From assembly GCA_028699255.1 (NCBI GenBank), contig JAQVUX010000006.1:89928-153927 (forward strand): 64,000 bases of DNA. The letters are read 5' to 3'. The translations under genes were made by a program, and so were the position numbers. The notes under the pieces were generated by a model, which saw only the letters and a list, made by a program, of their open reading frames with translations, was not told where the DNA came from and searched no databases. This DNA comes from Candidatus Omnitrophota bacterium. GTDB lineage: Bacteria > Omnitrophota > Gorgyraeia > 2-01-FULL-45-10. Below, piece after piece: positions 1 to 64,000 of the stretch. Position 1 is the first letter of the stretch; each line of letters opens with the position of its first letter.

Positions 1-1
1 C

Positions 2-1372
2 GAACTTAAAGCATTAAAAGATAAATGGGCAAAAGGCTCATCACAGCTTATCATAATCTATGGGAAGCGCAGAGTTGGCAAGACCGAGCTTATAAAGCAG
101 TTTATTAAAGATAAAGAGTCTGTATATTTTCTCGCCGATAAACGAACATCATTGGAACAGCTTCGAGAGCTTGGCCAGATCATCGGCGATATGTTTAAAG
201 ACGATATGTTGAAAAGCCATGGATTTCAAAATTGGCTTGAGGTCTTTAGTTATATAAAGAAACACAAAAAAGGGAAATTCATATTCGCGATAGACGAGTA
301 CCCTTACCTTGTTGAAGCCGATAAATCTATAAGTTCGGTATTTCAGAAAGGCTGGGATGAGAGCTTGAAAGATGCCGGCATATTCCTTATCTTGTCCGGT
401 TCAAGTATCAGCATGATGGAGTCCGAAGCCCTAGCATACAAGGCTCCTTTATATGGCAGACGTACGGGGCAGTTCCTGATTAAGCCGCTTCTATTCAAAG
501 AGGCGAGGAAGTTTTTTCCCAAGAAGGATTTTGATGAGTCTTTAGGTGTTTATACTATCACCGGTGGCATCCCTGCTTATATTTTGCAGTGGGATCCGGC
601 GCTTTCCATTGATAATAATATCAAGGAGAAAGTGTTTCTAAATACGGAATTCCTGCATAATGAGGTTGAGTTCATTCTGAAAGAAGAGTTTAGAGAGCCG
701 AAGAATTATCTGTCGATCTTACGGGCTATTTCGTGGGGGAAGAGGAAATTCGGCGAGATCGTGAACGAAACAGGTCTTGAGAAAAATATACTTACCAAGT
801 ACCTTATGACGCTTGAGCGGCTTCAGATAACAGAAAAGGAAGTGCCCGTTACTGAAGAGACGCCGCATAAATCTAGAAAAGGGCTATATGCAATAACCGA
901 TAATTTCTTTAGGTTTTGGTTTCAGTATGTATTCCCCTATAAGAGTGATCTGGAGATACAAAGATATGATGAGGTTTTAAGAAAAATGCGAGAGAGCTTT
1001 AAATTGCTCGAAGCCTGGACGTATGAGGCGGTCTGCCGTCAGATGATAAATGATTTCAGAAACGAGCTATTTACATTTGAGCGTGTTGGGAAATGGTGGG
1101 AAAACGAGAAGGAGATTGATCTTGTCGCTCTCAATTCTCAAACAAAGGACATCCTGTTTGGCGAAGTTAAGTGGTCAGAGAAACAGGTCGGTACCAACAT
1201 CTATACCGAACTAAAAGAAAAAGCAACGTATGTTAATTGGAAGAAGGGATCGCGCAAGGAGCACTATATTCTTTTTAGTAAAAGCGGTTTTACGAAGGAT
1301 ATGGTCGAGCTGGCTAAGAAAGACAACGTTTATCTTATCCATAAAGATAAGCTTATCACGCTGTCCCAGTAA
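2..1372 (+). CDS. AAA+ ATPase, archaeal-type (Arch_ATPase/DUF234-like), 5' partial (continues upstream of window)
   Basis: Open frame from window start; in-frame translation upstream of listed Met gives Walker A-like 'IYGKRRVGKTEL' and Walker B-like 'FAIDEYPYL'; overall resembles PF01637-type ATPases with DUF234-like C-terminus. Confidence 0.65.
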   Translation, partial: ELKALKDKWAKGSSQLIIIYGKRRVGKTELIKQFIKDKESVYFLADKRTSLEQLRELGQIIGDMFKDDMLKSHGFQNWLEVFSYIKKHKKGKFIFAIDEYPYLVEADKSISSVFQKGWDESLKDAGIFLILSGSSISMMESEALAYKAPLYGRRTGQFLIKPLLFKEARKFFPKKDFDESLGVYTITGGIPAYILQWDPALSIDNNIKEKVFLNTEFLHNEVEFILKEEFREPKNYLSILRAISWGKRKFGEIVNETGLEKNILTKYLMTLERLQITEKEVPVTEETPHKSRKGLYAITDNFFRFWFQYVFPYKSDLEIQRYDEVLRKMRESFKLLEAWTYEAVCRQMINDFRNELFTFERVGKWWENEKEIDLVALNSQTKDILFGEVKWSEKQVGTNIYTELKEKATYVNWKKGSRKEHYILFSKSGFTKDMVELAKKDNVYLIHKDKLITLSQ

Positions 1373-1378
1373 TTCCAG

Positions 1379-1396
1379 GGACACACAACTTAATTA
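1379..1396. repeat. Left terminal inverted repeat GGACACACAACTTAATTA of RAYT mini-element
   Basis: Perfect 18-bp reverse complement of 2099..2116 seen directly in sequence. Confidence 0.85.
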
Positions 1397-1430
1397 TTGA
1401 CATCTTTATTATTTCTGTTATGATTTTTGT

Positions 1431-2105
1431 ATGGCTCGCATAGCTCGTATTGTTGTTCCCGGTATTCCGCATCATGTCACTCAAAGAGGCAACAGGCGCC
1501 AGGACGTATTCTTTTCCGATAACGATCGTACTTTTTATCTGAATCTTTTGCACGCTCACGCGAAACAATGTGGACTGAAAATATGGGCTTATTGCCTTAT
1601 GGACAATCATATTCACGTGATTGTTGTTCCCCAGCACGAAGACGCTCTTGCCGACGGATTTTCTGAAGTACATCAACGCTATACCCGCATGATAAATTTT
1701 CGAGAAAAGTGGAGAGGGTATTTATGGGAAGGTAGATTTAAATCATGCCCTTTGTCCGAGCAACACTTATATGCCGCCATTCGGTATGTGGAGAATAATC
1801 CCGTTCGCGCTAAAATAGTCAAACATGCCTGGTTATATCCTTGGTCAAGCGCGCAGGCGCATGCTTTAAAGAAACCCAACACTCTTATCGAATCATGTTT
1901 TATTACGGATGATATTAAGGATTGGAAAGCATATTTATCGGATAGCAAAGAGGACAAGGGGCTTATAAAACGGTTAGTATCGAATAGTAATACCGGCAGG
2001 CCCTTAGGAGACGAAGTATTCATTAAACATCTTGAGAAAATTACGGGCAGGACGTTGCGAAAACAGAAACCGGGGCCCAGGGAAAATGAAAAGAGTAATA
2101 ATTAA
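1431..2105 (+). CDS. REP-associated tyrosine transposase (Y1/HUH, IS200/IS605-like TnpA; COG1943-type)
   Basis: 224 aa; 'HIHVIV' HUH motif, conserved Tyr-containing C-terminal half ('YVENNPVRAKIV'), typical RAYT length; flanked by inverted repeats. Confidence 0.8.
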   Translation: MARIARIVVPGIPHHVTQRGNRRQDVFFSDNDRTFYLNLLHAHAKQCGLKIWAYCLMDNHIHVIVVPQHEDALADGFSEVHQRYTRMINFREKWRGYLWEGRFKSCPLSEQHLYAAIRYVENNPVRAKIVKHAWLYPWSSAQAHALKKPNTLIESCFITDDIKDWKAYLSDSKEDKGLIKRLVSNSNTGRPLGDEVFIKHLEKITGRTLRKQKPGPRENEKSNN

Positions 2106-2116
2106 GTTGTGTGTCC
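2099..2116. repeat. Right terminal inverted repeat TAATTAAGTTGTGTGTCC (overlaps transposase stop codon)
   Basis: Perfect reverse complement of 1379..1396. Confidence 0.85.
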
Positions 2117-2118
2117 CC

Positions 2119-2150
2119 GGAATAGGCCCGGAATAGGCCCGGAATAGGCG
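2119..2150. repeat. Tandem repeat 3 x 11 bp (GGAATAGGCCC, last unit GGAATAGGCG) immediately outside right IR
   Basis: Direct inspection. Confidence 0.8.
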
Positions 2151-2257
2151 GAGTTGAAAGAACGCGTAAGGGCTCTCGAGAAAAAATACGGCCTTTCCAA
2201 CTGATATCCTTGTCGCAGATACTCATTCTACCCCCACGCGGGACTTAATAAAAAATA

Positions 2258-2308
2258 TTGCATAATTACAGAGTAATAGTGTATAATTAGTAATGAACAT
2301 ATGTTCAT
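2258..2308 (+). promoter_or_regulatory. Putative promoter (TTGCAT-18-TATAAT) followed by perfect 16-bp palindrome ATGAACATATGTTCAT (2293..2308) upstream of DUF134 gene
   Basis: Hexamers and palindrome seen in sequence; position 15 nt upstream of start codon at 2323. Confidence 0.4.
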
Positions 2309-2322
2309 AACGAGGCGGTAAA

Positions 2323-2628
2323 ATGAGACCAAAAAAAACCAGATGGATAAAATGTGTCCCGGGCGAAAGGTGTTTTAAGCCTATATGCAAACCTTTAAAT
2401 AAGGTTAAATGCGTGTGTCTGACCCTTGACGAATTTGAAGCGGTAAGGCTCGCGGATCTTGAGGGCTTGAAGCAAGTTGACGCGGCAAAAAGACTTAAGA
2501 TATCCAGACCTACATTCTCAAGGATTGTATCCTCGGCACGTAACAAGATAGCCGATGGATTAGTAAATATTAAAGCCATAAGGATTGAAGGGGGCTGTTG
2601 TAAAGTGATAAGGAGAGATACGCGATGA
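2323..2628 (+). CDS. DUF134/UPF0251-family small DNA-binding protein (sigma-70 region-4-like HTH), Cys-rich with C-terminal GGCCKV
   Basis: 'MRPKKTRWIKCVP...FKP...LTLDEFEAVRLADLEGL...ISRPTF..IVSSARNKIADGLVNIKAIRIEG' matches DUF134 architecture from memory. Confidence 0.7.
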   Translation: MRPKKTRWIKCVPGERCFKPICKPLNKVKCVCLTLDEFEAVRLADLEGLKQVDAAKRLKISRPTFSRIVSSARNKIADGLVNIKAIRIEGGCCKVIRRDTR

Positions 2629-3932
2629 AAGATTTAAAGAAATTATACTGGCTCGTAGGCATATTCATAGTGATGTATTTTCTGCCACTGGGTAATCCCA
2701 AGGTGTCGAATGCCATTTTTGAGGCGTTTAAGCTTCTTCAATGGTATGTCATTAATCATACATTAGCTTGCGTTGTGCCTGCCATGTTCATTGCCGGAGC
2801 TATAGCGACATTTTTGTCTCAAGCCTCCGTAATGCGGTATCTTGGCCCAGATGCGAATCGTCCGCTAGCTTATACGGTAGCGTCTATCTCGGGGGTTATA
2901 CTTGCGGTATGCTCATGCAGCGTGCTTCCGATGTTCGCAGGTATCTATACCATGGGGGCCGGGCTTGGGCCCGCGAGCGCCTTCCTATATTCCGGTCCTG
3001 CTATAAATGTTATGGCTGTATTTCTTTCTGCGCGCGTTCTAGGGTTTGATATAGGATTAGCCAGGGTGATAGGCGCGATAGGCTTTGCCTTTATCATAGG
3101 TCTTTCCATGGCGTTCATATTCAGAAAGTCGGAACACGTTCGTAACAAAGCGGCTATGGCTATGCCACCCGCATCGCCTCCAACCAGATCCTTATGGAAG
3201 ACGGGACTTTATTTCTTCTGTATGATAATGTTCCTTGTCTTCAGCGACTGGTATAATACCAACGATGTTACCATTACAATGAAAAATGAAGCGGTGATGA
3301 AAGCCAGCGTTCAATACTCTACACAAGATTTTATCGAGGTAAAAGAATATAATCCTGATGGGGTTAGGGTCATAGACGCTGTACGCCTTGACCGTAAAGA
3401 TATTGCAAAAATAACTCCGGAAGATAATTTTGTAATGCGGGTACACGCTATGAAGTGGTATCTGGCAGGCGCCATGTTACTGGCCATCCTCATTATGCTC
3501 AAGAAATGGTTTACTCGTGCGGAGATAAAGGAGTGGATGACTGCGACTTGGGATTTTGGGATGATGATAATCCCGCTATTATTCGGAGGTGTCTTTGTAA
3601 CAGGCTTTATCGGTGGAATACTTCCGGAGAAAGCGGTAGCGGCTTTTGTGGGAGGCAATGGACTTTTATCTAACCTTGTCGCATCTGTCATAGGCTCGCT
3701 CTGGTATTTCGCAACGTTAACTGAGATACCGATCACTGAAATGCTGATGCGCTTAGGAATGGGCAAAGGACCTGCACTTGCGCTTCTATTGGCGGGCCCA
3801 GCATTGTCGCTCCCGAGCATTTTAGTCATTAACAAAATATTAAAGTGGCGCAAAACGCTCGTATTCTGTTTACTCGTAATTGGATTCTCAACTATAGTTG
3901 GGTACATTTTCGGGATAATGGCTCAAAAATGA
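2625..3932 (+). CDS. arsP: Permease of DUF318/ArsP family (organoarsenical efflux permease-like), with ~60-aa soluble insert
   Basis: Polytopic membrane protein; 'AVCSCSVLPMFAG' Cys-x-Cys motif characteristic of ArsP-type permeases; context next to arsM. Confidence 0.55.
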   Translation: MKDLKKLYWLVGIFIVMYFLPLGNPKVSNAIFEAFKLLQWYVINHTLACVVPAMFIAGAIATFLSQASVMRYLGPDANRPLAYTVASISGVILAVCSCSVLPMFAGIYTMGAGLGPASAFLYSGPAINVMAVFLSARVLGFDIGLARVIGAIGFAFIIGLSMAFIFRKSEHVRNKAAMAMPPASPPTRSLWKTGLYFFCMIMFLVFSDWYNTNDVTITMKNEAVMKASVQYSTQDFIEVKEYNPDGVRVIDAVRLDRKDIAKITPEDNFVMRVHAMKWYLAGAMLLAILIMLKKWFTRAEIKEWMTATWDFGMMIIPLLFGGVFVTGFIGGILPEKAVAAFVGGNGLLSNLVASVIGSLWYFATLTEIPITEMLMRLGMGKGPALALLLAGPALSLPSILVINKILKWRKTLVFCLLVIGFSTIVGYIFGIMAQK

Positions 3933-3956
3933 AACGGGAGAGGGTATAAAGAAAAT

Positions 3957-4736
3957 ATGAAGAGAAAATCGGAAGAAATAAAAAAGATCGTCAAGGATGG
4001 TTACGCGAACGCATTGGCGAAAAGCGTATCCTGCTGCTCCAGTCCTTGCTGTTGCGGAACAGATCAGGTAAAAGAGATCAGTAAGAAGATTGGTTACAGC
4101 GATTCTGAAATGAACGCTGTCCCCGAAGGCGCGAATTTGGGCTTTGGATGCGGTAATCCTGTTGCGCTCGCATCTTTAAAAGAAGGAGATGTTGTGCTTG
4201 ATCTGGGTAGCGGTGCAGGATTTGACGCATTTCTATCGGCCGGGCGAGTCGGCAAGACAGGCAGAGTCATCGGCGTAGATATGACTCCGGAGATGCTCGA
4301 AAAAGCCCGGGCAAATGCCAGGAAGGGCAATTATGCGAATGTAGAATTCAGGCTTGGTGAGATCGAAAAGTTACCGGTAGATAATGGTTCGGTCGACGTG
4401 ATCATATCAAACTGTGTTATTAACCTCTCGCCTGATAAAGAGGAAGTATTTAAAGACGCTTACAGGGTCTTGAGATCCGGCGGCAGGCTTATGGTTTCAG
4501 ATCTGGTGCTTGCCAAAGATCTGCCGAAAGAGCTTAAGGAGTCAGTTGAGGCGTACGTAGGCTGCCTTGCAGGAGCTATTAAGAAAGACGAATATTTAAA
4601 TTTTATTTCATTAGCAGGATTTCAGGATATCAAGGTGATCAGTGAATCGAGTTATCCGGTTGATGCTATGTTCGATAATCTTAAGGGTGCTCAAGACGCG
4701 ATAGTTAGCGTAAAAGTTTCTGCTGTAAAAGTATAA
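3957..4736 (+). CDS. arsM: Arsenite S-adenosylmethionine methyltransferase ArsM
   Basis: SAM-MTase motif 'VLDLGSGAGFDAF', 'VIGVDMTPEML', 'VDVIISNCVINL'; N-terminal Cys cluster 'CCSSPCCCG' typical of ArsM. Confidence 0.85.
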   Translation: MKRKSEEIKKIVKDGYANALAKSVSCCSSPCCCGTDQVKEISKKIGYSDSEMNAVPEGANLGFGCGNPVALASLKEGDVVLDLGSGAGFDAFLSAGRVGKTGRVIGVDMTPEMLEKARANARKGNYANVEFRLGEIEKLPVDNGSVDVIISNCVINLSPDKEEVFKDAYRVLRSGGRLMVSDLVLAKDLPKELKESVEAYVGCLAGAIKKDEYLNFISLAGFQDIKVISESSYPVDAMFDNLKGAQDAIVSVKVSAVKV

Positions 4737-4749
4737 ATGGAGGCGCGCA

Positions 4750-4983
4750 ATGAAGATCGAGATCTTAGGAGTCGGCTGTCCGAAATGCAAACAGTTTACC
4801 GCTAATGCTGAAGCAGCGGTGAAGGAGTTAAATATTCAGGCCGAAATAGGCAAGGTCACCGATATCGTCAAAATTACAGAATATGGGGTCATGATGACTC
4901 CGGCGTTAGCGATTGACGGTACTGTTGTATCTGTGGGTAAGGTATTAAGCAAGGACGATATTAAAAAGATTATCTCAAAATAA
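4750..4983 (+). CDS. Thioredoxin-family small protein (redox-active disulfide protein 2 type), CPKC active site
   Basis: 77 aa, 'GVGCPKCKQ' near N-terminus, TIGR00412-like. Confidence 0.7.
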   Translation: MKIEILGVGCPKCKQFTANAEAAVKELNIQAEIGKVTDIVKITEYGVMMTPALAIDGTVVSVGKVLSKDDIKKIISK

Positions 4984-4999
4984 GCACAATGAGGAAAAG

Positions 5000-5437
5000 G
5001 TGAAAAAATTATTTCTAGTTCTTCTGGCGGTTGCCGCGCTAAGTAGTAGCGGCATAATTTTTTCTTCGATAGCCGAAGCAGGAGGTAATGCCAAAGGCAC
5101 GCAACTTATTGCATATTATTTTCATGGAGACATGCGCTGTCCCACCTGCCATAAATTGGAGCAGTATTCTAAGGAAGCGATAGAGACTAATTTTAAAGAT
5201 GCGGTAGCTTCTGGAAAACTAGAGTATAAAGTCGTCAACGTAGAGGATAAGGACAACGAACACTATACTGGCGATTATAAGCTTTATACAAAATCACTTA
5301 TCCTGTCGCTGGTTAAAGACGGTAAGGAAATTAAATGGAAGAATATGGATAAGATCTGGGAGTATGTCGGCAATAAAAATAGATTTCTAGATTACGTGAA
5401 GAGCGCCGTCGCTGACTTATTAAAGGAAGCCGAATGA
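5000..5437 (+). CDS. Secreted thioredoxin-like CxxC protein (probable periplasmic partner of CcdA)
   Basis: Signal peptide, 'RCPTCHKLE' CxxC motif; translationally coupled (ATGA overlap) to downstream CcdA. Confidence 0.5.
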   Translation: MKKLFLVLLAVAALSSSGIIFSSIAEAGGNAKGTQLIAYYFHGDMRCPTCHKLEQYSKEAIETNFKDAVASGKLEYKVVNVEDKDNEHYTGDYKLYTKSLILSLVKDGKEIKWKNMDKIWEYVGNKNRFLDYVKSAVADLLKEAE

Positions 5438-6123
5438 CAGAGATATTAATAGGGTTTGCATCGGCATTATGGCTGGGGATTCTGACTTCCATCAGCCCGT
5501 GTCCTTTAGCCAGTAATGTGGCCGCTATTTCTTTTCTATCCAAAAAAATAGCTCATCCGGCGCTTGTGTTCATCTCGGGGTTGGCGTATACGCTAGGACG
5601 TATGGCTTCGTATGCGGTATTAGGATGGATTATTATTCACTCTCTTTTGAGTGTCCCGCAGGTTGCTCAATTCTTACAGAAATACATGGGCAAGGCTTTG
5701 GGGCCCATTCTGATTCTCACCGGCCTCATCCTGCTTGAAGTAATACCACTTCGCTTGCCTGGGTTGTCGTTATCGCAAAAACATCATAATAAACTTGCTG
5801 AGTCTGGCGCACCGGGTGCCTTTTTGCTTGGTTTTATTTTTGCGCTGGCGTTTTGTCCTATTTCTGCCGCGCTATACTTCGGGAGCCTTATTCCTTTAGC
5901 TATTAACAGTAAAAGCGGTATCGTATTGCCTTTTATTTACGGAATTGGCACAGGCTTACCGGTTCTTGTATTCGCTGTTGCCATAGCCTTGGGCGTGACA
6001 TCCTTGAGCCATTGGTTTAATAAGATCACGAGGCTCGAATACTATACTAGGAAGATCACCGGAATCATATTCATTCTTGTTGGCCTATACTATACGGGGA
6101 TATATATTTTCAGATTATTTTAA
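5434..6123 (+). CDS. ccdA: Cytochrome c-type biogenesis/disulfide-transfer membrane protein CcdA (DsbD transmembrane-domain family)
   Basis: 6-TM protein with 'SISPCPLA' and second Cys in 'FCPISAAL', hallmark of DsbD/CcdA. Confidence 0.8.
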
Positions 6124-6139
6124 GGTGAAGGAGAATAAT

Positions 6140-7234
6140 GTGAGCGAAGGCATAGTTAAAAAGTTATCTTTCCTGGATAGATTTCTGACTCTATGGATAT
6201 TTTTAGCAATGGGTGTTGGTGTATTATCAGGATATTTCTATCCGCAGATCGTGGGGTTTTGGAATAAATTTCAGATAGGGACGACTAATATTCCGATCGC
6301 GATAGGTCTGATTCTTATGATGTATCCGCCTTTAGCAAAGGTTAAATATGAAGAGATGGAAGATGTTTTCCGTAACACAAGAGTGCTTGGGCTTTCGCTT
6401 ATCCAGAACTGGGTAATTGGCCCGATTCTTATGTTTATTCTCGCGGTTGTATTTTTGCGTGGATATCCTGAATATATGGCAGGGCTGATCATGATTGGGC
6501 TTGCGCGATGCATTGCTATGGTTATTGTGTGGAACGAGCTGGCAAAGGGTGATACCGAATACTGCGCAGGCCTGGTGGCATTTAATTCCGTTTTTCAAGT
6601 GTTATTTTATTCCGTGTATGCGTGGGTTTTTATTACGGTCTTACCAGCATGGCTTGGGCTTAAAGGAGCGGTAGTACGAATTACCATTGGGCAGATTGCC
6701 TGGAGTGTGTTTATTTATTTAGGGATACCGTTTCTTGCCGGGATCATCAGCCGTTTTGGCCTGATTAAGCTTAAGGGTAAGGAATGGTATGAGAGGAAGT
6801 TTATTCCACGCATAAGTCCAATAACCCTGATTGCGCTTCTTTTTACCATCGTGGTTATGTTTTCACTTAAAGGAGAGTACATCGTCAAGATTCCGCTTGA
6901 TGTGGTACGCATAGCGATACCGCTTGTTATCTATTTCATAGTCATGTTTCTGGTGTCTTTCTATATGGGCAGGCGAGCAGGGGCAGATTACTCAAAAACG
7001 GCTACACTTTCATTTACAGCGGCCAGCAACAATTTTGAGCTTGCCATTGCGGTAGCGGTTGCTGTTTTTGGCATTAATTCAGGTGCCGCGTTTGCCGCTG
7101 TAATAGGTCCTTTGGTAGAAGTGCCCGTGCTCATAAGCCTGGTTAACGTCTCACTTTATTTTAAACGGAGATATTTTAATCATTTGCTACGAAAGGAGCA
7201 TAGAAATGAGAATATGTATACCAACAGAAAATAA
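6140..7234 (+). CDS. acr3: Arsenite efflux transporter ACR3 (start moved to GTG at 6140 after CcdA stop; ORF track start 6077 overlaps CcdA)
   Basis: '[13 protein letters not shown]' with conserved TM4 Cys, '[15 protein letters not shown]'; RBS AAGGAG upstream of GTG. Confidence 0.85.
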
Positions 7235-7571
7235 GGAAGGGTTAAATGCCAAGGTTCATGGGCATTTCGGTAGTGCACCATATTTTACCATTATTGACAC
7301 AGAGAAAGATTCCATAGAAGTCATTAGTAATACCAACCAGCATCACTCGCACGGGGCATGTCAGCCAATGAACGAATTAATAGGCAAGAAGGTTGACGCT
7401 GTGGTTACCGGTGGAATGGGAGGCCGGGCAGTGCAAAAGCTTAATGAGGGCGGGATCAAGGCTTATCGGGCTATCCCGGGAACAGTTACAGATATCATCA
7501 GTCAGTTTACTAAGGGTGGGCTTGAGGAAATAACTGTGCAGAATGCCTGCGCGCAGCACGGCTGTCACTAA
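7206..7571 (+). CDS. NifB/NifX-like dinitrogenase FeMo-cofactor-binding domain protein (Nitro_FeMo-Co family)
   Basis: '[14 protein letters not shown]...' and '[17 protein letters not shown]' typical of PF02579. Confidence 0.7.
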
Positions 7572-7679
7572 TGTGAATGAAATAGACAGATTGATTAGGT
7601 TTTGTGCATCGGTTGCAAGATATTGTATTTTGGTCAAAGTGTGATATACTTGCGCGATAGAATAACATAGGAGGGGTGT

Positions 7680-8153
7680 ATGAATATCGGTAAGTTCAAG
7701 GTTGCAGGGTTTTTTGTTTTTACCGCATTGGTCTTATCGGCGGGCGTTATATGCGCGGAGTCAACCGTTGATAAGACTACCGTACAGGAAAGTATGGCGG
7801 CGGTCGGCGTAGAAAGCAAAAAACCGGATATTTATAAAGATCTTAATTTAACGGAAGCGCAAAAGAAAGCGCTGGACGCCAGCAGGAATAAGTATAGAGA
7901 GGAAATGAAAAAAGCGCTCGGCGAGGTAAGGGTAAAAAAAGCGGCCATGTACCAGGAGCTTTACAAGGAAAAGTTGGACACGAACAAGATAAAGCAGATA
8001 AATAATGACTTGAAAAAACTCGAGGCTCAAGTGCTCGATTACCGGCTCCAAAGTGTGCTGGACTTAAGAAAGATATTGTCCCCGGAGCAGTTCAGCAAAC
8101 TTAATGCCAGAGTGGCGAATATCATGGAGAACAGGCGGAAGAGTAAGAAGTAA
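7680..8153 (+). CDS. Periplasmic LTXXQ-motif protein (Spy/CpxP/ZraP family)
   Basis: Signal peptide; 'DLNLTEAQKKALD' LTXXQ motif; helical K/E-rich. Confidence 0.6.
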   Translation: MNIGKFKVAGFFVFTALVLSAGVICAESTVDKTTVQESMAAVGVESKKPDIYKDLNLTEAQKKALDASRNKYREEMKKALGEVRVKKAAMYQELYKEKLDTNKIKQINNDLKKLEAQVLDYRLQSVLDLRKILSPEQFSKLNARVANIMENRRKSKK

Positions 8154-8235
8154 CACGCGAAAGCACTTCGATTTGCATTTTTTAGAATCGTAGTGTATCT
8201 TTATATATGTTGTATAGCATAAGAAAGGGGGCAGT

Positions 8236-8487
8236 ATGAGGTATTTTATGGTTTTGATAGCGGTTGTGGCTCTTTTGGCGTTTGCCGTGCCGGCCAGCGC
8301 GGAGACTTGTTTTAATGAAATGAGTAAGTGCATCCAGACTTTTGGTAAAGGATGCTGTGGCACATGTGGCGCGACTAAGACAGAATGCGCCAAGACATGC
8401 CCGAAGAGCGTAGTAGCGGTAGACGCTTTGGGTAATGACGTGTCGCTCGTTACCGATAATTCAGGGAAATCACAGTTAGGAATATAA
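8236..8487 (+). CDS. Small secreted cysteine-rich protein (8 Cys in ~35 aa), hypothetical
   Basis: Signal peptide then 'ETCFNEMSKCIQTFGKGCCGTCGATKTECAKTCPKS'. Confidence 0.5.
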   Translation: MRYFMVLIAVVALLAFAVPASAETCFNEMSKCIQTFGKGCCGTCGATKTECAKTCPKSVVAVDALGNDVSLVTDNSGKSQLGI

Positions 8488-8513
8488 ACCATTCCTAATA
8501 AAGGTTAGTTATG

Positions 8514-8543
8514 ATGTAGGGCACCTTTAAAGGTGCCCTACAT
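8514..8543 (+). terminator. 30-bp perfect palindrome ATGTAGGGCACCTTT|AAAGGTGCCCTACAT downstream of Cys-rich gene (no T-tract)
   Basis: Seen directly; second small hairpin TTAGGAAT..ATTCCTAA at 8475..8497 overlaps stop codon. Confidence 0.45.
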
Positions 8544-8585
8544 TGTTATTGGATAATTTGATATAAGAGTATATAATAACAAAAT

Positions 8586-9962
8586 ATGACAAAAAAATTC
8601 CTTATCCTCATAGCTATAGCGTTATCTTTAGGCCTGGCGGCTGTAAAGATCGGATTGAATTGTCAACAATCACTGGCGGTGTCGATATTCTCCGCGTCTA
8701 TACTGGGCACGCTTTTCTTCTGGGATTTCCGTCTCAGTTTTGCTTTTATCGGCACATCACTTCTCCTGGCAACCAGGACCATAGATATCGAACATCTCGT
8801 AAGGTTTGCCTCCCTCGACGTTATTTTGTTTTTAGTCTGTATGATGGTGCTTGTGGGAATGCTGAAAGAGGCCAATTTTTTTAATATAATCTCCCACCTT
8901 CTTCTCGGGATAAAGCGCCTTAATTCTTTCAAGTTTATTATAATACTTTCGGCCGTTTCGGCTGTGATGGCCGCAATGGTCGATGAAGTTACATCGATAA
9001 TATTTATGATCGTAGCCGTGCTGGAGATATGCGATCGGCTCGAAATAGACCCGGTGCCGTATCTAATAACATCCGTTCTCGCTACCAATATAGGTTCTTC
9101 CGCGACAGTCTTGGGCAATCCAATCGGCATATTGATAGCCACGAGATCCGGGTTGACATTCGAGGATTTTATAATAAAAGCCGCCCCATTGGCGGCGGTG
9201 TGCCTTATGGTGACGATCGCGATCTGTCTTGTCTGGTACAGGAAATCCTTCGCGCAATTCGATAAGAACATCCGGCGTTTTACGGAGGCCAGGATCGCTT
9301 CCATGGAAAAGCCGATGGTTTTCACTAAAGACCTTAAGATAGGTTTAGCGATATTCGGCGCAACGATCCTTGCAATAGCGCTTCATCACCGTCTCGAGCT
9401 TTTGTGGGGGCTCGGGGCAAATACCATACTTATCGCCGCGCCTCTTATTTCCTGCGGCGGAGTTTTTATCTGGAAACGTAAGAATGCCAGAAAACACGTC
9501 GAGCGGGATGTAGAATGGTGGACGCTACTTTTCTTCATGCTTCTTTTCGCTCAGGCGGGTACGCTCCAATATACCGGCGCTACGGATGAACTGGCAAAAC
9601 GGCTCGCGGGAATGGTTGGGAATAGCCAGACATTTCTTACGGGCGTGATATTATGGATATCGGCCATAGGTTCCAGTATTCTGGACAATGTGGTTTTAGT
9701 AGCGGCTTTTATTCCGGTAATCCAGGGTTTTAAAGACATAGCTACGCAATCTTTCTGGTGGGCGCTTCTCTTCGGGGGGTGCCTCGGCGGCAATATAACA
9801 CTTGTCGGCTCAACAGCCAACATAGTAGCCCTCGGCATGTTGGAAAAAGAGAAGAATATACGGATCACCTTCCTGCGATGGTTCGGCATCGGACTGACGG
9901 TGGGCTTATCAACCACTATAGTGGTCTGGCTCGCTCTCACATTTCTGCCTTTTTATAGATGA
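8586..9962 (+). CDS. ArsB/NhaD-superfamily permease (CitMHS-type anion/cation transporter)
   Basis: 458 aa, ~12 TM, internal duplication-like symmetry, 'GSSATVLGNPIGILIA' and 'GGNITLVGSTANIVAL' motifs. Confidence 0.6.
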   Translation: MTKKFLILIAIALSLGLAAVKIGLNCQQSLAVSIFSASILGTLFFWDFRLSFAFIGTSLLLATRTIDIEHLVRFASLDVILFLVCMMVLVGMLKEANFFNIISHLLLGIKRLNSFKFIIILSAVSAVMAAMVDEVTSIIFMIVAVLEICDRLEIDPVPYLITSVLATNIGSSATVLGNPIGILIATRSGLTFEDFIIKAAPLAAVCLMVTIAICLVWYRKSFAQFDKNIRRFTEARIASMEKPMVFTKDLKIGLAIFGATILAIALHHRLELLWGLGANTILIAAPLISCGGVFIWKRKNARKHVERDVEWWTLLFFMLLFAQAGTLQYTGATDELAKRLAGMVGNSQTFLTGVILWISAIGSSILDNVVLVAAFIPVIQGFKDIATQSFWWALLFGGCLGGNITLVGSTANIVALGMLEKEKNIRITFLRWFGIGLTVGLSTTIVVWLALTFLPFYR

Positions 9963-10867
9963 AAAAAATCATCATCTTTTTATTCATTGCCTTAGCTATA
10001 ACCGCGCTCGTATTTTCATACGACCGTTTTCAGAAAATATCGGCGGAGCGCGCCCGGATAATTGCGAAACGTGCCGTTGCGTGGGAGCGGTTGAAGCATA
10101 ATATAAACAGACAAACCCGGGGATATAAAGGCACAGCGGCTATAGTGATACAGGATATTAAGACCGGATGGCGGATAGAGTCTTGTGAATACAAAGTAAT
10201 GCCGTCGGCAAGCCTGGTCAAGATACCCGTAATGATGGCGTATTTCAGCGCGGAAAAAGAAGGCAGGCTAAGTTTTGATGATATAATAATATTAAGAAGG
10301 GCCGATAAGACCGACGGCTCCGGGAAGTTGAAAGATATGGTGGCCGGGTCGAAACACAGGATACGGGACCTTATCTATCTGATGATAACCGAGAGCGATA
10401 ATACGGCCGCTAATATTCTGATAAACCGTTTGGGGCTTGAAGAGCTTAACGGTTATTTTGCGAAGCTCGGTCTTAAAAATACCAACCTATCGCGCAGAAT
10501 GATGGATTTTAAATCACGCAGGGCGGGTATAGAAAATTATACAACCGCTTCCGACATGGCGTATCTTTTGGAAAAACTGTATCGCGGCAAGTTTATAGAC
10601 AAAGATATTTCGAATAAATGCCTGGCGCTTTTGGCGGAGCAGAAAGTAAACGACAGGATACCTAAAAAATTACCGCCTGCCACTACGGTCGCTCACAAGA
10701 CCGGACTGGAGAACGGCATATGCCACGACGTTGGTATCGTCTATACACCCAAAGGTGATTTTATAATATGTGTCCTGACAAAACATAAATACACTACGGC
10801 CAGGCCTACAAAAAGGCTGATATCGCAACTGTCGCTTCTTACGTATAACTATTACAGCGGATTATGA
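9959..10867 (+). CDS. Class A beta-lactamase-like serine hydrolase
   Basis: S-x-x-K ('SLVK'), 'SDN' ('ESDNTAAN') and 'KTG' ('HKTGLENG') motifs in correct order/spacing; signal anchor. Confidence 0.75.
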   Translation: MKKIIIFLFIALAITALVFSYDRFQKISAERARIIAKRAVAWERLKHNINRQTRGYKGTAAIVIQDIKTGWRIESCEYKVMPSASLVKIPVMMAYFSAEKEGRLSFDDIIILRRADKTDGSGKLKDMVAGSKHRIRDLIYLMITESDNTAANILINRLGLEELNGYFAKLGLKNTNLSRRMMDFKSRRAGIENYTTASDMAYLLEKLYRGKFIDKDISNKCLALLAEQKVNDRIPKKLPPATTVAHKTGLENGICHDVGIVYTPKGDFIICVLTKHKYTTARPTKRLISQLSLLTYNYYSGL

Positions 10868-10870
10868 TGC

Positions 10871-11353
10871 ATGAGAAAACGGAATGTATTTGATGCTATA
10901 ACCGGTTTTTTCAGGCTTATATACGAGAAGCTTGTAAAGATCGACGACACCCCGCAGAAAATAGCTTCCGGGTTCGGCATTGGCGTTTTTGCCGGTGTAT
11001 TGCCGATGGCCGGGCCCATAGCGGCCGTATTCCTGGCGGTACTTTTCAAGGTTAATCGCGCCGCCGCACTTTTGGCCGCTCTTATAACCAATACATGGAT
11101 AAGTTTCGTAATATTTTTATTTTCCGTTAAAATAGGCGCTTTTATTTTTGGCGTCGACGGCTCGGCCATACAACTACAATGGGCGGAGCTTTTAAAAGAT
11201 TTTCATCTATCGGGATTATTTAAATTATCGGCTATGAGGATCGCTCTTCCCGTTATAACAGGGTATCTCGTTATGGCGCTATTTTCTGCGGGAACGGCTT
11301 ATGTTATGATTCTTACGGTGATGAAGTTTATTAAAAATAACGGAAAGTCCTAA
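10871..11353 (+). CDS. DUF2062-family small membrane protein
   Basis: '...TPQKIASGFGIGVFAGVLP...' pattern typical of DUF2062. Confidence 0.5.
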   Translation: MRKRNVFDAITGFFRLIYEKLVKIDDTPQKIASGFGIGVFAGVLPMAGPIAAVFLAVLFKVNRAAALLAALITNTWISFVIFLFSVKIGAFIFGVDGSAIQLQWAELLKDFHLSGLFKLSAMRIALPVITGYLVMALFSAGTAYVMILTVMKFIKNNGKS

Positions 11354-11357
11354 AAAT

Positions 11358-13928
11358 ATGCCGTTGCCGCAAATAGAATTAAAAAATATCAAAGGCCTCT
11401 CGGAATCGGAAGTAGCCGCGCGCTTACAGCGCGACGGTTATAATGAATTGCCGCTCGGAAATACACGCAGTATGTTCGCGATAGCCTTAAGCGTATTTAA
11501 GGAGCCGATGTTCCTGCTTCTGGTAGCGTGCGGAGCTATATATTTTATACTGGGCGAGATGCAGGATGCGGTGATGCTTTTGGGATTTGTCTTTGTGATA
11601 ATGGGTATCACGATATATCAGGAAGGCAAATCCGAAAGGGCCCTGGAGGCCCTGAGGGATCTTTCCAGCCCGCGCGCGCTCGTTGTAAGGGATGGCGCGC
11701 AGAAGAGGATACCCGGCAGAGAAGTGGTAAAGGACGATATTATAATAATAAGGGAAGGCGACAGGGTGCCGGCGGATGCGGTTATGCTATGGGGTATAAA
11801 TATTGCCGCGGATGAGTCGATACTATCCGGCGAGTCTGTGCCGGTTCGGAAAGCGGCGGTTAATGGCGCGGAACCGAAATTTGGACGGCCGGGAGGAGAC
11901 GACACTCCGTTCCTTTACTCGGGGAGCCTTATCACGCGCGGGCAGGCTCTGGCAAGAGTGGCGTTGATAGGCGCTGACACGGAGATGGGCAGGATCGGTA
12001 AGGCGATAGAGGAGATAGCGGAAGAGCCGACCGCCCTGCAGAAGGAGACGGGCAGGTTAGTCAAAGTAATATTTACTATAGCTCTATTCCTTTGCCTGGC
12101 AGTAGTCATGGTTTACGGTTTTACTCGCGGCAACTGGCTTGACGCGGCATTATCCGGCATAACTTTAGCCATGGCGATGTTGCCGGAGGAGTTTCCGGTG
12201 GTGCTTACCATATTTTTGGCGCTCGGCGCATGGCGCATATCCAAAAAGAATGTTTTGACCAGAAAAGCCTCGGCTGTAGAGATGTTGGGCGCCGCGACGA
12301 TTCTATGTGTGGACAAGACAGGCACTCTGACCCAGAACAAAATGTCGATAAAGGAATTGTTTAACGGTAAAGAGTTTTATGATATCGTCCCCGGCCGTCA
12401 GGCGCCGCTACCCGAATCTTTCCATGAGGTCGTCGAATACGGAATACTCGCAAGCAAGAAAGACCCTTTCGATCCGATGGAAAAAGCGCTCGAAGAGTTG
12501 GGGCACACAACCCTTTATAATACAGAACATATACACAATGACTGGCCTCTCGTAGAAGAATATCCTCTATCGAAGGAGATGATGGCCTTATCCCATGTCT
12601 GGGAAACGCCGGATAGGAAAGGCTTTGTCGTTTCTACCAAAGGCGCGCCGGAGGCGATACAGGAACTATGCCATTTAGATGAGAACGAAAGAAAAGAGGT
12701 ATCCGCCGCGATTGACAGGATGGCCGGCATCGGTTTGCGTGTATTGGGTGTGGCTAAAGCCTCGTTTGATAAAGCGACACTACCGTCATCGCAACATGAC
12801 TTCGATTTCAAATTCATAGGTCTTATAGGCCTGGCCGATCCTATACGCTCCAGCGTTCCTCTGGCTATACAGGAATGCTACGGCGCCGGCATCAGGGTGG
12901 TGATGATAACCGGTGATTATCCGACCACCGCCCAGAATATCGCCAGAGAGATAGGGCTTAAAAATCCCGAAGCTGTTATAACCGGGCCGGAACTCGAAAG
13001 AATGGGGAAGGATCAGTTGCGGGAAAAATGCGCAGGCGTGAATATATTTTCCAGAGTCCAGCCGGAACAAAAATTATTGATCGTCAATGCCCTGAAGGCC
13101 GCCGGCGAGATGGTTGCTATGACAGGCGACGGAGTCAATGACGCGCCTGCCATAAAGTCGGCGGCGATAGGTATTGCGATGGGGGGCCGAGGCACGGACG
13201 TTGCCAGGGAGGCCTCCGATATAGTGCTGTTGGACGACGATTTTTCGTCTATAGTCGAGGCGGTGCGTCTCGGTAGGCGCATATTTGACAATCTTAAGAA
13301 GGCGATGGCGTATATAATAAGCGTTCATATCCCGATAGCGGGCGCCGCCATAATTCCGGTTATCATGGGCTGGCCGATAATATTATATCCGGCTCATATA
13401 GTTTTTCTGGAGCTGATTATAGACCCGGCCTGTTCGATAGTATTCGAATCGGAACCGGCTGAGAAGAACGTGATGAATCGGCCACCCAGAAATCCAAAAG
13501 GCGCGTTATTCGGGGAAAAGTTACTCGCATTAAGCCTGCTCCAGGGATTGTCATCTCTGGCGGCAGTGATAGCCGTATTCCTGCTCGCCTTGCGTTTTGG
13601 CCAGACGGAAGGCGGCGCCCGTGCGCTCGCATTCACAACGCTTATTATATCCAACCTGTGCCTTATACTGACGAACCGGTCGTGGACCAGAGGCATAATA
13701 TCCGTATTTTCGGTTTCGAACAAGGCGCTAACCGGCGTTATTATCGGCGCCGTCGGCTTTCTTTTAATGGTAATATACATTCCGTTTTTACAGAACATGT
13801 TCCATTTTGGGCAGATACATTCGGAAGACATGGTAATATGCTTTGCCGCCGGAGTATGGAGCATTTTATGGTTCGAGCTTTTGAAGTGGGCCTTCAGAAA
13901 GATGCATATAGACCTTATGGAGGCATGA
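11358..13928 (+). CDS. Cation-transporting P-type ATPase (type II, Ca2+/Mg2+-like)
   Basis: 'DKTGTLT' phosphorylation motif, 'MTGDGVNDAPAIK' hinge motif, N- and C-terminal TM bundles. Confidence 0.9.
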   Translation: MPLPQIELKNIKGLSESEVAARLQRDGYNELPLGNTRSMFAIALSVFKEPMFLLLVACGAIYFILGEMQDAVMLLGFVFVIMGITIYQEGKSERALEALRDLSSPRALVVRDGAQKRIPGREVVKDDIIIIREGDRVPADAVMLWGINIAADESILSGESVPVRKAAVNGAEPKFGRPGGDDTPFLYSGSLITRGQALARVALIGADTEMGRIGKAIEEIAEEPTALQKETGRLVKVIFTIALFLCLAVVMVYGFTRGNWLDAALSGITLAMAMLPEEFPVVLTIFLALGAWRISKKNVLTRKASAVEMLGAATILCVDKTGTLTQNKMSIKELFNGKEFYDIVPGRQAPLPESFHEVVEYGILASKKDPFDPMEKALEELGHTTLYNTEHIHNDWPLVEEYPLSKEMMALSHVWETPDRKGFVVSTKGAPEAIQELCHLDENERKEVSAAIDRMAGIGLRVLGVAKASFDKATLPSSQHDFDFKFIGLIGLADPIRSSVPLAIQECYGAGIRVVMITGDYPTTAQNIAREIGLKNPEAVITGPELERMGKDQLREKCAGVNIFSRVQPEQKLLIVNALKAAGEMVAMTGDGVNDAPAIKSAAIGIAMGGRGTDVAREASDIVLLDDDFSSIVEAVRLGRRIFDNLKKAMAYIISVHIPIAGAAIIPVIMGWPIILYPAHIVFLELIIDPACSIVFESEPAEKNVMNRPPRNPKGALFGEKLLALSLLQGLSSLAAVIAVFLLALRFGQTEGGARALAFTTLIISNLCLILTNRSWTRGIISVFSVSNKALTGVIIGAVGFLLMVIYIPFLQNMFHFGQIHSEDMVICFAAGVWSILWFELLKWAFRKMHIDLMEA

Positions 13929-14051
13929 CGCATTTTATACTTGTTATAATTACGCCCCGAGAGTATAATGACGTTGAGTTTACCGGGTTTGGGGTCCGGG
14001 TGAAAGCAGTCGTATAATACATACGGCTGTAAAAAAAGGAGAGGTAGAAAG

Positions 14052-14408
14052 ATGAGGAAAGTAGCATTGGTATTGATCGCGATCGCGTTTGCATCCGGAG
14101 CGGCTTTTGCTCAGGATCAGGCCGCGGCTCCGGCGAAAACGGAGACACCGGCACAGCAGGCTAAGGCAGTGGTGGGGAAACTGGTTAATGTTACAGTAGC
14201 TGAGCCGGCAAAAGGCATAGCCAACGGCACAGTTACCATAACGGATGATACCGGTAAGGCCGTCGAGTTTACGGTAACCCAGAGCACGAAAGTCCTTGAT
14301 GCCACTTTGAATGCCATTACTTTGAACCAGCTCAAGATAGGGGAAAAAGTAAAGGTAAAATCAAAAGAAGGCACAAAAGAGGCCGCCGCTATAAAAGTAG
14401 CGGAGTAG
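14052..14408 (+). CDS. Secreted small protein, hypothetical
   Basis: Signal peptide 'MRKVALVLIAIAFASGAAFA'; strong RBS GGAGAGG. Confidence 0.5.
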   Translation: MRKVALVLIAIAFASGAAFAQDQAAAPAKTETPAQQAKAVVGKLVNVTVAEPAKGIANGTVTITDDTGKAVEFTVTQSTKVLDATLNAITLNQLKIGEKVKVKSKEGTKEAAAIKVAE

Positions 14409-14428
14409 TTTTTAAGACAACGCAAAAC

Positions 14429-14471
14429 GGCGGACATCCGAGTATTCGAACCCCAAGATGTCCGCCTTTTT
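14429..14471 (+). terminator. Rho-independent terminator (GGCGGACATC...GATGTCCGCC + TTTTT)
   Basis: 10-bp perfect stem followed by T-run directly after 14052..14408 gene. Confidence 0.7.
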
Positions 14472-14485
14472 GTCGAGGTGAATTT

Positions 14486-14806
14486 ATGGCAACGTATGAA
14501 GATTTCAGGAAGATAGAACTGAAGATAGCGAAGATCAAAGAGGTGAATGATCATCCTAATGCCGACCGTTTGTATGTTATTATAGTTGAGGTGGGCGATA
14601 AAACTAAGCAGATAGTTGCCGGCATCAGGAATTCATATAAGAAAGAAGATTTAATAGGACGGCAGGTCGTGCTTGTAGATAATCTGGATCCTGCGATATT
14701 GCGCGGAGTCGAAAGCCAGGGCATGTTATTAGCCGCGTCCGATGAAAAAGGTATCGCTATCATTACCTCCGACAGGGAAATGGTGTCGGGAAGCGTGGTG
14801 AAGTAG
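14486..14806 (+). CDS. tRNA-binding protein (CsaA/YgjH, EMAP/MetRS C-terminal-like OB fold)
   Basis: 'ELKIAKIKEVNDHPNADRLYV..VEVGDKTKQIVAG' matches tRNA-binding domain family. Confidence 0.75.
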   Translation: MATYEDFRKIELKIAKIKEVNDHPNADRLYVIIVEVGDKTKQIVAGIRNSYKKEDLIGRQVVLVDNLDPAILRGVESQGMLLAASDEKGIAIITSDREMVSGSVVK

Positions 14807-14836
14807 AGAATAAGAATTTGCACTGCAAATTTTCTA

Positions 14837-14913
14837 GCGCCTGTAGCTCAGTTGGATAGAGTATCTGGCTACGAACCAGGTGGTCGCAGGTTCGAATCCT
14901 GCCAGGCGCGCCA
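14837..14913 (+). tRNA. tRNA-Arg: tRNA-Arg (anticodon ACG), with encoded CCA
   Basis: Cloverleaf folded by hand: acceptor GCGCCTG/CAGGCGC, D-arm GCTC..GAGT, anticodon stem TCTGG/CCAGG with loop CTACGAA, T-arm GCAGG TTCGAAT CCTGC. Confidence 0.85.
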
Positions 14914-14969
14914 GTTTTCGCCCGTGTAACACTATAGCGAAAACGCCCCGAAGCATATGTGGAAATTAT

Positions 14970-15018
14970 CTAAGATAATTTCCACATGTTTATGCAAGGG
15001 GCAAGGGCGTGATTTCCT
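14970..15018. repeat. 49-bp direct repeat copy 1 (CTAAGATAATTTCCACATGTTTATGCAAGGGGCAAGGGCGTGATTTCCT)
   Basis: Matches 15121..15169 with 1 mismatch. Confidence 0.85.
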
Positions 15019-15120
15019 TTAGGAAATTTTATGGTCCTGGAGTCTAAGATGCATCGATTTTGCTATGAGTTTTCTTCAAGCAAAATCGATGGACTCCAAA
15101 AATATCTCAGATCCTATCAT

Positions 15121-15169
15121 CTAAGATAATTTCCACATGTTTATGCAAGGGGCAAGTGCGTGATTTCCT
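15121..15169. repeat. 49-bp direct repeat copy 2 (overlaps stop codon of FecR-like gene)
   Basis: Matches 14970..15018 with 1 mismatch. Confidence 0.85.
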
Positions 15170-15647
15170 ATTTCACCGCGTCAACTTTGACGGAAAATTT
15201 GGTGCCGCGCACACCGACTACCGAGGTGGGAGTTTTTACTTCGAACTTCGATTCCGGCGTATCGAGTTTTTCCGCTTTTATAAGAATCTGTCCTATAGCA
15301 AGGTCGAGGAGTGTTTTATTTGTGCCAGTCGTCGCTTCGTGCGCCAGTGTGGTAAATGACAGGAGCGATTTTTCATCCATGTCCACAATCGCGGCTTGAT
15401 GAGTAGCGCCATCTACCGTAAGTACCGCTCTACCTCCCAAACCCGTTTTAATAAACGACCCTTCGGTTAAGACGTCTCCAATCTTTGCATTTTCCCACGT
15501 CCCAGGCCCACCATGTTTTATCATAACCTCTCCACCCAATTTACTGACGATGACCGAGCGCTTTATTTCTTCGGAAAAACAATTGTATGTAAAAAGACAA
15601 AGCGCGAGCACCGCGCATAAAATTTTTGATATTTTCATATTGGTCAC
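15168..15647 (-). CDS. FecR-domain secreted protein
   Basis: Signal peptide, then 'EVMIKHGG..W..A..GD.L..G..I.TG..GRA.L' beta-rich pattern typical of PF04773. Confidence 0.6.
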   Translation of the reverse strand: MTNMKISKILCAVLALCLFTYNCFSEEIKRSVIVSKLGGEVMIKHGGPGTWENAKIGDVLTEGSFIKTGLGGRAVLTVDGATHQAAIVDMDEKSLLSFTTLAHEATTGTNKTLLDLAIGQILIKAEKLDTPESKFEVKTPTSVVGVRGTKFSVKVDAVK

Positions 15648-15686
15648 CTTGGACTAAATATACCGGATAAAACCGGCAAAGTCAAG

Positions 15687-15722
15687 TTAACCGTTCGACC
15701 TCGGAGGTCGAACGATGGTTAA
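15687..15722. promoter_or_regulatory. Near-perfect palindrome TTAACCGTTCGACCTCGGAGGTCGAACGATGGTTAA in divergent FecR/RlpA intergenic region
   Basis: 10-bp perfect arms GTTCGACCTC/GAGGTCGAAC plus flanking TTAACC/GGTTAA. Confidence 0.3.
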
Positions 15723-15876
15723 AAATAAAAAAGGAGGATAAGGGGGTGGTTGTATTTCGTTGAATATATGATAAACTTAACATGAAAAGATAGAATGCAG
15801 ACATCCGATGGCCATAACGAAGTCATTGGATATTTTTTGGGCAGTTAATAAAAACTTTTAACATGACGGTGAGCCC

Positions 15877-16260
15877 ATGAGAATCGCGAAAGTTTTAAAA
15901 ATCGGCATTCTGATCTTATTAGTGGTGGCTCTGGCTGGTTATGCATGGCCCGGGTTAGTTATAAGTGAAGGCGTGGCAAGCTATTATTCATACGAATGCG
16001 CCAGATTGCCGATGGCAAACGGGAAACCGTTCGATCCGGAAAACAGAACATGCGCCAGCTGGTTCTACGATTTTGGCACGGTACTGATAGTGAAAAGCCT
16101 TGATACGGGTTTGTCTACGGAAGTTGTGGTTACTGATAGAGGGCCTAATAAGCGGCTCGTAAGAGAAGGAAGGATAATCGACCTCTCCAAAAGGGCATTC
16201 CAGGATATCTGCAGGTTGGAAAAAGGGCTCACCAGAGTTGCTATTATCGTTAAAGAATGA
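15877..16260 (+). CDS. RlpA-like double-psi beta-barrel (DPBB) lipoprotein-like protein
   Basis: 'ASYYSYECARLPMANGKPFD...VVVTDRGP' characteristic of RlpA/expansin-like DPBB_1. Confidence 0.7.
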   Translation: MRIAKVLKIGILILLVVALAGYAWPGLVISEGVASYYSYECARLPMANGKPFDPENRTCASWFYDFGTVLIVKSLDTGLSTEVVVTDRGPNKRLVREGRIIDLSKRAFQDICRLEKGLTRVAIIVKE

Positions 16261-16325
16261 AAAATATTCAGATCGACATATTTAAAAAATTAATCCCTCA
16301 GCAGAAATTCCTGGACTTAAATATC

Positions 16326-16351
16326 AAAATTCCACCCCGGGGTGGAATTTT
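16326..16351. promoter_or_regulatory. 26-bp perfect palindrome AAAATTCCACCCC|GGGGTGGAATTTT abutting a putative -35 (TTGACT 16355..16360) of the coiled-coil/ParA operon
   Basis: Seen directly; 18-bp core TTCCACCCCGGGGTGGAA recurs at 61260..61281. Confidence 0.5.
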
Positions 16352-16436
16352 ACTTTGACTTACGCTTGAGATATGGTGTAAAATACCTTATTAAAATAAA
16401 GAAGTTTCTTCGTTTCGCTTGAGGAGGGGGTACCGA

Positions 16437-16757
16437 ATGCTGGATATAGGTTTGGCCAATATTACGATGTTCTTTGTGATAATAGGAATATGCCTGATTT
16501 TCATCATTACGTGGATAATCAAGTCCGAAGCCAGGATAAATGTTTGCAAAGATGAAATAAAGAAATTAAAAACTAGCCTTGATTCTTCCGAGCGCGAGAG
16601 GTTTGTCCTTTCCGAGAAAATCGTAAATCTCGAATCCGGTCGTTCTTCCGATAAGCTTGGCGAGGCCGAAGCGCTTAAAGCGGAAAACGATGCCCTTAAG
16701 CGGGAATTAGCCGCCGCGAAATCATCGTTGGAAGAGGTCTATAAGGCGTTAAGTTAA
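16437..16757 (+). CDS. Membrane-anchored coiled-coil protein (start moved to ATG 16437 with GGAGGGGG RBS)
   Basis: N-terminal TM helix then heptad-rich K/E/L segment. Confidence 0.5.
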   Translation: MLDIGLANITMFFVIIGICLIFIITWIIKSEARINVCKDEIKKLKTSLDSSERERFVLSEKIVNLESGRSSDKLGEAEALKAENDALKRELAAAKSSLEEVYKALS

Positions 16758-16758
16758 T

Positions 16759-18357
16759 ATGGAAATTAGCGAAATAAAACAGAAGATAATGGCAAGGATC
16801 GAGGAAGAGAAGTCCAGGTCCTCCGGCAAGAAAAATCCCCTGAACCTGGATGCGCTATCTTCTAAGATGGGGCGCCCAAAAGAAGATCTGCTGAAGCTTT
16901 TCAATAAAGACGCCAAGGTCGCCTCGCCGCCACCGGTGAGTGTTAAGAACCCCACCCCTGCCCATCATGAAAAACTGAGCGAGCTTGAAGCCGAAAACAT
17001 CCGCCTTAAAAAGATACAGGAAGATGCCCGCGCCAAGAGCGACACGCTTTTGAACGAGATAGAAGAAAAAGACAGGGCCATAGTTGAATTGCAGGATAGG
17101 CTTAAGAGAGAATCCATAAGCCTTATAAAAGACAGCGAAAAAGAAAAATCCCTCATAAATACAGCGATAGAAAAATCTATCTCCGAATACCGCAATAAAC
17201 TTACCGCGCTTGAATCCGAAAATAAGTCGCTAAAACAGACCCATGCCGGCGCGCTTCAGAAGAATGAGGGTATATTTCTACAGATATCCCAGAAAGATAA
17301 AGAGATCGCCGAGCTTAAAAAGAAGATACAGAGCGACGTCGACGAAATAGATAAGAATAAGAAGCTGAAGCGCTTGCACGAGGATTCCTTAAAACAGAAC
17401 GACAATCTTTTAATACGTCTCGAAGAAAAAGATGCGGAGATAGTCGGCTTAGAGAAGAAATTGCAGGAGGCGCTCGAGCGTTCCAAAAAGATAAAAGAGC
17501 ATGAAAAGGCCGTCGAGGAACATCGCGCCGAGCGGGACAAAGCCGCCGCCAATATGGAAAACTTGCGCTCGAAACTCTACGCCGCCACCAAAGAGCTGAA
17601 AGAGCAGGCCGGACGGATAGCCCAGATGGAAGATACGCTGAAACACAGGGAGAAGCGCCTTGCCGACAGTGACAAGGTCTATAAAAATCTGGAAAACGAA
17701 AAGAACGCGATAGCGCTCAAACTGCAGGCGTCAGAGGAAGCCGCGAGGGGCCTCGAAGATAAAGTAAAGGCCGTGATTGCCGAATTGGAGGCAAAAGAAA
17801 AACGCGTCGTCGATGCCGAAAAGAACGCTATTAAAAATATCGAGGCGGCCAGGAAAGAGATGGCTCTGGAGGTGCAGGCGGTCGACAGAAATAAGAAGGC
17901 CCTCGAAGGCAAGATCGCCCAGTTGAATATAGAGTTGGAGGCGAAGAACAGGCGGATAGAAGAGACGGAAGGGGCCAACAACGAGCTGGACGCTCTGGCG
18001 AAGGAGGCGGCTATTAAACTGCATGCCGCCGAAGACGCTAAAGCCGATCTGGAAGAGAAGATGCGGGAAAACGAAAACGAACTGGTCAATATCGGTAAAA
18101 AACACGATACCGAAAATGCGGCCGCCGAAGATAAAATTGCCGGCATGAACTCCGAGATAGAATCGCTCAAGACTGTTATAAAGGACAAGGAGAATGCGGA
18201 AGAGGAGCTTAGGGAAAATATCACGCGCCTCGAAACGGAAATAGAAGCCCGTGATAAAAAGATACAGACGGACGTAAAATACTGCGAAGATGTAGTCAGG
18301 GAAGTTAACGATCTCAGACAGAAGATAAAGGCATATCGCCTTAAATCAGTGAAATAG
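16759..18357 (+). CDS. Long coiled-coil protein (532 aa), hypothetical
   Basis: Almost entirely K/E/L/A heptad repeats; stop overlaps GTG start of ParA gene. Confidence 0.6.
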   Translation: MEISEIKQKIMARIEEEKSRSSGKKNPLNLDALSSKMGRPKEDLLKLFNKDAKVASPPPVSVKNPTPAHHEKLSELEAENIRLKKIQEDARAKSDTLLNEIEEKDRAIVELQDRLKRESISLIKDSEKEKSLINTAIEKSISEYRNKLTALESENKSLKQTHAGALQKNEGIFLQISQKDKEIAELKKKIQSDVDEIDKNKKLKRLHEDSLKQNDNLLIRLEEKDAEIVGLEKKLQEALERSKKIKEHEKAVEEHRAERDKAAANMENLRSKLYAATKELKEQAGRIAQMEDTLKHREKRLADSDKVYKNLENEKNAIALKLQASEEAARGLEDKVKAVIAELEAKEKRVVDAEKNAIKNIEAARKEMALEVQAVDRNKKALEGKIAQLNIELEAKNRRIEETEGANNELDALAKEAAIKLHAAEDAKADLEEKMRENENELVNIGKKHDTENAAAEDKIAGMNSEIESLKTVIKDKENAEEELRENITRLETEIEARDKKIQTDVKYCEDVVREVNDLRQKIKAYRLKSVK

Positions 18358-19178
18358 TGACGACACCTATAGCTATAAAGCAGTTGTTCCTTAATTACAA
18401 AGGCGGTACGGGGAAGACGAGTATATCCTCCGCGTACGGTTATTGCCTGGCGGGCATGGGCAAGCGCGTCCTTATGGTGGATCTCGACGCCCAGGCGCAC
18501 CTGACGGCATGTTTAAACCATAATGATGCGGCGCGTCCGGATAAAAGTTTATATAGCATTATGATAAACGGCGGCAATGTCTCCGATATCATAAGGCCTA
18601 CATCGCTTCCTTCCATGCACGTTATCCCGTCGTCGCTCTCGCTGTCCGCAATGGAAGTGCCATTGTTTAAAATGCACCTGAGGGAATTTCGCCTGCGCCA
18701 GGTGCTCAAGCCCGTAGAAAAAGATTACGACTACATTATTATAGACTCCGCGCCGAATATAAACCTCCTGGGCCTTAACGCCATCCTTGCTTCCGACGAA
18801 ATATTAATACCGCTCTTGGCCGATTTCCTTTCATTCCATGGCTTGAAGTTGCTTATGGAAACGCTTGCCTCTATCGAGACAGATTTCGGATTTTATCTGA
18901 GGAATATAAACATATTCCTGAACCGCTTCAACGCGCAGTACCCTATATGCTCCGAATGTAAAGAAGCGGTGCATAAATTCTATCCGGAATACGCGCTGGA
19001 GACGGTTATACGAGAATCGCACGAGATAATAGACGCTTCAAGCACGGGCAAATCGATATTCGAGCTTTACCCGGAATCAAAAGTGGCCTCGGATATAATG
19101 AGCCTGGTACTGGAAGTAAACGATGAGAAGCTCGGGGATGCCCCAAACCGGAGAATTAAATATGAAGAAAAAGTTTGA
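18357..19178 (+). CDS. ParA/MinD-family P-loop ATPase (no N-terminal HTH)
   Basis: Deviant Walker A 'KGGTGKTS', 'VLMVDLDAQ', Walker B 'IIIDSAP'. Confidence 0.8.
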   Translation: MTTPIAIKQLFLNYKGGTGKTSISSAYGYCLAGMGKRVLMVDLDAQAHLTACLNHNDAARPDKSLYSIMINGGNVSDIIRPTSLPSMHVIPSSLSLSAMEVPLFKMHLREFRLRQVLKPVEKDYDYIIIDSAPNINLLGLNAILASDEILIPLLADFLSFHGLKLLMETLASIETDFGFYLRNINIFLNRFNAQYPICSECKEAVHKFYPEYALETVIRESHEIIDASSTGKSIFELYPESKVASDIMSLVLEVNDEKLGDAPNRRIKYEEKV

Positions 19179-19701
19179 AGACAATGTAGCGGCCGATATA
19201 CCGAAGACAAAATTGCACGAGCCGAACCTGCCGTGGAAATTGACCGAAGACGAAGTCGGGCAGATATCCCCCGGTAACGAAGAGTTCAAAGATGCTATAA
19301 GCGGCACGCCGCCGCTTAAGACACGCGCGCCATTTTTGATACTTCTGGTCGTGGGCATATTCGGCATCACCACATATATGATATCGAGCGGCATTGTGGA
19401 AAATGGGAAGATACACGACAATATGTCTAAGGCCCAGGCCGAGCTTTCCGCCGCGCAGTTGAACCTGGTAAAGACGGTTGCCGAAAAGGACGCCATAAAT
19501 AAAAATTCTGCCCAGCTTGAAAAAAAAGTCAGTGATCTGATGGCGCAGAAGAAGCTTTTCGCGAATGTCATAGAAACTCTTACGAGGAAGGGCGAGGACA
19601 TCGATGCGATCCCGTCCGCGCCGGTACTTACGATGACACAGCCGGTTAATGCTTCTTCCGATAATACCGCTGTAGATTCACGGACAGCGCAAAACAGATA
19701 G
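19162..19701 (+). CDS. Membrane-anchored coiled-coil protein (probable start ATG 19162; ORF track start 19123 overlaps ParA)
   Basis: TM helix 'FLILLVVGIFGITTYMI' then coiled-coil; GGAG RBS before 19162. Confidence 0.5.
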   Translation: MKKKFEDNVAADIPKTKLHEPNLPWKLTEDEVGQISPGNEEFKDAISGTPPLKTRAPFLILLVVGIFGITTYMISSGIVENGKIHDNMSKAQAELSAAQLNLVKTVAEKDAINKNSAQLEKKVSDLMAQKKLFANVIETLTRKGEDIDAIPSAPVLTMTQPVNASSDNTAVDSRTAQNR

Positions 19702-19710
19702 GGCGGGTGT

Positions 19711-22452
19711 ATGTTAAAACCTATGCCGAAGATTTTTATAAGAAGTGTGGTTATATTATCGGTATCGGTATTTGCTGTATCTTTTGCCTGTGCCCAGGAA
19801 AGCTCATTCTATCAGCTTAATCAGAAATCCGCCGAATTCGCACGCCAGGGCAGATACGACGAATCTCTCCAATTTGCCAGGCAGGCCATTGAAACGGCAA
19901 AGAAGGAATTTGGCCCGTATCATGACAATGTAGCCATGGCGCTTAATACTCTCGCGGCCATATATACTTCCCAGGGAAAATATTCTAAAGCGGAAAAGGC
20001 TCTAAAAAGAGTCCTCGCTATAAGGACGCTCGCCGTAGGGGATACGGTAGTGAGCAAAAATTATTCCGATATTGCCACGGCTATGCGCAACCTGGCTAAA
20101 CTTTACGCGGAGGCGGGCAAATATACTCGCGCCGAGAAATTTATAAAACGCGCCATAAAGATGGATATCAAAGCCGCAGGGGAAAATTACCCACAGCGTC
20201 AGGCGGACCTGAAATTTTTAATAGGCGTGTGCGAGACGCAGGGGCGGGCCGCGGACGCGCGGGACGCGTATAAACTGCTTCTCGATAATTATGAAACTTC
20301 CGGTGCGGCCGACAATCCATCAACGGCAATTGCGGCGAACAATCTCGCAAACATATACCTGGTAGAAAAGAAATACGCGGAAGCTGAAATGTTGCTCAAA
20401 CGCGCTCTCGCGATAAACGAAAAGATGCTCGCTCCGGATGACGCGGGTGTAGCCGTATCTTTGAATAACCTTGCCGCCGTGTATATCAGCGAGCTCAAAT
20501 ATGCAGAGGCGGAGACTCTTTTATTAAGATCGCTGGCGATATCCGAGAAAATATATGGGAAGGAATCCCCGGAGATAATAAGCGGACTAAATAATCTTGC
20601 CACCGTCTATTCATGCCTGAAGAAGAACGCCGAAGCCGAAGCGCTTTATAAAAGGGTGGTGGAAATAAGCGAAACCTCGCCTAAGATGAACAGGGAAGAG
20701 CTTGCCAAGGCGTTGAATAATCTCGCGGCTATATATTCTTACGGAAAACGGTACGCAGAAACAGAACCGATTCTTAAAAAAGAACTTGAGCTTAATGAAA
20801 GCCTGCATGGAGCCAATGATCTGTCGGTGGCGATATCGCTTAATAATCTCGCGGCCGCTTATCTTTTTCAGGCTAAGATAGATATGTCCGAGCCTGCTTT
20901 CAAGCGCGCTCTCGCGATAGGCGAAAGATGCATTGCTGAAAATCCATCAATAGCCGCGGCGTCGTATGCGGGACTCGGCAAGATATACGAATCACAGGGC
21001 AAATATTCCGAGGCTGAAGGTTTCTACGTAAAGATGGTAGAGCTCTACAATAAGACTTTCGATAAATATTCGCCGGAAATAGCCTCAGCCTCCAGCGATC
21101 TTGCCAGGATATACATGGCGCAGAAGAAATACTCCGAAGCTGAAGAATTGCTCAAACGTTGCCTGGAGATAAACGAGCATAATCTCGGGGCGGATCATCA
21201 TACGGTAGCCGTATCCTTGAATAATCTTGCCGCCGCGTATAGCAATGAAGGTAAATATTCGGAATCCGAGCCTCTCTTGATAAGAGCCCTGGAGATCGAC
21301 GAGAAAGCGCTTGGACAGGATTCTCCGGAGATAGTCACCGGCCTGAATAATCTCGCCACAGTGTATTCGTATCAGAATAAATATCCGGAAGCGGAGGCTC
21401 TTTACAAAAGGGCGCTTCTCATAAACGAGAAGGCTTATGGGCCCGACAGCGCGGAATTGGCCGGCTGGCTTAACAGGGTAGCGACGGCTTATTCCTACCA
21501 AAAAAAATATACTCACGCTATAAGCGCGTTAAAGCGCGCGATAGAGATAAATGAAAAGAATTTTGGACCAGATAACCGCGCCGCCGCAGTTTATCTTAAT
21601 AATCTCGCCGCCACCTACTGCAATTGTGGTAAATATCCGGAAGCGGAGCCGCTTATATTGAAGGCGCTTGCTATTGACAGGGCTTCTTGCGGTGAAGATT
21701 CGATCGAAGTTTCCTCCGATTTAAATAACCTGGCTACAGTTTATTCGAACGAGGGTAAATATCAGGAGGCCGAAGGCGTCCTGATCGGCGCGTTGGACAT
21801 GGATGAAAGAGTGTTTGGCATAATGCATTCGGAAACGATGACGACACTCAGGAACCTGGTGAATCTATACGAATCCCAGGGCAAATATTCCGAGGCTGAA
21901 GGTTTCTACGTAAAGATGGTAGAGCTCTACAATAAGACGTTCGATAAATATTCGCCGGAAATAGCCTCAGCCTCCAGCGATCTTGCCAGGATATACATGG
22001 CGCAGAAGAAATACTCCGAAGCCGAAGAATTGCTCAAACGTTGCCTGGAGATAAACGAGCATAATCTCGGGGCGGATCATCATACGTTAGCCGTATCCTT
22101 GAATAATCTCGCCGCCGCGTACAGTAATGAAGGTAAATATTCGGAATCCGAGCCTCTCTTGATAAGAGCCCTGGAGATCGACGAGAAAGCGCTTGGACAG
22201 GATTCTCCGGAGATAGTCACCGGCCTGAATAATCTCGCCACAGTGTATTCGTATCAGAATAAATATCCGGAAGCGGAGGCTCTTTACAAAAGGGCGCTTC
22301 TGATAAGCGAGAAGGCTTATGGGCCCGACAGCGCGGAACTCGTGGGGACATTGACCAACATGTCAATTTTATATGAAAAGACCGCACGTGGTGAAGAAGC
22401 CAGGGCTTTTGAGGAACGCGCCAGAAGTATATACGAAAAGCGGCGTGGATAG
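19711..22452 (+). CDS. TPR-repeat protein (kinesin-light-chain-type TPR_10/12 units), signal peptide
   Basis: Many repeats of 'NLAxxYxxxGKYxEAEPLxxRALxI'. Confidence 0.8.
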   Translation: MLKPMPKIFIRSVVILSVSVFAVSFACAQESSFYQLNQKSAEFARQGRYDESLQFARQAIETAKKEFGPYHDNVAMALNTLAAIYTSQGKYSKAEKALKRVLAIRTLAVGDTVVSKNYSDIATAMRNLAKLYAEAGKYTRAEKFIKRAIKMDIKAAGENYPQRQADLKFLIGVCETQGRAADARDAYKLLLDNYETSGAADNPSTAIAANNLANIYLVEKKYAEAEMLLKRALAINEKMLAPDDAGVAVSLNNLAAVYISELKYAEAETLLLRSLAISEKIYGKESPEIISGLNNLATVYSCLKKNAEAEALYKRVVEISETSPKMNREELAKALNNLAAIYSYGKRYAETEPILKKELELNESLHGANDLSVAISLNNLAAAYLFQAKIDMSEPAFKRALAIGERCIAENPSIAAASYAGLGKIYESQGKYSEAEGFYVKMVELYNKTFDKYSPEIASASSDLARIYMAQKKYSEAEELLKRCLEINEHNLGADHHTVAVSLNNLAAAYSNEGKYSESEPLLIRALEIDEKALGQDSPEIVTGLNNLATVYSYQNKYPEAEALYKRALLINEKAYGPDSAELAGWLNRVATAYSYQKKYTHAISALKRAIEINEKNFGPDNRAAAVYLNNLAATYCNCGKYPEAEPLILKALAIDRASCGEDSIEVSSDLNNLATVYSNEGKYQEAEGVLIGALDMDERVFGIMHSETMTTLRNLVNLYESQGKYSEAEGFYVKMVELYNKTFDKYSPEIASASSDLARIYMAQKKYSEAEELLKRCLEINEHNLGADHHTLAVSLNNLAAAYSNEGKYSESEPLLIRALEIDEKALGQDSPEIVTGLNNLATVYSYQNKYPEAEALYKRALLISEKAYGPDSAELVGTLTNMSILYEKTARGEEARAFEERARSIYEKRRG
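20985..21465. repeat. Intragenic ~480-bp direct repeat, copy A (in TPR gene)
   Basis: ~98% identical to 21867..22347, offset 882 bp (in frame, 294 aa). Confidence 0.85.
21867..22347. repeat. Intragenic ~480-bp direct repeat, copy B (in TPR gene)
   Basis: See copy A. Confidence 0.85.
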
Positions 22453-22461
22453 ATTTGACTT

Positions 22462-23625
22462 TTGTATGGTTATAAGGTATACTGGAAAAAGTTAGTTACT
22501 AACCTGGTTAAGAAAATGAAAAAATTAAAAAAATATCAATTTAGTTTTCAGGAACTTTCAGATAAGGATATCAAAAGCCTTAAAATACTGGAGCTTATAA
22601 CCAGGAAGGGCGTGATCTCCCGTACGGAGATATCCAAAGCCACAGGTATAAATATAGTTTCGACATCTAATTATATTAAAGAATATATAGCTGATAAACT
22701 CGTCCTGGAAAAGGGTTTTGATGTATCGACCGGTGGCAGGAAACCGGAGCTCATAGAACTGGATAAGTCCGACAACCGTGTGATTGGCGCGCATATAGCC
22801 CAGGAATATATTTACATTACGCTGACCAATATGGGGTTGGATATTATAGAGAAAATTCGGATACCGCGGCCTAATGGAAAAATAAAAGATGCCATCGAGC
22901 CGATGTGTAAAACTATAGAAGAAATGGCGCGAAAAGCGGGATTGGCCGCCGGCGGCATAAAAGCCGTAGGATTAGGGGTAAAGATTCCTGCGGGTGATCA
23001 CGGGGTGATAGGTAAAAAGATCGAAGATATTCTCGGTATCGAGACGTTTGTCGGAGACGAGCCTCTATGCGCGGCCTTTGCCGAGAAGACGCTGAACAAG
23101 GATGCTCTTGCCGGCGATATTCTCTATATATATTCCGATGCGGGCAACGCTGTAGTTGTCAAAAACGATGGCAGTATAGTTTCGCGTAGTGAATCAAAAT
23201 ATCTTGGCCCCTGGAGCGACGAATTCGGCATACTGCGCCTTGCTAAATACGACGTTGCCAGAGGCGTAGGAACATCCATGGTAGAGCTTGCCCATGGCAG
23301 GATCGATAATATGTCCATCAGGACGGTGATAGATGCCGCCGCCGGTAGAGATGAGGTCGCCTTAAGCATTATGCGTTCCGTCGGCATGATATTAGGACTG
23401 CGTATCGCTTACTTAGTCAACATCTTCGGCCCAAAGACGGTTGTGATCGGCGGAGGGTTTGAGGCGGCCGGAGACCTTATTCTCGAGCCGATAAAAAAGA
23501 TGATCGGAAAATTAGCGCTCAAAAATTATTCTGGTACAACGGTTATGCCGGGGATGTTTAGCGAGGATGCCGTGAGCATAGGCGCGGCAACGCTTGCGGC
23601 CCGGGAGATTTTTCTTGAGGCCTAA
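22462..23625 (+). CDS. ROK-family protein (N-terminal wHTH + sugar-kinase-like domain; NagC/XylR-type regulator); alternative start ATG 22516
   Basis: 'ISRTEISKATGINIVSTSNYIKEY' HTH, Gly-rich ROK core 'VVIGGGF'. Confidence 0.7.
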   Translation: MYGYKVYWKKLVTNLVKKMKKLKKYQFSFQELSDKDIKSLKILELITRKGVISRTEISKATGINIVSTSNYIKEYIADKLVLEKGFDVSTGGRKPELIELDKSDNRVIGAHIAQEYIYITLTNMGLDIIEKIRIPRPNGKIKDAIEPMCKTIEEMARKAGLAAGGIKAVGLGVKIPAGDHGVIGKKIEDILGIETFVGDEPLCAAFAEKTLNKDALAGDILYIYSDAGNAVVVKNDGSIVSRSESKYLGPWSDEFGILRLAKYDVARGVGTSMVELAHGRIDNMSIRTVIDAAAGRDEVALSIMRSVGMILGLRIAYLVNIFGPKTVVIGGGFEAAGDLILEPIKKMIGKLALKNYSGTTVMPGMFSEDAVSIGAATLAAREIFLEA

Positions 23626-23637
23626 ACATAGAGAGGT

Positions 23638-24000
23638 ATGCTTATGACAGAAGAAAAAAGTTGCCGTATATGCGGTAAGCCGTTCCTTCCCAATAAATAT
23701 CGTCCGAACCAGACGATATGTTCCTCTCTTGAGTGCCAGTACCAGCGCCAGCTTGAAAATATGAAGAAATGGCGCGATAGAAATCCGCATTATTTCAAAT
23801 ATAAAGAGACCCGGGATTCTTCCTGGAAGGAGACATGCCGCCAGCGTTCGCTCGATTGGCGCAAGAAACACCAGGAATATCTTAAACTTTATCGGGAAGA
23901 GCACCGTCAGCGCCATCGCGAGTACATGAGAGACTACATGAGGGAATATAGAAAACAGAATGGCTTGGCGGAAAAGAATATCCAGGATAGCAGTAAATAA
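23638..24000 (+). CDS. Zinc-ribbon (CxxC...C) basic protein, hypothetical
   Basis: 'CRICGKPF...CSSLEC' then R/K/E-rich tail. Confidence 0.45.
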   Translation: MLMTEEKSCRICGKPFLPNKYRPNQTICSSLECQYQRQLENMKKWRDRNPHYFKYKETRDSSWKETCRQRSLDWRKKHQEYLKLYREEHRQRHREYMRDYMREYRKQNGLAEKNIQDSSK

Positions 24001-24012
24001 TAAGGAAATCTT

Positions 24013-25683
24013 TTGAATACAAATAAAGCTGTGTTTCTTTTCGGAATGTTATTTTTTTTCCTTGCCATGTTTGGGGTAGGGGAAAGTCATGTTTTTGCCG
24101 CCACGACCTCAGGTGAGCCGGTAAAAGAGCTACAGCCGGCGGTAAAAAATGTAAACAGCGAAGTCGTTCCGAATGAGAAACGGATGACGCTTAATATCGA
24201 CCGAGGCAACTCAGCCGGCGAGAAAAAATTTACTATAGGTATGACCCCTCCCGCAAGCATGATGGCCAGCAAGAAAGGCTCTCCCTCCGATCCCGGCACC
24301 GGCGTTGTGCGTGGCCTTAAAAGCAAAAGGCCGATCGGCGGCATATATAACCTGCAAGAGTGTATAGATATCGCGGTGAACAATCACTTGCCTTTACAAA
24401 TAGCGAAGAAGAGCGTCAGGCTTGCCGAGATGCGCCTCTTTGAAGCGCGTCGTAATCTGTTACCTTCGGCATCGATCGATTATCAGGAATACCACGGTAG
24501 GATAAGCGGGCAGGCATATGTCGGCCGCAAACAGATATTAGAAGGGCAACAGCCGATATTCCGCGGCGGTGAACTATTCTATACCATGAAGCAATCCGAA
24601 GTGAACCTGGCTATAACAAAAAATGATTATGGCAGAATACGCAACGACCTTGTGCTTCAGATCAAAAAAGCCTATTACACACTGGCTAAAGCAAAAGGTA
24701 ATATGCGGATGCAGGAGGATCTGGCAAAAGAGGTTGAGAGGATCCTCGGTATGGTTACCAGGCAAGCCGAAGCGGGAATAATTTCAAAAATTGAGGTTTT
24801 GAATGTTTCATCCCAGGCCAGCCAGGCGAAGTACCAGCTCGCCTCAGCCGAAGGAGATCTCTCTATAGCGCGTCTCATTCTTAAACAGGCTATGAATGTG
24901 GATCCTAAAGAAGAAGTGGATGTTAAAGAGATTGCGGAATTTAAAAAAGTCGAAGTGGATTACGAAAAGGCGCTCAGCATAGCCACGGTGAACCGTCCGG
25001 AAATGAAGATAAACTCCATGATGATAGAGTACTATAATTATGGCAAAGGCATAGCTAAAGCGAAGTTCTGGCCGAAAGTGGATCTTCTGGGTTCATGGGG
25101 GCTGGCAAAGGAAGAGATAGCGCCCGACGATGTCGATACGTCCAATGCTAACGATGCCGACCAGAAACTTGGACAGCAATGGTACGCGGGTTTAAAAGTC
25201 GGAGTTCCCCTCTGGGGTTCATCCGGAGAATGGTCGCTGACGAAAGAGCAGTGGGTGCCTGTAGTCAGTACGTACCACGGCACATCAGCTACCACGATGG
25301 ATATGAAATTAAAGATATTGGATAAGCTCGATTCGTACTCAGAAAAGCAACTATCGGAAATAGATTTTGACAAGGCCAGGCAGGAATTCAATAAGATAAG
25401 ACAGGATGTGACCCTCGAGGTTAGCGAAGGATGTTTTAATTACCAGAAAGCCGTGATCCAGGCGGATACGGCGGCGAATAAAGTGAAATATCAGTCGAGC
25501 GACCTGGAATTAGTTAAACTCAAGCGCGCGCTTGACGAGGCCCAGGACTCGAATGTAATAGAGAGCATGATAAGGCTGGCGCAGGAAAAATTCGGATACT
25601 TGCAGGCGCTGGCGGATTGCCACATAACTATCGCCGGGATAAATAAGGCTATAGGCGTGGAAGACTATTACAAAGACGAATAA
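24013..25683 (+). CDS. Outer-membrane efflux protein (TolC/OEP family), TTG start
   Basis: Signal peptide; two-repeat OEP-like helical/beta pattern; first gene of efflux operon. Confidence 0.7.
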   Translation: MNTNKAVFLFGMLFFFLAMFGVGESHVFAATTSGEPVKELQPAVKNVNSEVVPNEKRMTLNIDRGNSAGEKKFTIGMTPPASMMASKKGSPSDPGTGVVRGLKSKRPIGGIYNLQECIDIAVNNHLPLQIAKKSVRLAEMRLFEARRNLLPSASIDYQEYHGRISGQAYVGRKQILEGQQPIFRGGELFYTMKQSEVNLAITKNDYGRIRNDLVLQIKKAYYTLAKAKGNMRMQEDLAKEVERILGMVTRQAEAGIISKIEVLNVSSQASQAKYQLASAEGDLSIARLILKQAMNVDPKEEVDVKEIAEFKKVEVDYEKALSIATVNRPEMKINSMMIEYYNYGKGIAKAKFWPKVDLLGSWGLAKEEIAPDDVDTSNANDADQKLGQQWYAGLKVGVPLWGSSGEWSLTKEQWVPVVSTYHGTSATTMDMKLKILDKLDSYSEKQLSEIDFDKARQEFNKIRQDVTLEVSEGCFNYQKAVIQADTAANKVKYQSSDLELVKLKRALDEAQDSNVIESMIRLAQEKFGYLQALADCHITIAGINKAIGVEDYYKDE

Positions 25684-25718
25684 GGTATAGATAACCGGAT
25701 TTCGAAGAACTTAAGGAG

Positions 25719-26969
25719 ATGAAGATGGAAAATCCTGGCGACAAGCTTACAATGGATATTGAACCAAAAAAGAAGGGTTCGAAGAAGCGGCTGATAGTAA
25801 TATTACTCGTCGTGGTTGTAGGTGTTATAGTCCTGGCGCGCATGGGCGCGAATATTCAGAACGCGCTTTTTAAAAAGAAGACTCCGGCCGGGAAATCCGC
25901 CGCTATAAAATTTGAAGAGGAAGCGACTCCTGTAAAGGCGTTCAAGACGAAGAAGACGGAGTTTAAAGATACACTGCCGGCCATAGGCAGTGTCAAAGGC
26001 TTTAAAGAGATAGAGCTTAAGTTCCAGGTGGCCGGGATCATAGAGAGTTTCAATTTTGAGGAAGGCGAGAAAATACAGGAAGGCGATATCATAGCCAGCC
26101 TTGTGCAGAAGGACGCTCTTTTAAAACTGAAGTACGCGGAGATAGAGCTTAGTAAGAACCAGAAATTATTCGATATCGGCGCGATAAATCCCATCAAACT
26201 TGAGCAGGGAAAACTTGAATACGAATCCGCTAAATCGGAACTTGATAAAACCAATATATATGCCATTTCGAACGGGCTTTTGGGTTCCAGGATAATAGAT
26301 GCCGGCAGTTATGTTACTCCGAACGATAGAGTAGGCATTTTTGTCGATATAGATAAAGTGTACGCCGAATTCAGTATAATAGAAAAGGACGTACCGAAAG
26401 TGTCTCTGGGCCAGAAGGCGGAGGTGTTTGCTGACGCGTACCCGGCCAAGGTTTTTAATGGTTCCGTTGACAGGATATCCCCAATAATAGAGGGGAGGAG
26501 CCGCACTGAAAACATAAAGATAGAGCTCGATAACAAGGATGGCTTCCTGCGGCCCGGCATGTTCGTTCGCGCCCAGATAGCGACTTATGACAAGAAAGAT
26601 GTGATAGTGGTGCCTTCGTCCGGATTAAAGAAGAAAGACAATGATTACTTTGTGTATGTCGTACAGAAGGAAGAGCCGAAGCCCGTCGAGGCCGCGCCGG
26701 CGCCGAAGGTAAAATCGCAGAAACAGGTATGGCCTTTCGGTAAGAAGAAAGAAGCCGCGAAGGAAGAAGCAAGGCCGGCTGTCCCCGAAAAAGCGCCGGA
26801 GTTAGGCCTTGTCGAAATAAGAAAAGTCAAACCCGGATATATGACTCAGGACTTAGTAGAGATAGACGAGGGATTGAACGAAGACGAGATAATAATCATA
26901 GAGATACAGGAAGAGTTTAAGGATAAGTCTAAAGTAGAGATTTCCGAGATGCAGGAAGGACTGATTTAA
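25719..26969 (+). CDS. Efflux RND periplasmic adaptor (membrane fusion protein, HlyD-like)
   Basis: N-terminal TM anchor, lipoyl/beta-barrel pattern 'GSVKGFKEIELKFQVAGII', AAGGAG RBS. Confidence 0.8.
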   Translation: MKMENPGDKLTMDIEPKKKGSKKRLIVILLVVVVGVIVLARMGANIQNALFKKKTPAGKSAAIKFEEEATPVKAFKTKKTEFKDTLPAIGSVKGFKEIELKFQVAGIIESFNFEEGEKIQEGDIIASLVQKDALLKLKYAEIELSKNQKLFDIGAINPIKLEQGKLEYESAKSELDKTNIYAISNGLLGSRIIDAGSYVTPNDRVGIFVDIDKVYAEFSIIEKDVPKVSLGQKAEVFADAYPAKVFNGSVDRISPIIEGRSRTENIKIELDNKDGFLRPGMFVRAQIATYDKKDVIVVPSSGLKKKDNDYFVYVVQKEEPKPVEAAPAPKVKSQKQVWPFGKKKEAAKEEARPAVPEKAPELGLVEIRKVKPGYMTQDLVEIDEGLNEDEIIIIEIQEEFKDKSKVEISEMQEGLI

Positions 26970-26978
26970 GGCGGTATA

Positions 26979-29900
26979 ATGAATTTAGCGAAATTTTCGG
27001 TAGAGCGCCCGGTAACGATCATGATGGTCGTTGCCGGAATAATAATATTCGGCATCGTTTCCCTGAGCCTGCTTCCTCAGGAACTTTTGCCGCAGATCGT
27101 CTATCCGCAGTTGACGGTAGTTACCCCATATGAAAATGCTGCACCCGAAGAGATAGAGACCCTAATAACAAAACCGATAGAAGAAGCTATCGGTACCGTA
27201 GCCGGTGTAAAGAGGATCACATCCATATCCAAGGAAGGGCTGTCGCTGGTAATAGCGGAATTCGGCTGGAACCAGAATATTAATTTCGCCGCACTCGGCA
27301 TGCGCGAAAAGATAGACCTTATAAAAGAACGCCTTCCAAGAGAAGCCGAAGAGCCGATAGTCCTGCCGTATAACCCGTTTGATAAGCCCATCCTCATATT
27401 AAGTATAACAAGTTCCAGGGCCGACCGCTCGCCGCTTGTTTTGCGTGAATTGACCAGAAGGATGATAAAGGACGAGGTTGAGAAAGTCGAGGGCGTGGCA
27501 TCGGCGACCATTTCCGGCGGATTGGAGCGGGAAATAGAGGTCGAGATAAACCGCGATAAGCTCGAATCCAGGCGCATACCCATTACAGATGTGTCAAAAG
27601 CGATATCGAGCTCAAACTTAAACTATCCTGCCGGTACGATAAAGGAGAGTTTCTACGAATATCTTATAAGAACGCTGGGCGAATTCGAACACGTTCGCGA
27701 TATCGGTAACGTCGCCATCGGTTCGAGCTCTCCCGAAGACAACGAGCCTTATGCGTATCGAGGCGCCGAAGCTTCCCGCGAGAAAGGCGTTGTAGCGAAA
27801 GATAAACGGCTTATATATTTAAAAGACGTTGCGCAGATAATCGACGACGTGAAAGAGAGGACCAGCTTCTCTCGTTTTAACGGCAAAGAGAATATTTCCA
27901 TCGCCATCCAGAAACAGGCGCTGGGCAATACCGTAAAGACGATCGACCGTGTCAAAGCCAAGATCCGTGAACTTAAAAGCGATCTTCCAAAAGACATGGC
28001 GATAGCGATTGTTTATGACCAATCGATATTTATCAAAGATTCCATCATAGGTGTGTGGGATGCCGCCTGGCAGGGCGGCGTACTCGTCTTCGCGATACTT
28101 TTCTTCTTCCTGCGGAACCTTTACAGCGCTTTTATCGTTACGCTCATGATACCGATATCCGTCATGGCGACATTCGTACTCATGTTCTTCACGGGCATAT
28201 CCATAAACATGATGTCGCTTTTTGGTCTTGCTTTCGGTATCGGGCACTTAGTCGATACCGCTATTGTCGTCATGGAAAACATATTCCGCCATATGCAGGC
28301 AGGCGAAGATAAAAAAGAGGCGGCCGTAGTAGGTACCAACGAAGTCTTTATCGCCGTGACGGGCTCGATACTCACCAACGTCGTTGTGTTTCTGCCTCTC
28401 GTTTTTGTCGTCGGTGTATTCGGCCAGATAGTGCGTGACCTGGCCATGACGCTGACCTTCGCGCTCTTAGCTTCGCTTTTAGCGTCCATGACGCTGGTTC
28501 CTCTTCTTGCTTCGAGAGGCATAAGCGTAGGCAAAACTCACTCTGTGTCGGAGTCCGGCGTCGGCAGGTTCTACAGTTCCATACTCGATAGATTTATAAG
28601 ATCGAAAGCGAGATATCTTCTTATTACATTTATAGTATTCATGGTATCGCTCGTCTTGTTCTCATTTTTGGATAAAGAGCTCATGCCTAAGGTCGACCAG
28701 GGGCAATTTACGATAAAAGTGAATATGCCGGCAGGTACGCGGCTCGGTACGACGAACACCGTGACGGAACGCATCGAAAAATTATTACTCTCCATTCCCG
28801 AGGTGGAAACGATAAACGTAACGGTAGGTTCGACAAAAGAGTCGACGACGCGCAGTATTATCGAGCGGCTCAATTATAATCAGGCGGAGATAGTCGTTAC
28901 ATTAAAGAAGAAGCGTAAACTTAAATCCTCCGCGGTTGTGCAGATAATAAAGAATAAGCTCGCCACCATAAATTTGGACGCCGCGCGCATAGAGTACATT
29001 CTGCAGGAGAACGTTTTCGCTTCGGGTATGGCCACCTCCGCGCCGGTTACGGTAGAATTGAAAGGCAACGACCTCAAAACGCTGGAGAAGCTGACGCGCG
29101 AAGTCGAAGCCGGCCTGAGTACGACTAAAGGAATATACGGTATAAAGGATGATCTGTCCGAGCCCTCTCCGGAAGTGAAAGTTTATATCGATAAAGACAA
29201 GGCGGCCCTCTACGGACTTTCCGTAACAGATATCGCCCAGACATCCCTTATCGGGCTTAAAGGGTATGTCGCGAGTAAATTAAAAGAGAAGGGCGAAGAG
29301 TTTGATATAAGAGTGCGCCTGAGAGAAAAAGACCGCGATGATTTCAATAAGCTGGCAAACCTGAATATACAATCCCCCTCGGGGGTGAAAGTGCAGTTAG
29401 GTAGTGTGGCAACTTTCGGTAAAGGTAAAGGGCCGAGCGAAATACGCAGGATAAACCAGGAGAGGGTCATCTCCGTTTACGCGAATATTTACGATCGGCC
29501 GCTTAAAGACATAACCTCCGATGTTACGACCATGATAAACCGTCTCGACATACCCAGGAATTATTTCGTGAAACTTACCGGCGAGTCGGAAGAGATGAAG
29601 GCTTCCTTCGAAAGCATAAGGAACGCCATAATAGCGGCGTTCCTGCTCGTGTACATGATAATGGCCGCGCTCTTCGAATCGCTCTGGCAACCTTTCATAA
29701 TAATGTTCACGATCCCGCTCTCGGTAATAGGCGTGGCGTGGGCGCTATTTTTCACCGGTACAAGTATAAACGCTTATGTGCTTATAGGTTTTGCCATGCT
29801 CGGAGGTATAGTAACGAATAACGCCATAGTGCTTATCGACTGCATAAACCTTTTCCTTGCCAAAGGCATGAATCTTCTGGAAGCGGTTGTGGGCGCTACT

Positions 29901-30128
29901 AAAGTCAGGTTGAGGCCGATCCTTATGACGGCACTTACGACGATACTCGGCCTTGTCCCGATGGCGTTTCTGGGTGGGGAAGGAGCAGAACTTCGCCGGC
30001 CGATGGCGATAACGGCGATAGGCGGGCTTATCGTCGCCACGTTCCTTACGCTGAACGTTATACCCACTCTCTATCTTGCGTTTGTCGATACGGTAAAACG
30101 TATATTTAAACATAAAGTGCATAAATAA
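26979..30128 (+). CDS. RND efflux transporter, AcrB/HAE1-type, pump 1
   Basis: 1049 aa, 12 TM with two large periplasmic loops, conserved TM4 'GLAFGIGHLVDTAIVVMENIFRH'. Confidence 0.9.
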   Translation: MNLAKFSVERPVTIMMVVAGIIIFGIVSLSLLPQELLPQIVYPQLTVVTPYENAAPEEIETLITKPIEEAIGTVAGVKRITSISKEGLSLVIAEFGWNQNINFAALGMREKIDLIKERLPREAEEPIVLPYNPFDKPILILSITSSRADRSPLVLRELTRRMIKDEVEKVEGVASATISGGLEREIEVEINRDKLESRRIPITDVSKAISSSNLNYPAGTIKESFYEYLIRTLGEFEHVRDIGNVAIGSSSPEDNEPYAYRGAEASREKGVVAKDKRLIYLKDVAQIIDDVKERTSFSRFNGKENISIAIQKQALGNTVKTIDRVKAKIRELKSDLPKDMAIAIVYDQSIFIKDSIIGVWDAAWQGGVLVFAILFFFLRNLYSAFIVTLMIPISVMATFVLMFFTGISINMMSLFGLAFGIGHLVDTAIVVMENIFRHMQAGEDKKEAAVVGTNEVFIAVTGSILTNVVVFLPLVFVVGVFGQIVRDLAMTLTFALLASLLASMTLVPLLASRGISVGKTHSVSESGVGRFYSSILDRFIRSKARYLLITFIVFMVSLVLFSFLDKELMPKVDQGQFTIKVNMPAGTRLGTTNTVTERIEKLLLSIPEVETINVTVGSTKESTTRSIIERLNYNQAEIVVTLKKKRKLKSSAVVQIIKNKLATINLDAARIEYILQENVFASGMATSAPVTVELKGNDLKTLEKLTREVEAGLSTTKGIYGIKDDLSEPSPEVKVYIDKDKAALYGLSVTDIAQTSLIGLKGYVASKLKEKGEEFDIRVRLREKDRDDFNKLANLNIQSPSGVKVQLGSVATFGKGKGPSEIRRINQERVISVYANIYDRPLKDITSDVTTMINRLDIPRNYFVKLTGESEEMKASFESIRNAIIAAFLLVYMIMAALFESLWQPFIIMFTIPLSVIGVAWALFFTGTSINAYVLIGFAMLGGIVTNNAIVLIDCINLFLAKGMNLLEAVVGATKVRLRPILMTALTTILGLVPMAFLGGEGAELRRPMAITAIGGLIVATFLTLNVIPTLYLAFVDTVKRIFKHKVHK

Positions 30129-30209
30129 AGCGGAGATATCCGCGTATAGATTATCAAAGTCAACCACAGGCCAACCTGCGTGGTTGATCGCGTAATATAA
30201 GGGATTCCG

Positions 30210-33200
30210 ATGAGCCTTCCTACCTTTTCGATAAAAAAACCCATCACGATGCTGGTCATCTATATCATGCTCGTTATGTCGGGCATAGTTTCCCTGGCCC
30301 AGCTACCGGTAGAACTGTATCCCAACATAAGTTTCGGCGAGATAAGCATAATAATAGAAGTGCGCGGAGGAATACCTCCCACGGAAGTCGAGGCGCTCGT
30401 CTCAAAGCCCGTCGAGGAGGCCGTCGGCAGTGTCAGCCATCTCGAGGAGATGATGTCGATATCGAAAGAGGGCGAGTCGACGGTGGTTTTGAGTTTTGAA
30501 CCGGGCATAAACATGGAATTCGCGGCTCTCGATGTCAGGGAGAAGTTCGCCAGGGTTAAGAATAAATTACCCAAAGAGATAGAGAAGCCGATCATAGCTC
30601 AGTTCAAACGCTCCGATGTGCCGATAGTCATACTTGCCGTTACCTCCTTACGCAGGACGACGGAAGAGATACGCAAGATAGTCGACGAGAACGTGCGCGA
30701 GGCGATAAAGCGCATAAGCGGGGTGGCAGACGCCGAAGTTGCCGGCGGCAGGGAGCGGAAGATATTGATAGAGGCCGACCAGAGGAAGATGGCCGCCTGT
30801 AATCTGTCGCTCGAGCGGCTGATATCAGCTGTAGGCCAGAATAACCTTAATTTACTCTCCGGGGATATAAACAAGGGTAACAATAAATATATTATAAGAA
30901 CGATAGGTCTGTATACGACCGTCGACGATGTAAAGAATATACCGGTATCTGCCATGCCCGACGGCACTATGATCCGGTTGAAAGACGTCGCGACAGTCCT
31001 CGATTCTTATCTCGAGCCGTCCGGATACGCGAGAGTCAACATCCGTCCTGTAGTCTCGATATATGTGCAAAAAGAGTCGACGGCAAATACCATAAAGGTA
31101 GCGGCCCAGATAGAGAAAGAGGTCGAAAGACTCAAAACGGTTCTCCCGAAGGACATACAGATAGTCGTAACTTCCAACCAGGCTAATTTTATAAAAAGCG
31201 CGATAGATAATTTAAAAGACGCGCTTATAAAAGGCGCCGCGCTCGTTATGCTCGTCTTAACGATATTCTTAATCCGCCTCGATAAAAAATTCATGATGAT
31301 AGTGCTGGCCATCCTGGTGTCGGTGGTATTGATGCCGCCGTTCCTTTTACTGCCGCTGGTAATTATAATGAGCATTGCCTTTGTCTCGATTGCCAGGATA
31401 CGTTCCGTCGCTATCGTATCTTCCGCCATACCTATATCCGTCATAATAACATTCACTCTCATGTACGCGATGAAGCTGACCTTGAATTTCATGACGCTAT
31501 TCGGCCTTGCCTTAGGCGTCGGTATGCTCGTCGACAACGCCATAGTCGTTTTTGAAAACATCGTCCATAAACACGAGAAAGGCATTGAAGGTATCCCGGC
31601 CGCGATAGAAGGCACCGAAGAGGTATGGGTGGCGATATTGGCCGGTACACTTACGCATATATGCGTATTCCTTCCAATGGTCTTCGTCGGCCAGGAGATA
31701 AAACTCCTGTACGGAGGAGTGGCATGGACGGTCGTCTTCTCGCTCCTCATATCGCTTTTTGTCGCGATAACCGTAGTGCCGCTTCTCGTTTCCCGCTCGA
31801 AGATACAGCTCGAGAAGGTTACTTTCCTGGACAATGTTTATCGCCTACAGAGAAAATGGGTCGTAAAATTCATGCGGTACAGATACAGGGTCATGCTTTT
31901 CGCGCTTATCCTTTTCCTCGGATCGCTCTTTTTCTTTACACGGCTCGGCATGGAGTTTTTGGGCACTACGGAGCAGAATAAGTTCACGGCATTCATCGAA
32001 CTGCCAACCGGCACGAAATTAGACGTAACCGATACCATAGTAAAAAAAGTCGAAGCGCTTATAAAAGAGATACCGGAGGTCAAGACTTTCTCGTCGAGAG
32101 TTGAACCGTGGTCGAGCAAGGTATATGTGGAACTGGTAAGCCTGATGCAGAGGAAGCGCTCCGTCGGCGAGGTTATCGAGAGCCTGCGGCCCAAGGTCGA
32201 GAGGATACGCCCGGCGTTCATATATTTTGAGGAAGAGCAGGAGGTTGGCACAAAAGAAGTCGTTATCGAGCTTTTCGGCTATGATTACGCAAAATTAAGA
32301 GAGATAGCCATCTCCATAGCGACGCGGCTGGGCACAATAAAAGGATTTACTGACACAAAGATAAGGATGAGAGAAGGCCGCCCCGAGTTAGGGCTCAAAG
32401 TCGACAGGACGAGGGCGAGTTTATTCGATATGACGGTTTCCGAGGTGGCCGATTCTGTCCACGCTCAGATGAGGGGCTTGCGGGCCACGTTATTCCATAC
32501 CTCCTCGAGCGAAGTCGAAACGATAGCGCGCCTCGACGAGAAATACAGGAAGACGTTCAAAGACGTGCATAAGCTTATATTGATGAATAAAAACGACGAT
32601 AGCATATATTTAGAACAAATGACGGATTTTAAATATGGCCTGGGTCCAAGCGAGATATGGCGGAAGAACAAGACGCGGGTCATACAGGTAAGCGCTAATA
32701 TCGGTAAATTGCCTTTGAGTAAAGCGGCTGAAATGACCAAAAAGGCACTCGCAGATCTGCGGCTTCCCGAGGGTTATTACTGGCGCCTGGGCGGCAATTA
32801 TCCTACAATGGTGGCCACGCAAAAACAGGTTTGGCCGATATTGATCCTTACGGTACTTTTGATATACCTTGTGCTGGCCTCGCTTTTCGAGTCGTATCAT
32901 CAGCCGCTTATAATAATGCTGGCCGTGCCGTTAGCGCTCGTTGGAGTCGTGTTGTCGCTGTATCTTACGGGAAAGTCCGTCGGAATGGGCGTCTTTGTCG
33001 GTATGATAATGCTGGGCGGCATAGTCGTAAATAACTCGATACTTTTGATAGACCACGCCAATAATCTTCGCCGGCAGAATATAAATCACGTCAAAGCCAT
33101 AATACTTGCTTCCCGCGACAGGCTTCGGCCCATACTCATGACCACATCGACGACGCTTTTAGGGCTTCTGCCGATGGCGATCAGCACACAGGAAGGATCG

Positions 33201-33341
33201 AACTTGTGGAGCCCGCTCGCTATAACAGTCATGGGAGGGCTGACATCCTCTACTATACTTACACTTCTTATAGTCCCCAATGCTTATATCATATCCGAAG
33301 ATATAAGAGTCTGGATAGCCGCCAAATTGAAGAAAAAGTAA
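30210..33341 (+). CDS. RND efflux transporter, AcrB/HAE1-type, pump 2 (tandem paralog)
   Basis: 1043 aa, 'GLALGVGMLVDNAIVVFENIVHK', same topology. Confidence 0.9.
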   Translation: MSLPTFSIKKPITMLVIYIMLVMSGIVSLAQLPVELYPNISFGEISIIIEVRGGIPPTEVEALVSKPVEEAVGSVSHLEEMMSISKEGESTVVLSFEPGINMEFAALDVREKFARVKNKLPKEIEKPIIAQFKRSDVPIVILAVTSLRRTTEEIRKIVDENVREAIKRISGVADAEVAGGRERKILIEADQRKMAACNLSLERLISAVGQNNLNLLSGDINKGNNKYIIRTIGLYTTVDDVKNIPVSAMPDGTMIRLKDVATVLDSYLEPSGYARVNIRPVVSIYVQKESTANTIKVAAQIEKEVERLKTVLPKDIQIVVTSNQANFIKSAIDNLKDALIKGAALVMLVLTIFLIRLDKKFMMIVLAILVSVVLMPPFLLLPLVIIMSIAFVSIARIRSVAIVSSAIPISVIITFTLMYAMKLTLNFMTLFGLALGVGMLVDNAIVVFENIVHKHEKGIEGIPAAIEGTEEVWVAILAGTLTHICVFLPMVFVGQEIKLLYGGVAWTVVFSLLISLFVAITVVPLLVSRSKIQLEKVTFLDNVYRLQRKWVVKFMRYRYRVMLFALILFLGSLFFFTRLGMEFLGTTEQNKFTAFIELPTGTKLDVTDTIVKKVEALIKEIPEVKTFSSRVEPWSSKVYVELVSLMQRKRSVGEVIESLRPKVERIRPAFIYFEEEQEVGTKEVVIELFGYDYAKLREIAISIATRLGTIKGFTDTKIRMREGRPELGLKVDRTRASLFDMTVSEVADSVHAQMRGLRATLFHTSSSEVETIARLDEKYRKTFKDVHKLILMNKNDDSIYLEQMTDFKYGLGPSEIWRKNKTRVIQVSANIGKLPLSKAAEMTKKALADLRLPEGYYWRLGGNYPTMVATQKQVWPILILTVLLIYLVLASLFESYHQPLIIMLAVPLALVGVVLSLYLTGKSVGMGVFVGMIMLGGIVVNNSILLIDHANNLRRQNINHVKAIILASRDRLRPILMTTSTTLLGLLPMAISTQEGSNLWSPLAITVMGGLTSSTILTLLIVPNAYIISEDIRVWIAAKLKKK

Positions 33342-33537
33342 CCGTTTACATAATTCCCTCTCCAAGGCAACCTATAGCGATAATCTATTCAAGCCTGAAT
33401 GCAGGATTATGCCATTTTTAACCGCATAGCGGCCAATTAAAAAATGTTTTTAAAGGTAACAAAAAACACATTCATAACTATTTAAAACATAAAGAGTTAT
33501 GAATACATTAGTATTTAAAAAAGCCAGCCATTACCTA

Positions 33538-33565
33538 TTGACAACATACTATTGTATGATATAAT
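33538..33565 (+). promoter_or_regulatory. Consensus sigma70-type promoter TTGACA-16-TATAAT upstream of giant gene
   Basis: Hexamers read directly at 33538..33543 and 33560..33565; RBS AAGGGGT before ATG 33640. Confidence 0.5.
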
Positions 33566-33639
33566 ATATACGTAAGACGTTTAAAAAGGTAGATTTAACA
33601 GGATAGCGGTATTAGCTTTTAAAAAGGGGTAATCTCAAA

Positions 33640-36600
33640 ATGTTAGCTTGGCAAAGCAAGACATTTATTAAGGGCGGACTCGTCTCTAACGACGTGTCTG
33701 TTCGCGAGGAGCTCGGCAACGCCTCTCTCATCATGGACTGGAGAAGTCCGCACAATAAGTGGTGGATGAGGATAGTTGCCGTAACTCTGACCCTTTGCTT
33801 TATATACCAAGATGTGGTATGGGCGCAGGATGGACAACCCGTATGGTCTAAGCCGGCTAATGAGAAATGGGGACAGTCCCCTTCGGGGACAGTTCCCATT
33901 TCTTTAAATACTAATATAGCAATACCGAAAGACATAGCTACAACCAAAGAAGCATATAATGGTAGTAACAGTTCTTCCCCCAAGACCATCATTCAGATCC
34001 AGGACGCCCACGCATCTTTAGCCGCCCAGGAATCCATATCCTCGATACTCGACTCGTTAGTTACCAACTACGATCTTAAGCTCGTAGCTGTGGAAGGCTC
34101 ATCAGGCTACATCGATACCTCGATCTTAAAGACATTCCCCGACGAAGGAATCCGCAGGAACACCGCAGAATATCTTATGCAGAAAGGTAAGATGTCGGCC
34201 GGAGAGTTCTATTCGGTTACAAGTAACAAGAATATCGCTTTATACGGCATAGAAGACAAAGATTTATACAAAGCTAACGTTGAAGAGTTCAAGAAGATAT
34301 ACGAGGCTAATCAGTCTGTCCGGAAAGACATCACAGGTCTTATAAATACCCTCAAAGCCATAGAAGACAAGGTCTACTCCAAAGAGTTAAAAGCCCTCGA
34401 GGATAACTCCGTATTAAACACCAACGGCAAGGTATCTTTTACAGACAGATGGGCGTATATAAGCGCTCTTGCCTCAAAGGTCGGTATAGATATAAATGGA
34501 AAAATGTCCCAGTCCAAGGGGACAGTCCCCTTCGGGGACAGTCCCCTTTTTCCCAACCTTTCAAAACTCGTCGAATCTATAAAGCTTGAAAAAGAGATCT
34601 CCTTCGATAAGGCCAACAAAGAGCGCGATGCCTTAATCGACGTCTTAAGTAAATCGATAACTAAGACAGAATTGGAGAAGCTCGTATTAAACTCCCTCTC
34701 ATTCAAACAGGGCAAGATAACCCAGGGCGAATACTACGTATTCCTCCAGGGACTGGCCAATGACAACAACGTATCACCCTTAAAGTACAAGAACCTCATA
34801 AACTTCACCGACTACATCACCCTCTATGAGTCGATAGACTTACTCGAGATATTCGAAGAGGCTAAAGTATTGGAAGATGCCATCAAAGACAGGCTCTACA
34901 CTTCCCCCGACCAGAGGAAGTTACACGACCTATTGAAGTGCGCTAACTTTATCAAAGACATCTTCGATCTTAAACTTACCAACTCCGACTTCGAATACTT
35001 GGCCAAGAGCTTAAAGACATGGAATGCGGATACGATTGCCCAATTCATTGAGGAAACAGGTAACCGCGTAGGTTACACCTCCGGTAACCGCGTAGGTAAC
35101 CTACGCGGTTGTACTGGTGACGATGGTTACGACCTCGATAACATCTTCTCGAATCTGCCCATAGCCATACAATTCTACAATACCGCGGAAAGACGTAACA
35201 ACGTCATCCTGAATAACACCATATCCCGTATGAATAAAGAAGGCCAGACAGTAGCGGCCCTTATCACAGGCGGCTACCACACCAAAGGTATATCCGAGCT
35301 ACTAAAGCAGAAAGAGACCTCCTATTTAGTAATATTACCTAAGTTCGACGCCTCAAAGCCTGAAAGGCCCTACGTAGCTATACTGACCAATAAGAAAGAC
35401 AACTATGAAGAGCTATTGGAATCGGGTAAGTACCAGCTATTAACCGATAACTACTTAAAAGACGGCATCCAGGACCCCAAGAAGATAGAAGGCTTTATTA
35501 AAGAGATAGTGGTTGTATCCATAGGCCAGGCGGCCATAGAGCGTAAAGACATCGCCAGTGTCAAGAAGCTGTGGATCGAGAGCTATCGCAGGTCGTACGA
35601 GGCCCTTATGGAGAAGGGGATAGTAAAGAAACCATCTTCCGAACCTGGTGCGGCAGAAGGTTCCAGCGAAAAGTTTTCCAAACCAGGTTTGGGCAAAGGA
35701 AACCGTTTCTACAAACCTGGTTTGGAAAGCCAGGAACAAGGTTATGGCGACCAGCATATAGCGACGACGACGAACTTTAGTCCGGTTGCTCTCGAGAAAT
35801 TTATTCAACTTATAGACGATATAAATGCCATCCGGATTAGCGATGCTGTGGCGGTTGTAGAGCTGGGCGATACGCGCTGGACGATAGCGATATCAAGCGA
35901 TAACACGATAACGCGACGTGAACCAACGCCCGCTGAGCTACGAGGATTTAATTCGCAACTGAGAAAAATCGCGTCGCAACCCGCTTCTACCGAACATGTT
36001 CCATCCGCCGCGCAACGTGTCAAAATCCTTGAGGGCACGACACGGGACTTATTGATCGACGCTATCGTAGAAAGAATGCATGGCGTTTCCACTGAAGAGT
36101 CGTTCGACGACGCTGTCCGCGGGAAAACAGCCTATACGAATTTGACCGTAGACGGCCAAAGAGAGATACGGCAAGCGGTTATGAATAGATTTAAACCTAT
36201 CGAAACCGCCCAAAAAGTTACTGTCGTCTCGCGTATTCCCGAAGCGTTCATAACAAGAAACGCTCAAGCGAAGAAGAATAAAGAAGAGAGAAGAGGCAAG
36301 ATCGAGGTAATAGTAAAAGACGCCGGTCAAGACGGCATTACTATAACAAAAATCCTTTCTCAGCTCACCGCCCAAGGCGTTACCGTAAGCCGTTCTACCG
36401 TATTTAATGACCTGAAAGAATTAGCCGCAAAGAGCGACGCAGTGATCACGATTGAAAAAGCCAGCGGTAAAGCGAATATATACAGGATTAGACCTCAAGC
36501 TACTCCGGTGCCGGAAGCCGCACCTATAGAAACGCCGCAGGCTGTAGCGCCTGTAGCGGAAGTTACTCCTGCGCCTGCAGTCGAAGCCGCACCAGCTCCG

Positions 36601-39600
36601 GAAACTCCAGAGCTGTCCCCGGAAGAAATCAGCCAAGCGGTAGACGAAGGTTTAGCCAGGCTTACAAGGCAAAATGACGGATTTGAACATGCGCTTATAA
36701 GATCCAAATTTACCACAAACGCCGAAAACAAATTACTCGCGACAGTAGAAATTTTAGTGGATAGCCGCGGAGTGCCGCGCTACTTAGCGGATGAGAAAAA
36801 CACGATATCCGATGAAGAGAGAAATACGCTTACCGAGGTTGCCGTAACAGTCGACGATACGGGAAGAATAAATCCAGAGACCATTGAAGTCTCGTCCCCA
36901 GAGAAATCAAAATTATCAGACCAGGCAAAAACAACACTTCAGCAAATAACCGCTAAATATAACAAACAACTGCCGTCTTCATTGCGAATAATCGCAAAAA
37001 GAGCCGTTTCCGCCGTAACCCATTTTATGGAGAATGCGTGGAGCGCGGCGAAGGAACATTTAGAAAGCATCTCCCCTGAACAAAAAAGAGTATATCTTAT
37101 TGTATTTATCATGGGAATTGCGGGGGTAGTTTCGGCGCTTATGTTCACATATTTGGCGTGCATAGGTAATTTAAATATTTCGCCCGTTAGTCTGCGTACC
37201 ACTGAAGGCGGTATCAATCTGATAGCAGCATTAGGGATTTCGGCTATTATAAGGAAATCAGCCGTCTCGCGTATTCCCGAAGCGTTCATAACAAGAAACG
37301 CTCAAGCGAAGAAGAATAAAGAAGAGAGAAGAGGCAAGATCGAGGTAATAGTAAAAGACGCCGGTCAAGACGGCATTACTATAACAAAAATCCTTTCTCA
37401 GCTCACCGCCCAAGGCGTTACCGTAAGCCGTTCTACCGTATTTAATGACCTGAAAGAATTAGCCGCAAAGAGCGACGCAGTGATCACGATTGAAAAAGCC
37501 AGCGGTAAAGCGAATATATACAGGATTAGACCTCAAGCTACTCCGGTGCCGGAAGCCGCACCTATAGAAACGCCGCAGGCTGTAGCGCCTGTAGCGGAAG
37601 TTACTCCTGCGCCTGCAGTCGAAGCCGCACCAGCTCCGGAAACTCCAGAGCTGTCCCCGGAAGAAATCAGCCAAGCGGTAGACGAAGGTTTAGCCAGGCT
37701 TACAAGGCAAAATGACGGATTTGAACATGCGCTTATAAGATCCAAATTTACCACAAACGCCGAAAACAAATTACTCGCGACAGTAGAAATTTTAGTGGAT
37801 AGCCGCGGAGTGCCGCGCTACTTAGCGGATGAGAAAAATACGATATCCGATGAAGAGAGAAATACGCTTACCGAGGTTGCCGTAACAGTCGACGATACGG
37901 GAAGGATAAATCCAGAAAACATCGAAGTATTTCATGGGAAAGAATTATCGGACCAGGCAAAAACAACACTTCAGCAGATAATCGCTAAATATAACAAACA
38001 ACTGCCGTATTCATTGCGAATATTTGCAAAACGTGCGTGGAATGCGGCGAGAGAAAAGCTGGGATCCGTATTAAGCATACAAAAGATCTCCCCGGATTTC
38101 CTTGCCCGCACGATATCTTACACATTAGCTGGGTCTTTAATACTCGCACTTTTTGTATTCTGGCAACCGGCCGCTTTTACAGGATTTGTTCACAATGTTG
38201 AATGGTTCCTCGGAACCGTTGTAAGCAGTACCTCGCTGTCCTATCACGGAGTAAGCCTTTCTGCCGGCAAGATCATGCTGGCATTATCTATGTTCGAGCT
38301 TGTCGCGACTCCTATCACGCTCGGACTTAAAATAATGCTTAAGAGGGCGGGGATGGCTGAAGATGTGCCGGTGGTTGATGCCACTTCCACAGCAGATGAG
38401 ATCAATGCGGCGATGAAGGCGCGTTTTGGCTATACGGTAGATGAGCTTCAGGCGGCCATGGAAGCCCAAGCGCTTAAACGCGCCACCGGTGAGCAGGGGG
38501 AGGTAGCGCTTAAAAAGATACGCGCGCTGTTTGAAGGCTTCGGGCATGATAAGTGGCAGTTGCTCCGAACTTATAAATTACTCGAATCGGGATGGTTCGA
38601 CACGCTGGGTGTTCTCGCGGCGGCAAGCAGGCGCCAGCGTCTCGGCCCGGTACTTAATTTCATCAACAATATGATAAACCCGATCGAGCTTTTAAAGATA
38701 ATATACGGTTTTTATCCGGCATTCTATCTGGAAAAGATAAAGCGATCGTTCCAGTCCGGAGGGGCCGAGCTTTTACAACTTAACGAAAAGCAGGCAGAGC
38801 AGGCTATGCCCATGTTTGGGACCTCTGACACGAGAGAGCTTGTTCTCGATATATTTGCCCGCTCTGTAATGCCGCGTATAGGCAATACCAAGTCCGTTTC
38901 ATCTTATATGTGGACCGGCGGTTTGCAGTATGTTTCAGCCGTGTGGGCCGATTCCATATATATTAAAGGAACATTGCAATTCATAAAAGCGCGGCTTACG
39001 CTCGCGTTCGCAAGCAGAGTAGGCTCGATCCTCATACTTACTCCGCTATCCTGGATGTTCAATCTGAACGGTCAATGGCTCGCCGGCGCCGCTCAGAAAT
39101 TCTTTAGCGGGCAGATGGGCCTGCAGTTGCCGGTGCCAGGCGCTGTGCCGGGCGTAGCCAATCTCGCGTCGAACGAGAATTTCCTATTCGGTTTTATACC
39201 GGGCATAGCGAAAACCATGGCCCCGATAAATTACGCCGGAGTAATGGCGCGCGAATTCATCATTTCCGGCGCGGCAAAACAGCTTACCTTGGCCGCCGTC
39301 GCGGGAGCATTCTCTACTACGTTTGTTCTTCGGATATTTGCCGGCGCTCGAAGGCTGTACAGTGATTATAGACAAACAGGGAAGATAAATATAGCCAAAT
39401 ACATGACAACTGCGGCTATTGTTGCCATGGTTATGAGTATCGGAAAATCTACATGGGGTATGTGGTTGGTCAATGTCGAAATACCGATGGTATTAGGCCA
39501 GGCCGCAGTTGCCGACAGGGTTATGTTTGGGCAGGGCGGCGGCACATATTTACATGATACACTGGCCCTTGTAGAAGGCCATGAAGGCGCCATAGGTGTA

Positions 39601-42600
39601 GGTAATACGATTTTTGACAGGACGCTATCCATGCTTGGGATAGGCGCGCCTGTTGCGGAACAAGCGCCGGCGCCGGCTACTATACCGTCTGTGCCTCAGG
39701 CGGAAAAGGCAGAAGCCGCGAAAGTTATTGCGCCTACTGTTGAAAAACCTTTAGAGATCGCAAAGCCGGTTGTTGTTCCGGAAAAAGCGGCAGTCAAGTC
39801 CACTGTTGCTCAGGCACCAGCGCCTTTACGGGAAAAAGAATTGGCTCAGACGCCATCCGCGCCGATCACGGAAAAAGCAAAGCGCGTGACGGTTTTCAAA
39901 CCGGTCGCGGTTACTAAACCTGTCGAAGCTTTACCGCCGCGTGTAGAGTCGTCTGAGGCAAAAACCCGTGAAGCCGCCTTATCAGATAATAGATCTCGCG
40001 GCGCTCTCGCATACAAAACCGAGATGGCGGCCTACGATGCGGCAAATAACAACAAAGATTATAGCGGAGCCTTTGCTCACCTCGACAAATCCATAAATAT
40101 TATCGAGGCACTTATTAAAAATGGTAATAGCGACTTACCCGGCATGCTGGCGCAATTAAAAGCTACCCGGCAGGATCTTTTGCAAAGATACGCCTTCGGC
40201 GATCCGGATGGATATAAAAATACAATCGCGGCGTATATTGAAATAAACGCACGCTATGATAGCGATCTCAAAAAATATAATGCGGCGGCCAAGGCGGGGA
40301 ATGCCAAAGATGCGTTAAAATATGCGACTCTATGCGCGAGTGAAATCAGAGAGATGTTAGCCGCCGGAGCCGCCAAGCTTTATCCACAACTTGAGAGGGC
40401 GTCCAAGAAGTGGTCGGATATTGAGAATTATCAACGTACGAAATCCGCATCTCCTGTCGTAAAATCGCAAGAAACCGCAAAAGTTACAACTAAGGACGAG
40501 CTCGCTGAAAATGCCATCCAATACTGGGCGGAGTCTCAGATACTTCGCGGCAGGTATCTCGAGGCCATACAAAAAACAGCTAATCTTAAGGCAGAGTACG
40601 ATAATTACATTAATAAGTCCATTAAGTTGAGAGGCATTTCTCCGGTTATAGACGCGCGTCTGAAAACGCTCGCCGGTGAAATCGCGGCCTCGCAAAGGGC
40701 AGAGAAGAACGCTTTGAAGGCCATGAGCGCTTTAAAAGACGCCGCCGAGAAAAAGGAGGCGGATATTAAGAGTTTTCGGTATAAAAATCTTCTCAAAGCG
40801 TATAGCATAGCCAATGACCACTACGCAAAAGCGGCAGGCGACAGGGAACTTGCCCTCGAGTATCTCGAGGAGATGATAATCATAGCCGGGAAGATGGCGC
40901 AATTATATGATAAAAATGCCGATGTAAAAGAACTTCTGAAGCAATTACAGGCCCGCGTTCCGGTGAGATACCCTATTCTTGCCAATTCATATCTGAACGT
41001 TATCAGGCAACTCACATTTGCCAATAAAAATGGCAAGATTGATTCCCTAACTCTGCAGAAAGCGTCGTTCAAGCTCAACAAAGAGATATTGAAAGAGCTT
41101 CAAGCTATTAAGACCACTCCGAGATTTGTTCGGACCAGAGAAGAGCGGCTTTATGATGGCCGGGCGCTGGGAAATGAAAAAAGTGAATGGCCGCGTCGGG
41201 AGATCAAAGATATCAATGAAGAGATAAAAATAATCGAACAGTTTGTGGCAGATAATGAAGCGAAGTTAAGGGCGAAAGACCTGCAGTATAAGTTTTTGAG
41301 GGGTGAAAAGAGCTTTTCTGATTATAAAAAAGAAGCCGCCGCTATATTTTCCAAATTCGGATTTAAAATATCCATTCCAGCACGCGAAGCGGACGCGCGC
41401 TCCGCAATAATCGAAGACGCAATAGTAACAGAACAGATAGCCGCCTCGAGTGTCAGAAGCCAGCTTCAGGAGATATCGGAAGAGCTGGGAAGGCGGACAT
41501 TGACTCCGCAAAATAAAGGGTATGTAAGACGTGATAGTTTAAGGCAGGCGATACAAAGCAGGTTGGACGAGGTAAACGGGCGCATAAAATCTTTGCAGGT
41601 TGCGGAAAAGGCCGTGAAAGAAGGCAAGCCATTACCGAAAGGCTTGGATCTCCCCGTTATAGAACTTGAAGAGCCGAAAGCTGACATGGCTAAACTAAGG
41701 CCGCTACTTGTCGAGCCCACCGTAGAAATGCTGGGTATCCCACACGCGCCGGCTGAGCTGAAACCTTTCGTGGCAGATATTATAAAGCAGGGGCTCGGCA
41801 TTGATAATCCATCCGATAAGTCCATCGATATCCTGGCTCATCTCTTTAGCCGTTATTTTGAAACGCATTATTTTGTGCATGCGGATGAAAGAGCTCAATA
41901 TTTCAAGCTTATGACGGCGATCTTGCGAGAATTGAAGGCGCAGGGTTTCTTTGAGAGCCAGGAAGTATTATTACCCGGCGAAGAGATGTCGAGCATGTGG
42001 AGCGCGAATCTTTCGGGCCCTGTTTCCAACTCAGAAGTGCAATTATTAACTAAAACATTTCCTGAAAAACGAAGTGAGTTGAGCGTTATAAACCGTCTGG
42101 GGTTTGCCAGCAGTATGGCATGCCATATTATGCGAGTGCGGTATATCGATAACAGCGCTCCGGACAATCTTCTCAGCGACTTACAGGCTGTTCCAGAAGG
42201 CCAGATGGATAATTATGTAAAACTGTTAGTGTCGAACATATTGAAATTAAAACCCAGGATGGAAAGTGCTATAGGCATGTCGGTAAGCATAAGCAGTCTC
42301 GGCAGGACGGGTTGGGGATGCGTCATGAGCGCGGCCGTGTATTTATCCGCCGCCCGTAGCGTGAATCTATCGCCGGTCATAAATTCGGGCAAAGACCGCT
42401 TTGATGTTCGCGGCCTGGTTTTCCCGTCTTTTGGTATAGATGCGGATAGCGTCCCAAGCAGTTGGCTTAAAAAAGCCGTAGGCCCCGGCGGCTCTATAAG
42501 AGAGAACGCAGAGTTCTATGGGCCAGATAATGATAAGGAGCGTATTTTAATAGGCCCAACATTTGATAACGCCGATCTTAACATGATACCGGTGAGTATA

Positions 42601-45600
42601 ATATTAGGAAAGCGCGCCGAGCAAGGCGCCATAGAAACACTTACAAACTTATGGAATTTTAAGGGCATCTATAGGGTTGATGATAATGTGTCGGAAGCTA
42701 TAAGAATACGGGAAATATTATCTGTCTATCTGGAGTATATGGGCGAACCGAGTGACGCGGAGATTGCCGCAAGCCCTGAGCTAAGAAATGAATTCGCCGA
42801 GTGGGATAGGATAATCGCGCAATCCAACGATCCATATGTCAGGCAAAAAGAAATGTCGGCTAAAGACGAAGCGCGTCAGGAAATGCGCGATTCTATATTG
42901 CTCGGAAATGCTATGTACTGGTGGGAAAGGGCGAGGAAAGAAAGACATGATTTTTCCGTAGCGGAATTCAGAGAATTAATGAAGCAGGTGAAAGCGGACA
43001 GCGTGGATGCCATACAGATACTAAAATTAATACATGGCAAAGACTATCAGCCGGATTTCCACAGAGCGGCCGATATGGGCTGGCTGATATCGTATTCACT
43101 CCCGCGGCTTTTAGAATCGAAGGAATCGGCTGATAAAACAGTTCCTGCGCAAGGGCCGGTTTCCCCGCGAGGCATGAGCCGCATAGAGGCTTTTAACCTG
43201 CTTCTGGACGCGGATAAAGACGGTAATTTAAGAGATTTGACCGAGAAGTATCTGGCCAAAACCGGATCGTTGGTTAATTATGGCAAGCTTACCCCAACCG
43301 CCCTTCTTGACCCGCAGGTATGGGGGAAGATACAATTTTTAGCTTCTAATTATCTTGAAGGCAAAGAAGCGCCCTCTGCCGTAAAAAATTTCGCTGGTAT
43401 GGTCAAGGCCAGAATAAGGATGATCGACGCCGCCGAACGGCTGGGACAGACAAAAGATAAAGTCATATCAGTATACGAAGGTACGCGGGAAGAAGCGTTA
43501 AAGGCGTATATAAACAGTCAGGAGTCGGCGCACCGTAGGGTAATGGGCGCCAGGCCGGTAAGCGACGCCATGCGTAGGGCATGGGAGAAACGTTTTGCTT
43601 CCCAGTGGGACCTGTACCATACTATGAAGAAGGCCTATATTGAAACAAAAGCGTCCGAATATAAGAAAGACGCCGGTGTTTCTGATGTGCCAAAAGAGCT
43701 ATTCAGCATATGGGGCAGTGAATTCCCGGGTATGTATTGGGAAGGCAATCTTTCTTCCGAAGCTGAAAATTTTGAAAAGAAGGCAACGGAAAAACAGGTT
43801 GAAAAAGAAATTATTGTAAGGCCTCCTACGGAAGAAATAAAGAGTATTAAAACACCCGTTGCAAAGCCTGCCGCCCAGCCGGCATCAGAAAAAGGCGCGC
43901 AAACCATACCGGCCATTCCGTCGTTTGCCCGGATGCTTTTTAACGCGTTAATAGGCCAGCATCCCGCAAATATAGACTCTCTTGCGCCTAAAGATTATCC
44001 TGTTTGGGGCATATCTACGGCAGATAATCCTGAAAACCCGGAGCAGTATGAGGAATTAGGCGCGCCCATCGGCTCTAAGGACAGAGCTAATAAAGGTTAT
44101 CCGGATAAACAGATTATAACCCCATATGCCGCAGTCTTGGCACTTGACTGTGCTCCAAAGGAGGCGGTAAGGAATATAACCCAGATATTAAACAGGTACC
44201 CGCAGGCTATAGGTAAATATGGCCCGTATGATTCCATAGATCTTAAAAGCGGGGCGGTATCTAATACATATGTAGCTGATAACAAAGGCATGGAGTTTAT
44301 AACAATAGCGAATTATTTCAGCGGCGGAGCAGTACAAAAATATTTTTCCGGGAGTAGCATTGTTAAGCAGGCTCTGCCGCTTCTTAATGAGAATTTTAGC
44401 CGGATGAAGATGCCGGATGGATTATCGTTAGAAAAAAACATATCAAAAGAAGAGAAGGAAACCCTGCTTAAACTCGAAAAAGCGGCATGGGATTATTTTG
44501 CGGATAATTCCAACGCATCGACGAACTGGCTCCCGCCGAATAGGATAAATTCCGGAGAGTCAAAATCATACACTTCGATTACCAATATAGGGCTGTACCT
44601 CGCCGGCATAGTAGCCGCTGAAAAAAGAGGTTACATTACATCCGACGAGGCCAAAGACAGATTATCAAAAGCACTCGATGCTATAAGCAAATTGGATACA
44701 TGGAATGGGCTTTTTAGGAATTATTATGATTTGGGGACGCTCAAATCTTCTACGAAAAGCGATAGGCTGATATCACCTGTCGACAACGGATGGCTCGCCG
44801 CAGGCCTTATAGTTGCTGGTGAGGCGCATCCCGAATTAAAGGACAAAGCGCATGGCGTAGTGACCGGTATGCAATTCGGCCATCTTTATGATAAAAATGC
44901 CGGTAACCTTGTAAATAATTACGACGAAAATAGCGGCCCCGCATCTTCGCATTATGGGCTTATCTATACCGAAATAAGGCCTACCCTTATCATTGCCATA
45001 GGACTGGGAAAATTAAACAAAGATCCTTCGGTGCCGATAGTCCCCGAAACCGCATGGCATAGCACCGCAAGAACGCTCCCCGCCGATTGGGACTGGCAGG
45101 CTCAGCGGCCGGACGACTCATATTATTCGTATAAAGTAAACGTGAATGGAAAAGAAGAGACGGTTTGTTTCGTCCCGTCGTGGGGCGGCAGTATGTTTGA
45201 AGGATTGATGCCCAATCTATTTATCGATAATAAGATTTATTCGCCGAAAGGGTATGCGATACAGGATGCCGTGTATGTATTCCTGCATAAATATTTCGCG
45301 ACAGGCGCTTCCGCGCAAAAGGTTGAAACCCCGGTAACTCAACCGGTAAAAGTTGCTCCCGCGGAAAAGCCTGCCGTCGCCGTACCGAGTCCCGAGGCTA
45401 AAATACTGCCGATTGTTACCCGCGAACAAGCCGTATCTCAGGAATCATTAGTTTCAGGTGTGCCGCAAACGCCAGAGTCACCACTGGTGATACCAGGTTA
45501 TATAAGTGATGCCATAGCGGGGGCGAAACCCGGGAATACAGCCGATGAAGGTGTCGAAGCCGTTCTTAAGCTAAGAGAGCTTCTAAGCATATTGGCGGAC

Positions 45601-48600
45601 GAAAAAGTATTCTCGATAGCCGATGAAGGCGGCGCTTTTGATAATGCGCTGATAAGTTACGAGAAAAAGAGATCCGCGGAATTGAATAAACTGTTTAAAG
45701 GCAATGACAAATTAGCGAAGAGCGTTTTGCGGGAAGAATTGAAGAACTTTGCCGTTCAATACCGGGGAGGTGTAATAAATTCTACCGCCAATACCTTCTT
45801 CTTCGATCTCGGCATATCGGATCCCGGGGTTGTGGAGAAGATCATCCGAGCGGATAAATATATAGATATGGTGGGTAAAAGCAATAAGCACCCGCTTAGC
45901 GCTCCTGAGGTAGGGAACTGGAGGAAAGAGTTCCTCGAGAGGGTATATCTTACAGAGGCCGAGAGAAAGCTGAATGAGGATCCGAAACGTGAGCTTCTGA
46001 TAAAACGTATGGGCGAAAGAAAAGACCTTGATGATTGGCGCGGCAGTAAATTATCCGGGAAAGCCGGTGAAGCGTATCGGTACATTTCGGATCTTTTCAG
46101 GTTAATTGCTTATCTTGAGACAGCGGCCATAGATGTTTCCGAAGATATAAAGAAGGAGGAGAAGGTGCAAGAAGGCCGTCCTGTCGATGATTATGCCGCG
46201 TTAAATACGCTTTTAGAGGCATATAGGGCGACAGGAAAAGCGATCCCGGCTATTGAGGTATTAGCGGCTAAGACACAGAGTGCCGATTTCGCATTCTGGA
46301 GAAGCGCGAGGGATCATATAGAAGAGCTCGAACAACTAAAAAACACACTTCTTACAGAACAGGATTTCGCGAAACGGCCGGATGAAATAACCCGTATTTT
46401 AGAGAAAGCCAAAGATCTTCGCTCTTATGCCAAAAAAGATCCGGTTCGCGGTCTTTTAATACAACAATTTGTCGATTTAGCCGATCCCGAAAACCCCGCA
46501 AAAGCGATAACCGCTGATGATAAGAAAACGTATGTCAATGAATCGCCTTCTAATATGGCATTTGCCAAAGTTAACGCATTACTCCTCGGTATGGATCAGG
46601 TGATCAAGATGATGAAAAAAAACCGTGCGGAAGAATTAAAAACAATGAAGGAATTTTCGGATACAATGTTCGAAGAGCGCATTCGCATAGCGGAAGAGTT
46701 GAGAGCGCATGAGTTAAAAGCCTCGGAGTTCAATGAAGACTGGCAAAAAAATAAGACAGGGTGGGCAGGCAGGGTCTGGTCCAGGATGTTTGGGAGTAGC
46801 GCCGAATCCCGGGCCATAGAGGCTGAGAGAAAACGGTCTGACGATTTTAGGACAGCCCTGTATGATTATTCCGTATTGTACAACTGTTATTTATCGAGGC
46901 AGAAGACGCCGTTTGAAACAGCGATCGCCGAAGCGCAGTTCCTATATGAAAAACTTACAAAAGAACGGACGAGGGAAAATATAGCCGACCTTGAATGGTA
47001 CGAAGCCGCGAGGGCGGCCAAGAAAGAATTATTTTATAAAACATACCTGCAGATGGTTTCGAAATCTGTCGGTCGTGAGTTAAAAGGCGGAGATTTGAGT
47101 TTTATGTTCAAAGAGATAACGCTCGATCCTTATATGCGCAGGCAAAAAGATAATTATAAGCAAAAACTTGGCAACGATTATCCGGAGAACGTCAAAGAGC
47201 AGATGGGCGAGCGTTTCGTATCGGACAAGATAGCCGAATATGTAAAGTTGGAAGCGCTTGTGATGGAGCTTGAGGCAAATCTCAGAAAAAACCAGGAGAT
47301 ACCTGAATATGCCCCGCAGTTCAGCCGCGGTATTACTACGGCGACGTATATGGAATATGATGAAAAGAATATGAGTTATGATGAAAAAGCCCGGAATATT
47401 CGCGAGTGGTTTAAGGATGCCTCGCTGTGCCAGCGATTTGCCAAAAAATACCTTGGGTACTATTTCGGTTACTATACGCTCCAACATGTGGTCAGGACGA
47501 TGCGTGAAGATGACAGGGCGACCCCTGTTTTATTTGAGAAACCAGACCGCGCCGAAGCGAATTTTAAATCCAAATATTCTACCGATCTCGCATATAAAAA
47601 TTATGGTCCGCGGCTTAATAATATGCATGACACCGGATACGCTCTCAGGGTTACTTTCGACGCGGTAGATGATAACAGGTATGATCTCTTATTGAAGGAG
47701 CTGGACAGAATAAACGGCGGGAAAGCGTCTGGTGAAATCAGGATGGTTCGTGATGAAGCAGTTGAACGTCTTGGTAGTTTCCACAATGAGTTGGCTAAAT
47801 TGCTCCTGCGTTTTTACAATAGCAAACCGCGCGAATCGGTTGAACGGGATGTCACGGAGCTTGAGAAAGAAGCTCTTGCGGGAATAATCGAAAATCTTAC
47901 GATAAATCTTGAAACCCGTAATAAAGAATATGCAGATGCGAATAAAAAGATTTGGGAGAACGCGGCGGAGAGACAGGAGCTTATTAAGGAAGTGCGCCGT
48001 AATAGGAAGCGCGGATACGATAGTCTTGAGAGGTTTGACCGCACAAATACCGTGGGTAGGCTATCCATAGAGATGAATGATGCGTTGAAGGTGGCCAATC
48101 GGGTGATGCCGCCGGACGCTAAAATATCGATAAATCAGGAACGGATCGATTATTTCGTGACACAGTGCATGGAGAGCGGTATGACGCCTATGGAACAGGT
48201 GGATATCGCTTTTATAAAACCGCAAGCTTTACGAAAAATATACGTTGAGATATTTGGTAAAGAGCCGACCCCGCATCAATGGGAGGACATAAGGTTCTAT
48301 GTTGAATCAAAAATGGACCTTGATGGCTGGACTGAAGATAATGTCAGGGTATGCATAGTATATGGGGAGTATATCAGGGAAATATATAAGACCCTACCGG
48401 GCGCGCGTCAACCGAATGACGGCGAAACGAAGATGCTGGTCGAGCATATGCTAAAGAACGGAATCCTTCCTATTAATACTAATGTCCGCGAGATGAACAT
48501 TGAGCCGAATCGTATCACAGTCAAGGCGCTTATCGAAAAACGGCTTGCACCGGAGCGTGTTATAAAACTGACCGCAGATATATTGACTACGCTGGAACGC

Positions 48601-51600
48601 AAAGAATATGGAAAGCTTAGCGGCGAAGAAGAGTTTATCAATCAGGTTTTCTATCTTATGGGTTATGTACTGGACACAAATATAGTGGAGAAGCCCGAGG
48701 ATGCAAAACCTTCGTATAATAAGGAAGCTTTGGTAAAGAATATCGGCGATAGGCTTAAAGGTCTAAATATAGAAGGATCCGGCTATACCACCCAGGAGCT
48801 TGCCGGTAAGATAGTTGATAATATTATAAATAGAGGACTTCAAGCGGATAATTTTCCTGCGCTCGTCGATCGCCTTTTACAGATGAAAACGCGTATAAAT
48901 AAAGTGGACGATATTATCAGAGATAAAAAAACGAAGGCTAAGAGTGAGGGGAGAGAATTCGAGTTTAACGAAGAACAGCGCGCCGATATAGTTCCGATAA
49001 GCGAAAACGACCTGAACATCCTTGCGGTTCTGGATGATAGCCGGCAGAATAGAAGTGACGGTATAGGCATAGCGGAGATAGCCGGATTCAAGCGCGATTC
49101 TTCTGCCTGGAAACGACTGAAGGAGGACGTTAAAAAACCTATAGATGCGTTATGGGGCGGTTTGCTTAATAGTGAAGCCGAATCCCGCTATAACGCGATC
49201 CGCGGAAAAATAATAGACGCGGCATTCGCAAGATATAAAGGTAAGTACACCAAAGAGTATCTGGGTAGTATGGTCGACAGGCTGATCAGGGCCGGATTAT
49301 ATACCCCGGAAGGCGAATTGACCGAAGTAGCAAAAATAGCCGGACTGCAAAAGGCAGTCCTTTCTATGCGGGGCGTAGAACCATCCAGTGATACCGAAGA
49401 GCTTAAGAGGCAATTAGACAGGATCAGGGATAACGCGCCGGAAGATATTCTCGAAAAGGCCGAACTGGCGGCATGGCAAAAAACAGCTCAGCTTTTCGGT
49501 GTTTCCGATATTGCCGCTACCAAGGTTGGCATAAAAGAGCAGTTAGCGGCCCGTCTTTTAACGCTTGAGAAAAATATTAAAGAAGCGGCGGAGCTTGCGG
49601 GTTTACGCGCTCTCGCGACCGAAGAATTTGGTATAAATAATCCTGGCCGGAATATCATAGAAGCTACAGATCAGATTCAGCGTTCCGCCCGAGAAAATAA
49701 AGTGCCGTTCGTAAATGAATCGGAATATCTGGTGGACCTGCGCGCCAAGGCCGGCGCTCTTGGCGTAACGACCAGGGCCGGAGCTTCCAATGAAAAAGAA
49801 TTACTGAATAAGGCTATAGCCGAAGCGGAAGAAAAACTACCCCGGACATTAAAATATTATGCCGATAACGCCTTCCTGCGCTATTTCGCCGCGGAGATCG
49901 GGGTAAGCGCAAAATCCGGCGATGAAACATCTGTAAGAAAAGAAGCCGCCGACGAAGCCCGCGCAAAAGCTGAGGTAATGTTGAATGAGGCAAAATTAGA
50001 AGGACTTAAAACGGAAGCGCGGCTACTCGGGATCACGTCAGCCGATTCTGATGCGGAAGGACTTCAGGCGCAGATCGATGCCGAGGCAAGATCGATCAAA
50101 ACAAAGGAATCCGAGGTATTGGATAAAGTCAAGACGGGACTTTCTGTTGACAGTACGGCCATGTTTAAATCGATGGCGAAAATAGGTATTATTAGCTCAG
50201 TTGTTACGCTGTCACTTTCGCTTTTAGGGTACGTTATCAGAAATCTTCGTAAGTGGCTGAATCTGTTACGCGCGAAACCTCAGGCGGCAGAACAGCCGCA
50301 AGAGGCCGCGCGTGCGGCTGTTCCAGCTCCGCAGGCTGTACCGGTTTCGCCGGGCGCGCCAATCGAGCCGCAAATCGCGCCGACCGCACCTGTTCCTGCG
50401 ACCATAGTTGACAACACAAAAAATACGGAGCGCAAATTCTGGTCAAAAGGACTCTGGGACATGTCTTTCATGATGATGAAGCTGAGCGTACAAATCTCTG
50501 TTGCGTATTCACTGCTCTTCAAAGGGCCGGTGTCGCCTTTTGCAGGGTGGGCTTTCAATTTCGGCGCCCTCGGAACATTTTTAAAGTCAGTATGGGCATA
50601 TTTCTTTACTTCAGGGATAATTGATTTTGACAGTTTCGGCGTGTTTTTGCAGTCAGCAAGCCACGATTTACAAGCATTGGCTCCATTTGCCGCGGTAGGC
50701 CTGGCAATAGGAGTGGTAACTCTTATAATGAATCAGGTTGTAAAATACGGACGGCAATCAGTCGGTATAAGGATTTTAAAAGAAAAACCGGGATTTGCGG
50801 GCACTCTGCACTTAATCGCTAAGTCCGCATTTCTTGCCCCCGTGCTTGCGTTTGCCAGCTACTTTTTCATATCAAAAGGCAATCTAATCGCGACCTCCGG
50901 CGCCGGAAACGCTATATGGTTATTCAGCTCTCCGGTTATCGTGTTAGGGGCTATTTTCGCCATAATCTATGTAAGTAATAAACTTTTGATAAAGGCTTTC
51001 CCGCGCTCTTCGACACTTAGGTCTATTTCGGTACTCGGGATCACTGTGGCAGGTATAGCAACGATCGCTATGTTTCTGCCGGGTGGATTGTTCTCGAATT
51101 TTGCCAATGTATTCACCTTCGGCGTATATGCTTATATAATAGGTAAGTTCAGTTTCAGGACGTTCGAATTTATTTCGTCAGCCTTACAGATACCCGCCCG
51201 TTTCGTATGGGATCGGGAAGGCGAAAAAGCCTGGAGCAAAGAGGCATTATGGGACGGGTGGAAACATTTTAAAGGATCGTTGAACAATTTTGTGTTCGAA
51301 GGTGTTCTATTCTCCACCACGATGGTTTATGTTTTTGTTACGCAGAACATGTTCACAAGTGTAGGATGGCTCGTGGCCCTTGGCGCGGCATTGTATTACT
51401 ACTCCAATAATAGCGCCGCGTCTCTTACGGCCGGGCAGGTATTTTATATAGGCAAGAATTTTGTAAAGACGACGTCATTTGCTCTATCTATATATTTCTT
51501 CGCGCAGATAGGTATCGCTCTGAGCGGAGGCGCGGCAGTCGCGAGCATATCGCAAAATCTGGGCTATATCGTTCTTATTACAGTGATCAATATATTTGTC

Positions 51601-54600
51601 GATACTCTGCGCAGAAGTATTTTTGGTAAAGATTACATAGGCACGCCAAAAGAAGCGGTAATAAGCAAAACCGGTAAGGGTGATGCGGAAAACACCGTTG
51701 TCCAGGTACAGAACACCCGCAATGAATACGGCGAAGCGGTTATTTCCTCGCTCGGCGTCCTTTTCAGAAGTTTTGCGAATAATCGTTCGGCGGTTGGATC
51801 AGCCATATTTACAAGTGATACGGCGCAAGGCCCGCTTAAGACGATGGAGCTTATACTTGCCAGTATGGAGCAGTTACGACATGGCGAAAGTAGCGCTTTT
51901 ATAGCCGGCAGAAACAACCTGCCCGGGGTGACCGGTCCCGCCCATGGCAAAAAATGGGGCGGGTATCAGCAGTTCTTCGTCGCCCTTTATTTCGGTTTTA
52001 TGCATCATATAGCATATACAGGCAGAGAAAATGACCAGAGGGACCAGATATTTGTGTATGAAAAAGGCGGTAAAAAGTTCTTCGGAGAACACCTGAAGAA
52101 TTCCAGAAGGACCTACGGGGATGATAGCGTAAGAGATTCTAACGATAATATAAGGGAAGTGCTTATCGAAGAAGAGGATTGTGATTTCTATATAAAATTA
52201 AAAGAGGGAGATAATAAGTTTGTTTATGAAGAGATAGTCGTCGTGGATAATAATAACCCTTCGCAAAACCTTACCGGCGTAGTATTTGATACGCGACATT
52301 ATCTGATCGATTGCGAAAATAAAGATAAGATATTGCGTGTAGTCGCGGACGGAATATTTGAGTTTAAAAAAGATGTGGAAAACTACAATGGTAAACCCGG
52401 CGCATGGGTGTTGGTAGCGAAAACCGATCAGATAAAATTAACAGAAGATGGTTATCTGATAGATCCGGAAAATGCGGTCAAAGATATAAAAGATTTTTAC
52501 GGGAATATTTTGCCGAAACGAGTAAGACCGGCTATAGTTCAGCAGGTCACAGGTAAAGACATAAATGGCAACAGGCGCGTTCTGCGGCTTGAAAAGACCG
52601 GAGATATTATCGATCCGATAACCGGAAAGAAGGCTGGAACCATATTCGATAAGTCGGCTCAAAAAATGTATTACGGTGTGGACGCAAATTATAATCGCAC
52701 AAATCTGCTCATGACATCAAAGTTATTCAGGAAAGGCGAGTGGGAATACGTTGACGACACAACTAAGGATGCTGTAAGGGATACAACAACAGGCATAATA
52801 TATAAAAAAGGGCCATATACCAATCTTGCTATGGATAAGAACACCGGCGCTATGTTTTTGAAATTTGCAGGCAAGACGCTTGATTTTGGCGACGGCAGGT
52901 TGATACCTCTGGAAAGAGTGAGGGCGTTTAGTCCGGAATCCGTTAATCCGCTTGTCGATAATATTATAAAACGCCGGGGCGAATTCCTGATCCATGGTGA
53001 TAATCTTGTAACCGATAATAACGGGCAACCGGTAAAGGTTAAGGATTTCTGGGGAGAAGATGTGCTGATATCGCTGGATAATGCTTATGTTGACAGTCAT
53101 GGTAATCTTATTCATTCCAATGTAACGGAATTACTCGCGGTAAAAGAAGCGTGGGAGATAGATCCTTATACCGGTGATGCGGTGGTTAAGGGGAGCGGGT
53201 TCAGGGGAGACGGCCATATCCTGGCGGCGAAAAATAAATGGGTTGCGGATAAAGACGGGAAATTATATGCCAGAGGTATTACTCAAAGCGAGGCCGATTA
53301 TGCCGCAAAGACAGGCGTGTATGGACTTTTGGATAAACTTAATCTGGGCCTGACAGGGGTTGAGAATAATTGGTATATAGAGGATCCGGAACATCGCCTG
53401 CCGCTTGCGGGATATCCTGTCCAGAGAGTAAGGAACGGCTGGGTTGTTAACGAGGGCAAAGGATTTTCACTCGACGCATCAGGTAATGTAGTGTACACAC
53501 CAAATTGGCTTAGGGTCGGATGGCTGTCGGACGAGACTTTCGGCGAATTACCCGCCTTAACAATACCTGCAAGTAACGTAAAATCGATATCGAAGGACAT
53601 TACAAAGATAAATTACGCGAAAGACAACCGCCTAGAACATATAGAAATTCTCGCAGATTTTGGCAGTTATTACAAGGATGATAAAGGTAGTTATTATAAA
53701 CGCCGCAAAGTTGGATATTTAGATGAAATAAGCGGTGAGCCGGTATGGTATGGTGAAGCTCCCCCCGGAACGGTTCGTTTAGATTTAAAAGGCGGCTTAT
53801 GGGTGGACACGCCCGATTCATTGGATTTGACCGCATGGGCCGGCCGCGGTTATGAAATAGGTATAGCGCAGAATGGCAACCTGGTGGCTATTAAAGCCCT
53901 CGCCGATAAGGCAGAATACGAGATCGACCGCGTTACGGGCAATGCGCGTATCACCTCCGGCGCGAACAAGGGACAGCAATACAGGGTCGGCACATTCTTA
54001 AGAGTTGGGGAATACGGTTCTTACAGATTTATCCTTTCGCTGGAACCCCGCAAGACACAGCTTCCTTACGATATTTATCCGGACATTCAAGGCATAGGCG
54101 CCGATGGACTTATTTCCTCCGACCATCTTATGGCAAATCCAACGCTTATGGAGTATCTCGTCCAGGCGCCTCAAAGGCCGCGGGCTATAGACCAGACGGA
54201 TAGTGAAAACGAAATAATGGATAATGATACCGCGGAAAAATTGAGTGTAGCGGTCAGAAATCGGGAAGGCTTCGATCCGGATAAACTTTATTACACTATA
54301 TTCGGCATTCTGCAAAGAGAGCTGTACATGACGAATGCCGGTGAGTCGGAATACGCTTATCTGGGCGGCACGGCGCATGATATGCTTAACTATATAGCCG
54401 CGATGAATAAGTGGAGCTTTGAAGAATCCTCCGCATACGGGAAAATGTTCGATGTTCTCGGTATATACGCCCTGAACGTTATATTTACGGAAGCCATACC
54501 GCCGTTCGCGCGCTGTCACGATCACTGGGAGGCGTTGAAGGCATATGCTCTGCTTCTGCCCGGTTTCTGGCGCGATAAAGAGAGGTTTGTCGGAGACGAA

Positions 54601-57600
54601 TACTTGTCCCCGAACATAGTAAAGATGGCTCAGGTACAAGGATGGATGCCCGGAGACATAACGCTCTTTTATTACGAGATATCGGCATTGAAGGTTATAT
54701 TGGACGCGCTCAGCGGTTTGTGGCCGAAAGCAAGCCGCTCCATAGATGATCTGCATGAGAAACATCCGTTCTCGGCCGGTTCAGGTAAGGCGATGTCGAT
54801 CATATTGTACGGCGCTTTTGGAACGCTCGCCTTCGCTGTATGGCTTATGGCCCTCGGCGTAGTCAGTGTATTGGTGCCGGGCTTGCGCGAAGCCCAGGAC
54901 GCATGGCGCTCGAACCTGCTTTTTGGTATCGTTATGTTAGTCATGATAGAAATATCGAAAGCTGTGATATCCGGCATAAAGAGATTATTTGAACAGGAGC
55001 GCAATGATTATATCGTCCGGCTGTTTGGCAAAGATATAGTTATAAGCAAGGCGCTTGTAAATCTTATCTTCACGGCTTTCTTTGTAGCACTGACGATCGA
55101 TGTCGGATATTTAGGGTTGAGTCCGCTGATTTCCAAGACGATAGCGCCTAATATAGCGAGCGGGAAGAGCGTCGTAGGCGATGCGGCCGCATATTTTGCC
55201 ATAGCATTCGGCATTACAAATGCATTGATTTATTTTTGGTCCATGTCCGTCACGGCTTTAAAAAATAACAAAGCCATCCGTCGCGCCCCGATTTTATATC
55301 AACCCGGGAAAGATAAAGCATATAGCTGGGCCAAGTCCGTAACGCGGTATTTGATAATTCCGGCGATTTTGGCCTCCGCTATGTTTGCCATAGGACATTT
55401 TTTCCCTGACCATTCTCCACTGGCGCTAATTCGGGACCAATTTGTACATCTGAAATACGTACCTTCCGCGAGATTCGTACCGGCTCTCGTAAATATGATT
55501 TTCTATAATATAGTACCTTATATCTTGCCGTTCTACCTTATAATGGGAAACCTGTCATCCATAGCCGCGAGATATCTGGAAAAGAAATTCGGATGGCAGT
55601 TACTCTATGTGAATACAGATATCTATGATGTGTCTTACAAAGCGCAATGGGAAACATTAAATTCTACAAACCTGCTAATGGTATGGCTTTTCTACCAACC
55701 GATGGCATTCTTTAAATCACTCTTTGTGGTAGGCGTAAAAAGACTGGAGCCGGCCTGGGTAACAGCGGCAAAATTAGCTCTCGAATATTCCGGAGGATAT
55801 AAGCTCTGGGAGTCGTGGACCGGCAAAGATTTCAAAGTAAACAAACAGATGCTGTTTGCGGTCATACCGGCTGTGATATTTGCTTGTTTTACATGGAAGA
55901 CCGATTCATGGTTCGGCTATACGATGTATGGTATCTGGCTGGCGTATATAATCTGGATATCCGGTACGCAAAAGACGCCCACAGCATTAATATTGCCGGT
56001 AGTCTTTTCATTGACACTGCTTTTGGCGACCGCTGTCATGGGACTCGATTCCTCGATAGTCTTAATGGGATTCCCAATCTATATATGGTCGTTCCTCTTC
56101 GCCCCGTATAAAAACTGGACGACCGGCATGTTCGGAGGGTCGCCTCATTATAGCACTAACTCAATGGTGGAAGCCACGCGCCAGATCAGGGTGTGGGAGC
56201 AGAGATACCTGTTAGGCATGGGTAAGCCGGTTGAAGATAGCGAGGCCGTAAAGAAAATAATCGGATTAGATAAGTTCTTCAGGGATGGCAAGAACGAGCC
56301 TACAATGCTTAACCAGAGAGATAAGTTACGACTATTGCTGTTCCATCTTACAAATATAAACCTTAATATAAATCCGATATTTGAGCAGTATATAGATAAG
56401 GCGCTTGAAGCCCGCCGGCCGGAGGAAGAGGCGCGGTTGAGAACCAAAGGATTTATAGTAGAATCCCGCAGATGGCCGAGATTCCAGGAGTTCGATAAAT
56501 CGCGCGAGAGGGCTTTTGCGATATTGGATGAGTTGCGTGGCAACGCGGCTCTAAGAACGCAGTACGGCAATGAAAAACTGGAACAGCTTATTAATGAAGA
56601 AAAGAACCGCTGGATATTGCGTGACGCTGTAAATAAGGCGATCATCCGCCGCGCGCATGAATTGGCCGGGATAAAACGTTTACGGGAAAAAGATTGGGAT
56701 ACGCTTTCCGTCCTGACGCGTTTGGAAATATTGCTGGAATTATTGAAATCAAAAGATATTGATGTGCGATCGGCCGCGGATAACGCGCTGACAACGCTGG
56801 GCGCCGCGGATAATAGAAATGTTGCCGAAACCACAGCGCTTATGAATGCGCTCGCCGCAATAATAAATCGCATGGGGCCCAGGGCTTACAATATTACGGA
56901 TTGGGAAAAACTTCGCCGCTCCGAGCAATCCGGTTTTATTAATTCTGTGCTTAAGTATTTTTCAATTACGGGAGCACGCGCCAAATATATTCGTACTTTA
57001 TCAAAACCATTCCGAAAGTCCACCGCTCCGGCGACGTCGCCGGTAGTTATGAAGGGCGGCGTAGAGGGCGGCAGATATGAGATCGTCACGGCAGATATAA
57101 TAGACGGCGCTATACAGAACTATAATGGTGTCGGATATGAAGATACAGATACAAAATTAAGGCAGGATCTGAATAATGCCATAAAGCGGATTTTTACGCT
57201 TGATGGATTTTCTGAAGAAGCAAAAACTAAAATAGCGGCAAAGATTATGAGCCTTTTAGGCGATCAAGCCTCGATAAACGCATTATTACAAAATAAGAAA
57301 CTTAGGGTGGTCGAAGGTAACGATCGTCTTATGCATTTTACGGAAAGCGCCGATACGATAACGCTGGATATAGACGCGCTACTTCATAATAACGACCTGT
57401 TATTCATGGAATTGGTCCACGAACTCTTGCACGCTAAACTCGCGGCTACCCAGACAAGGGCGGGTCCCGCGGCGGATCTCGCTACGCGTATTCAGGAAGA
57501 GATAGAAGTTACCACACAGGAAGTAGAGTTATTCCTCGCGTTCCCCAAAGATGCTCAAGACAGGATCCTCGCGGCATTGGCCGCCGACAACGACCTCGAC

Positions 57601-60600
57601 GACAGAAATTTCAGGCAGATACTTGTAAAGGCGCAGGCGGAAGGCCTTAGCACCCGGATAAAAACCGACATCGAAAGATATGTCGGAACTTTAGGTAGCG
57701 TCGAATACGCGTTGCCGCCGCAAGCTACATGGTCGCTCGAGAAGAATGCGCCGGAATTGGTCGGCAAAACGATAGTTACGCTTTCGATGGAAGGCAATAT
57801 CCCGGAATTTGAAGGATACGCCGCGCAGAATGCCAATACAAAAGGCGGTCTTGGCGCGTACTTTGGCGATAAGTTAGAAGGATTGTCGAAAGTAGGAGCC
57901 ACGGCTTACGGGATAACGCCCAGATATGCTATGGCCGGTGATCAGAATGTTGAGGCGGATTATCGGGAACTTGTTCGTAAAGGTATTTTAAAAAGAGTAC
58001 AGGGCCGCGACGGTAAGCCGTTAACATTGCGCGTTTCGGCGTGGGATGAATGGGATAAGGATAATGCCGATAACAATCCTGTTTATGATGTAGAGGTTTA
58101 TGTCGTAAATCGCGGCGGAACTCCTTTGTATGTACTCTCAATGCCAATGGTCTTTGACAGTTTATATACAGATAATCGCCTGCACCGCTATACGCAAGAG
58201 ATCGTTTTCGGGAAAGCGGCCTTCCAGTTAATGGAAAAACTCGGGCTACCTCCGGATATTTTACATTTGAACGAAGCGCATACCGTAGTAGCCGCGGCTC
58301 TTATTAAGGCGGATATAGCGAAAGCCAAATGGGCGCGGGAAAACCTTGGCTCAAGCCGCAAATCTGTTTTTGAAAACAAAAATATGAAAGTTGTGCTGAC
58401 GAACCATACGCTTGTTTCCGCCGGTATGGAGATGCATCAGCCGGAGCACATGTACAATGCGAATATAGACCGCATGCGGGCCATTCTCGAAATACCCGCA
58501 GAAGTCGCGGGCCAATATGGCAGTATGTTCCTCAAGAGGCATATACTCGATAGCGAAGATCACCCTATCAGCCCAGCATCGCTTAGCGCGATAGGCGTGC
58601 GATTGAATGAAAAGGGTGAACCTGCCGACGCGGATAGCTGGAAGCGTTTTAATGCGGCAGGCTGTAAGTACAGGATGATAGTCGATTTCTGCTACGCGGC
58701 TTTTAAACTGGCAGATGAGATGAACGCTGTAAGCGAAGAGCATGCTTTAGCGACCACAAACTTATTCAAAGCCCTTTACGGGAATGAGTTTAATAAAAAA
58801 GTTACAGGGATATTAAATGGTTCCGGTAATACATGGAAAAACCGGGAGCTTTTAAATGCTGAAACCGGTAATAATGTTCCGGACTCCAACGCGTTATATG
58901 ATATTCACGAGAAGGGCAAAAAAGAGGCTTACGCAGAAATAGAAGCGCGAACCGGAGTGAAGCTTAATCCGGATAAGCCGACGGTATGGCTCGTAAGACG
59001 GCTTGTGGAATATAAGAGCCAGTATCCGATACTCAGGTTTATAGTTCCTATAATCTGTTCCGGCAGGGGCGAGGTCTTTACCAGGGAAAAATTAATGAGG
59101 ATATGGATGGAAGATATCCCGGCTATGAGCGGCGCGGATGCCAATAGGCGCTATAACCGGGATATGCACGCTAAAGCTAACCGAATACTCGATATGCTAT
59201 TCGCCGGCAAGACCGAAATACGCGGATTGGATATGCAGATGGTGATTGCCGGCCCGGAGTATGAACATGGTTGGGTCAAGCGCTTCAAGTCATGGCATGC
59301 GAAATATGACGGCAACTTTGTTTACGTCCCGAATTCCGACGCAAAATTACTAAAGATGCAGGCGATAGGCTCTGATGTATGTCTTACTATACCGCGTCCG
59401 TTGGAAGAAGCGTGCGGTACGTCCGACCAAAGATCGGGTATGAACGGAGGCGTTACAGTTTCGATTAACGGCGCCGGCCCTGCCGAATGGGTTACGGAAT
59501 TTAATGAAGCTACTCTTGAGGGCAACGGATTCCTGATAGGTTCATATACAAAGATGACGCCGCAAGGCCTCGAGGCCGATATTGATGGATTCTACGCAGA
59601 TGCCCCGGCCGATGTATTTAATAAGCTCACAATTTGTTCGCGGCTATTTTACGAAAGAGGCACAAATCCCGCGTGGAAGCAATTGATGCATAATTCGTAC
59701 ACGGCCGCGAATTACGGCGCTCTGAGTAAGAAGGCGGTTACGGCCAAGGCGATGGAGGAAAGATACGCGGTGCGCGTATATGCGCCCGCGCTTAAAGCCG
59801 CCGCGGAAGTTTCGCAACAGCAGGTTGTTGCGGCATCCGCTATAAGCATACTTGCCGTAGCGGCCTCTACACCGCTTGGGTCATTTGTGAATCAGGTAAT
59901 AAATAATTCGTTGGATGCCATCGGAATGCCACACTGGCTGGCGGGTGTTATTATTATAGCGGCATTAGGTATAGCCGCGGTGATAAAAATAAAGAAGGCG
60001 GTTATCTCTTCGAAAATCACCGTCGGAATACCGCCCTCGGCAATCACTACACGCAAGGCGGCTATCGAAACTATCCTCAGCTCGGCAGGCGGTAAATACG
60101 AAGTGGTAACCGTCGATAATATCGCCTCATTCGCCGATGAGTCCGCCGGTAGAGGCACAGCGAGGATATTCATAGATAATGATATCTCCGAGGAAGCCAT
60201 AAAAGAGCACATCCTATTAGCGAAGCTCGCCACAAACTATTCCGGCGTATTGGCTACAGCCAATATAGACAGGGCATTGGTAAAAGAGATAACTGACCTC
60301 ATTAAAGATATCCTCGGCGATGATGCCATGAGCTTAAACGCCGCGGAAATATTCTCAAGGGTAAGCGAAGCCGTCAAAGATTCGGTTAAAAAAGAGAAGA
60401 TAGCCCGGTTAGCGGGGCTCGTAGTAACCCAGAGCCAGAATCTTACGTCATTCGCGAATAATCATTCCCCGAGATTCAATCCATCCGCGAGAAAAGAAGA
60501 CTCGGCCATCGCCACAGCCGCGACAGACACAATAGCCGCCAAGTCGCTTGAATTCGCCGATGATGTACGTCGTAACGCCGCGGAAGGCCGCAAAACATCG

Positions 60601-61077
60601 CTCATATACGGCGAAGTTTACAAAACGCCTCAGCAAGCCGAAGCTTTCATAAGAGCGCTCGGCCTGAACATGGCAAACATAGAGCTCATTGACGGTAATG
60701 CCCTGGGCTATGACAACGATACGATAGTCGCGCAGATAGCGAAGTCTACGCCCGGATTAAATGAAGCAAAGATAGGCATAAGAGCGGCTGTAGGCCAGAT
60801 TAAGGGTAGGCCTACTAAAGGCAAGCTATTGGAAGTGCCGTCAGTCACCATAGGCGGCAAGAATGTCCTTGTCACGATGAATACGGAAAAGGTATTAGTC
60901 AGGATGCTGCAACTACCGCCTGATAGTGTCGCGGTGGAAGAGCTCGGTATCCAGGGTCTTGCCTATGATCAGGAGACCAACCGGTATGTGTATCTACAAC
61001 CGATCGTGCCGATCAACTACGCCGAGGAGATAGAGACGTATCGCGCGGCGATATTGGTACTGGCCGCCGCGGCGTAA
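33640..61077 (+). CDS. Giant gene: 27,438-nt uninterrupted ORF encoding a 9,145-aa multi-pass membrane mosaic protein (glycosidase-like + GT35 phosphorylase-like domains, internal repeats)
   Basis: Single open frame in ORF track with no in-frame stop for 27.4 kb; own promoter and RBS; terminator-like hairpin downstream. Confidence 0.85.
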   Translation: MLAWQSKTFIKGGLVSNDVSVREELGNASLIMDWRSPHNKWWMRIVAVTLTLCFIYQDVVWAQDGQPVWSKPANEKWGQSPSGTVPISLNTNIAIPKDIATTKEAYNGSNSSSPKTIIQIQDAHASLAAQESISSILDSLVTNYDLKLVAVEGSSGYIDTSILKTFPDEGIRRNTAEYLMQKGKMSAGEFYSVTSNKNIALYGIEDKDLYKANVEEFKKIYEANQSVRKDITGLINTLKAIEDKVYSKELKALEDNSVLNTNGKVSFTDRWAYISALASKVGIDINGKMSQSKGTVPFGDSPLFPNLSKLVESIKLEKEISFDKANKERDALIDVLSKSITKTELEKLVLNSLSFKQGKITQGEYYVFLQGLANDNNVSPLKYKNLINFTDYITLYESIDLLEIFEEAKVLEDAIKDRLYTSPDQRKLHDLLKCANFIKDIFDLKLTNSDFEYLAKSLKTWNADTIAQFIEETGNRVGYTSGNRVGNLRGCTGDDGYDLDNIFSNLPIAIQFYNTAERRNNVILNNTISRMNKEGQTVAALITGGYHTKGISELLKQKETSYLVILPKFDASKPERPYVAILTNKKDNYEELLESGKYQLLTDNYLKDGIQDPKKIEGFIKEIVVVSIGQAAIERKDIASVKKLWIESYRRSYEALMEKGIVKKPSSEPGAAEGSSEKFSKPGLGKGNRFYKPGLESQEQGYGDQHIATTTNFSPVALEKFIQLIDDINAIRISDAVAVVELGDTRWTIAISSDNTITRREPTPAELRGFNSQLRKIASQPASTEHVPSAAQRVKILEGTTRDLLIDAIVERMHGVSTEESFDDAVRGKTAYTNLTVDGQREIRQAVMNRFKPIETAQKVTVVSRIPEAFITRNAQAKKNKEERRGKIEVIVKDAGQDGITITKILSQLTAQGVTVSRSTVFNDLKELAAKSDAVITIEKASGKANIYRIRPQATPVPEAAPIETPQAVAPVAEVTPAPAVEAAPAPETPELSPEEISQAVDEGLARLTRQNDGFEHALIRSKFTTNAENKLLATVEILVDSRGVPRYLADEKNTISDEERNTLTEVAVTVDDTGRINPETIEVSSPEKSKLSDQAKTTLQQITAKYNKQLPSSLRIIAKRAVSAVTHFMENAWSAAKEHLESISPEQKRVYLIVFIMGIAGVVSALMFTYLACIGNLNISPVSLRTTEGGINLIAALGISAIIRKSAVSRIPEAFITRNAQAKKNKEERRGKIEVIVKDAGQDGITITKILSQLTAQGVTVSRSTVFNDLKELAAKSDAVITIEKASGKANIYRIRPQATPVPEAAPIETPQAVAPVAEVTPAPAVEAAPAPETPELSPEEISQAVDEGLARLTRQNDGFEHALIRSKFTTNAENKLLATVEILVDSRGVPRYLADEKNTISDEERNTLTEVAVTVDDTGRINPENIEVFHGKELSDQAKTTLQQIIAKYNKQLPYSLRIFAKRAWNAAREKLGSVLSIQKISPDFLARTISYTLAGSLILALFVFWQPAAFTGFVHNVEWFLGTVVSSTSLSYHGVSLSAGKIMLALSMFELVATPITLGLKIMLKRAGMAEDVPVVDATSTADEINAAMKARFGYTVDELQAAMEAQALKRATGEQGEVALKKIRALFEGFGHDKWQLLRTYKLLESGWFDTLGVLAAASRRQRLGPVLNFINNMINPIELLKIIYGFYPAFYLEKIKRSFQSGGAELLQLNEKQAEQAMPMFGTSDTRELVLDIFARSVMPRIGNTKSVSSYMWTGGLQYVSAVWADSIYIKGTLQFIKARLTLAFASRVGSILILTPLSWMFNLNGQWLAGAAQKFFSGQMGLQLPVPGAVPGVANLASNENFLFGFIPGIAKTMAPINYAGVMAREFIISGAAKQLTLAAVAGAFSTTFVLRIFAGARRLYSDYRQTGKINIAKYMTTAAIVAMVMSIGKSTWGMWLVNVEIPMVLGQAAVADRVMFGQGGGTYLHDTLALVEGHEGAIGVGNTIFDRTLSMLGIGAPVAEQAPAPATIPSVPQAEKAEAAKVIAPTVEKPLEIAKPVVVPEKAAVKSTVAQAPAPLREKELAQTPSAPITEKAKRVTVFKPVAVTKPVEALPPRVESSEAKTREAALSDNRSRGALAYKTEMAAYDAANNNKDYSGAFAHLDKSINIIEALIKNGNSDLPGMLAQLKATRQDLLQRYAFGDPDGYKNTIAAYIEINARYDSDLKKYNAAAKAGNAKDALKYATLCASEIREMLAAGAAKLYPQLERASKKWSDIENYQRTKSASPVVKSQETAKVTTKDELAENAIQYWAESQILRGRYLEAIQKTANLKAEYDNYINKSIKLRGISPVIDARLKTLAGEIAASQRAEKNALKAMSALKDAAEKKEADIKSFRYKNLLKAYSIANDHYAKAAGDRELALEYLEEMIIIAGKMAQLYDKNADVKELLKQLQARVPVRYPILANSYLNVIRQLTFANKNGKIDSLTLQKASFKLNKEILKELQAIKTTPRFVRTREERLYDGRALGNEKSEWPRREIKDINEEIKIIEQFVADNEAKLRAKDLQYKFLRGEKSFSDYKKEAAAIFSKFGFKISIPAREADARSAIIEDAIVTEQIAASSVRSQLQEISEELGRRTLTPQNKGYVRRDSLRQAIQSRLDEVNGRIKSLQVAEKAVKEGKPLPKGLDLPVIELEEPKADMAKLRPLLVEPTVEMLGIPHAPAELKPFVADIIKQGLGIDNPSDKSIDILAHLFSRYFETHYFVHADERAQYFKLMTAILRELKAQGFFESQEVLLPGEEMSSMWSANLSGPVSNSEVQLLTKTFPEKRSELSVINRLGFASSMACHIMRVRYIDNSAPDNLLSDLQAVPEGQMDNYVKLLVSNILKLKPRMESAIGMSVSISSLGRTGWGCVMSAAVYLSAARSVNLSPVINSGKDRFDVRGLVFPSFGIDADSVPSSWLKKAVGPGGSIRENAEFYGPDNDKERILIGPTFDNADLNMIPVSIILGKRAEQGAIETLTNLWNFKGIYRVDDNVSEAIRIREILSVYLEYMGEPSDAEIAASPELRNEFAEWDRIIAQSNDPYVRQKEMSAKDEARQEMRDSILLGNAMYWWERARKERHDFSVAEFRELMKQVKADSVDAIQILKLIHGKDYQPDFHRAADMGWLISYSLPRLLESKESADKTVPAQGPVSPRGMSRIEAFNLLLDADKDGNLRDLTEKYLAKTGSLVNYGKLTPTALLDPQVWGKIQFLASNYLEGKEAPSAVKNFAGMVKARIRMIDAAERLGQTKDKVISVYEGTREEALKAYINSQESAHRRVMGARPVSDAMRRAWEKRFASQWDLYHTMKKAYIETKASEYKKDAGVSDVPKELFSIWGSEFPGMYWEGNLSSEAENFEKKATEKQVEKEIIVRPPTEEIKSIKTPVAKPAAQPASEKGAQTIPAIPSFARMLFNALIGQHPANIDSLAPKDYPVWGISTADNPENPEQYEELGAPIGSKDRANKGYPDKQIITPYAAVLALDCAPKEAVRNITQILNRYPQAIGKYGPYDSIDLKSGAVSNTYVADNKGMEFITIANYFSGGAVQKYFSGSSIVKQALPLLNENFSRMKMPDGLSLEKNISKEEKETLLKLEKAAWDYFADNSNASTNWLPPNRINSGESKSYTSITNIGLYLAGIVAAEKRGYITSDEAKDRLSKALDAISKLDTWNGLFRNYYDLGTLKSSTKSDRLISPVDNGWLAAGLIVAGEAHPELKDKAHGVVTGMQFGHLYDKNAGNLVNNYDENSGPASSHYGLIYTEIRPTLIIAIGLGKLNKDPSVPIVPETAWHSTARTLPADWDWQAQRPDDSYYSYKVNVNGKEETVCFVPSWGGSMFEGLMPNLFIDNKIYSPKGYAIQDAVYVFLHKYFATGASAQKVETPVTQPVKVAPAEKPAVAVPSPEAKILPIVTREQAVSQESLVSGVPQTPESPLVIPGYISDAIAGAKPGNTADEGVEAVLKLRELLSILADEKVFSIADEGGAFDNALISYEKKRSAELNKLFKGNDKLAKSVLREELKNFAVQYRGGVINSTANTFFFDLGISDPGVVEKIIRADKYIDMVGKSNKHPLSAPEVGNWRKEFLERVYLTEAERKLNEDPKRELLIKRMGERKDLDDWRGSKLSGKAGEAYRYISDLFRLIAYLETAAIDVSEDIKKEEKVQEGRPVDDYAALNTLLEAYRATGKAIPAIEVLAAKTQSADFAFWRSARDHIEELEQLKNTLLTEQDFAKRPDEITRILEKAKDLRSYAKKDPVRGLLIQQFVDLADPENPAKAITADDKKTYVNESPSNMAFAKVNALLLGMDQVIKMMKKNRAEELKTMKEFSDTMFEERIRIAEELRAHELKASEFNEDWQKNKTGWAGRVWSRMFGSSAESRAIEAERKRSDDFRTALYDYSVLYNCYLSRQKTPFETAIAEAQFLYEKLTKERTRENIADLEWYEAARAAKKELFYKTYLQMVSKSVGRELKGGDLSFMFKEITLDPYMRRQKDNYKQKLGNDYPENVKEQMGERFVSDKIAEYVKLEALVMELEANLRKNQEIPEYAPQFSRGITTATYMEYDEKNMSYDEKARNIREWFKDASLCQRFAKKYLGYYFGYYTLQHVVRTMREDDRATPVLFEKPDRAEANFKSKYSTDLAYKNYGPRLNNMHDTGYALRVTFDAVDDNRYDLLLKELDRINGGKASGEIRMVRDEAVERLGSFHNELAKLLLRFYNSKPRESVERDVTELEKEALAGIIENLTINLETRNKEYADANKKIWENAAERQELIKEVRRNRKRGYDSLERFDRTNTVGRLSIEMNDALKVANRVMPPDAKISINQERIDYFVTQCMESGMTPMEQVDIAFIKPQALRKIYVEIFGKEPTPHQWEDIRFYVESKMDLDGWTEDNVRVCIVYGEYIREIYKTLPGARQPNDGETKMLVEHMLKNGILPINTNVREMNIEPNRITVKALIEKRLAPERVIKLTADILTTLERKEYGKLSGEEEFINQVFYLMGYVLDTNIVEKPEDAKPSYNKEALVKNIGDRLKGLNIEGSGYTTQELAGKIVDNIINRGLQADNFPALVDRLLQMKTRINKVDDIIRDKKTKAKSEGREFEFNEEQRADIVPISENDLNILAVLDDSRQNRSDGIGIAEIAGFKRDSSAWKRLKEDVKKPIDALWGGLLNSEAESRYNAIRGKIIDAAFARYKGKYTKEYLGSMVDRLIRAGLYTPEGELTEVAKIAGLQKAVLSMRGVEPSSDTEELKRQLDRIRDNAPEDILEKAELAAWQKTAQLFGVSDIAATKVGIKEQLAARLLTLEKNIKEAAELAGLRALATEEFGINNPGRNIIEATDQIQRSARENKVPFVNESEYLVDLRAKAGALGVTTRAGASNEKELLNKAIAEAEEKLPRTLKYYADNAFLRYFAAEIGVSAKSGDETSVRKEAADEARAKAEVMLNEAKLEGLKTEARLLGITSADSDAEGLQAQIDAEARSIKTKESEVLDKVKTGLSVDSTAMFKSMAKIGIISSVVTLSLSLLGYVIRNLRKWLNLLRAKPQAAEQPQEAARAAVPAPQAVPVSPGAPIEPQIAPTAPVPATIVDNTKNTERKFWSKGLWDMSFMMMKLSVQISVAYSLLFKGPVSPFAGWAFNFGALGTFLKSVWAYFFTSGIIDFDSFGVFLQSASHDLQALAPFAAVGLAIGVVTLIMNQVVKYGRQSVGIRILKEKPGFAGTLHLIAKSAFLAPVLAFASYFFISKGNLIATSGAGNAIWLFSSPVIVLGAIFAIIYVSNKLLIKAFPRSSTLRSISVLGITVAGIATIAMFLPGGLFSNFANVFTFGVYAYIIGKFSFRTFEFISSALQIPARFVWDREGEKAWSKEALWDGWKHFKGSLNNFVFEGVLFSTTMVYVFVTQNMFTSVGWLVALGAALYYYSNNSAASLTAGQVFYIGKNFVKTTSFALSIYFFAQIGIALSGGAAVASISQNLGYIVLITVINIFVDTLRRSIFGKDYIGTPKEAVISKTGKGDAENTVVQVQNTRNEYGEAVISSLGVLFRSFANNRSAVGSAIFTSDTAQGPLKTMELILASMEQLRHGESSAFIAGRNNLPGVTGPAHGKKWGGYQQFFVALYFGFMHHIAYTGRENDQRDQIFVYEKGGKKFFGEHLKNSRRTYGDDSVRDSNDNIREVLIEEEDCDFYIKLKEGDNKFVYEEIVVVDNNNPSQNLTGVVFDTRHYLIDCENKDKILRVVADGIFEFKKDVENYNGKPGAWVLVAKTDQIKLTEDGYLIDPENAVKDIKDFYGNILPKRVRPAIVQQVTGKDINGNRRVLRLEKTGDIIDPITGKKAGTIFDKSAQKMYYGVDANYNRTNLLMTSKLFRKGEWEYVDDTTKDAVRDTTTGIIYKKGPYTNLAMDKNTGAMFLKFAGKTLDFGDGRLIPLERVRAFSPESVNPLVDNIIKRRGEFLIHGDNLVTDNNGQPVKVKDFWGEDVLISLDNAYVDSHGNLIHSNVTELLAVKEAWEIDPYTGDAVVKGSGFRGDGHILAAKNKWVADKDGKLYARGITQSEADYAAKTGVYGLLDKLNLGLTGVENNWYIEDPEHRLPLAGYPVQRVRNGWVVNEGKGFSLDASGNVVYTPNWLRVGWLSDETFGELPALTIPASNVKSISKDITKINYAKDNRLEHIEILADFGSYYKDDKGSYYKRRKVGYLDEISGEPVWYGEAPPGTVRLDLKGGLWVDTPDSLDLTAWAGRGYEIGIAQNGNLVAIKALADKAEYEIDRVTGNARITSGANKGQQYRVGTFLRVGEYGSYRFILSLEPRKTQLPYDIYPDIQGIGADGLISSDHLMANPTLMEYLVQAPQRPRAIDQTDSENEIMDNDTAEKLSVAVRNREGFDPDKLYYTIFGILQRELYMTNAGESEYAYLGGTAHDMLNYIAAMNKWSFEESSAYGKMFDVLGIYALNVIFTEAIPPFARCHDHWEALKAYALLLPGFWRDKERFVGDEYLSPNIVKMAQVQGWMPGDITLFYYEISALKVILDALSGLWPKASRSIDDLHEKHPFSAGSGKAMSIILYGAFGTLAFAVWLMALGVVSVLVPGLREAQDAWRSNLLFGIVMLVMIEISKAVISGIKRLFEQERNDYIVRLFGKDIVISKALVNLIFTAFFVALTIDVGYLGLSPLISKTIAPNIASGKSVVGDAAAYFAIAFGITNALIYFWSMSVTALKNNKAIRRAPILYQPGKDKAYSWAKSVTRYLIIPAILASAMFAIGHFFPDHSPLALIRDQFVHLKYVPSARFVPALVNMIFYNIVPYILPFYLIMGNLSSIAARYLEKKFGWQLLYVNTDIYDVSYKAQWETLNSTNLLMVWLFYQPMAFFKSLFVVGVKRLEPAWVTAAKLALEYSGGYKLWESWTGKDFKVNKQMLFAVIPAVIFACFTWKTDSWFGYTMYGIWLAYIIWISGTQKTPTALILPVVFSLTLLLATAVMGLDSSIVLMGFPIYIWSFLFAPYKNWTTGMFGGSPHYSTNSMVEATRQIRVWEQRYLLGMGKPVEDSEAVKKIIGLDKFFRDGKNEPTMLNQRDKLRLLLFHLTNINLNINPIFEQYIDKALEARRPEEEARLRTKGFIVESRRWPRFQEFDKSRERAFAILDELRGNAALRTQYGNEKLEQLINEEKNRWILRDAVNKAIIRRAHELAGIKRLREKDWDTLSVLTRLEILLELLKSKDIDVRSAADNALTTLGAADNRNVAETTALMNALAAIINRMGPRAYNITDWEKLRRSEQSGFINSVLKYFSITGARAKYIRTLSKPFRKSTAPATSPVVMKGGVEGGRYEIVTADIIDGAIQNYNGVGYEDTDTKLRQDLNNAIKRIFTLDGFSEEAKTKIAAKIMSLLGDQASINALLQNKKLRVVEGNDRLMHFTESADTITLDIDALLHNNDLLFMELVHELLHAKLAATQTRAGPAADLATRIQEEIEVTTQEVELFLAFPKDAQDRILAALAADNDLDDRNFRQILVKAQAEGLSTRIKTDIERYVGTLGSVEYALPPQATWSLEKNAPELVGKTIVTLSMEGNIPEFEGYAAQNANTKGGLGAYFGDKLEGLSKVGATAYGITPRYAMAGDQNVEADYRELVRKGILKRVQGRDGKPLTLRVSAWDEWDKDNADNNPVYDVEVYVVNRGGTPLYVLSMPMVFDSLYTDNRLHRYTQEIVFGKAAFQLMEKLGLPPDILHLNEAHTVVAAALIKADIAKAKWARENLGSSRKSVFENKNMKVVLTNHTLVSAGMEMHQPEHMYNANIDRMRAILEIPAEVAGQYGSMFLKRHILDSEDHPISPASLSAIGVRLNEKGEPADADSWKRFNAAGCKYRMIVDFCYAAFKLADEMNAVSEEHALATTNLFKALYGNEFNKKVTGILNGSGNTWKNRELLNAETGNNVPDSNALYDIHEKGKKEAYAEIEARTGVKLNPDKPTVWLVRRLVEYKSQYPILRFIVPIICSGRGEVFTREKLMRIWMEDIPAMSGADANRRYNRDMHAKANRILDMLFAGKTEIRGLDMQMVIAGPEYEHGWVKRFKSWHAKYDGNFVYVPNSDAKLLKMQAIGSDVCLTIPRPLEEACGTSDQRSGMNGGVTVSINGAGPAEWVTEFNEATLEGNGFLIGSYTKMTPQGLEADIDGFYADAPADVFNKLTICSRLFYERGTNPAWKQLMHNSYTAANYGALSKKAVTAKAMEERYAVRVYAPALKAAAEVSQQQVVAASAISILAVAASTPLGSFVNQVINNSLDAIGMPHWLAGVIIIAALGIAAVIKIKKAVISSKITVGIPPSAITTRKAAIETILSSAGGKYEVVTVDNIASFADESAGRGTARIFIDNDISEEAIKEHILLAKLATNYSGVLATANIDRALVKEITDLIKDILGDDAMSLNAAEIFSRVSEAVKDSVKKEKIARLAGLVVTQSQNLTSFANNHSPRFNPSARKEDSAIATAATDTIAAKSLEFADDVRRNAAEGRKTSLIYGEVYKTPQQAEAFIRALGLNMANIELIDGNALGYDNDTIVAQIAKSTPGLNEAKIGIRAAVGQIKGRPTKGKLLEVPSVTIGGKNVLVTMNTEKVLVRMLQLPPDSVAVEELGIQGLAYDQETNRYVYLQPIVPINYAEEIETYRAAILVLAAAA
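33991..36267. repeat. 2.28-kb long direct repeat, copy 1 (5' region of giant gene 1)
   Basis: Near-identical to 61724..64000 (offset 27,733 bp); spot-checked lines identical. Confidence 0.9.
36225..37262. repeat. Intragenic tandem repeat unit 1 (1,038 bp = 346 aa) within giant gene
   Basis: First ~690 bp near-identical to 37263..37928; identical antisense ORFs at +1038 offset in track. Confidence 0.9.
37263..38040. repeat. Intragenic tandem repeat unit 2 (partial, diverging after ~690 bp)
   Basis: See unit 1. Confidence 0.85.
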
Positions 61078-61118
61078 TTTAGGATTTGTAACAAGGGTAG
61101 GGAGATTACCCTAACAAA

Positions 61119-61171
61119 CCATCCCCGTTTCTTGAGGGCTTTTGCCAAGCGGTCTTCAAGAGCGGGGATGG
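61119..61171 (+). terminator. Imperfect hairpin CCATCCCCG...CGGGGATGG downstream of giant gene 1 (weak T-tract)
   Basis: 9-bp perfect outer arms with longer imperfect stem, 41 nt after stop. Confidence 0.4.
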
Positions 61172-61207
61172 ACTATTTTAAGGTATAAAATAGTTAGATT
61201 TACCATA

Positions 61208-61235
61208 TTGACATGCCGATTTAATATGGTATAAT
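61208..61235 (+). promoter_or_regulatory. Consensus sigma70-type promoter TTGACA-16-TATAAT upstream of second giant gene
   Basis: Hexamers at 61208..61213 and 61230..61235. Confidence 0.5.
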
Positions 61236-61259
61236 TATGTAAACGTTAAAAAAGTTATA

Positions 61260-61281
61260 TTTTCCACCCCGGGGTGGAAAA
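61260..61281. promoter_or_regulatory. 22-bp perfect palindrome TTTTCCACCCC|GGGGTGGAAAA in leader of second giant gene (same core as 16326..16351)
   Basis: Seen directly; lies ~25 nt downstream of -10 and 28 nt upstream of TTG start. Confidence 0.5.
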
Positions 61282-61308
61282 ACAGAAGACTTGGCATAAG
61301 GAGGCAGT

Positions 61309-64000
61309 TTTGTTAGAAGCTTGGCACTCAAAAAATACGCTTGGCACACGCGAGGAGCTCGGCAACGCCTCTCTCATCATGGACTGGAGAAGTCCGCACA
61401 ATAAGTGGTGGATGAGGCTGGTGGCCGTAACTCTGACCCTTTGCTTTATATACCAAGATGTGGTATGGGCGCAGGATGGACAGCCCGTATGGTCTAAGCC
61501 GGTTAATGAGAAATGGGGACAGTCCCCTTCGGGGACAGTTCCCATTTCTTTAAATGCTAATATAGCAATACCGAAAGACATAGCTACGGTAAAAGAGGCG
61601 TACAAAGCCTCATCCATCCCTCGACGCGGCCAAAATTATTCTTCGAGCCTGGCCGAAGACCGTGTCGAGAAGGATAATTTTGGCCTTGCTCGGGATGAAT
61701 CTGAATCAAAATCAAAAACCGTGATTCAGATCCAGGACGCCCACGCATCTTTAGCCGCCCAGGAATCCATATCCTCGATACTCGACTCGTTAGTTACCAA
61801 CTACGATCTTAAGCTCGTAGCTGTGGAAGGCTCATCAGGCTACATCGATACCTCGATCTTAAAGACATTCCCCGACGAAGGAATCCGCAGGAACACCGCA
61901 GAATATCTTATGCAGAAAGGTAAGATGTCGGCCGGAGAGTTCTATTCGGTTACAAGTAACAAGAATATCGCTTTATACGGCATAGAAGACAAAGATTTAT
62001 ACAAAGCTAACGTTGAAGAGTTCAAGAAGATATACGAGGCTAATCAGTCTGTCCGGAAAGACATCACAGGTCTTATAAATACCCTCAAAGCCATAGAAGA
62101 CAAGGTCTACTCCAAAGAGTTAAAAGCCCTCGAGGATAACTCCGTATTAAACACCAACGGCAAGGTATCTTTTACAGACAGATGGGCGTATATAAGCGCT
62201 CTTGCCTCAAAGGTCGGTATAGATATAAATGGAAAAATGTCCCAGTCCAAGGGGACAGTCCCCTTCGGGGACAGTCCCCTTTTTCCCAACCTTTCAAAAC
62301 TCGTCGAATCTATAAAGCTTGAAAAAGAGATCTCCTTCGATAAGGCCAACAAAGAGCGCGATGCCTTAATCGACGTCTTAAGTAAATCGATAACTAAGAC
62401 AGAATTGGAGAAGCTCGTATTAAACTCCCTCTCATTCAAACAGGGCAAGATAACCCAGGGCGAATACTACGTATTCCTCCAGGGACTGGCCAATGACAAC
62501 AACGTATCACCCTTAAAGTACAAGAACCTCATAAACTTCACCGACTACATCACCCTCTATGAGTCGATAGACTTACTCGAGATATTCGAAGAGGCTAAAG
62601 TATTGGAAGATGCCATCAAAGACAGGCTCTACACTTCCCCCGACCAGAGGAAGTTACACGACCTATTGAAGTGCGCTAACTTTATCAAAGACATCTTCGA
62701 TCTTAAACTTACCAACTCCGACTTCGAATACTTGGCCAAGAGCTTAAAGACATGGAATGCGGATACGATTGCCCAATTCATTGAGGAAACAGGTAACCGC
62801 GTAGGTTACACCTCCGGTAACCGCGTAGGTAACCTACGCGGTTGTACTGGTGACGATGGTTACGACCTCGATAACATCTTCTCGAATCTGCCCATAGCCA
62901 TACAATTCTACAATACCGCGGAAAGACGTAACAACGTCATCCTGAATAACACCATATCCCGTATGAATAAAGAAGGCCAGACAGTAGCGGCCCTTATCAC
63001 AGGCGGCTACCACACCAAAGGTATATCCGAGCTACTAAAGCAGAAAGAGACCTCCTATTTAGTAATATTACCTAAGTTCGACGCCTCAAAGCCTGAAAGG
63101 CCCTACGTAGCTATACTGACCAATAAGAAAGACAACTATGAAGAGCTATTGGAATCGGGTAAGTACCAGCTATTAACCGATAACTACTTAAAAGACGGCA
63201 TCCAGGACCCCAAGAAGATAGAAGGCTTTATTAAAGAGATAGTGGTTGTATCCATAGGCCAGGCGGCCATAGAGCGTAAAGACATCGCCAGTGTCAAGAA
63301 GCTGTGGATCGAGAGCTATCGCAGGTCGTACGAGGCCCTTATGGAGAAGGGGATAGTAAAGAAACCATCTTCCGAACCTGGTGCGGCAGAAGGTTCCAGC
63401 GAAAAGTTTTCCAAACCAGGTTTGGGCAAAGGAAACCGTTTCTACAAACCTGGTTTGGAAAGCCAGGAACAAGGTTATGGCGACCAGCATATAGCGACGA
63501 CGACGAACTTTAGTCCGGTTGCTCTCGAGAAATTTATTCAACTTATAGACGATATAAATGCCATCCGGATTAGCGATGCTGTGGCGGTTGTAGAGCTGGG
63601 CGATACGCGCTGGACGATAGCGATATCAAGCGATAACACGATAACGCGACGTGAACCAACGCCCGCTGAGCTACGAGGATTTAATTCGCAACTGAGAAAA
63701 ATCGCGTCGCAACCCGCTTCTACCGAACATGTTCCATCCGCCGCGCAACGTGTCAAAATCCTTGAGGGCACGACACGGGACTTATTGATCGACGCTATCG
63801 TAGAAAGAATGCATGGCGTTTCCACTGAAGAGTCGTTCGACGACGCTGTCCGCGGGAAAACAGCCTATACGAATTTGACCGTAGACGGCCAAAGAGAGAT
63901 ACGGCAAGCGGTTATGAATAGATTTAAACCTATCGAAACCGCCCAAAAAGTTACTGTCGTCTCGCGTATTCCCGAAGCGTTCATAACAAGAAACGCTCAA
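61309..64000 (+). CDS. Second giant gene, 5' partial view (TTG start with AGGAGG RBS); paralog of 33640..61077, continues beyond window
   Basis: Translation 'LLEAWHSKNTLGTREELGNASLIMDWRSPHNKWWMRLVAVTLTLCFIYQDVVWAQDG...' parallels giant gene 1 N-terminus; open to window end. Confidence 0.75.
61724..64000. repeat. 2.28-kb long direct repeat, copy 2 (5' region of giant gene 2; runs off window)
   Basis: See copy 1. Confidence 0.9.

Follow-up and report, generated by a model that had tools for sequence, protein, structure and literature searches.

Giant genes of the Omnitrophota and comparable systems

The giant genes of the Omnitrophota are very long ORFs coding for membrane-associated multidomain proteins with carbohydrate-active domains; assemblies fragment at these genes, and the median is two long proteins per complete genome (10.1101/2023.11.21.568195; 10.64898/2026.06.07.730766). 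West-Roberts et al. (2023) reported that the N-terminal regions of the giants are generally without identifiable domains, raised the possibility of a cleavage of the giant proteins into shorter polypeptides, and described assembly errors around adjacent giant genes (10.1101/2023.11.21.568195). Term searches of both giant-gene papers retrieved no mention of a TIKI/TraB-like head, of an RND operon in front of the genes, or of head-to-tail arrays.

Two other kinds of systems invite comparison with the locus described here. Concerted evolution of neighboring paralogs is known in bacteria from the duplicated tuf genes and the rRNA operons, where, as at this locus, sharp tracts of near-identity lie inside diverged duplicates in direct orientation; here, the converted segment would instead be the 5' head of giant genes, and its exactness may be inflated by assembly. 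In silent-cassette variation systems, such as pilE/pilS and vlsE, a partial-looking second copy adjoins an expressed gene, as is also the case here.

The first giant gene and its upstream operon

The window is the whole stretch of DNA that was analyzed, 64,000 nucleotides of contig JAQVUX010000006.1 from a Candidatus Omnitrophota bacterium, and all coordinates refer to it. Its first giant gene and the surrounding elements are as follows:

24013..33341, plus strand: OEP-MFP-RND operon, directly 5' of gene 1 (Pfam matches OEP, HlyD_D23, and two copies of ACR_tran)
33538..33565, plus strand: promoter of gene 1, TTGACA-N16-TG-TATAAT, sigma-70 type, 12 of 12 consensus positions
33640..61077, plus strand: giant gene 1, an uninterrupted ORF of 9,145 aa
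36225..38031, plus strand: internal tandem repeat of gene 1, with a period of 1,038 bp

Gene 1 belongs to the same phylum and codes for the same kind of protein as the giants of West-Roberts et al. and of Nielsen and Lui (2026), but its length falls below the 10- to 30-k aa classes studied there and no SecA_DEAD domain was detected in it, neither this nor a preprotein-binding domain being found among its Pfam matches. Some other head proteins (e.g., P0003) do carry a SecA DEAD domain, as does the ORF that follows the head gene of locus L003. A Kyte-Doolittle scan, which is a crude measure, gives 14 strongly hydrophobic segments in the gene 1 product, in keeping with the many transmembrane segments of archaeovorin-type giants. 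The protein comprises a head (aa 1 to ~700), a variable body with matches to glucoamylase-like, DUF3131, and Glyco_transf_5 domains, and a C-terminal tail of ~350 aa that also occurs in a few relatives. Each of the two units of the internal tandem repeat combines a winged-helix-like domain with a linker rich in Ala and Pro and with a hydrophobic segment; over their first 576 nt, the units do not differ. The upstream operon, coding for a TolC-like OEP, an MFP, and two AcrB-type RND proteins, is the conserved "front" of the arrays described below.

A second head-bearing gene

A sequence-only reading of this DNA had placed a second gene, starting at 61309, immediately after gene 1; the gene stands, while its TTG start lies one nucleotide further on, at 61310 to 61312. 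The relevant features are as follows:

61078..61309, plus strand: intergenic region between genes 1 and 2, 232 nt
61119-61171 and 61172-61194, intergenic: terminator-like hairpins
61208..61235, plus strand: promoter of gene 2, TTGACA-N16-TG-TATAAT, sigma-70 type, 12 of 12 consensus positions
61260-61281: 22-nt palindrome in the 5' leader of gene 2
61298-61304, intergenic: ribosome-binding site AAGGAGG, directly 5' of the gene 2 start
61310..64000, plus strand: gene 2, open at the window end (NCBI PHS46_06265, MDD3906112.1)

The frame of gene 2 runs from 61310 to the window end at 64000 with no stop in 897 codons. NCBI calls the identical ORF with the same start (P0001, MLEAWHSK...) as a partial hypothetical protein of 925 aa from an Omnitrophota MAG. 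Its contig ends 84 to 86 nt past the window (~64084), still within the stretch identical to gene 1, and thereby interrupts the ORF at 925 codons.

The two promoters, proposed earlier as independent consensus promoters of the two copies, are the only perfect sigma-70 consensus matches on either strand of the 64 kb, one before each gene. Because each gene has a strong promoter of its own and gene 1 is followed by a terminator-like hairpin (the intergenic region folds with an energy of -49.5 kcal/mol, z = -6.1), the two would constitute separate transcription units. An Rfam scan of 60900 to 64000 returned nothing credible, with a single subthreshold sRNA match (E = 0.68). Gene 2 is best explained as a genuine gene and a second member of a tandem array of long genes that carry the head; its expression and its size are inferred.

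One might suppose that there is no second gene and that the 3' end of gene 1 has been joined to a second head at a chimeric contig end, given that the feature sits at the end of a contig within repeats and that West-Roberts et al. describe assembly errors near adjacent giant genes. We regard this as very improbable on several grounds. An independent Logan assembly (k = 31) of run SRR22315503, a run on which we found no literature, is identical to the window over 22309 to 33732 and breaks 30 nt (k - 1) into the shared 5' sequence, which indicates that the reads hold two left-hand contexts for that sequence; moreover, the sequence of the leader, patch, and insertion of gene 2 is unique. A gap of 232 nt that holds a terminator, a promoter, and a ribosome-binding site agrees with the layout at 23 loci of other genomes, and no repeat able to cause a false join is present at the junction of gene 1 with the intergenic region. 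A single gene broken in two by an assembly error, a case described by West-Roberts et al., was likewise rejected as the origin of genes 1 and 2, in view of the stop codon, terminator-like hairpin, promoter, ribosome-binding site, and complete head. Among JGI metagenome contigs scanned for close relatives, the best match reached 62% identity and lay where a contig ends; together with scans of GTDB genome contigs and of a protein database, this search yielded no public sequence that continues gene 2.

The identity profile of the shared segment

Comparison of the two genes resolves the 5' part of gene 2 into the following segments:

33991..36267, plus strand: copy 1 of the exact repeat in gene 1, comprising the head domain and linker and running into the tandem unit; 2,277 bp
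61349..61587, plus strand: first high-identity tract of gene 2, 239 bp, 97.5% identical to 33703-33941
61588..61723, plus strand: diverged patch, codons ~92 to 137, with the gene-2-specific insertion, net +87 nt
61724..64000, plus strand: second tract of gene 2, 100% identical to 33991-36267, with predicted catalytic-type motifs
63958..64000, plus strand: start of the 1,038-bp tandem unit, the same sequence as that beginning at 36225 and at 37263

The first tract encodes the conserved leader REELGNASLIMDW and the transmembrane anchor (61403-61471) and includes one GGGGACAGTCCCC palindrome. Its six mismatches, which delimit exact runs of 69, 59, 19, 52, and 31 nt, amount to three amino acid changes (I45L, via two of them, A73V, and T91A) and two synonymous differences. 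In the patch, where only 24 of 124 alignment columns are identical, 127 nt of copy 2 (61588-61714) stand in place of 40 nt of copy 1, adding 29 codons and encoding the peptide quoted in the sequence-only reading, which had estimated an ~84-nt insertion in copy 2. The patch contains a 58-nt palindrome with 17-nt arms (61628-61685; fold energy -47.6 kcal/mol, z = -4.9). None of the 12 aligned relatives has the insertion, which is confined to gene 2, and a search for its exact pattern in GTDB genome contigs, which cover species representatives and hence not this MAG, gave no match.

Beyond the patch, BLASTN aligns 61715-64000 with 33982-36267 at an offset of 27,733, with three mismatches (61717, 61721, and 61723), and from 61724 the identity is 100.0% over 2,277 bp, a stronger result than the near-identity reported at the same offset by the sequence-only reading; such identity cannot have arisen by chance. 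As that reading also held, the match takes in both the GTAACC hairpin (62795-62843, equivalent to 35062-35110, with perfect 15-nt arms containing this motif) and 43 nt at the start of the tandem unit of 1,038 bp. The predicted catalytic-type motifs of gene 2 lie in the same tract: IQDAH (61730-61744), VEGSSG (61823-61840), AERRNN (62918-62935), and TGGYHT (62999-63016).

Identity therefore changes in steps, from 46% in the upstream promoter and leader (103 of 226 columns) to 97.5%, then down to the level of the patch, and then up to 100%. All six mismatches among the 2,516 aligned bases of the two tracts (239 plus 2,277 bp) fall in the first 239, a nonuniform distribution (p about 7e-7). Sharply bordered tracts of high identity inside diverged duplicates are the pattern that gene conversion leaves.

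Probable gene conversion and the assembly graph

On the basis of this profile, we favor, as probable, a history in which old tandem paralogs had their heads recently homogenized by gene conversion or unequal recombination between neighbors. That the paralogs are old is suggested by promoters and leaders that barely align, by the diverged patch, and by the greater age of the 97.5% tract. Genes 1 and 2 would have started as such paralogs, with diverging promoters and leaders; the patch at codons ~92 to 137 would have diverged as well, gene 2 acquiring the palindromic insertion, and a recent conversion or unequal recombination may then have evened out most of the head, leaving the 97.5% tract and a tract of at least 2.36 kb at ~100%. 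The assembler halted at the repeats, the contig ending at a graph node 127 nt into the 576-nt exact repeat. Of the two processes offered earlier, gene conversion or recent duplication, the stepped identity thus points to conversion.

The position of the contig end has a bearing on how exact the repeat really is. The contig stops 127 to 129 nt into the first k-mer common to three sites (63958, 36225, and 37263), within the 576-nt exact repeat of the tandem unit, a position that marks a graph node at k = 127. A de Bruijn graph represents an exact repeat of 2.3 kb by a single edge, and assemblers of the SPAdes type probably remove as bulges isolated differences between paralogs that are more than 127 nt apart; the true value behind the "100%" may therefore be ~99.2% or higher.

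These properties lead to an alternative in which the 5' end of gene 2 is real while the exact identity is partly or wholly made by the assembler, through bulge collapse or a path mis-threaded into the head of gene 1. Apart from the contig stop at the three-site k-mer, it would account for differences surviving only in runs shorter than 127 nt and for the much greater divergence of other tandem heads. We consider it unlikely: merging over 2.3 kb requires no more than about one difference per 127 nt, and since the graph demands differences that sparse, the copies would still be at least ~99% identical; mis-threading needs an unresolved fork inside the segment, where none is evident; and the identity profile fits biological conversion tracts.

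Quite unlikely, in our estimate, is a recent tandem duplication of the entire 27.7-kb unit (head, body, tail, and intergenic region), with the body of gene 2 collapsed onto that of gene 1. The graph topology, A-R-B-C-R, is indeed that of a collapsed tandem duplication, the identity runs to the very end of the contig, and a protein-database search turned up no separate body for gene 2. Here, a search with gene 1 aa 905 to 2400 against 5.8 billion proteins recovered only the tandem-unit overlap of P0001, a result of limited power because gene 1 itself is missing from that database. A recent duplication of the whole unit is difficult to reconcile with a promoter and leader that align so poorly, with the diverged patch, and with the older 97.5% tract.

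With homogenization of old paralogs retained as the preferred reading, the locus presents a tandem paralog at a contig end and illustrates why short-read assemblies fragment at giant-gene loci; it also warns that an "exact" repeat may come in part from the assembly graph. The near-identity is unusual, as DNA identity between paralogous or tandem heads elsewhere does not exceed 79%, and conversion on such a scale is accordingly not seen in other genomes; conversion-like tracts between the heads of other genomes were looked for, and none was seen. Assemblies would tend to lose strongly converted head pairs.

The head domain and its family

The segment shared by the two genes corresponds to a conserved N-terminal head made up of a leader, a transmembrane anchor, and a domain of ~500 aa. 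The leader, with the pattern MxAW...REELGxxSLIMDW, and a single hydrophobic anchor, which is modeled as a helix spanning aa 37 to 64, are shared by gene 1, gene 2, and 12 aligned relatives. In an alignment (A1) that delimits this unnamed family, D122, A123, H124, Q130, E152, G153, R519, N526, G544, G545, and H547 are invariant across 28 sequences, and gene 2 carries the corresponding D-A-H, Q, E-G, R...N, and G-G-x-H motifs at 61730-63016.

The superfamily uniting TIKI, TraB, erythromycin esterases, and ChaN includes RRSP, Bcr135, and HopBA1 (PMC6254334). The ~500-aa domain has a TIKI/TraB/EreA-like α/β core with a large helical insert, for which Foldseek against the PDB gives no significant match. 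As in Bcr135, ChaN, and RRSP, the core is a parallel β-sheet flanked by helices, and the invariant D-x-H, E, and H, candidate counterparts of the His-Glu (2His/2Glu) catalytic residues of that superfamily, appear to follow an RRSP-like spacing. The head differs from the superfamily in that a helical insert of ~300 residues interrupts its core and in its fusion, with a membrane anchor, to the front of very long proteins. Pfam (TraB, Erythro_esteras, Cofac_haem_bdg, and others) gave no match at E <= 10 to 28 full-length and 8 core-only members, and a sequence-profile search of the PDB with the head found nothing.

We identified at least 588 head loci among GTDB species representatives, all in Omnitrophota (some under the title "uncultured Planctomycetia"), and the head stands at the front of about 6,700 to 8,800 protein clusters (6,730 at E <= 1e-30), lying at the extreme N terminus in all 150 matches listed. 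Gene 1 and most of the loci fetched from other genomes have the head at the front of a very long ORF, which in those fetched loci runs off the end. Thousands of long Omnitrophota proteins have in common this N-terminal head, which is unannotated, has a TIKI/TraB-like fold, and keeps Asp, His, Glu, and His residues invariant. Within the family, conservation is highest in the head, and the bodies vary.

This distribution of conservation bears on the earlier suggestion that copy 2 might be a silent cassette or pseudocopy donating variation to an exposed N-terminal region of gene 1. The copies do lie side by side, with an identity profile like that left by conversion, as such a system would have it, but we find the suggestion hardly credible and do not retain it. 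Unlike a silent cassette, copy 2 comes with all the signals needed for expression (a perfect promoter, a strong ribosome-binding site, and the family-conserved start codon with its MxAW leader) and an intact frame of 925 open codons, and what is duplicated is the part most conserved in the family rather than the variable bodies. A cassette with no difference over 2,277 bp would vary nothing, since both copies are identical. The locus thus falls outside the pilE/pilS and vlsE class.

Head-to-tail arrays behind RND operons

The earlier proposal of a tandem array of giant paralogs finds support in other genomes as an array of long or giant paralogs that bear the head. Among 50 head starts of other Omnitrophota with enough upstream DNA, 23 lie directly behind an ORF of 1,000 aa or more on the same strand, separated from it by 130 to 2,430 nt (232 nt here), and the same OEP-MFP-RND operon is directly 5' of the head gene at 14 of the 50 informative loci. 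Contig PLNN01000019.1 has an OEP-MFP-RND-RND operon followed by four head genes on one strand, tandem head genes on the same strand also occur at three further loci (L024, L034, and L055), and in the closest GTDB relative (L005) a long ORF, a 169-nt gap, and a head gene are arranged as here. Given how commonly head genes adjoin an RND operon or a long same-strand ORF, tandem arrays are the rule in the phylum, head genes often being chained head to tail and frequently placed behind an RND efflux operon.

A broader reading, which we put forward as unlikely in its entirety, is that these genes form a large, undescribed class of "head-variable body-tail" proteins encoded in RND/TolC-fronted arrays, in which the head would be an active TIKI-type hydrolase or protease acting on the giant polypeptide or on targets, and near-identical heads of adjacent genes would be recombination substrates for expanding, deleting, or swapping bodies. 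A head with processing activity would be a concrete candidate for the cleavage of giant proteins raised as a possibility by West-Roberts et al. At the level of DNA, two direct repeats of 2.3 kb lying 27.7 kb apart lead one to expect RecA-mediated loss or amplification of an entire giant gene.

A giant gene and an adjacent second gene that share a 5' segment

Gene 1, the giant gene of the window, is followed by a second gene (gene 2) whose frame is still open, after 897 codons without a stop, where the window ends. The sequence-only reading had placed the start of this gene at 61309; a TTG start does exist, one base later. The main features of the pair are as follows.

33640-61077, + strand: gene 1, one uninterrupted ORF of 9,145 aa with a TAA stop
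Between gene 1 and gene 2: spacer of 232 nt
61298-61304: ribosome-binding site of gene 2, AAGGAGG
61310-61312: TTG start codon of gene 2
36225-38031: tandem repeat in gene 1, period 1,038 bp, directly after the conserved head, with the first 576 nt of the unit exactly repeated at 36225 and 37263

Both genes are preceded by the sigma-type motif TTGACA-N16-TATAAT with an upstream TG, and the only two perfect matches to it on both strands of the 64 kb are these, in agreement with the claim that each copy has a consensus promoter of its own. A hairpin of terminator-like form (-49.5 kcal/mol, z = -6.1) is also present in the spacer. In the gene 2 5' leader, between promoter and ribosome-binding site, 61260-61281 form a perfect 22-nt palindrome (TTTTCCACCCCGGGGTGGAAAA), which is absent from the gene 1 leader and may be regulatory.

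A BLASTN comparison of the last 3 kb with the window aligned 61715-64000 with 33982-36267 with three mismatches (61717, 61721, and 61723), and from 61724 onward the 5' module claimed to be near-identical is in fact identical at all 2,277 positions. Upstream of this second tract is a first tract (61349-61587 versus 33703-33941; 97.5% identical). Of its six mismatches, two are synonymous and the other four change three amino acids, two of the four falling in the same codon. Between the tracts, copy 2 has 127 nt where copy 1 has 40 nt; the 29 added codons encode the peptide quoted in the sequence-only reading, and the insertion occurs in gene 2 and in none of the aligned relatives. The match also takes in the GTAACC hairpin (62795-62843, equivalent to 35062-35110) and, over the final 43 nt of the window, enters the 1,038-bp tandem unit of gene 1. 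Each element of the observation was confirmed; the feature is real and was correctly described.

A family of very large Omnitrophota proteins with a conserved head

The repeated segment encodes an N-terminal head that is conserved across a very large family of Omnitrophota proteins. GTDB species representatives contain at least 588 loci for this head, all of them in Omnitrophota. Many of the GTDB records with the head (L008, L016, L018, L022, L025, and others) are titled "uncultured Planctomycetia bacterium," which is probably a labelling issue in deposited MAGs. When 1.84 billion cluster representatives were searched with a profile, 6,730 proteins matched at E<=1e-30 and 8,762 did so at E<=1e-10; in all 150 matches listed, the head is at the extreme N terminus, in proteins of up to 7,834 aa. 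At most of the loci fetched from other genomes, it begins an ORF that runs past the fetched DNA (more than about 3,300 aa). In tblastn searches of these loci with gene 1, the head (aa 1 to ~750) matched in about 87 places, the body only sporadically, and the C-terminal tail of about 350 aa at three gene ends, suggesting a family layout of conserved head, variable body, and conserved tail. The tail region (window 59710-61074, aa ~8690-9145) is preceded by two hydrophobic segments and is 27-30% identical to the ends at L010 4733-5866, L022 6147-7235, and L024 18983-19654.

No Pfam or PDB sequence profile matched the head, and sequence did not place it in a superfamily. Its family-invariant residues are D122-x-H124, E152, and H547. 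They echo the E-x-H...E...H motif of RRSP (PMC6254334), with the same 28-residue His-to-Glu spacing, and on this basis we call the head TIKI-like in its predicted fold; it is possibly an active hydrolase.

Tandem arrays and the RND operon

In PLNN01000019.1, an operon coding for a TolC-like protein (OEP), a membrane-fusion protein (MFP), and two AcrB-type pumps (RND), as in the window, with proteins 60-79% identical, precedes four head genes of the same strand (at about 19, 48, 80, and 90 kb), with the fetched DNA between them filled by long open frames. Likewise, in L034 and L055, one head gene is followed by another. Among 50 head starts with at least 3 kb of upstream DNA, 14 follow the RND operon, 23 an ORF of at least 1,000 aa on the same strand (ending 130-2,430 nt before the head start), and 13 have other upstream neighbours. 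In the closest GTDB relative (L005), a head gene starts 169 nt after a long ORF. The proposed tandem array of giant paralogues thus agrees with an architecture that is widespread, and the tandem-paralogue reading is supported. Gene 2 as a finding is ordinary; it is the head family and the array layout that deserve a separate look. Searches of West-Roberts et al. and of Nielsen & Lui found no mention of the array layout, the RND link, or a TIKI/TraB-like head.

In the window, the OEP, MFP, and two RND genes (24013-33341) lie directly 5' of the head gene on the same strand, and the same arrangement, with one or two RND genes, is seen in L001, L002, L013, L016, L020, L023, L027, L032, L038, L040, L058, L060, L064, and L075. 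Further upstream, 19711-22452 encodes a 913-aa protein made up almost entirely of TPR repeats (TPR_12, E = 3e-164), ahead of a ROK-family regulator and the RND operon. A different arrangement occurs in Candidatus Omnitrophus magneticus (L079 1-1608 and 7047-8654, JYNY01000197.1), where two head genes are divergent and the locus includes a perfect inverted repeat of 1,608 bp.

Assembly limits and a proposed gene conversion

The NCBI protein MDD3906112.1 (PHS46_06265, partial, Candidatus Omnitrophica bacterium), recovered by a homologue search, is 100% identical to gene 2, with the same TTG start, and is encoded on a 154,011-bp contig. It is 925 aa long, and its 28 residues beyond the window equal gene 1 aa 877-904. 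The end of the contig is therefore at 64084-64086 in window coordinates, 127-129 nt past 63958, where the exact repeat begins; we take this to be a probable path end at a k=127 de Bruijn graph node of a SPAdes-type assembler. The contig thus stops inside an exact repeat; on this record gene 2 has at least 925 codons, and its similarity to gene 1 runs up to the contig end. A k=127 graph retains differences only if the exact runs beside them fall short of k, and isolated ones are probably popped as bulges; the exact runs in the 239-nt first tract (69, 59, 19, 52, and 31 nt) are all below 127. The second tract is at least about 99% identical, and its exactness may reflect the assembly graph. The gene 2-specific insertion had no exact match in GTDB species-representative genomes, and the best match in JGI metagenomes was 62%, with no close relative found. 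No protein similar to gene 1 aa 905-2400 was found among 5.8 billion, a weak negative since the database also lacks gene 1.

A Logan contig (k=31; run SRR22315503) matches window 22309-33732 without a single mismatch over 11,424 nt and stops exactly 30 nt (k-1) into the stretch common to both 5' ends, the first shared base being 33703 = 61349. The reads therefore hold two different left-hand contexts for this 30-mer, supporting the presence of both leaders in the sample; this bears on the leaders and not on the 2.3-kb segment. A chimeric join of gene 1 to the gene 2 start is unlikely, given the Logan break, the unique sequence of gene 2, and a gap of family-typical form that holds the terminator-like hairpin and promoter. 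Two adjacent giant genes proved to be one in a case described by West-Roberts et al. (bioRxiv 10.1101/2023.11.21.568195); this does not apply to genes 1 and 2, as gene 2 starts with a complete head.

Identity between the genes changes in steps, from the barely alignable promoter and leader (103/226 columns identical) through the first tract at 97.5% and the diverged patch with the gene 2-only insertion to the second tract at 100%. Of the 2,516 aligned bases, the first 239 contain all six mismatches (p about 7e-7). Had the whole 27.7-kb unit been duplicated recently, the promoters, leaders, and patch would not differ to this extent. The suggestion that copy 2 is a silent cassette for recombinational variation does not hold up, as gene 2 carries a full set of expression signals and the duplicated part is the conserved, not the variable, part of the family. 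Gene conversion between genes 1 and 2 is plausible on the sequence pattern, but the assembly from which it is read stops within the repeat; the genes would be old paralogues that were later homogenised in two or more events of gene conversion or unequal recombination. Such near-identity is unusual. In other cases, heads that are neighbours or belong to the same genome show 33-65% residue identity, with DNA identity of at most 79%, and no long near-identical tracts were found between them.

Palindromic elements and the tandem repeat

Strong hairpins with arms of 13-19 nt lie in frame within the head coding sequence.

33863-33903, 34518-34548, 35062-35110, 35675-35728: hairpins in the copy 1 head
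61509-61549, 62251-62281, 62795-62843, 63408-63461: hairpins in the copy 2 head
61628-61685: hairpin in gene 2 only

All of them map to low-confidence loops, those that were compared with relatives are insertions, and the GGGGACAGTCCCC unit is read in two frames, as WGQSPSGTVP and GTVPFGDSP. Of the eight perfect hairpins in the window whose arms reach 12 nt or more, five are in the two heads, and the remaining ~25 kb of gene 1 has none. No enrichment of such hairpins is seen in the heads of other genomes. The hairpins resemble small palindromic DNA elements that were inserted in frame, in the manner of the Rickettsia palindromic elements.

Each 1,038-bp unit specifies a domain of winged-helix-like type (weak FUR/HTH matches in Pfam, aa 884-946) together with an Ala/Pro-rich linker and a hydrophobic segment. 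As the assembly is from short reads, the true number of units is uncertain. In L035, a similar 701-nt repeat (99% identity) occurs just after the head.
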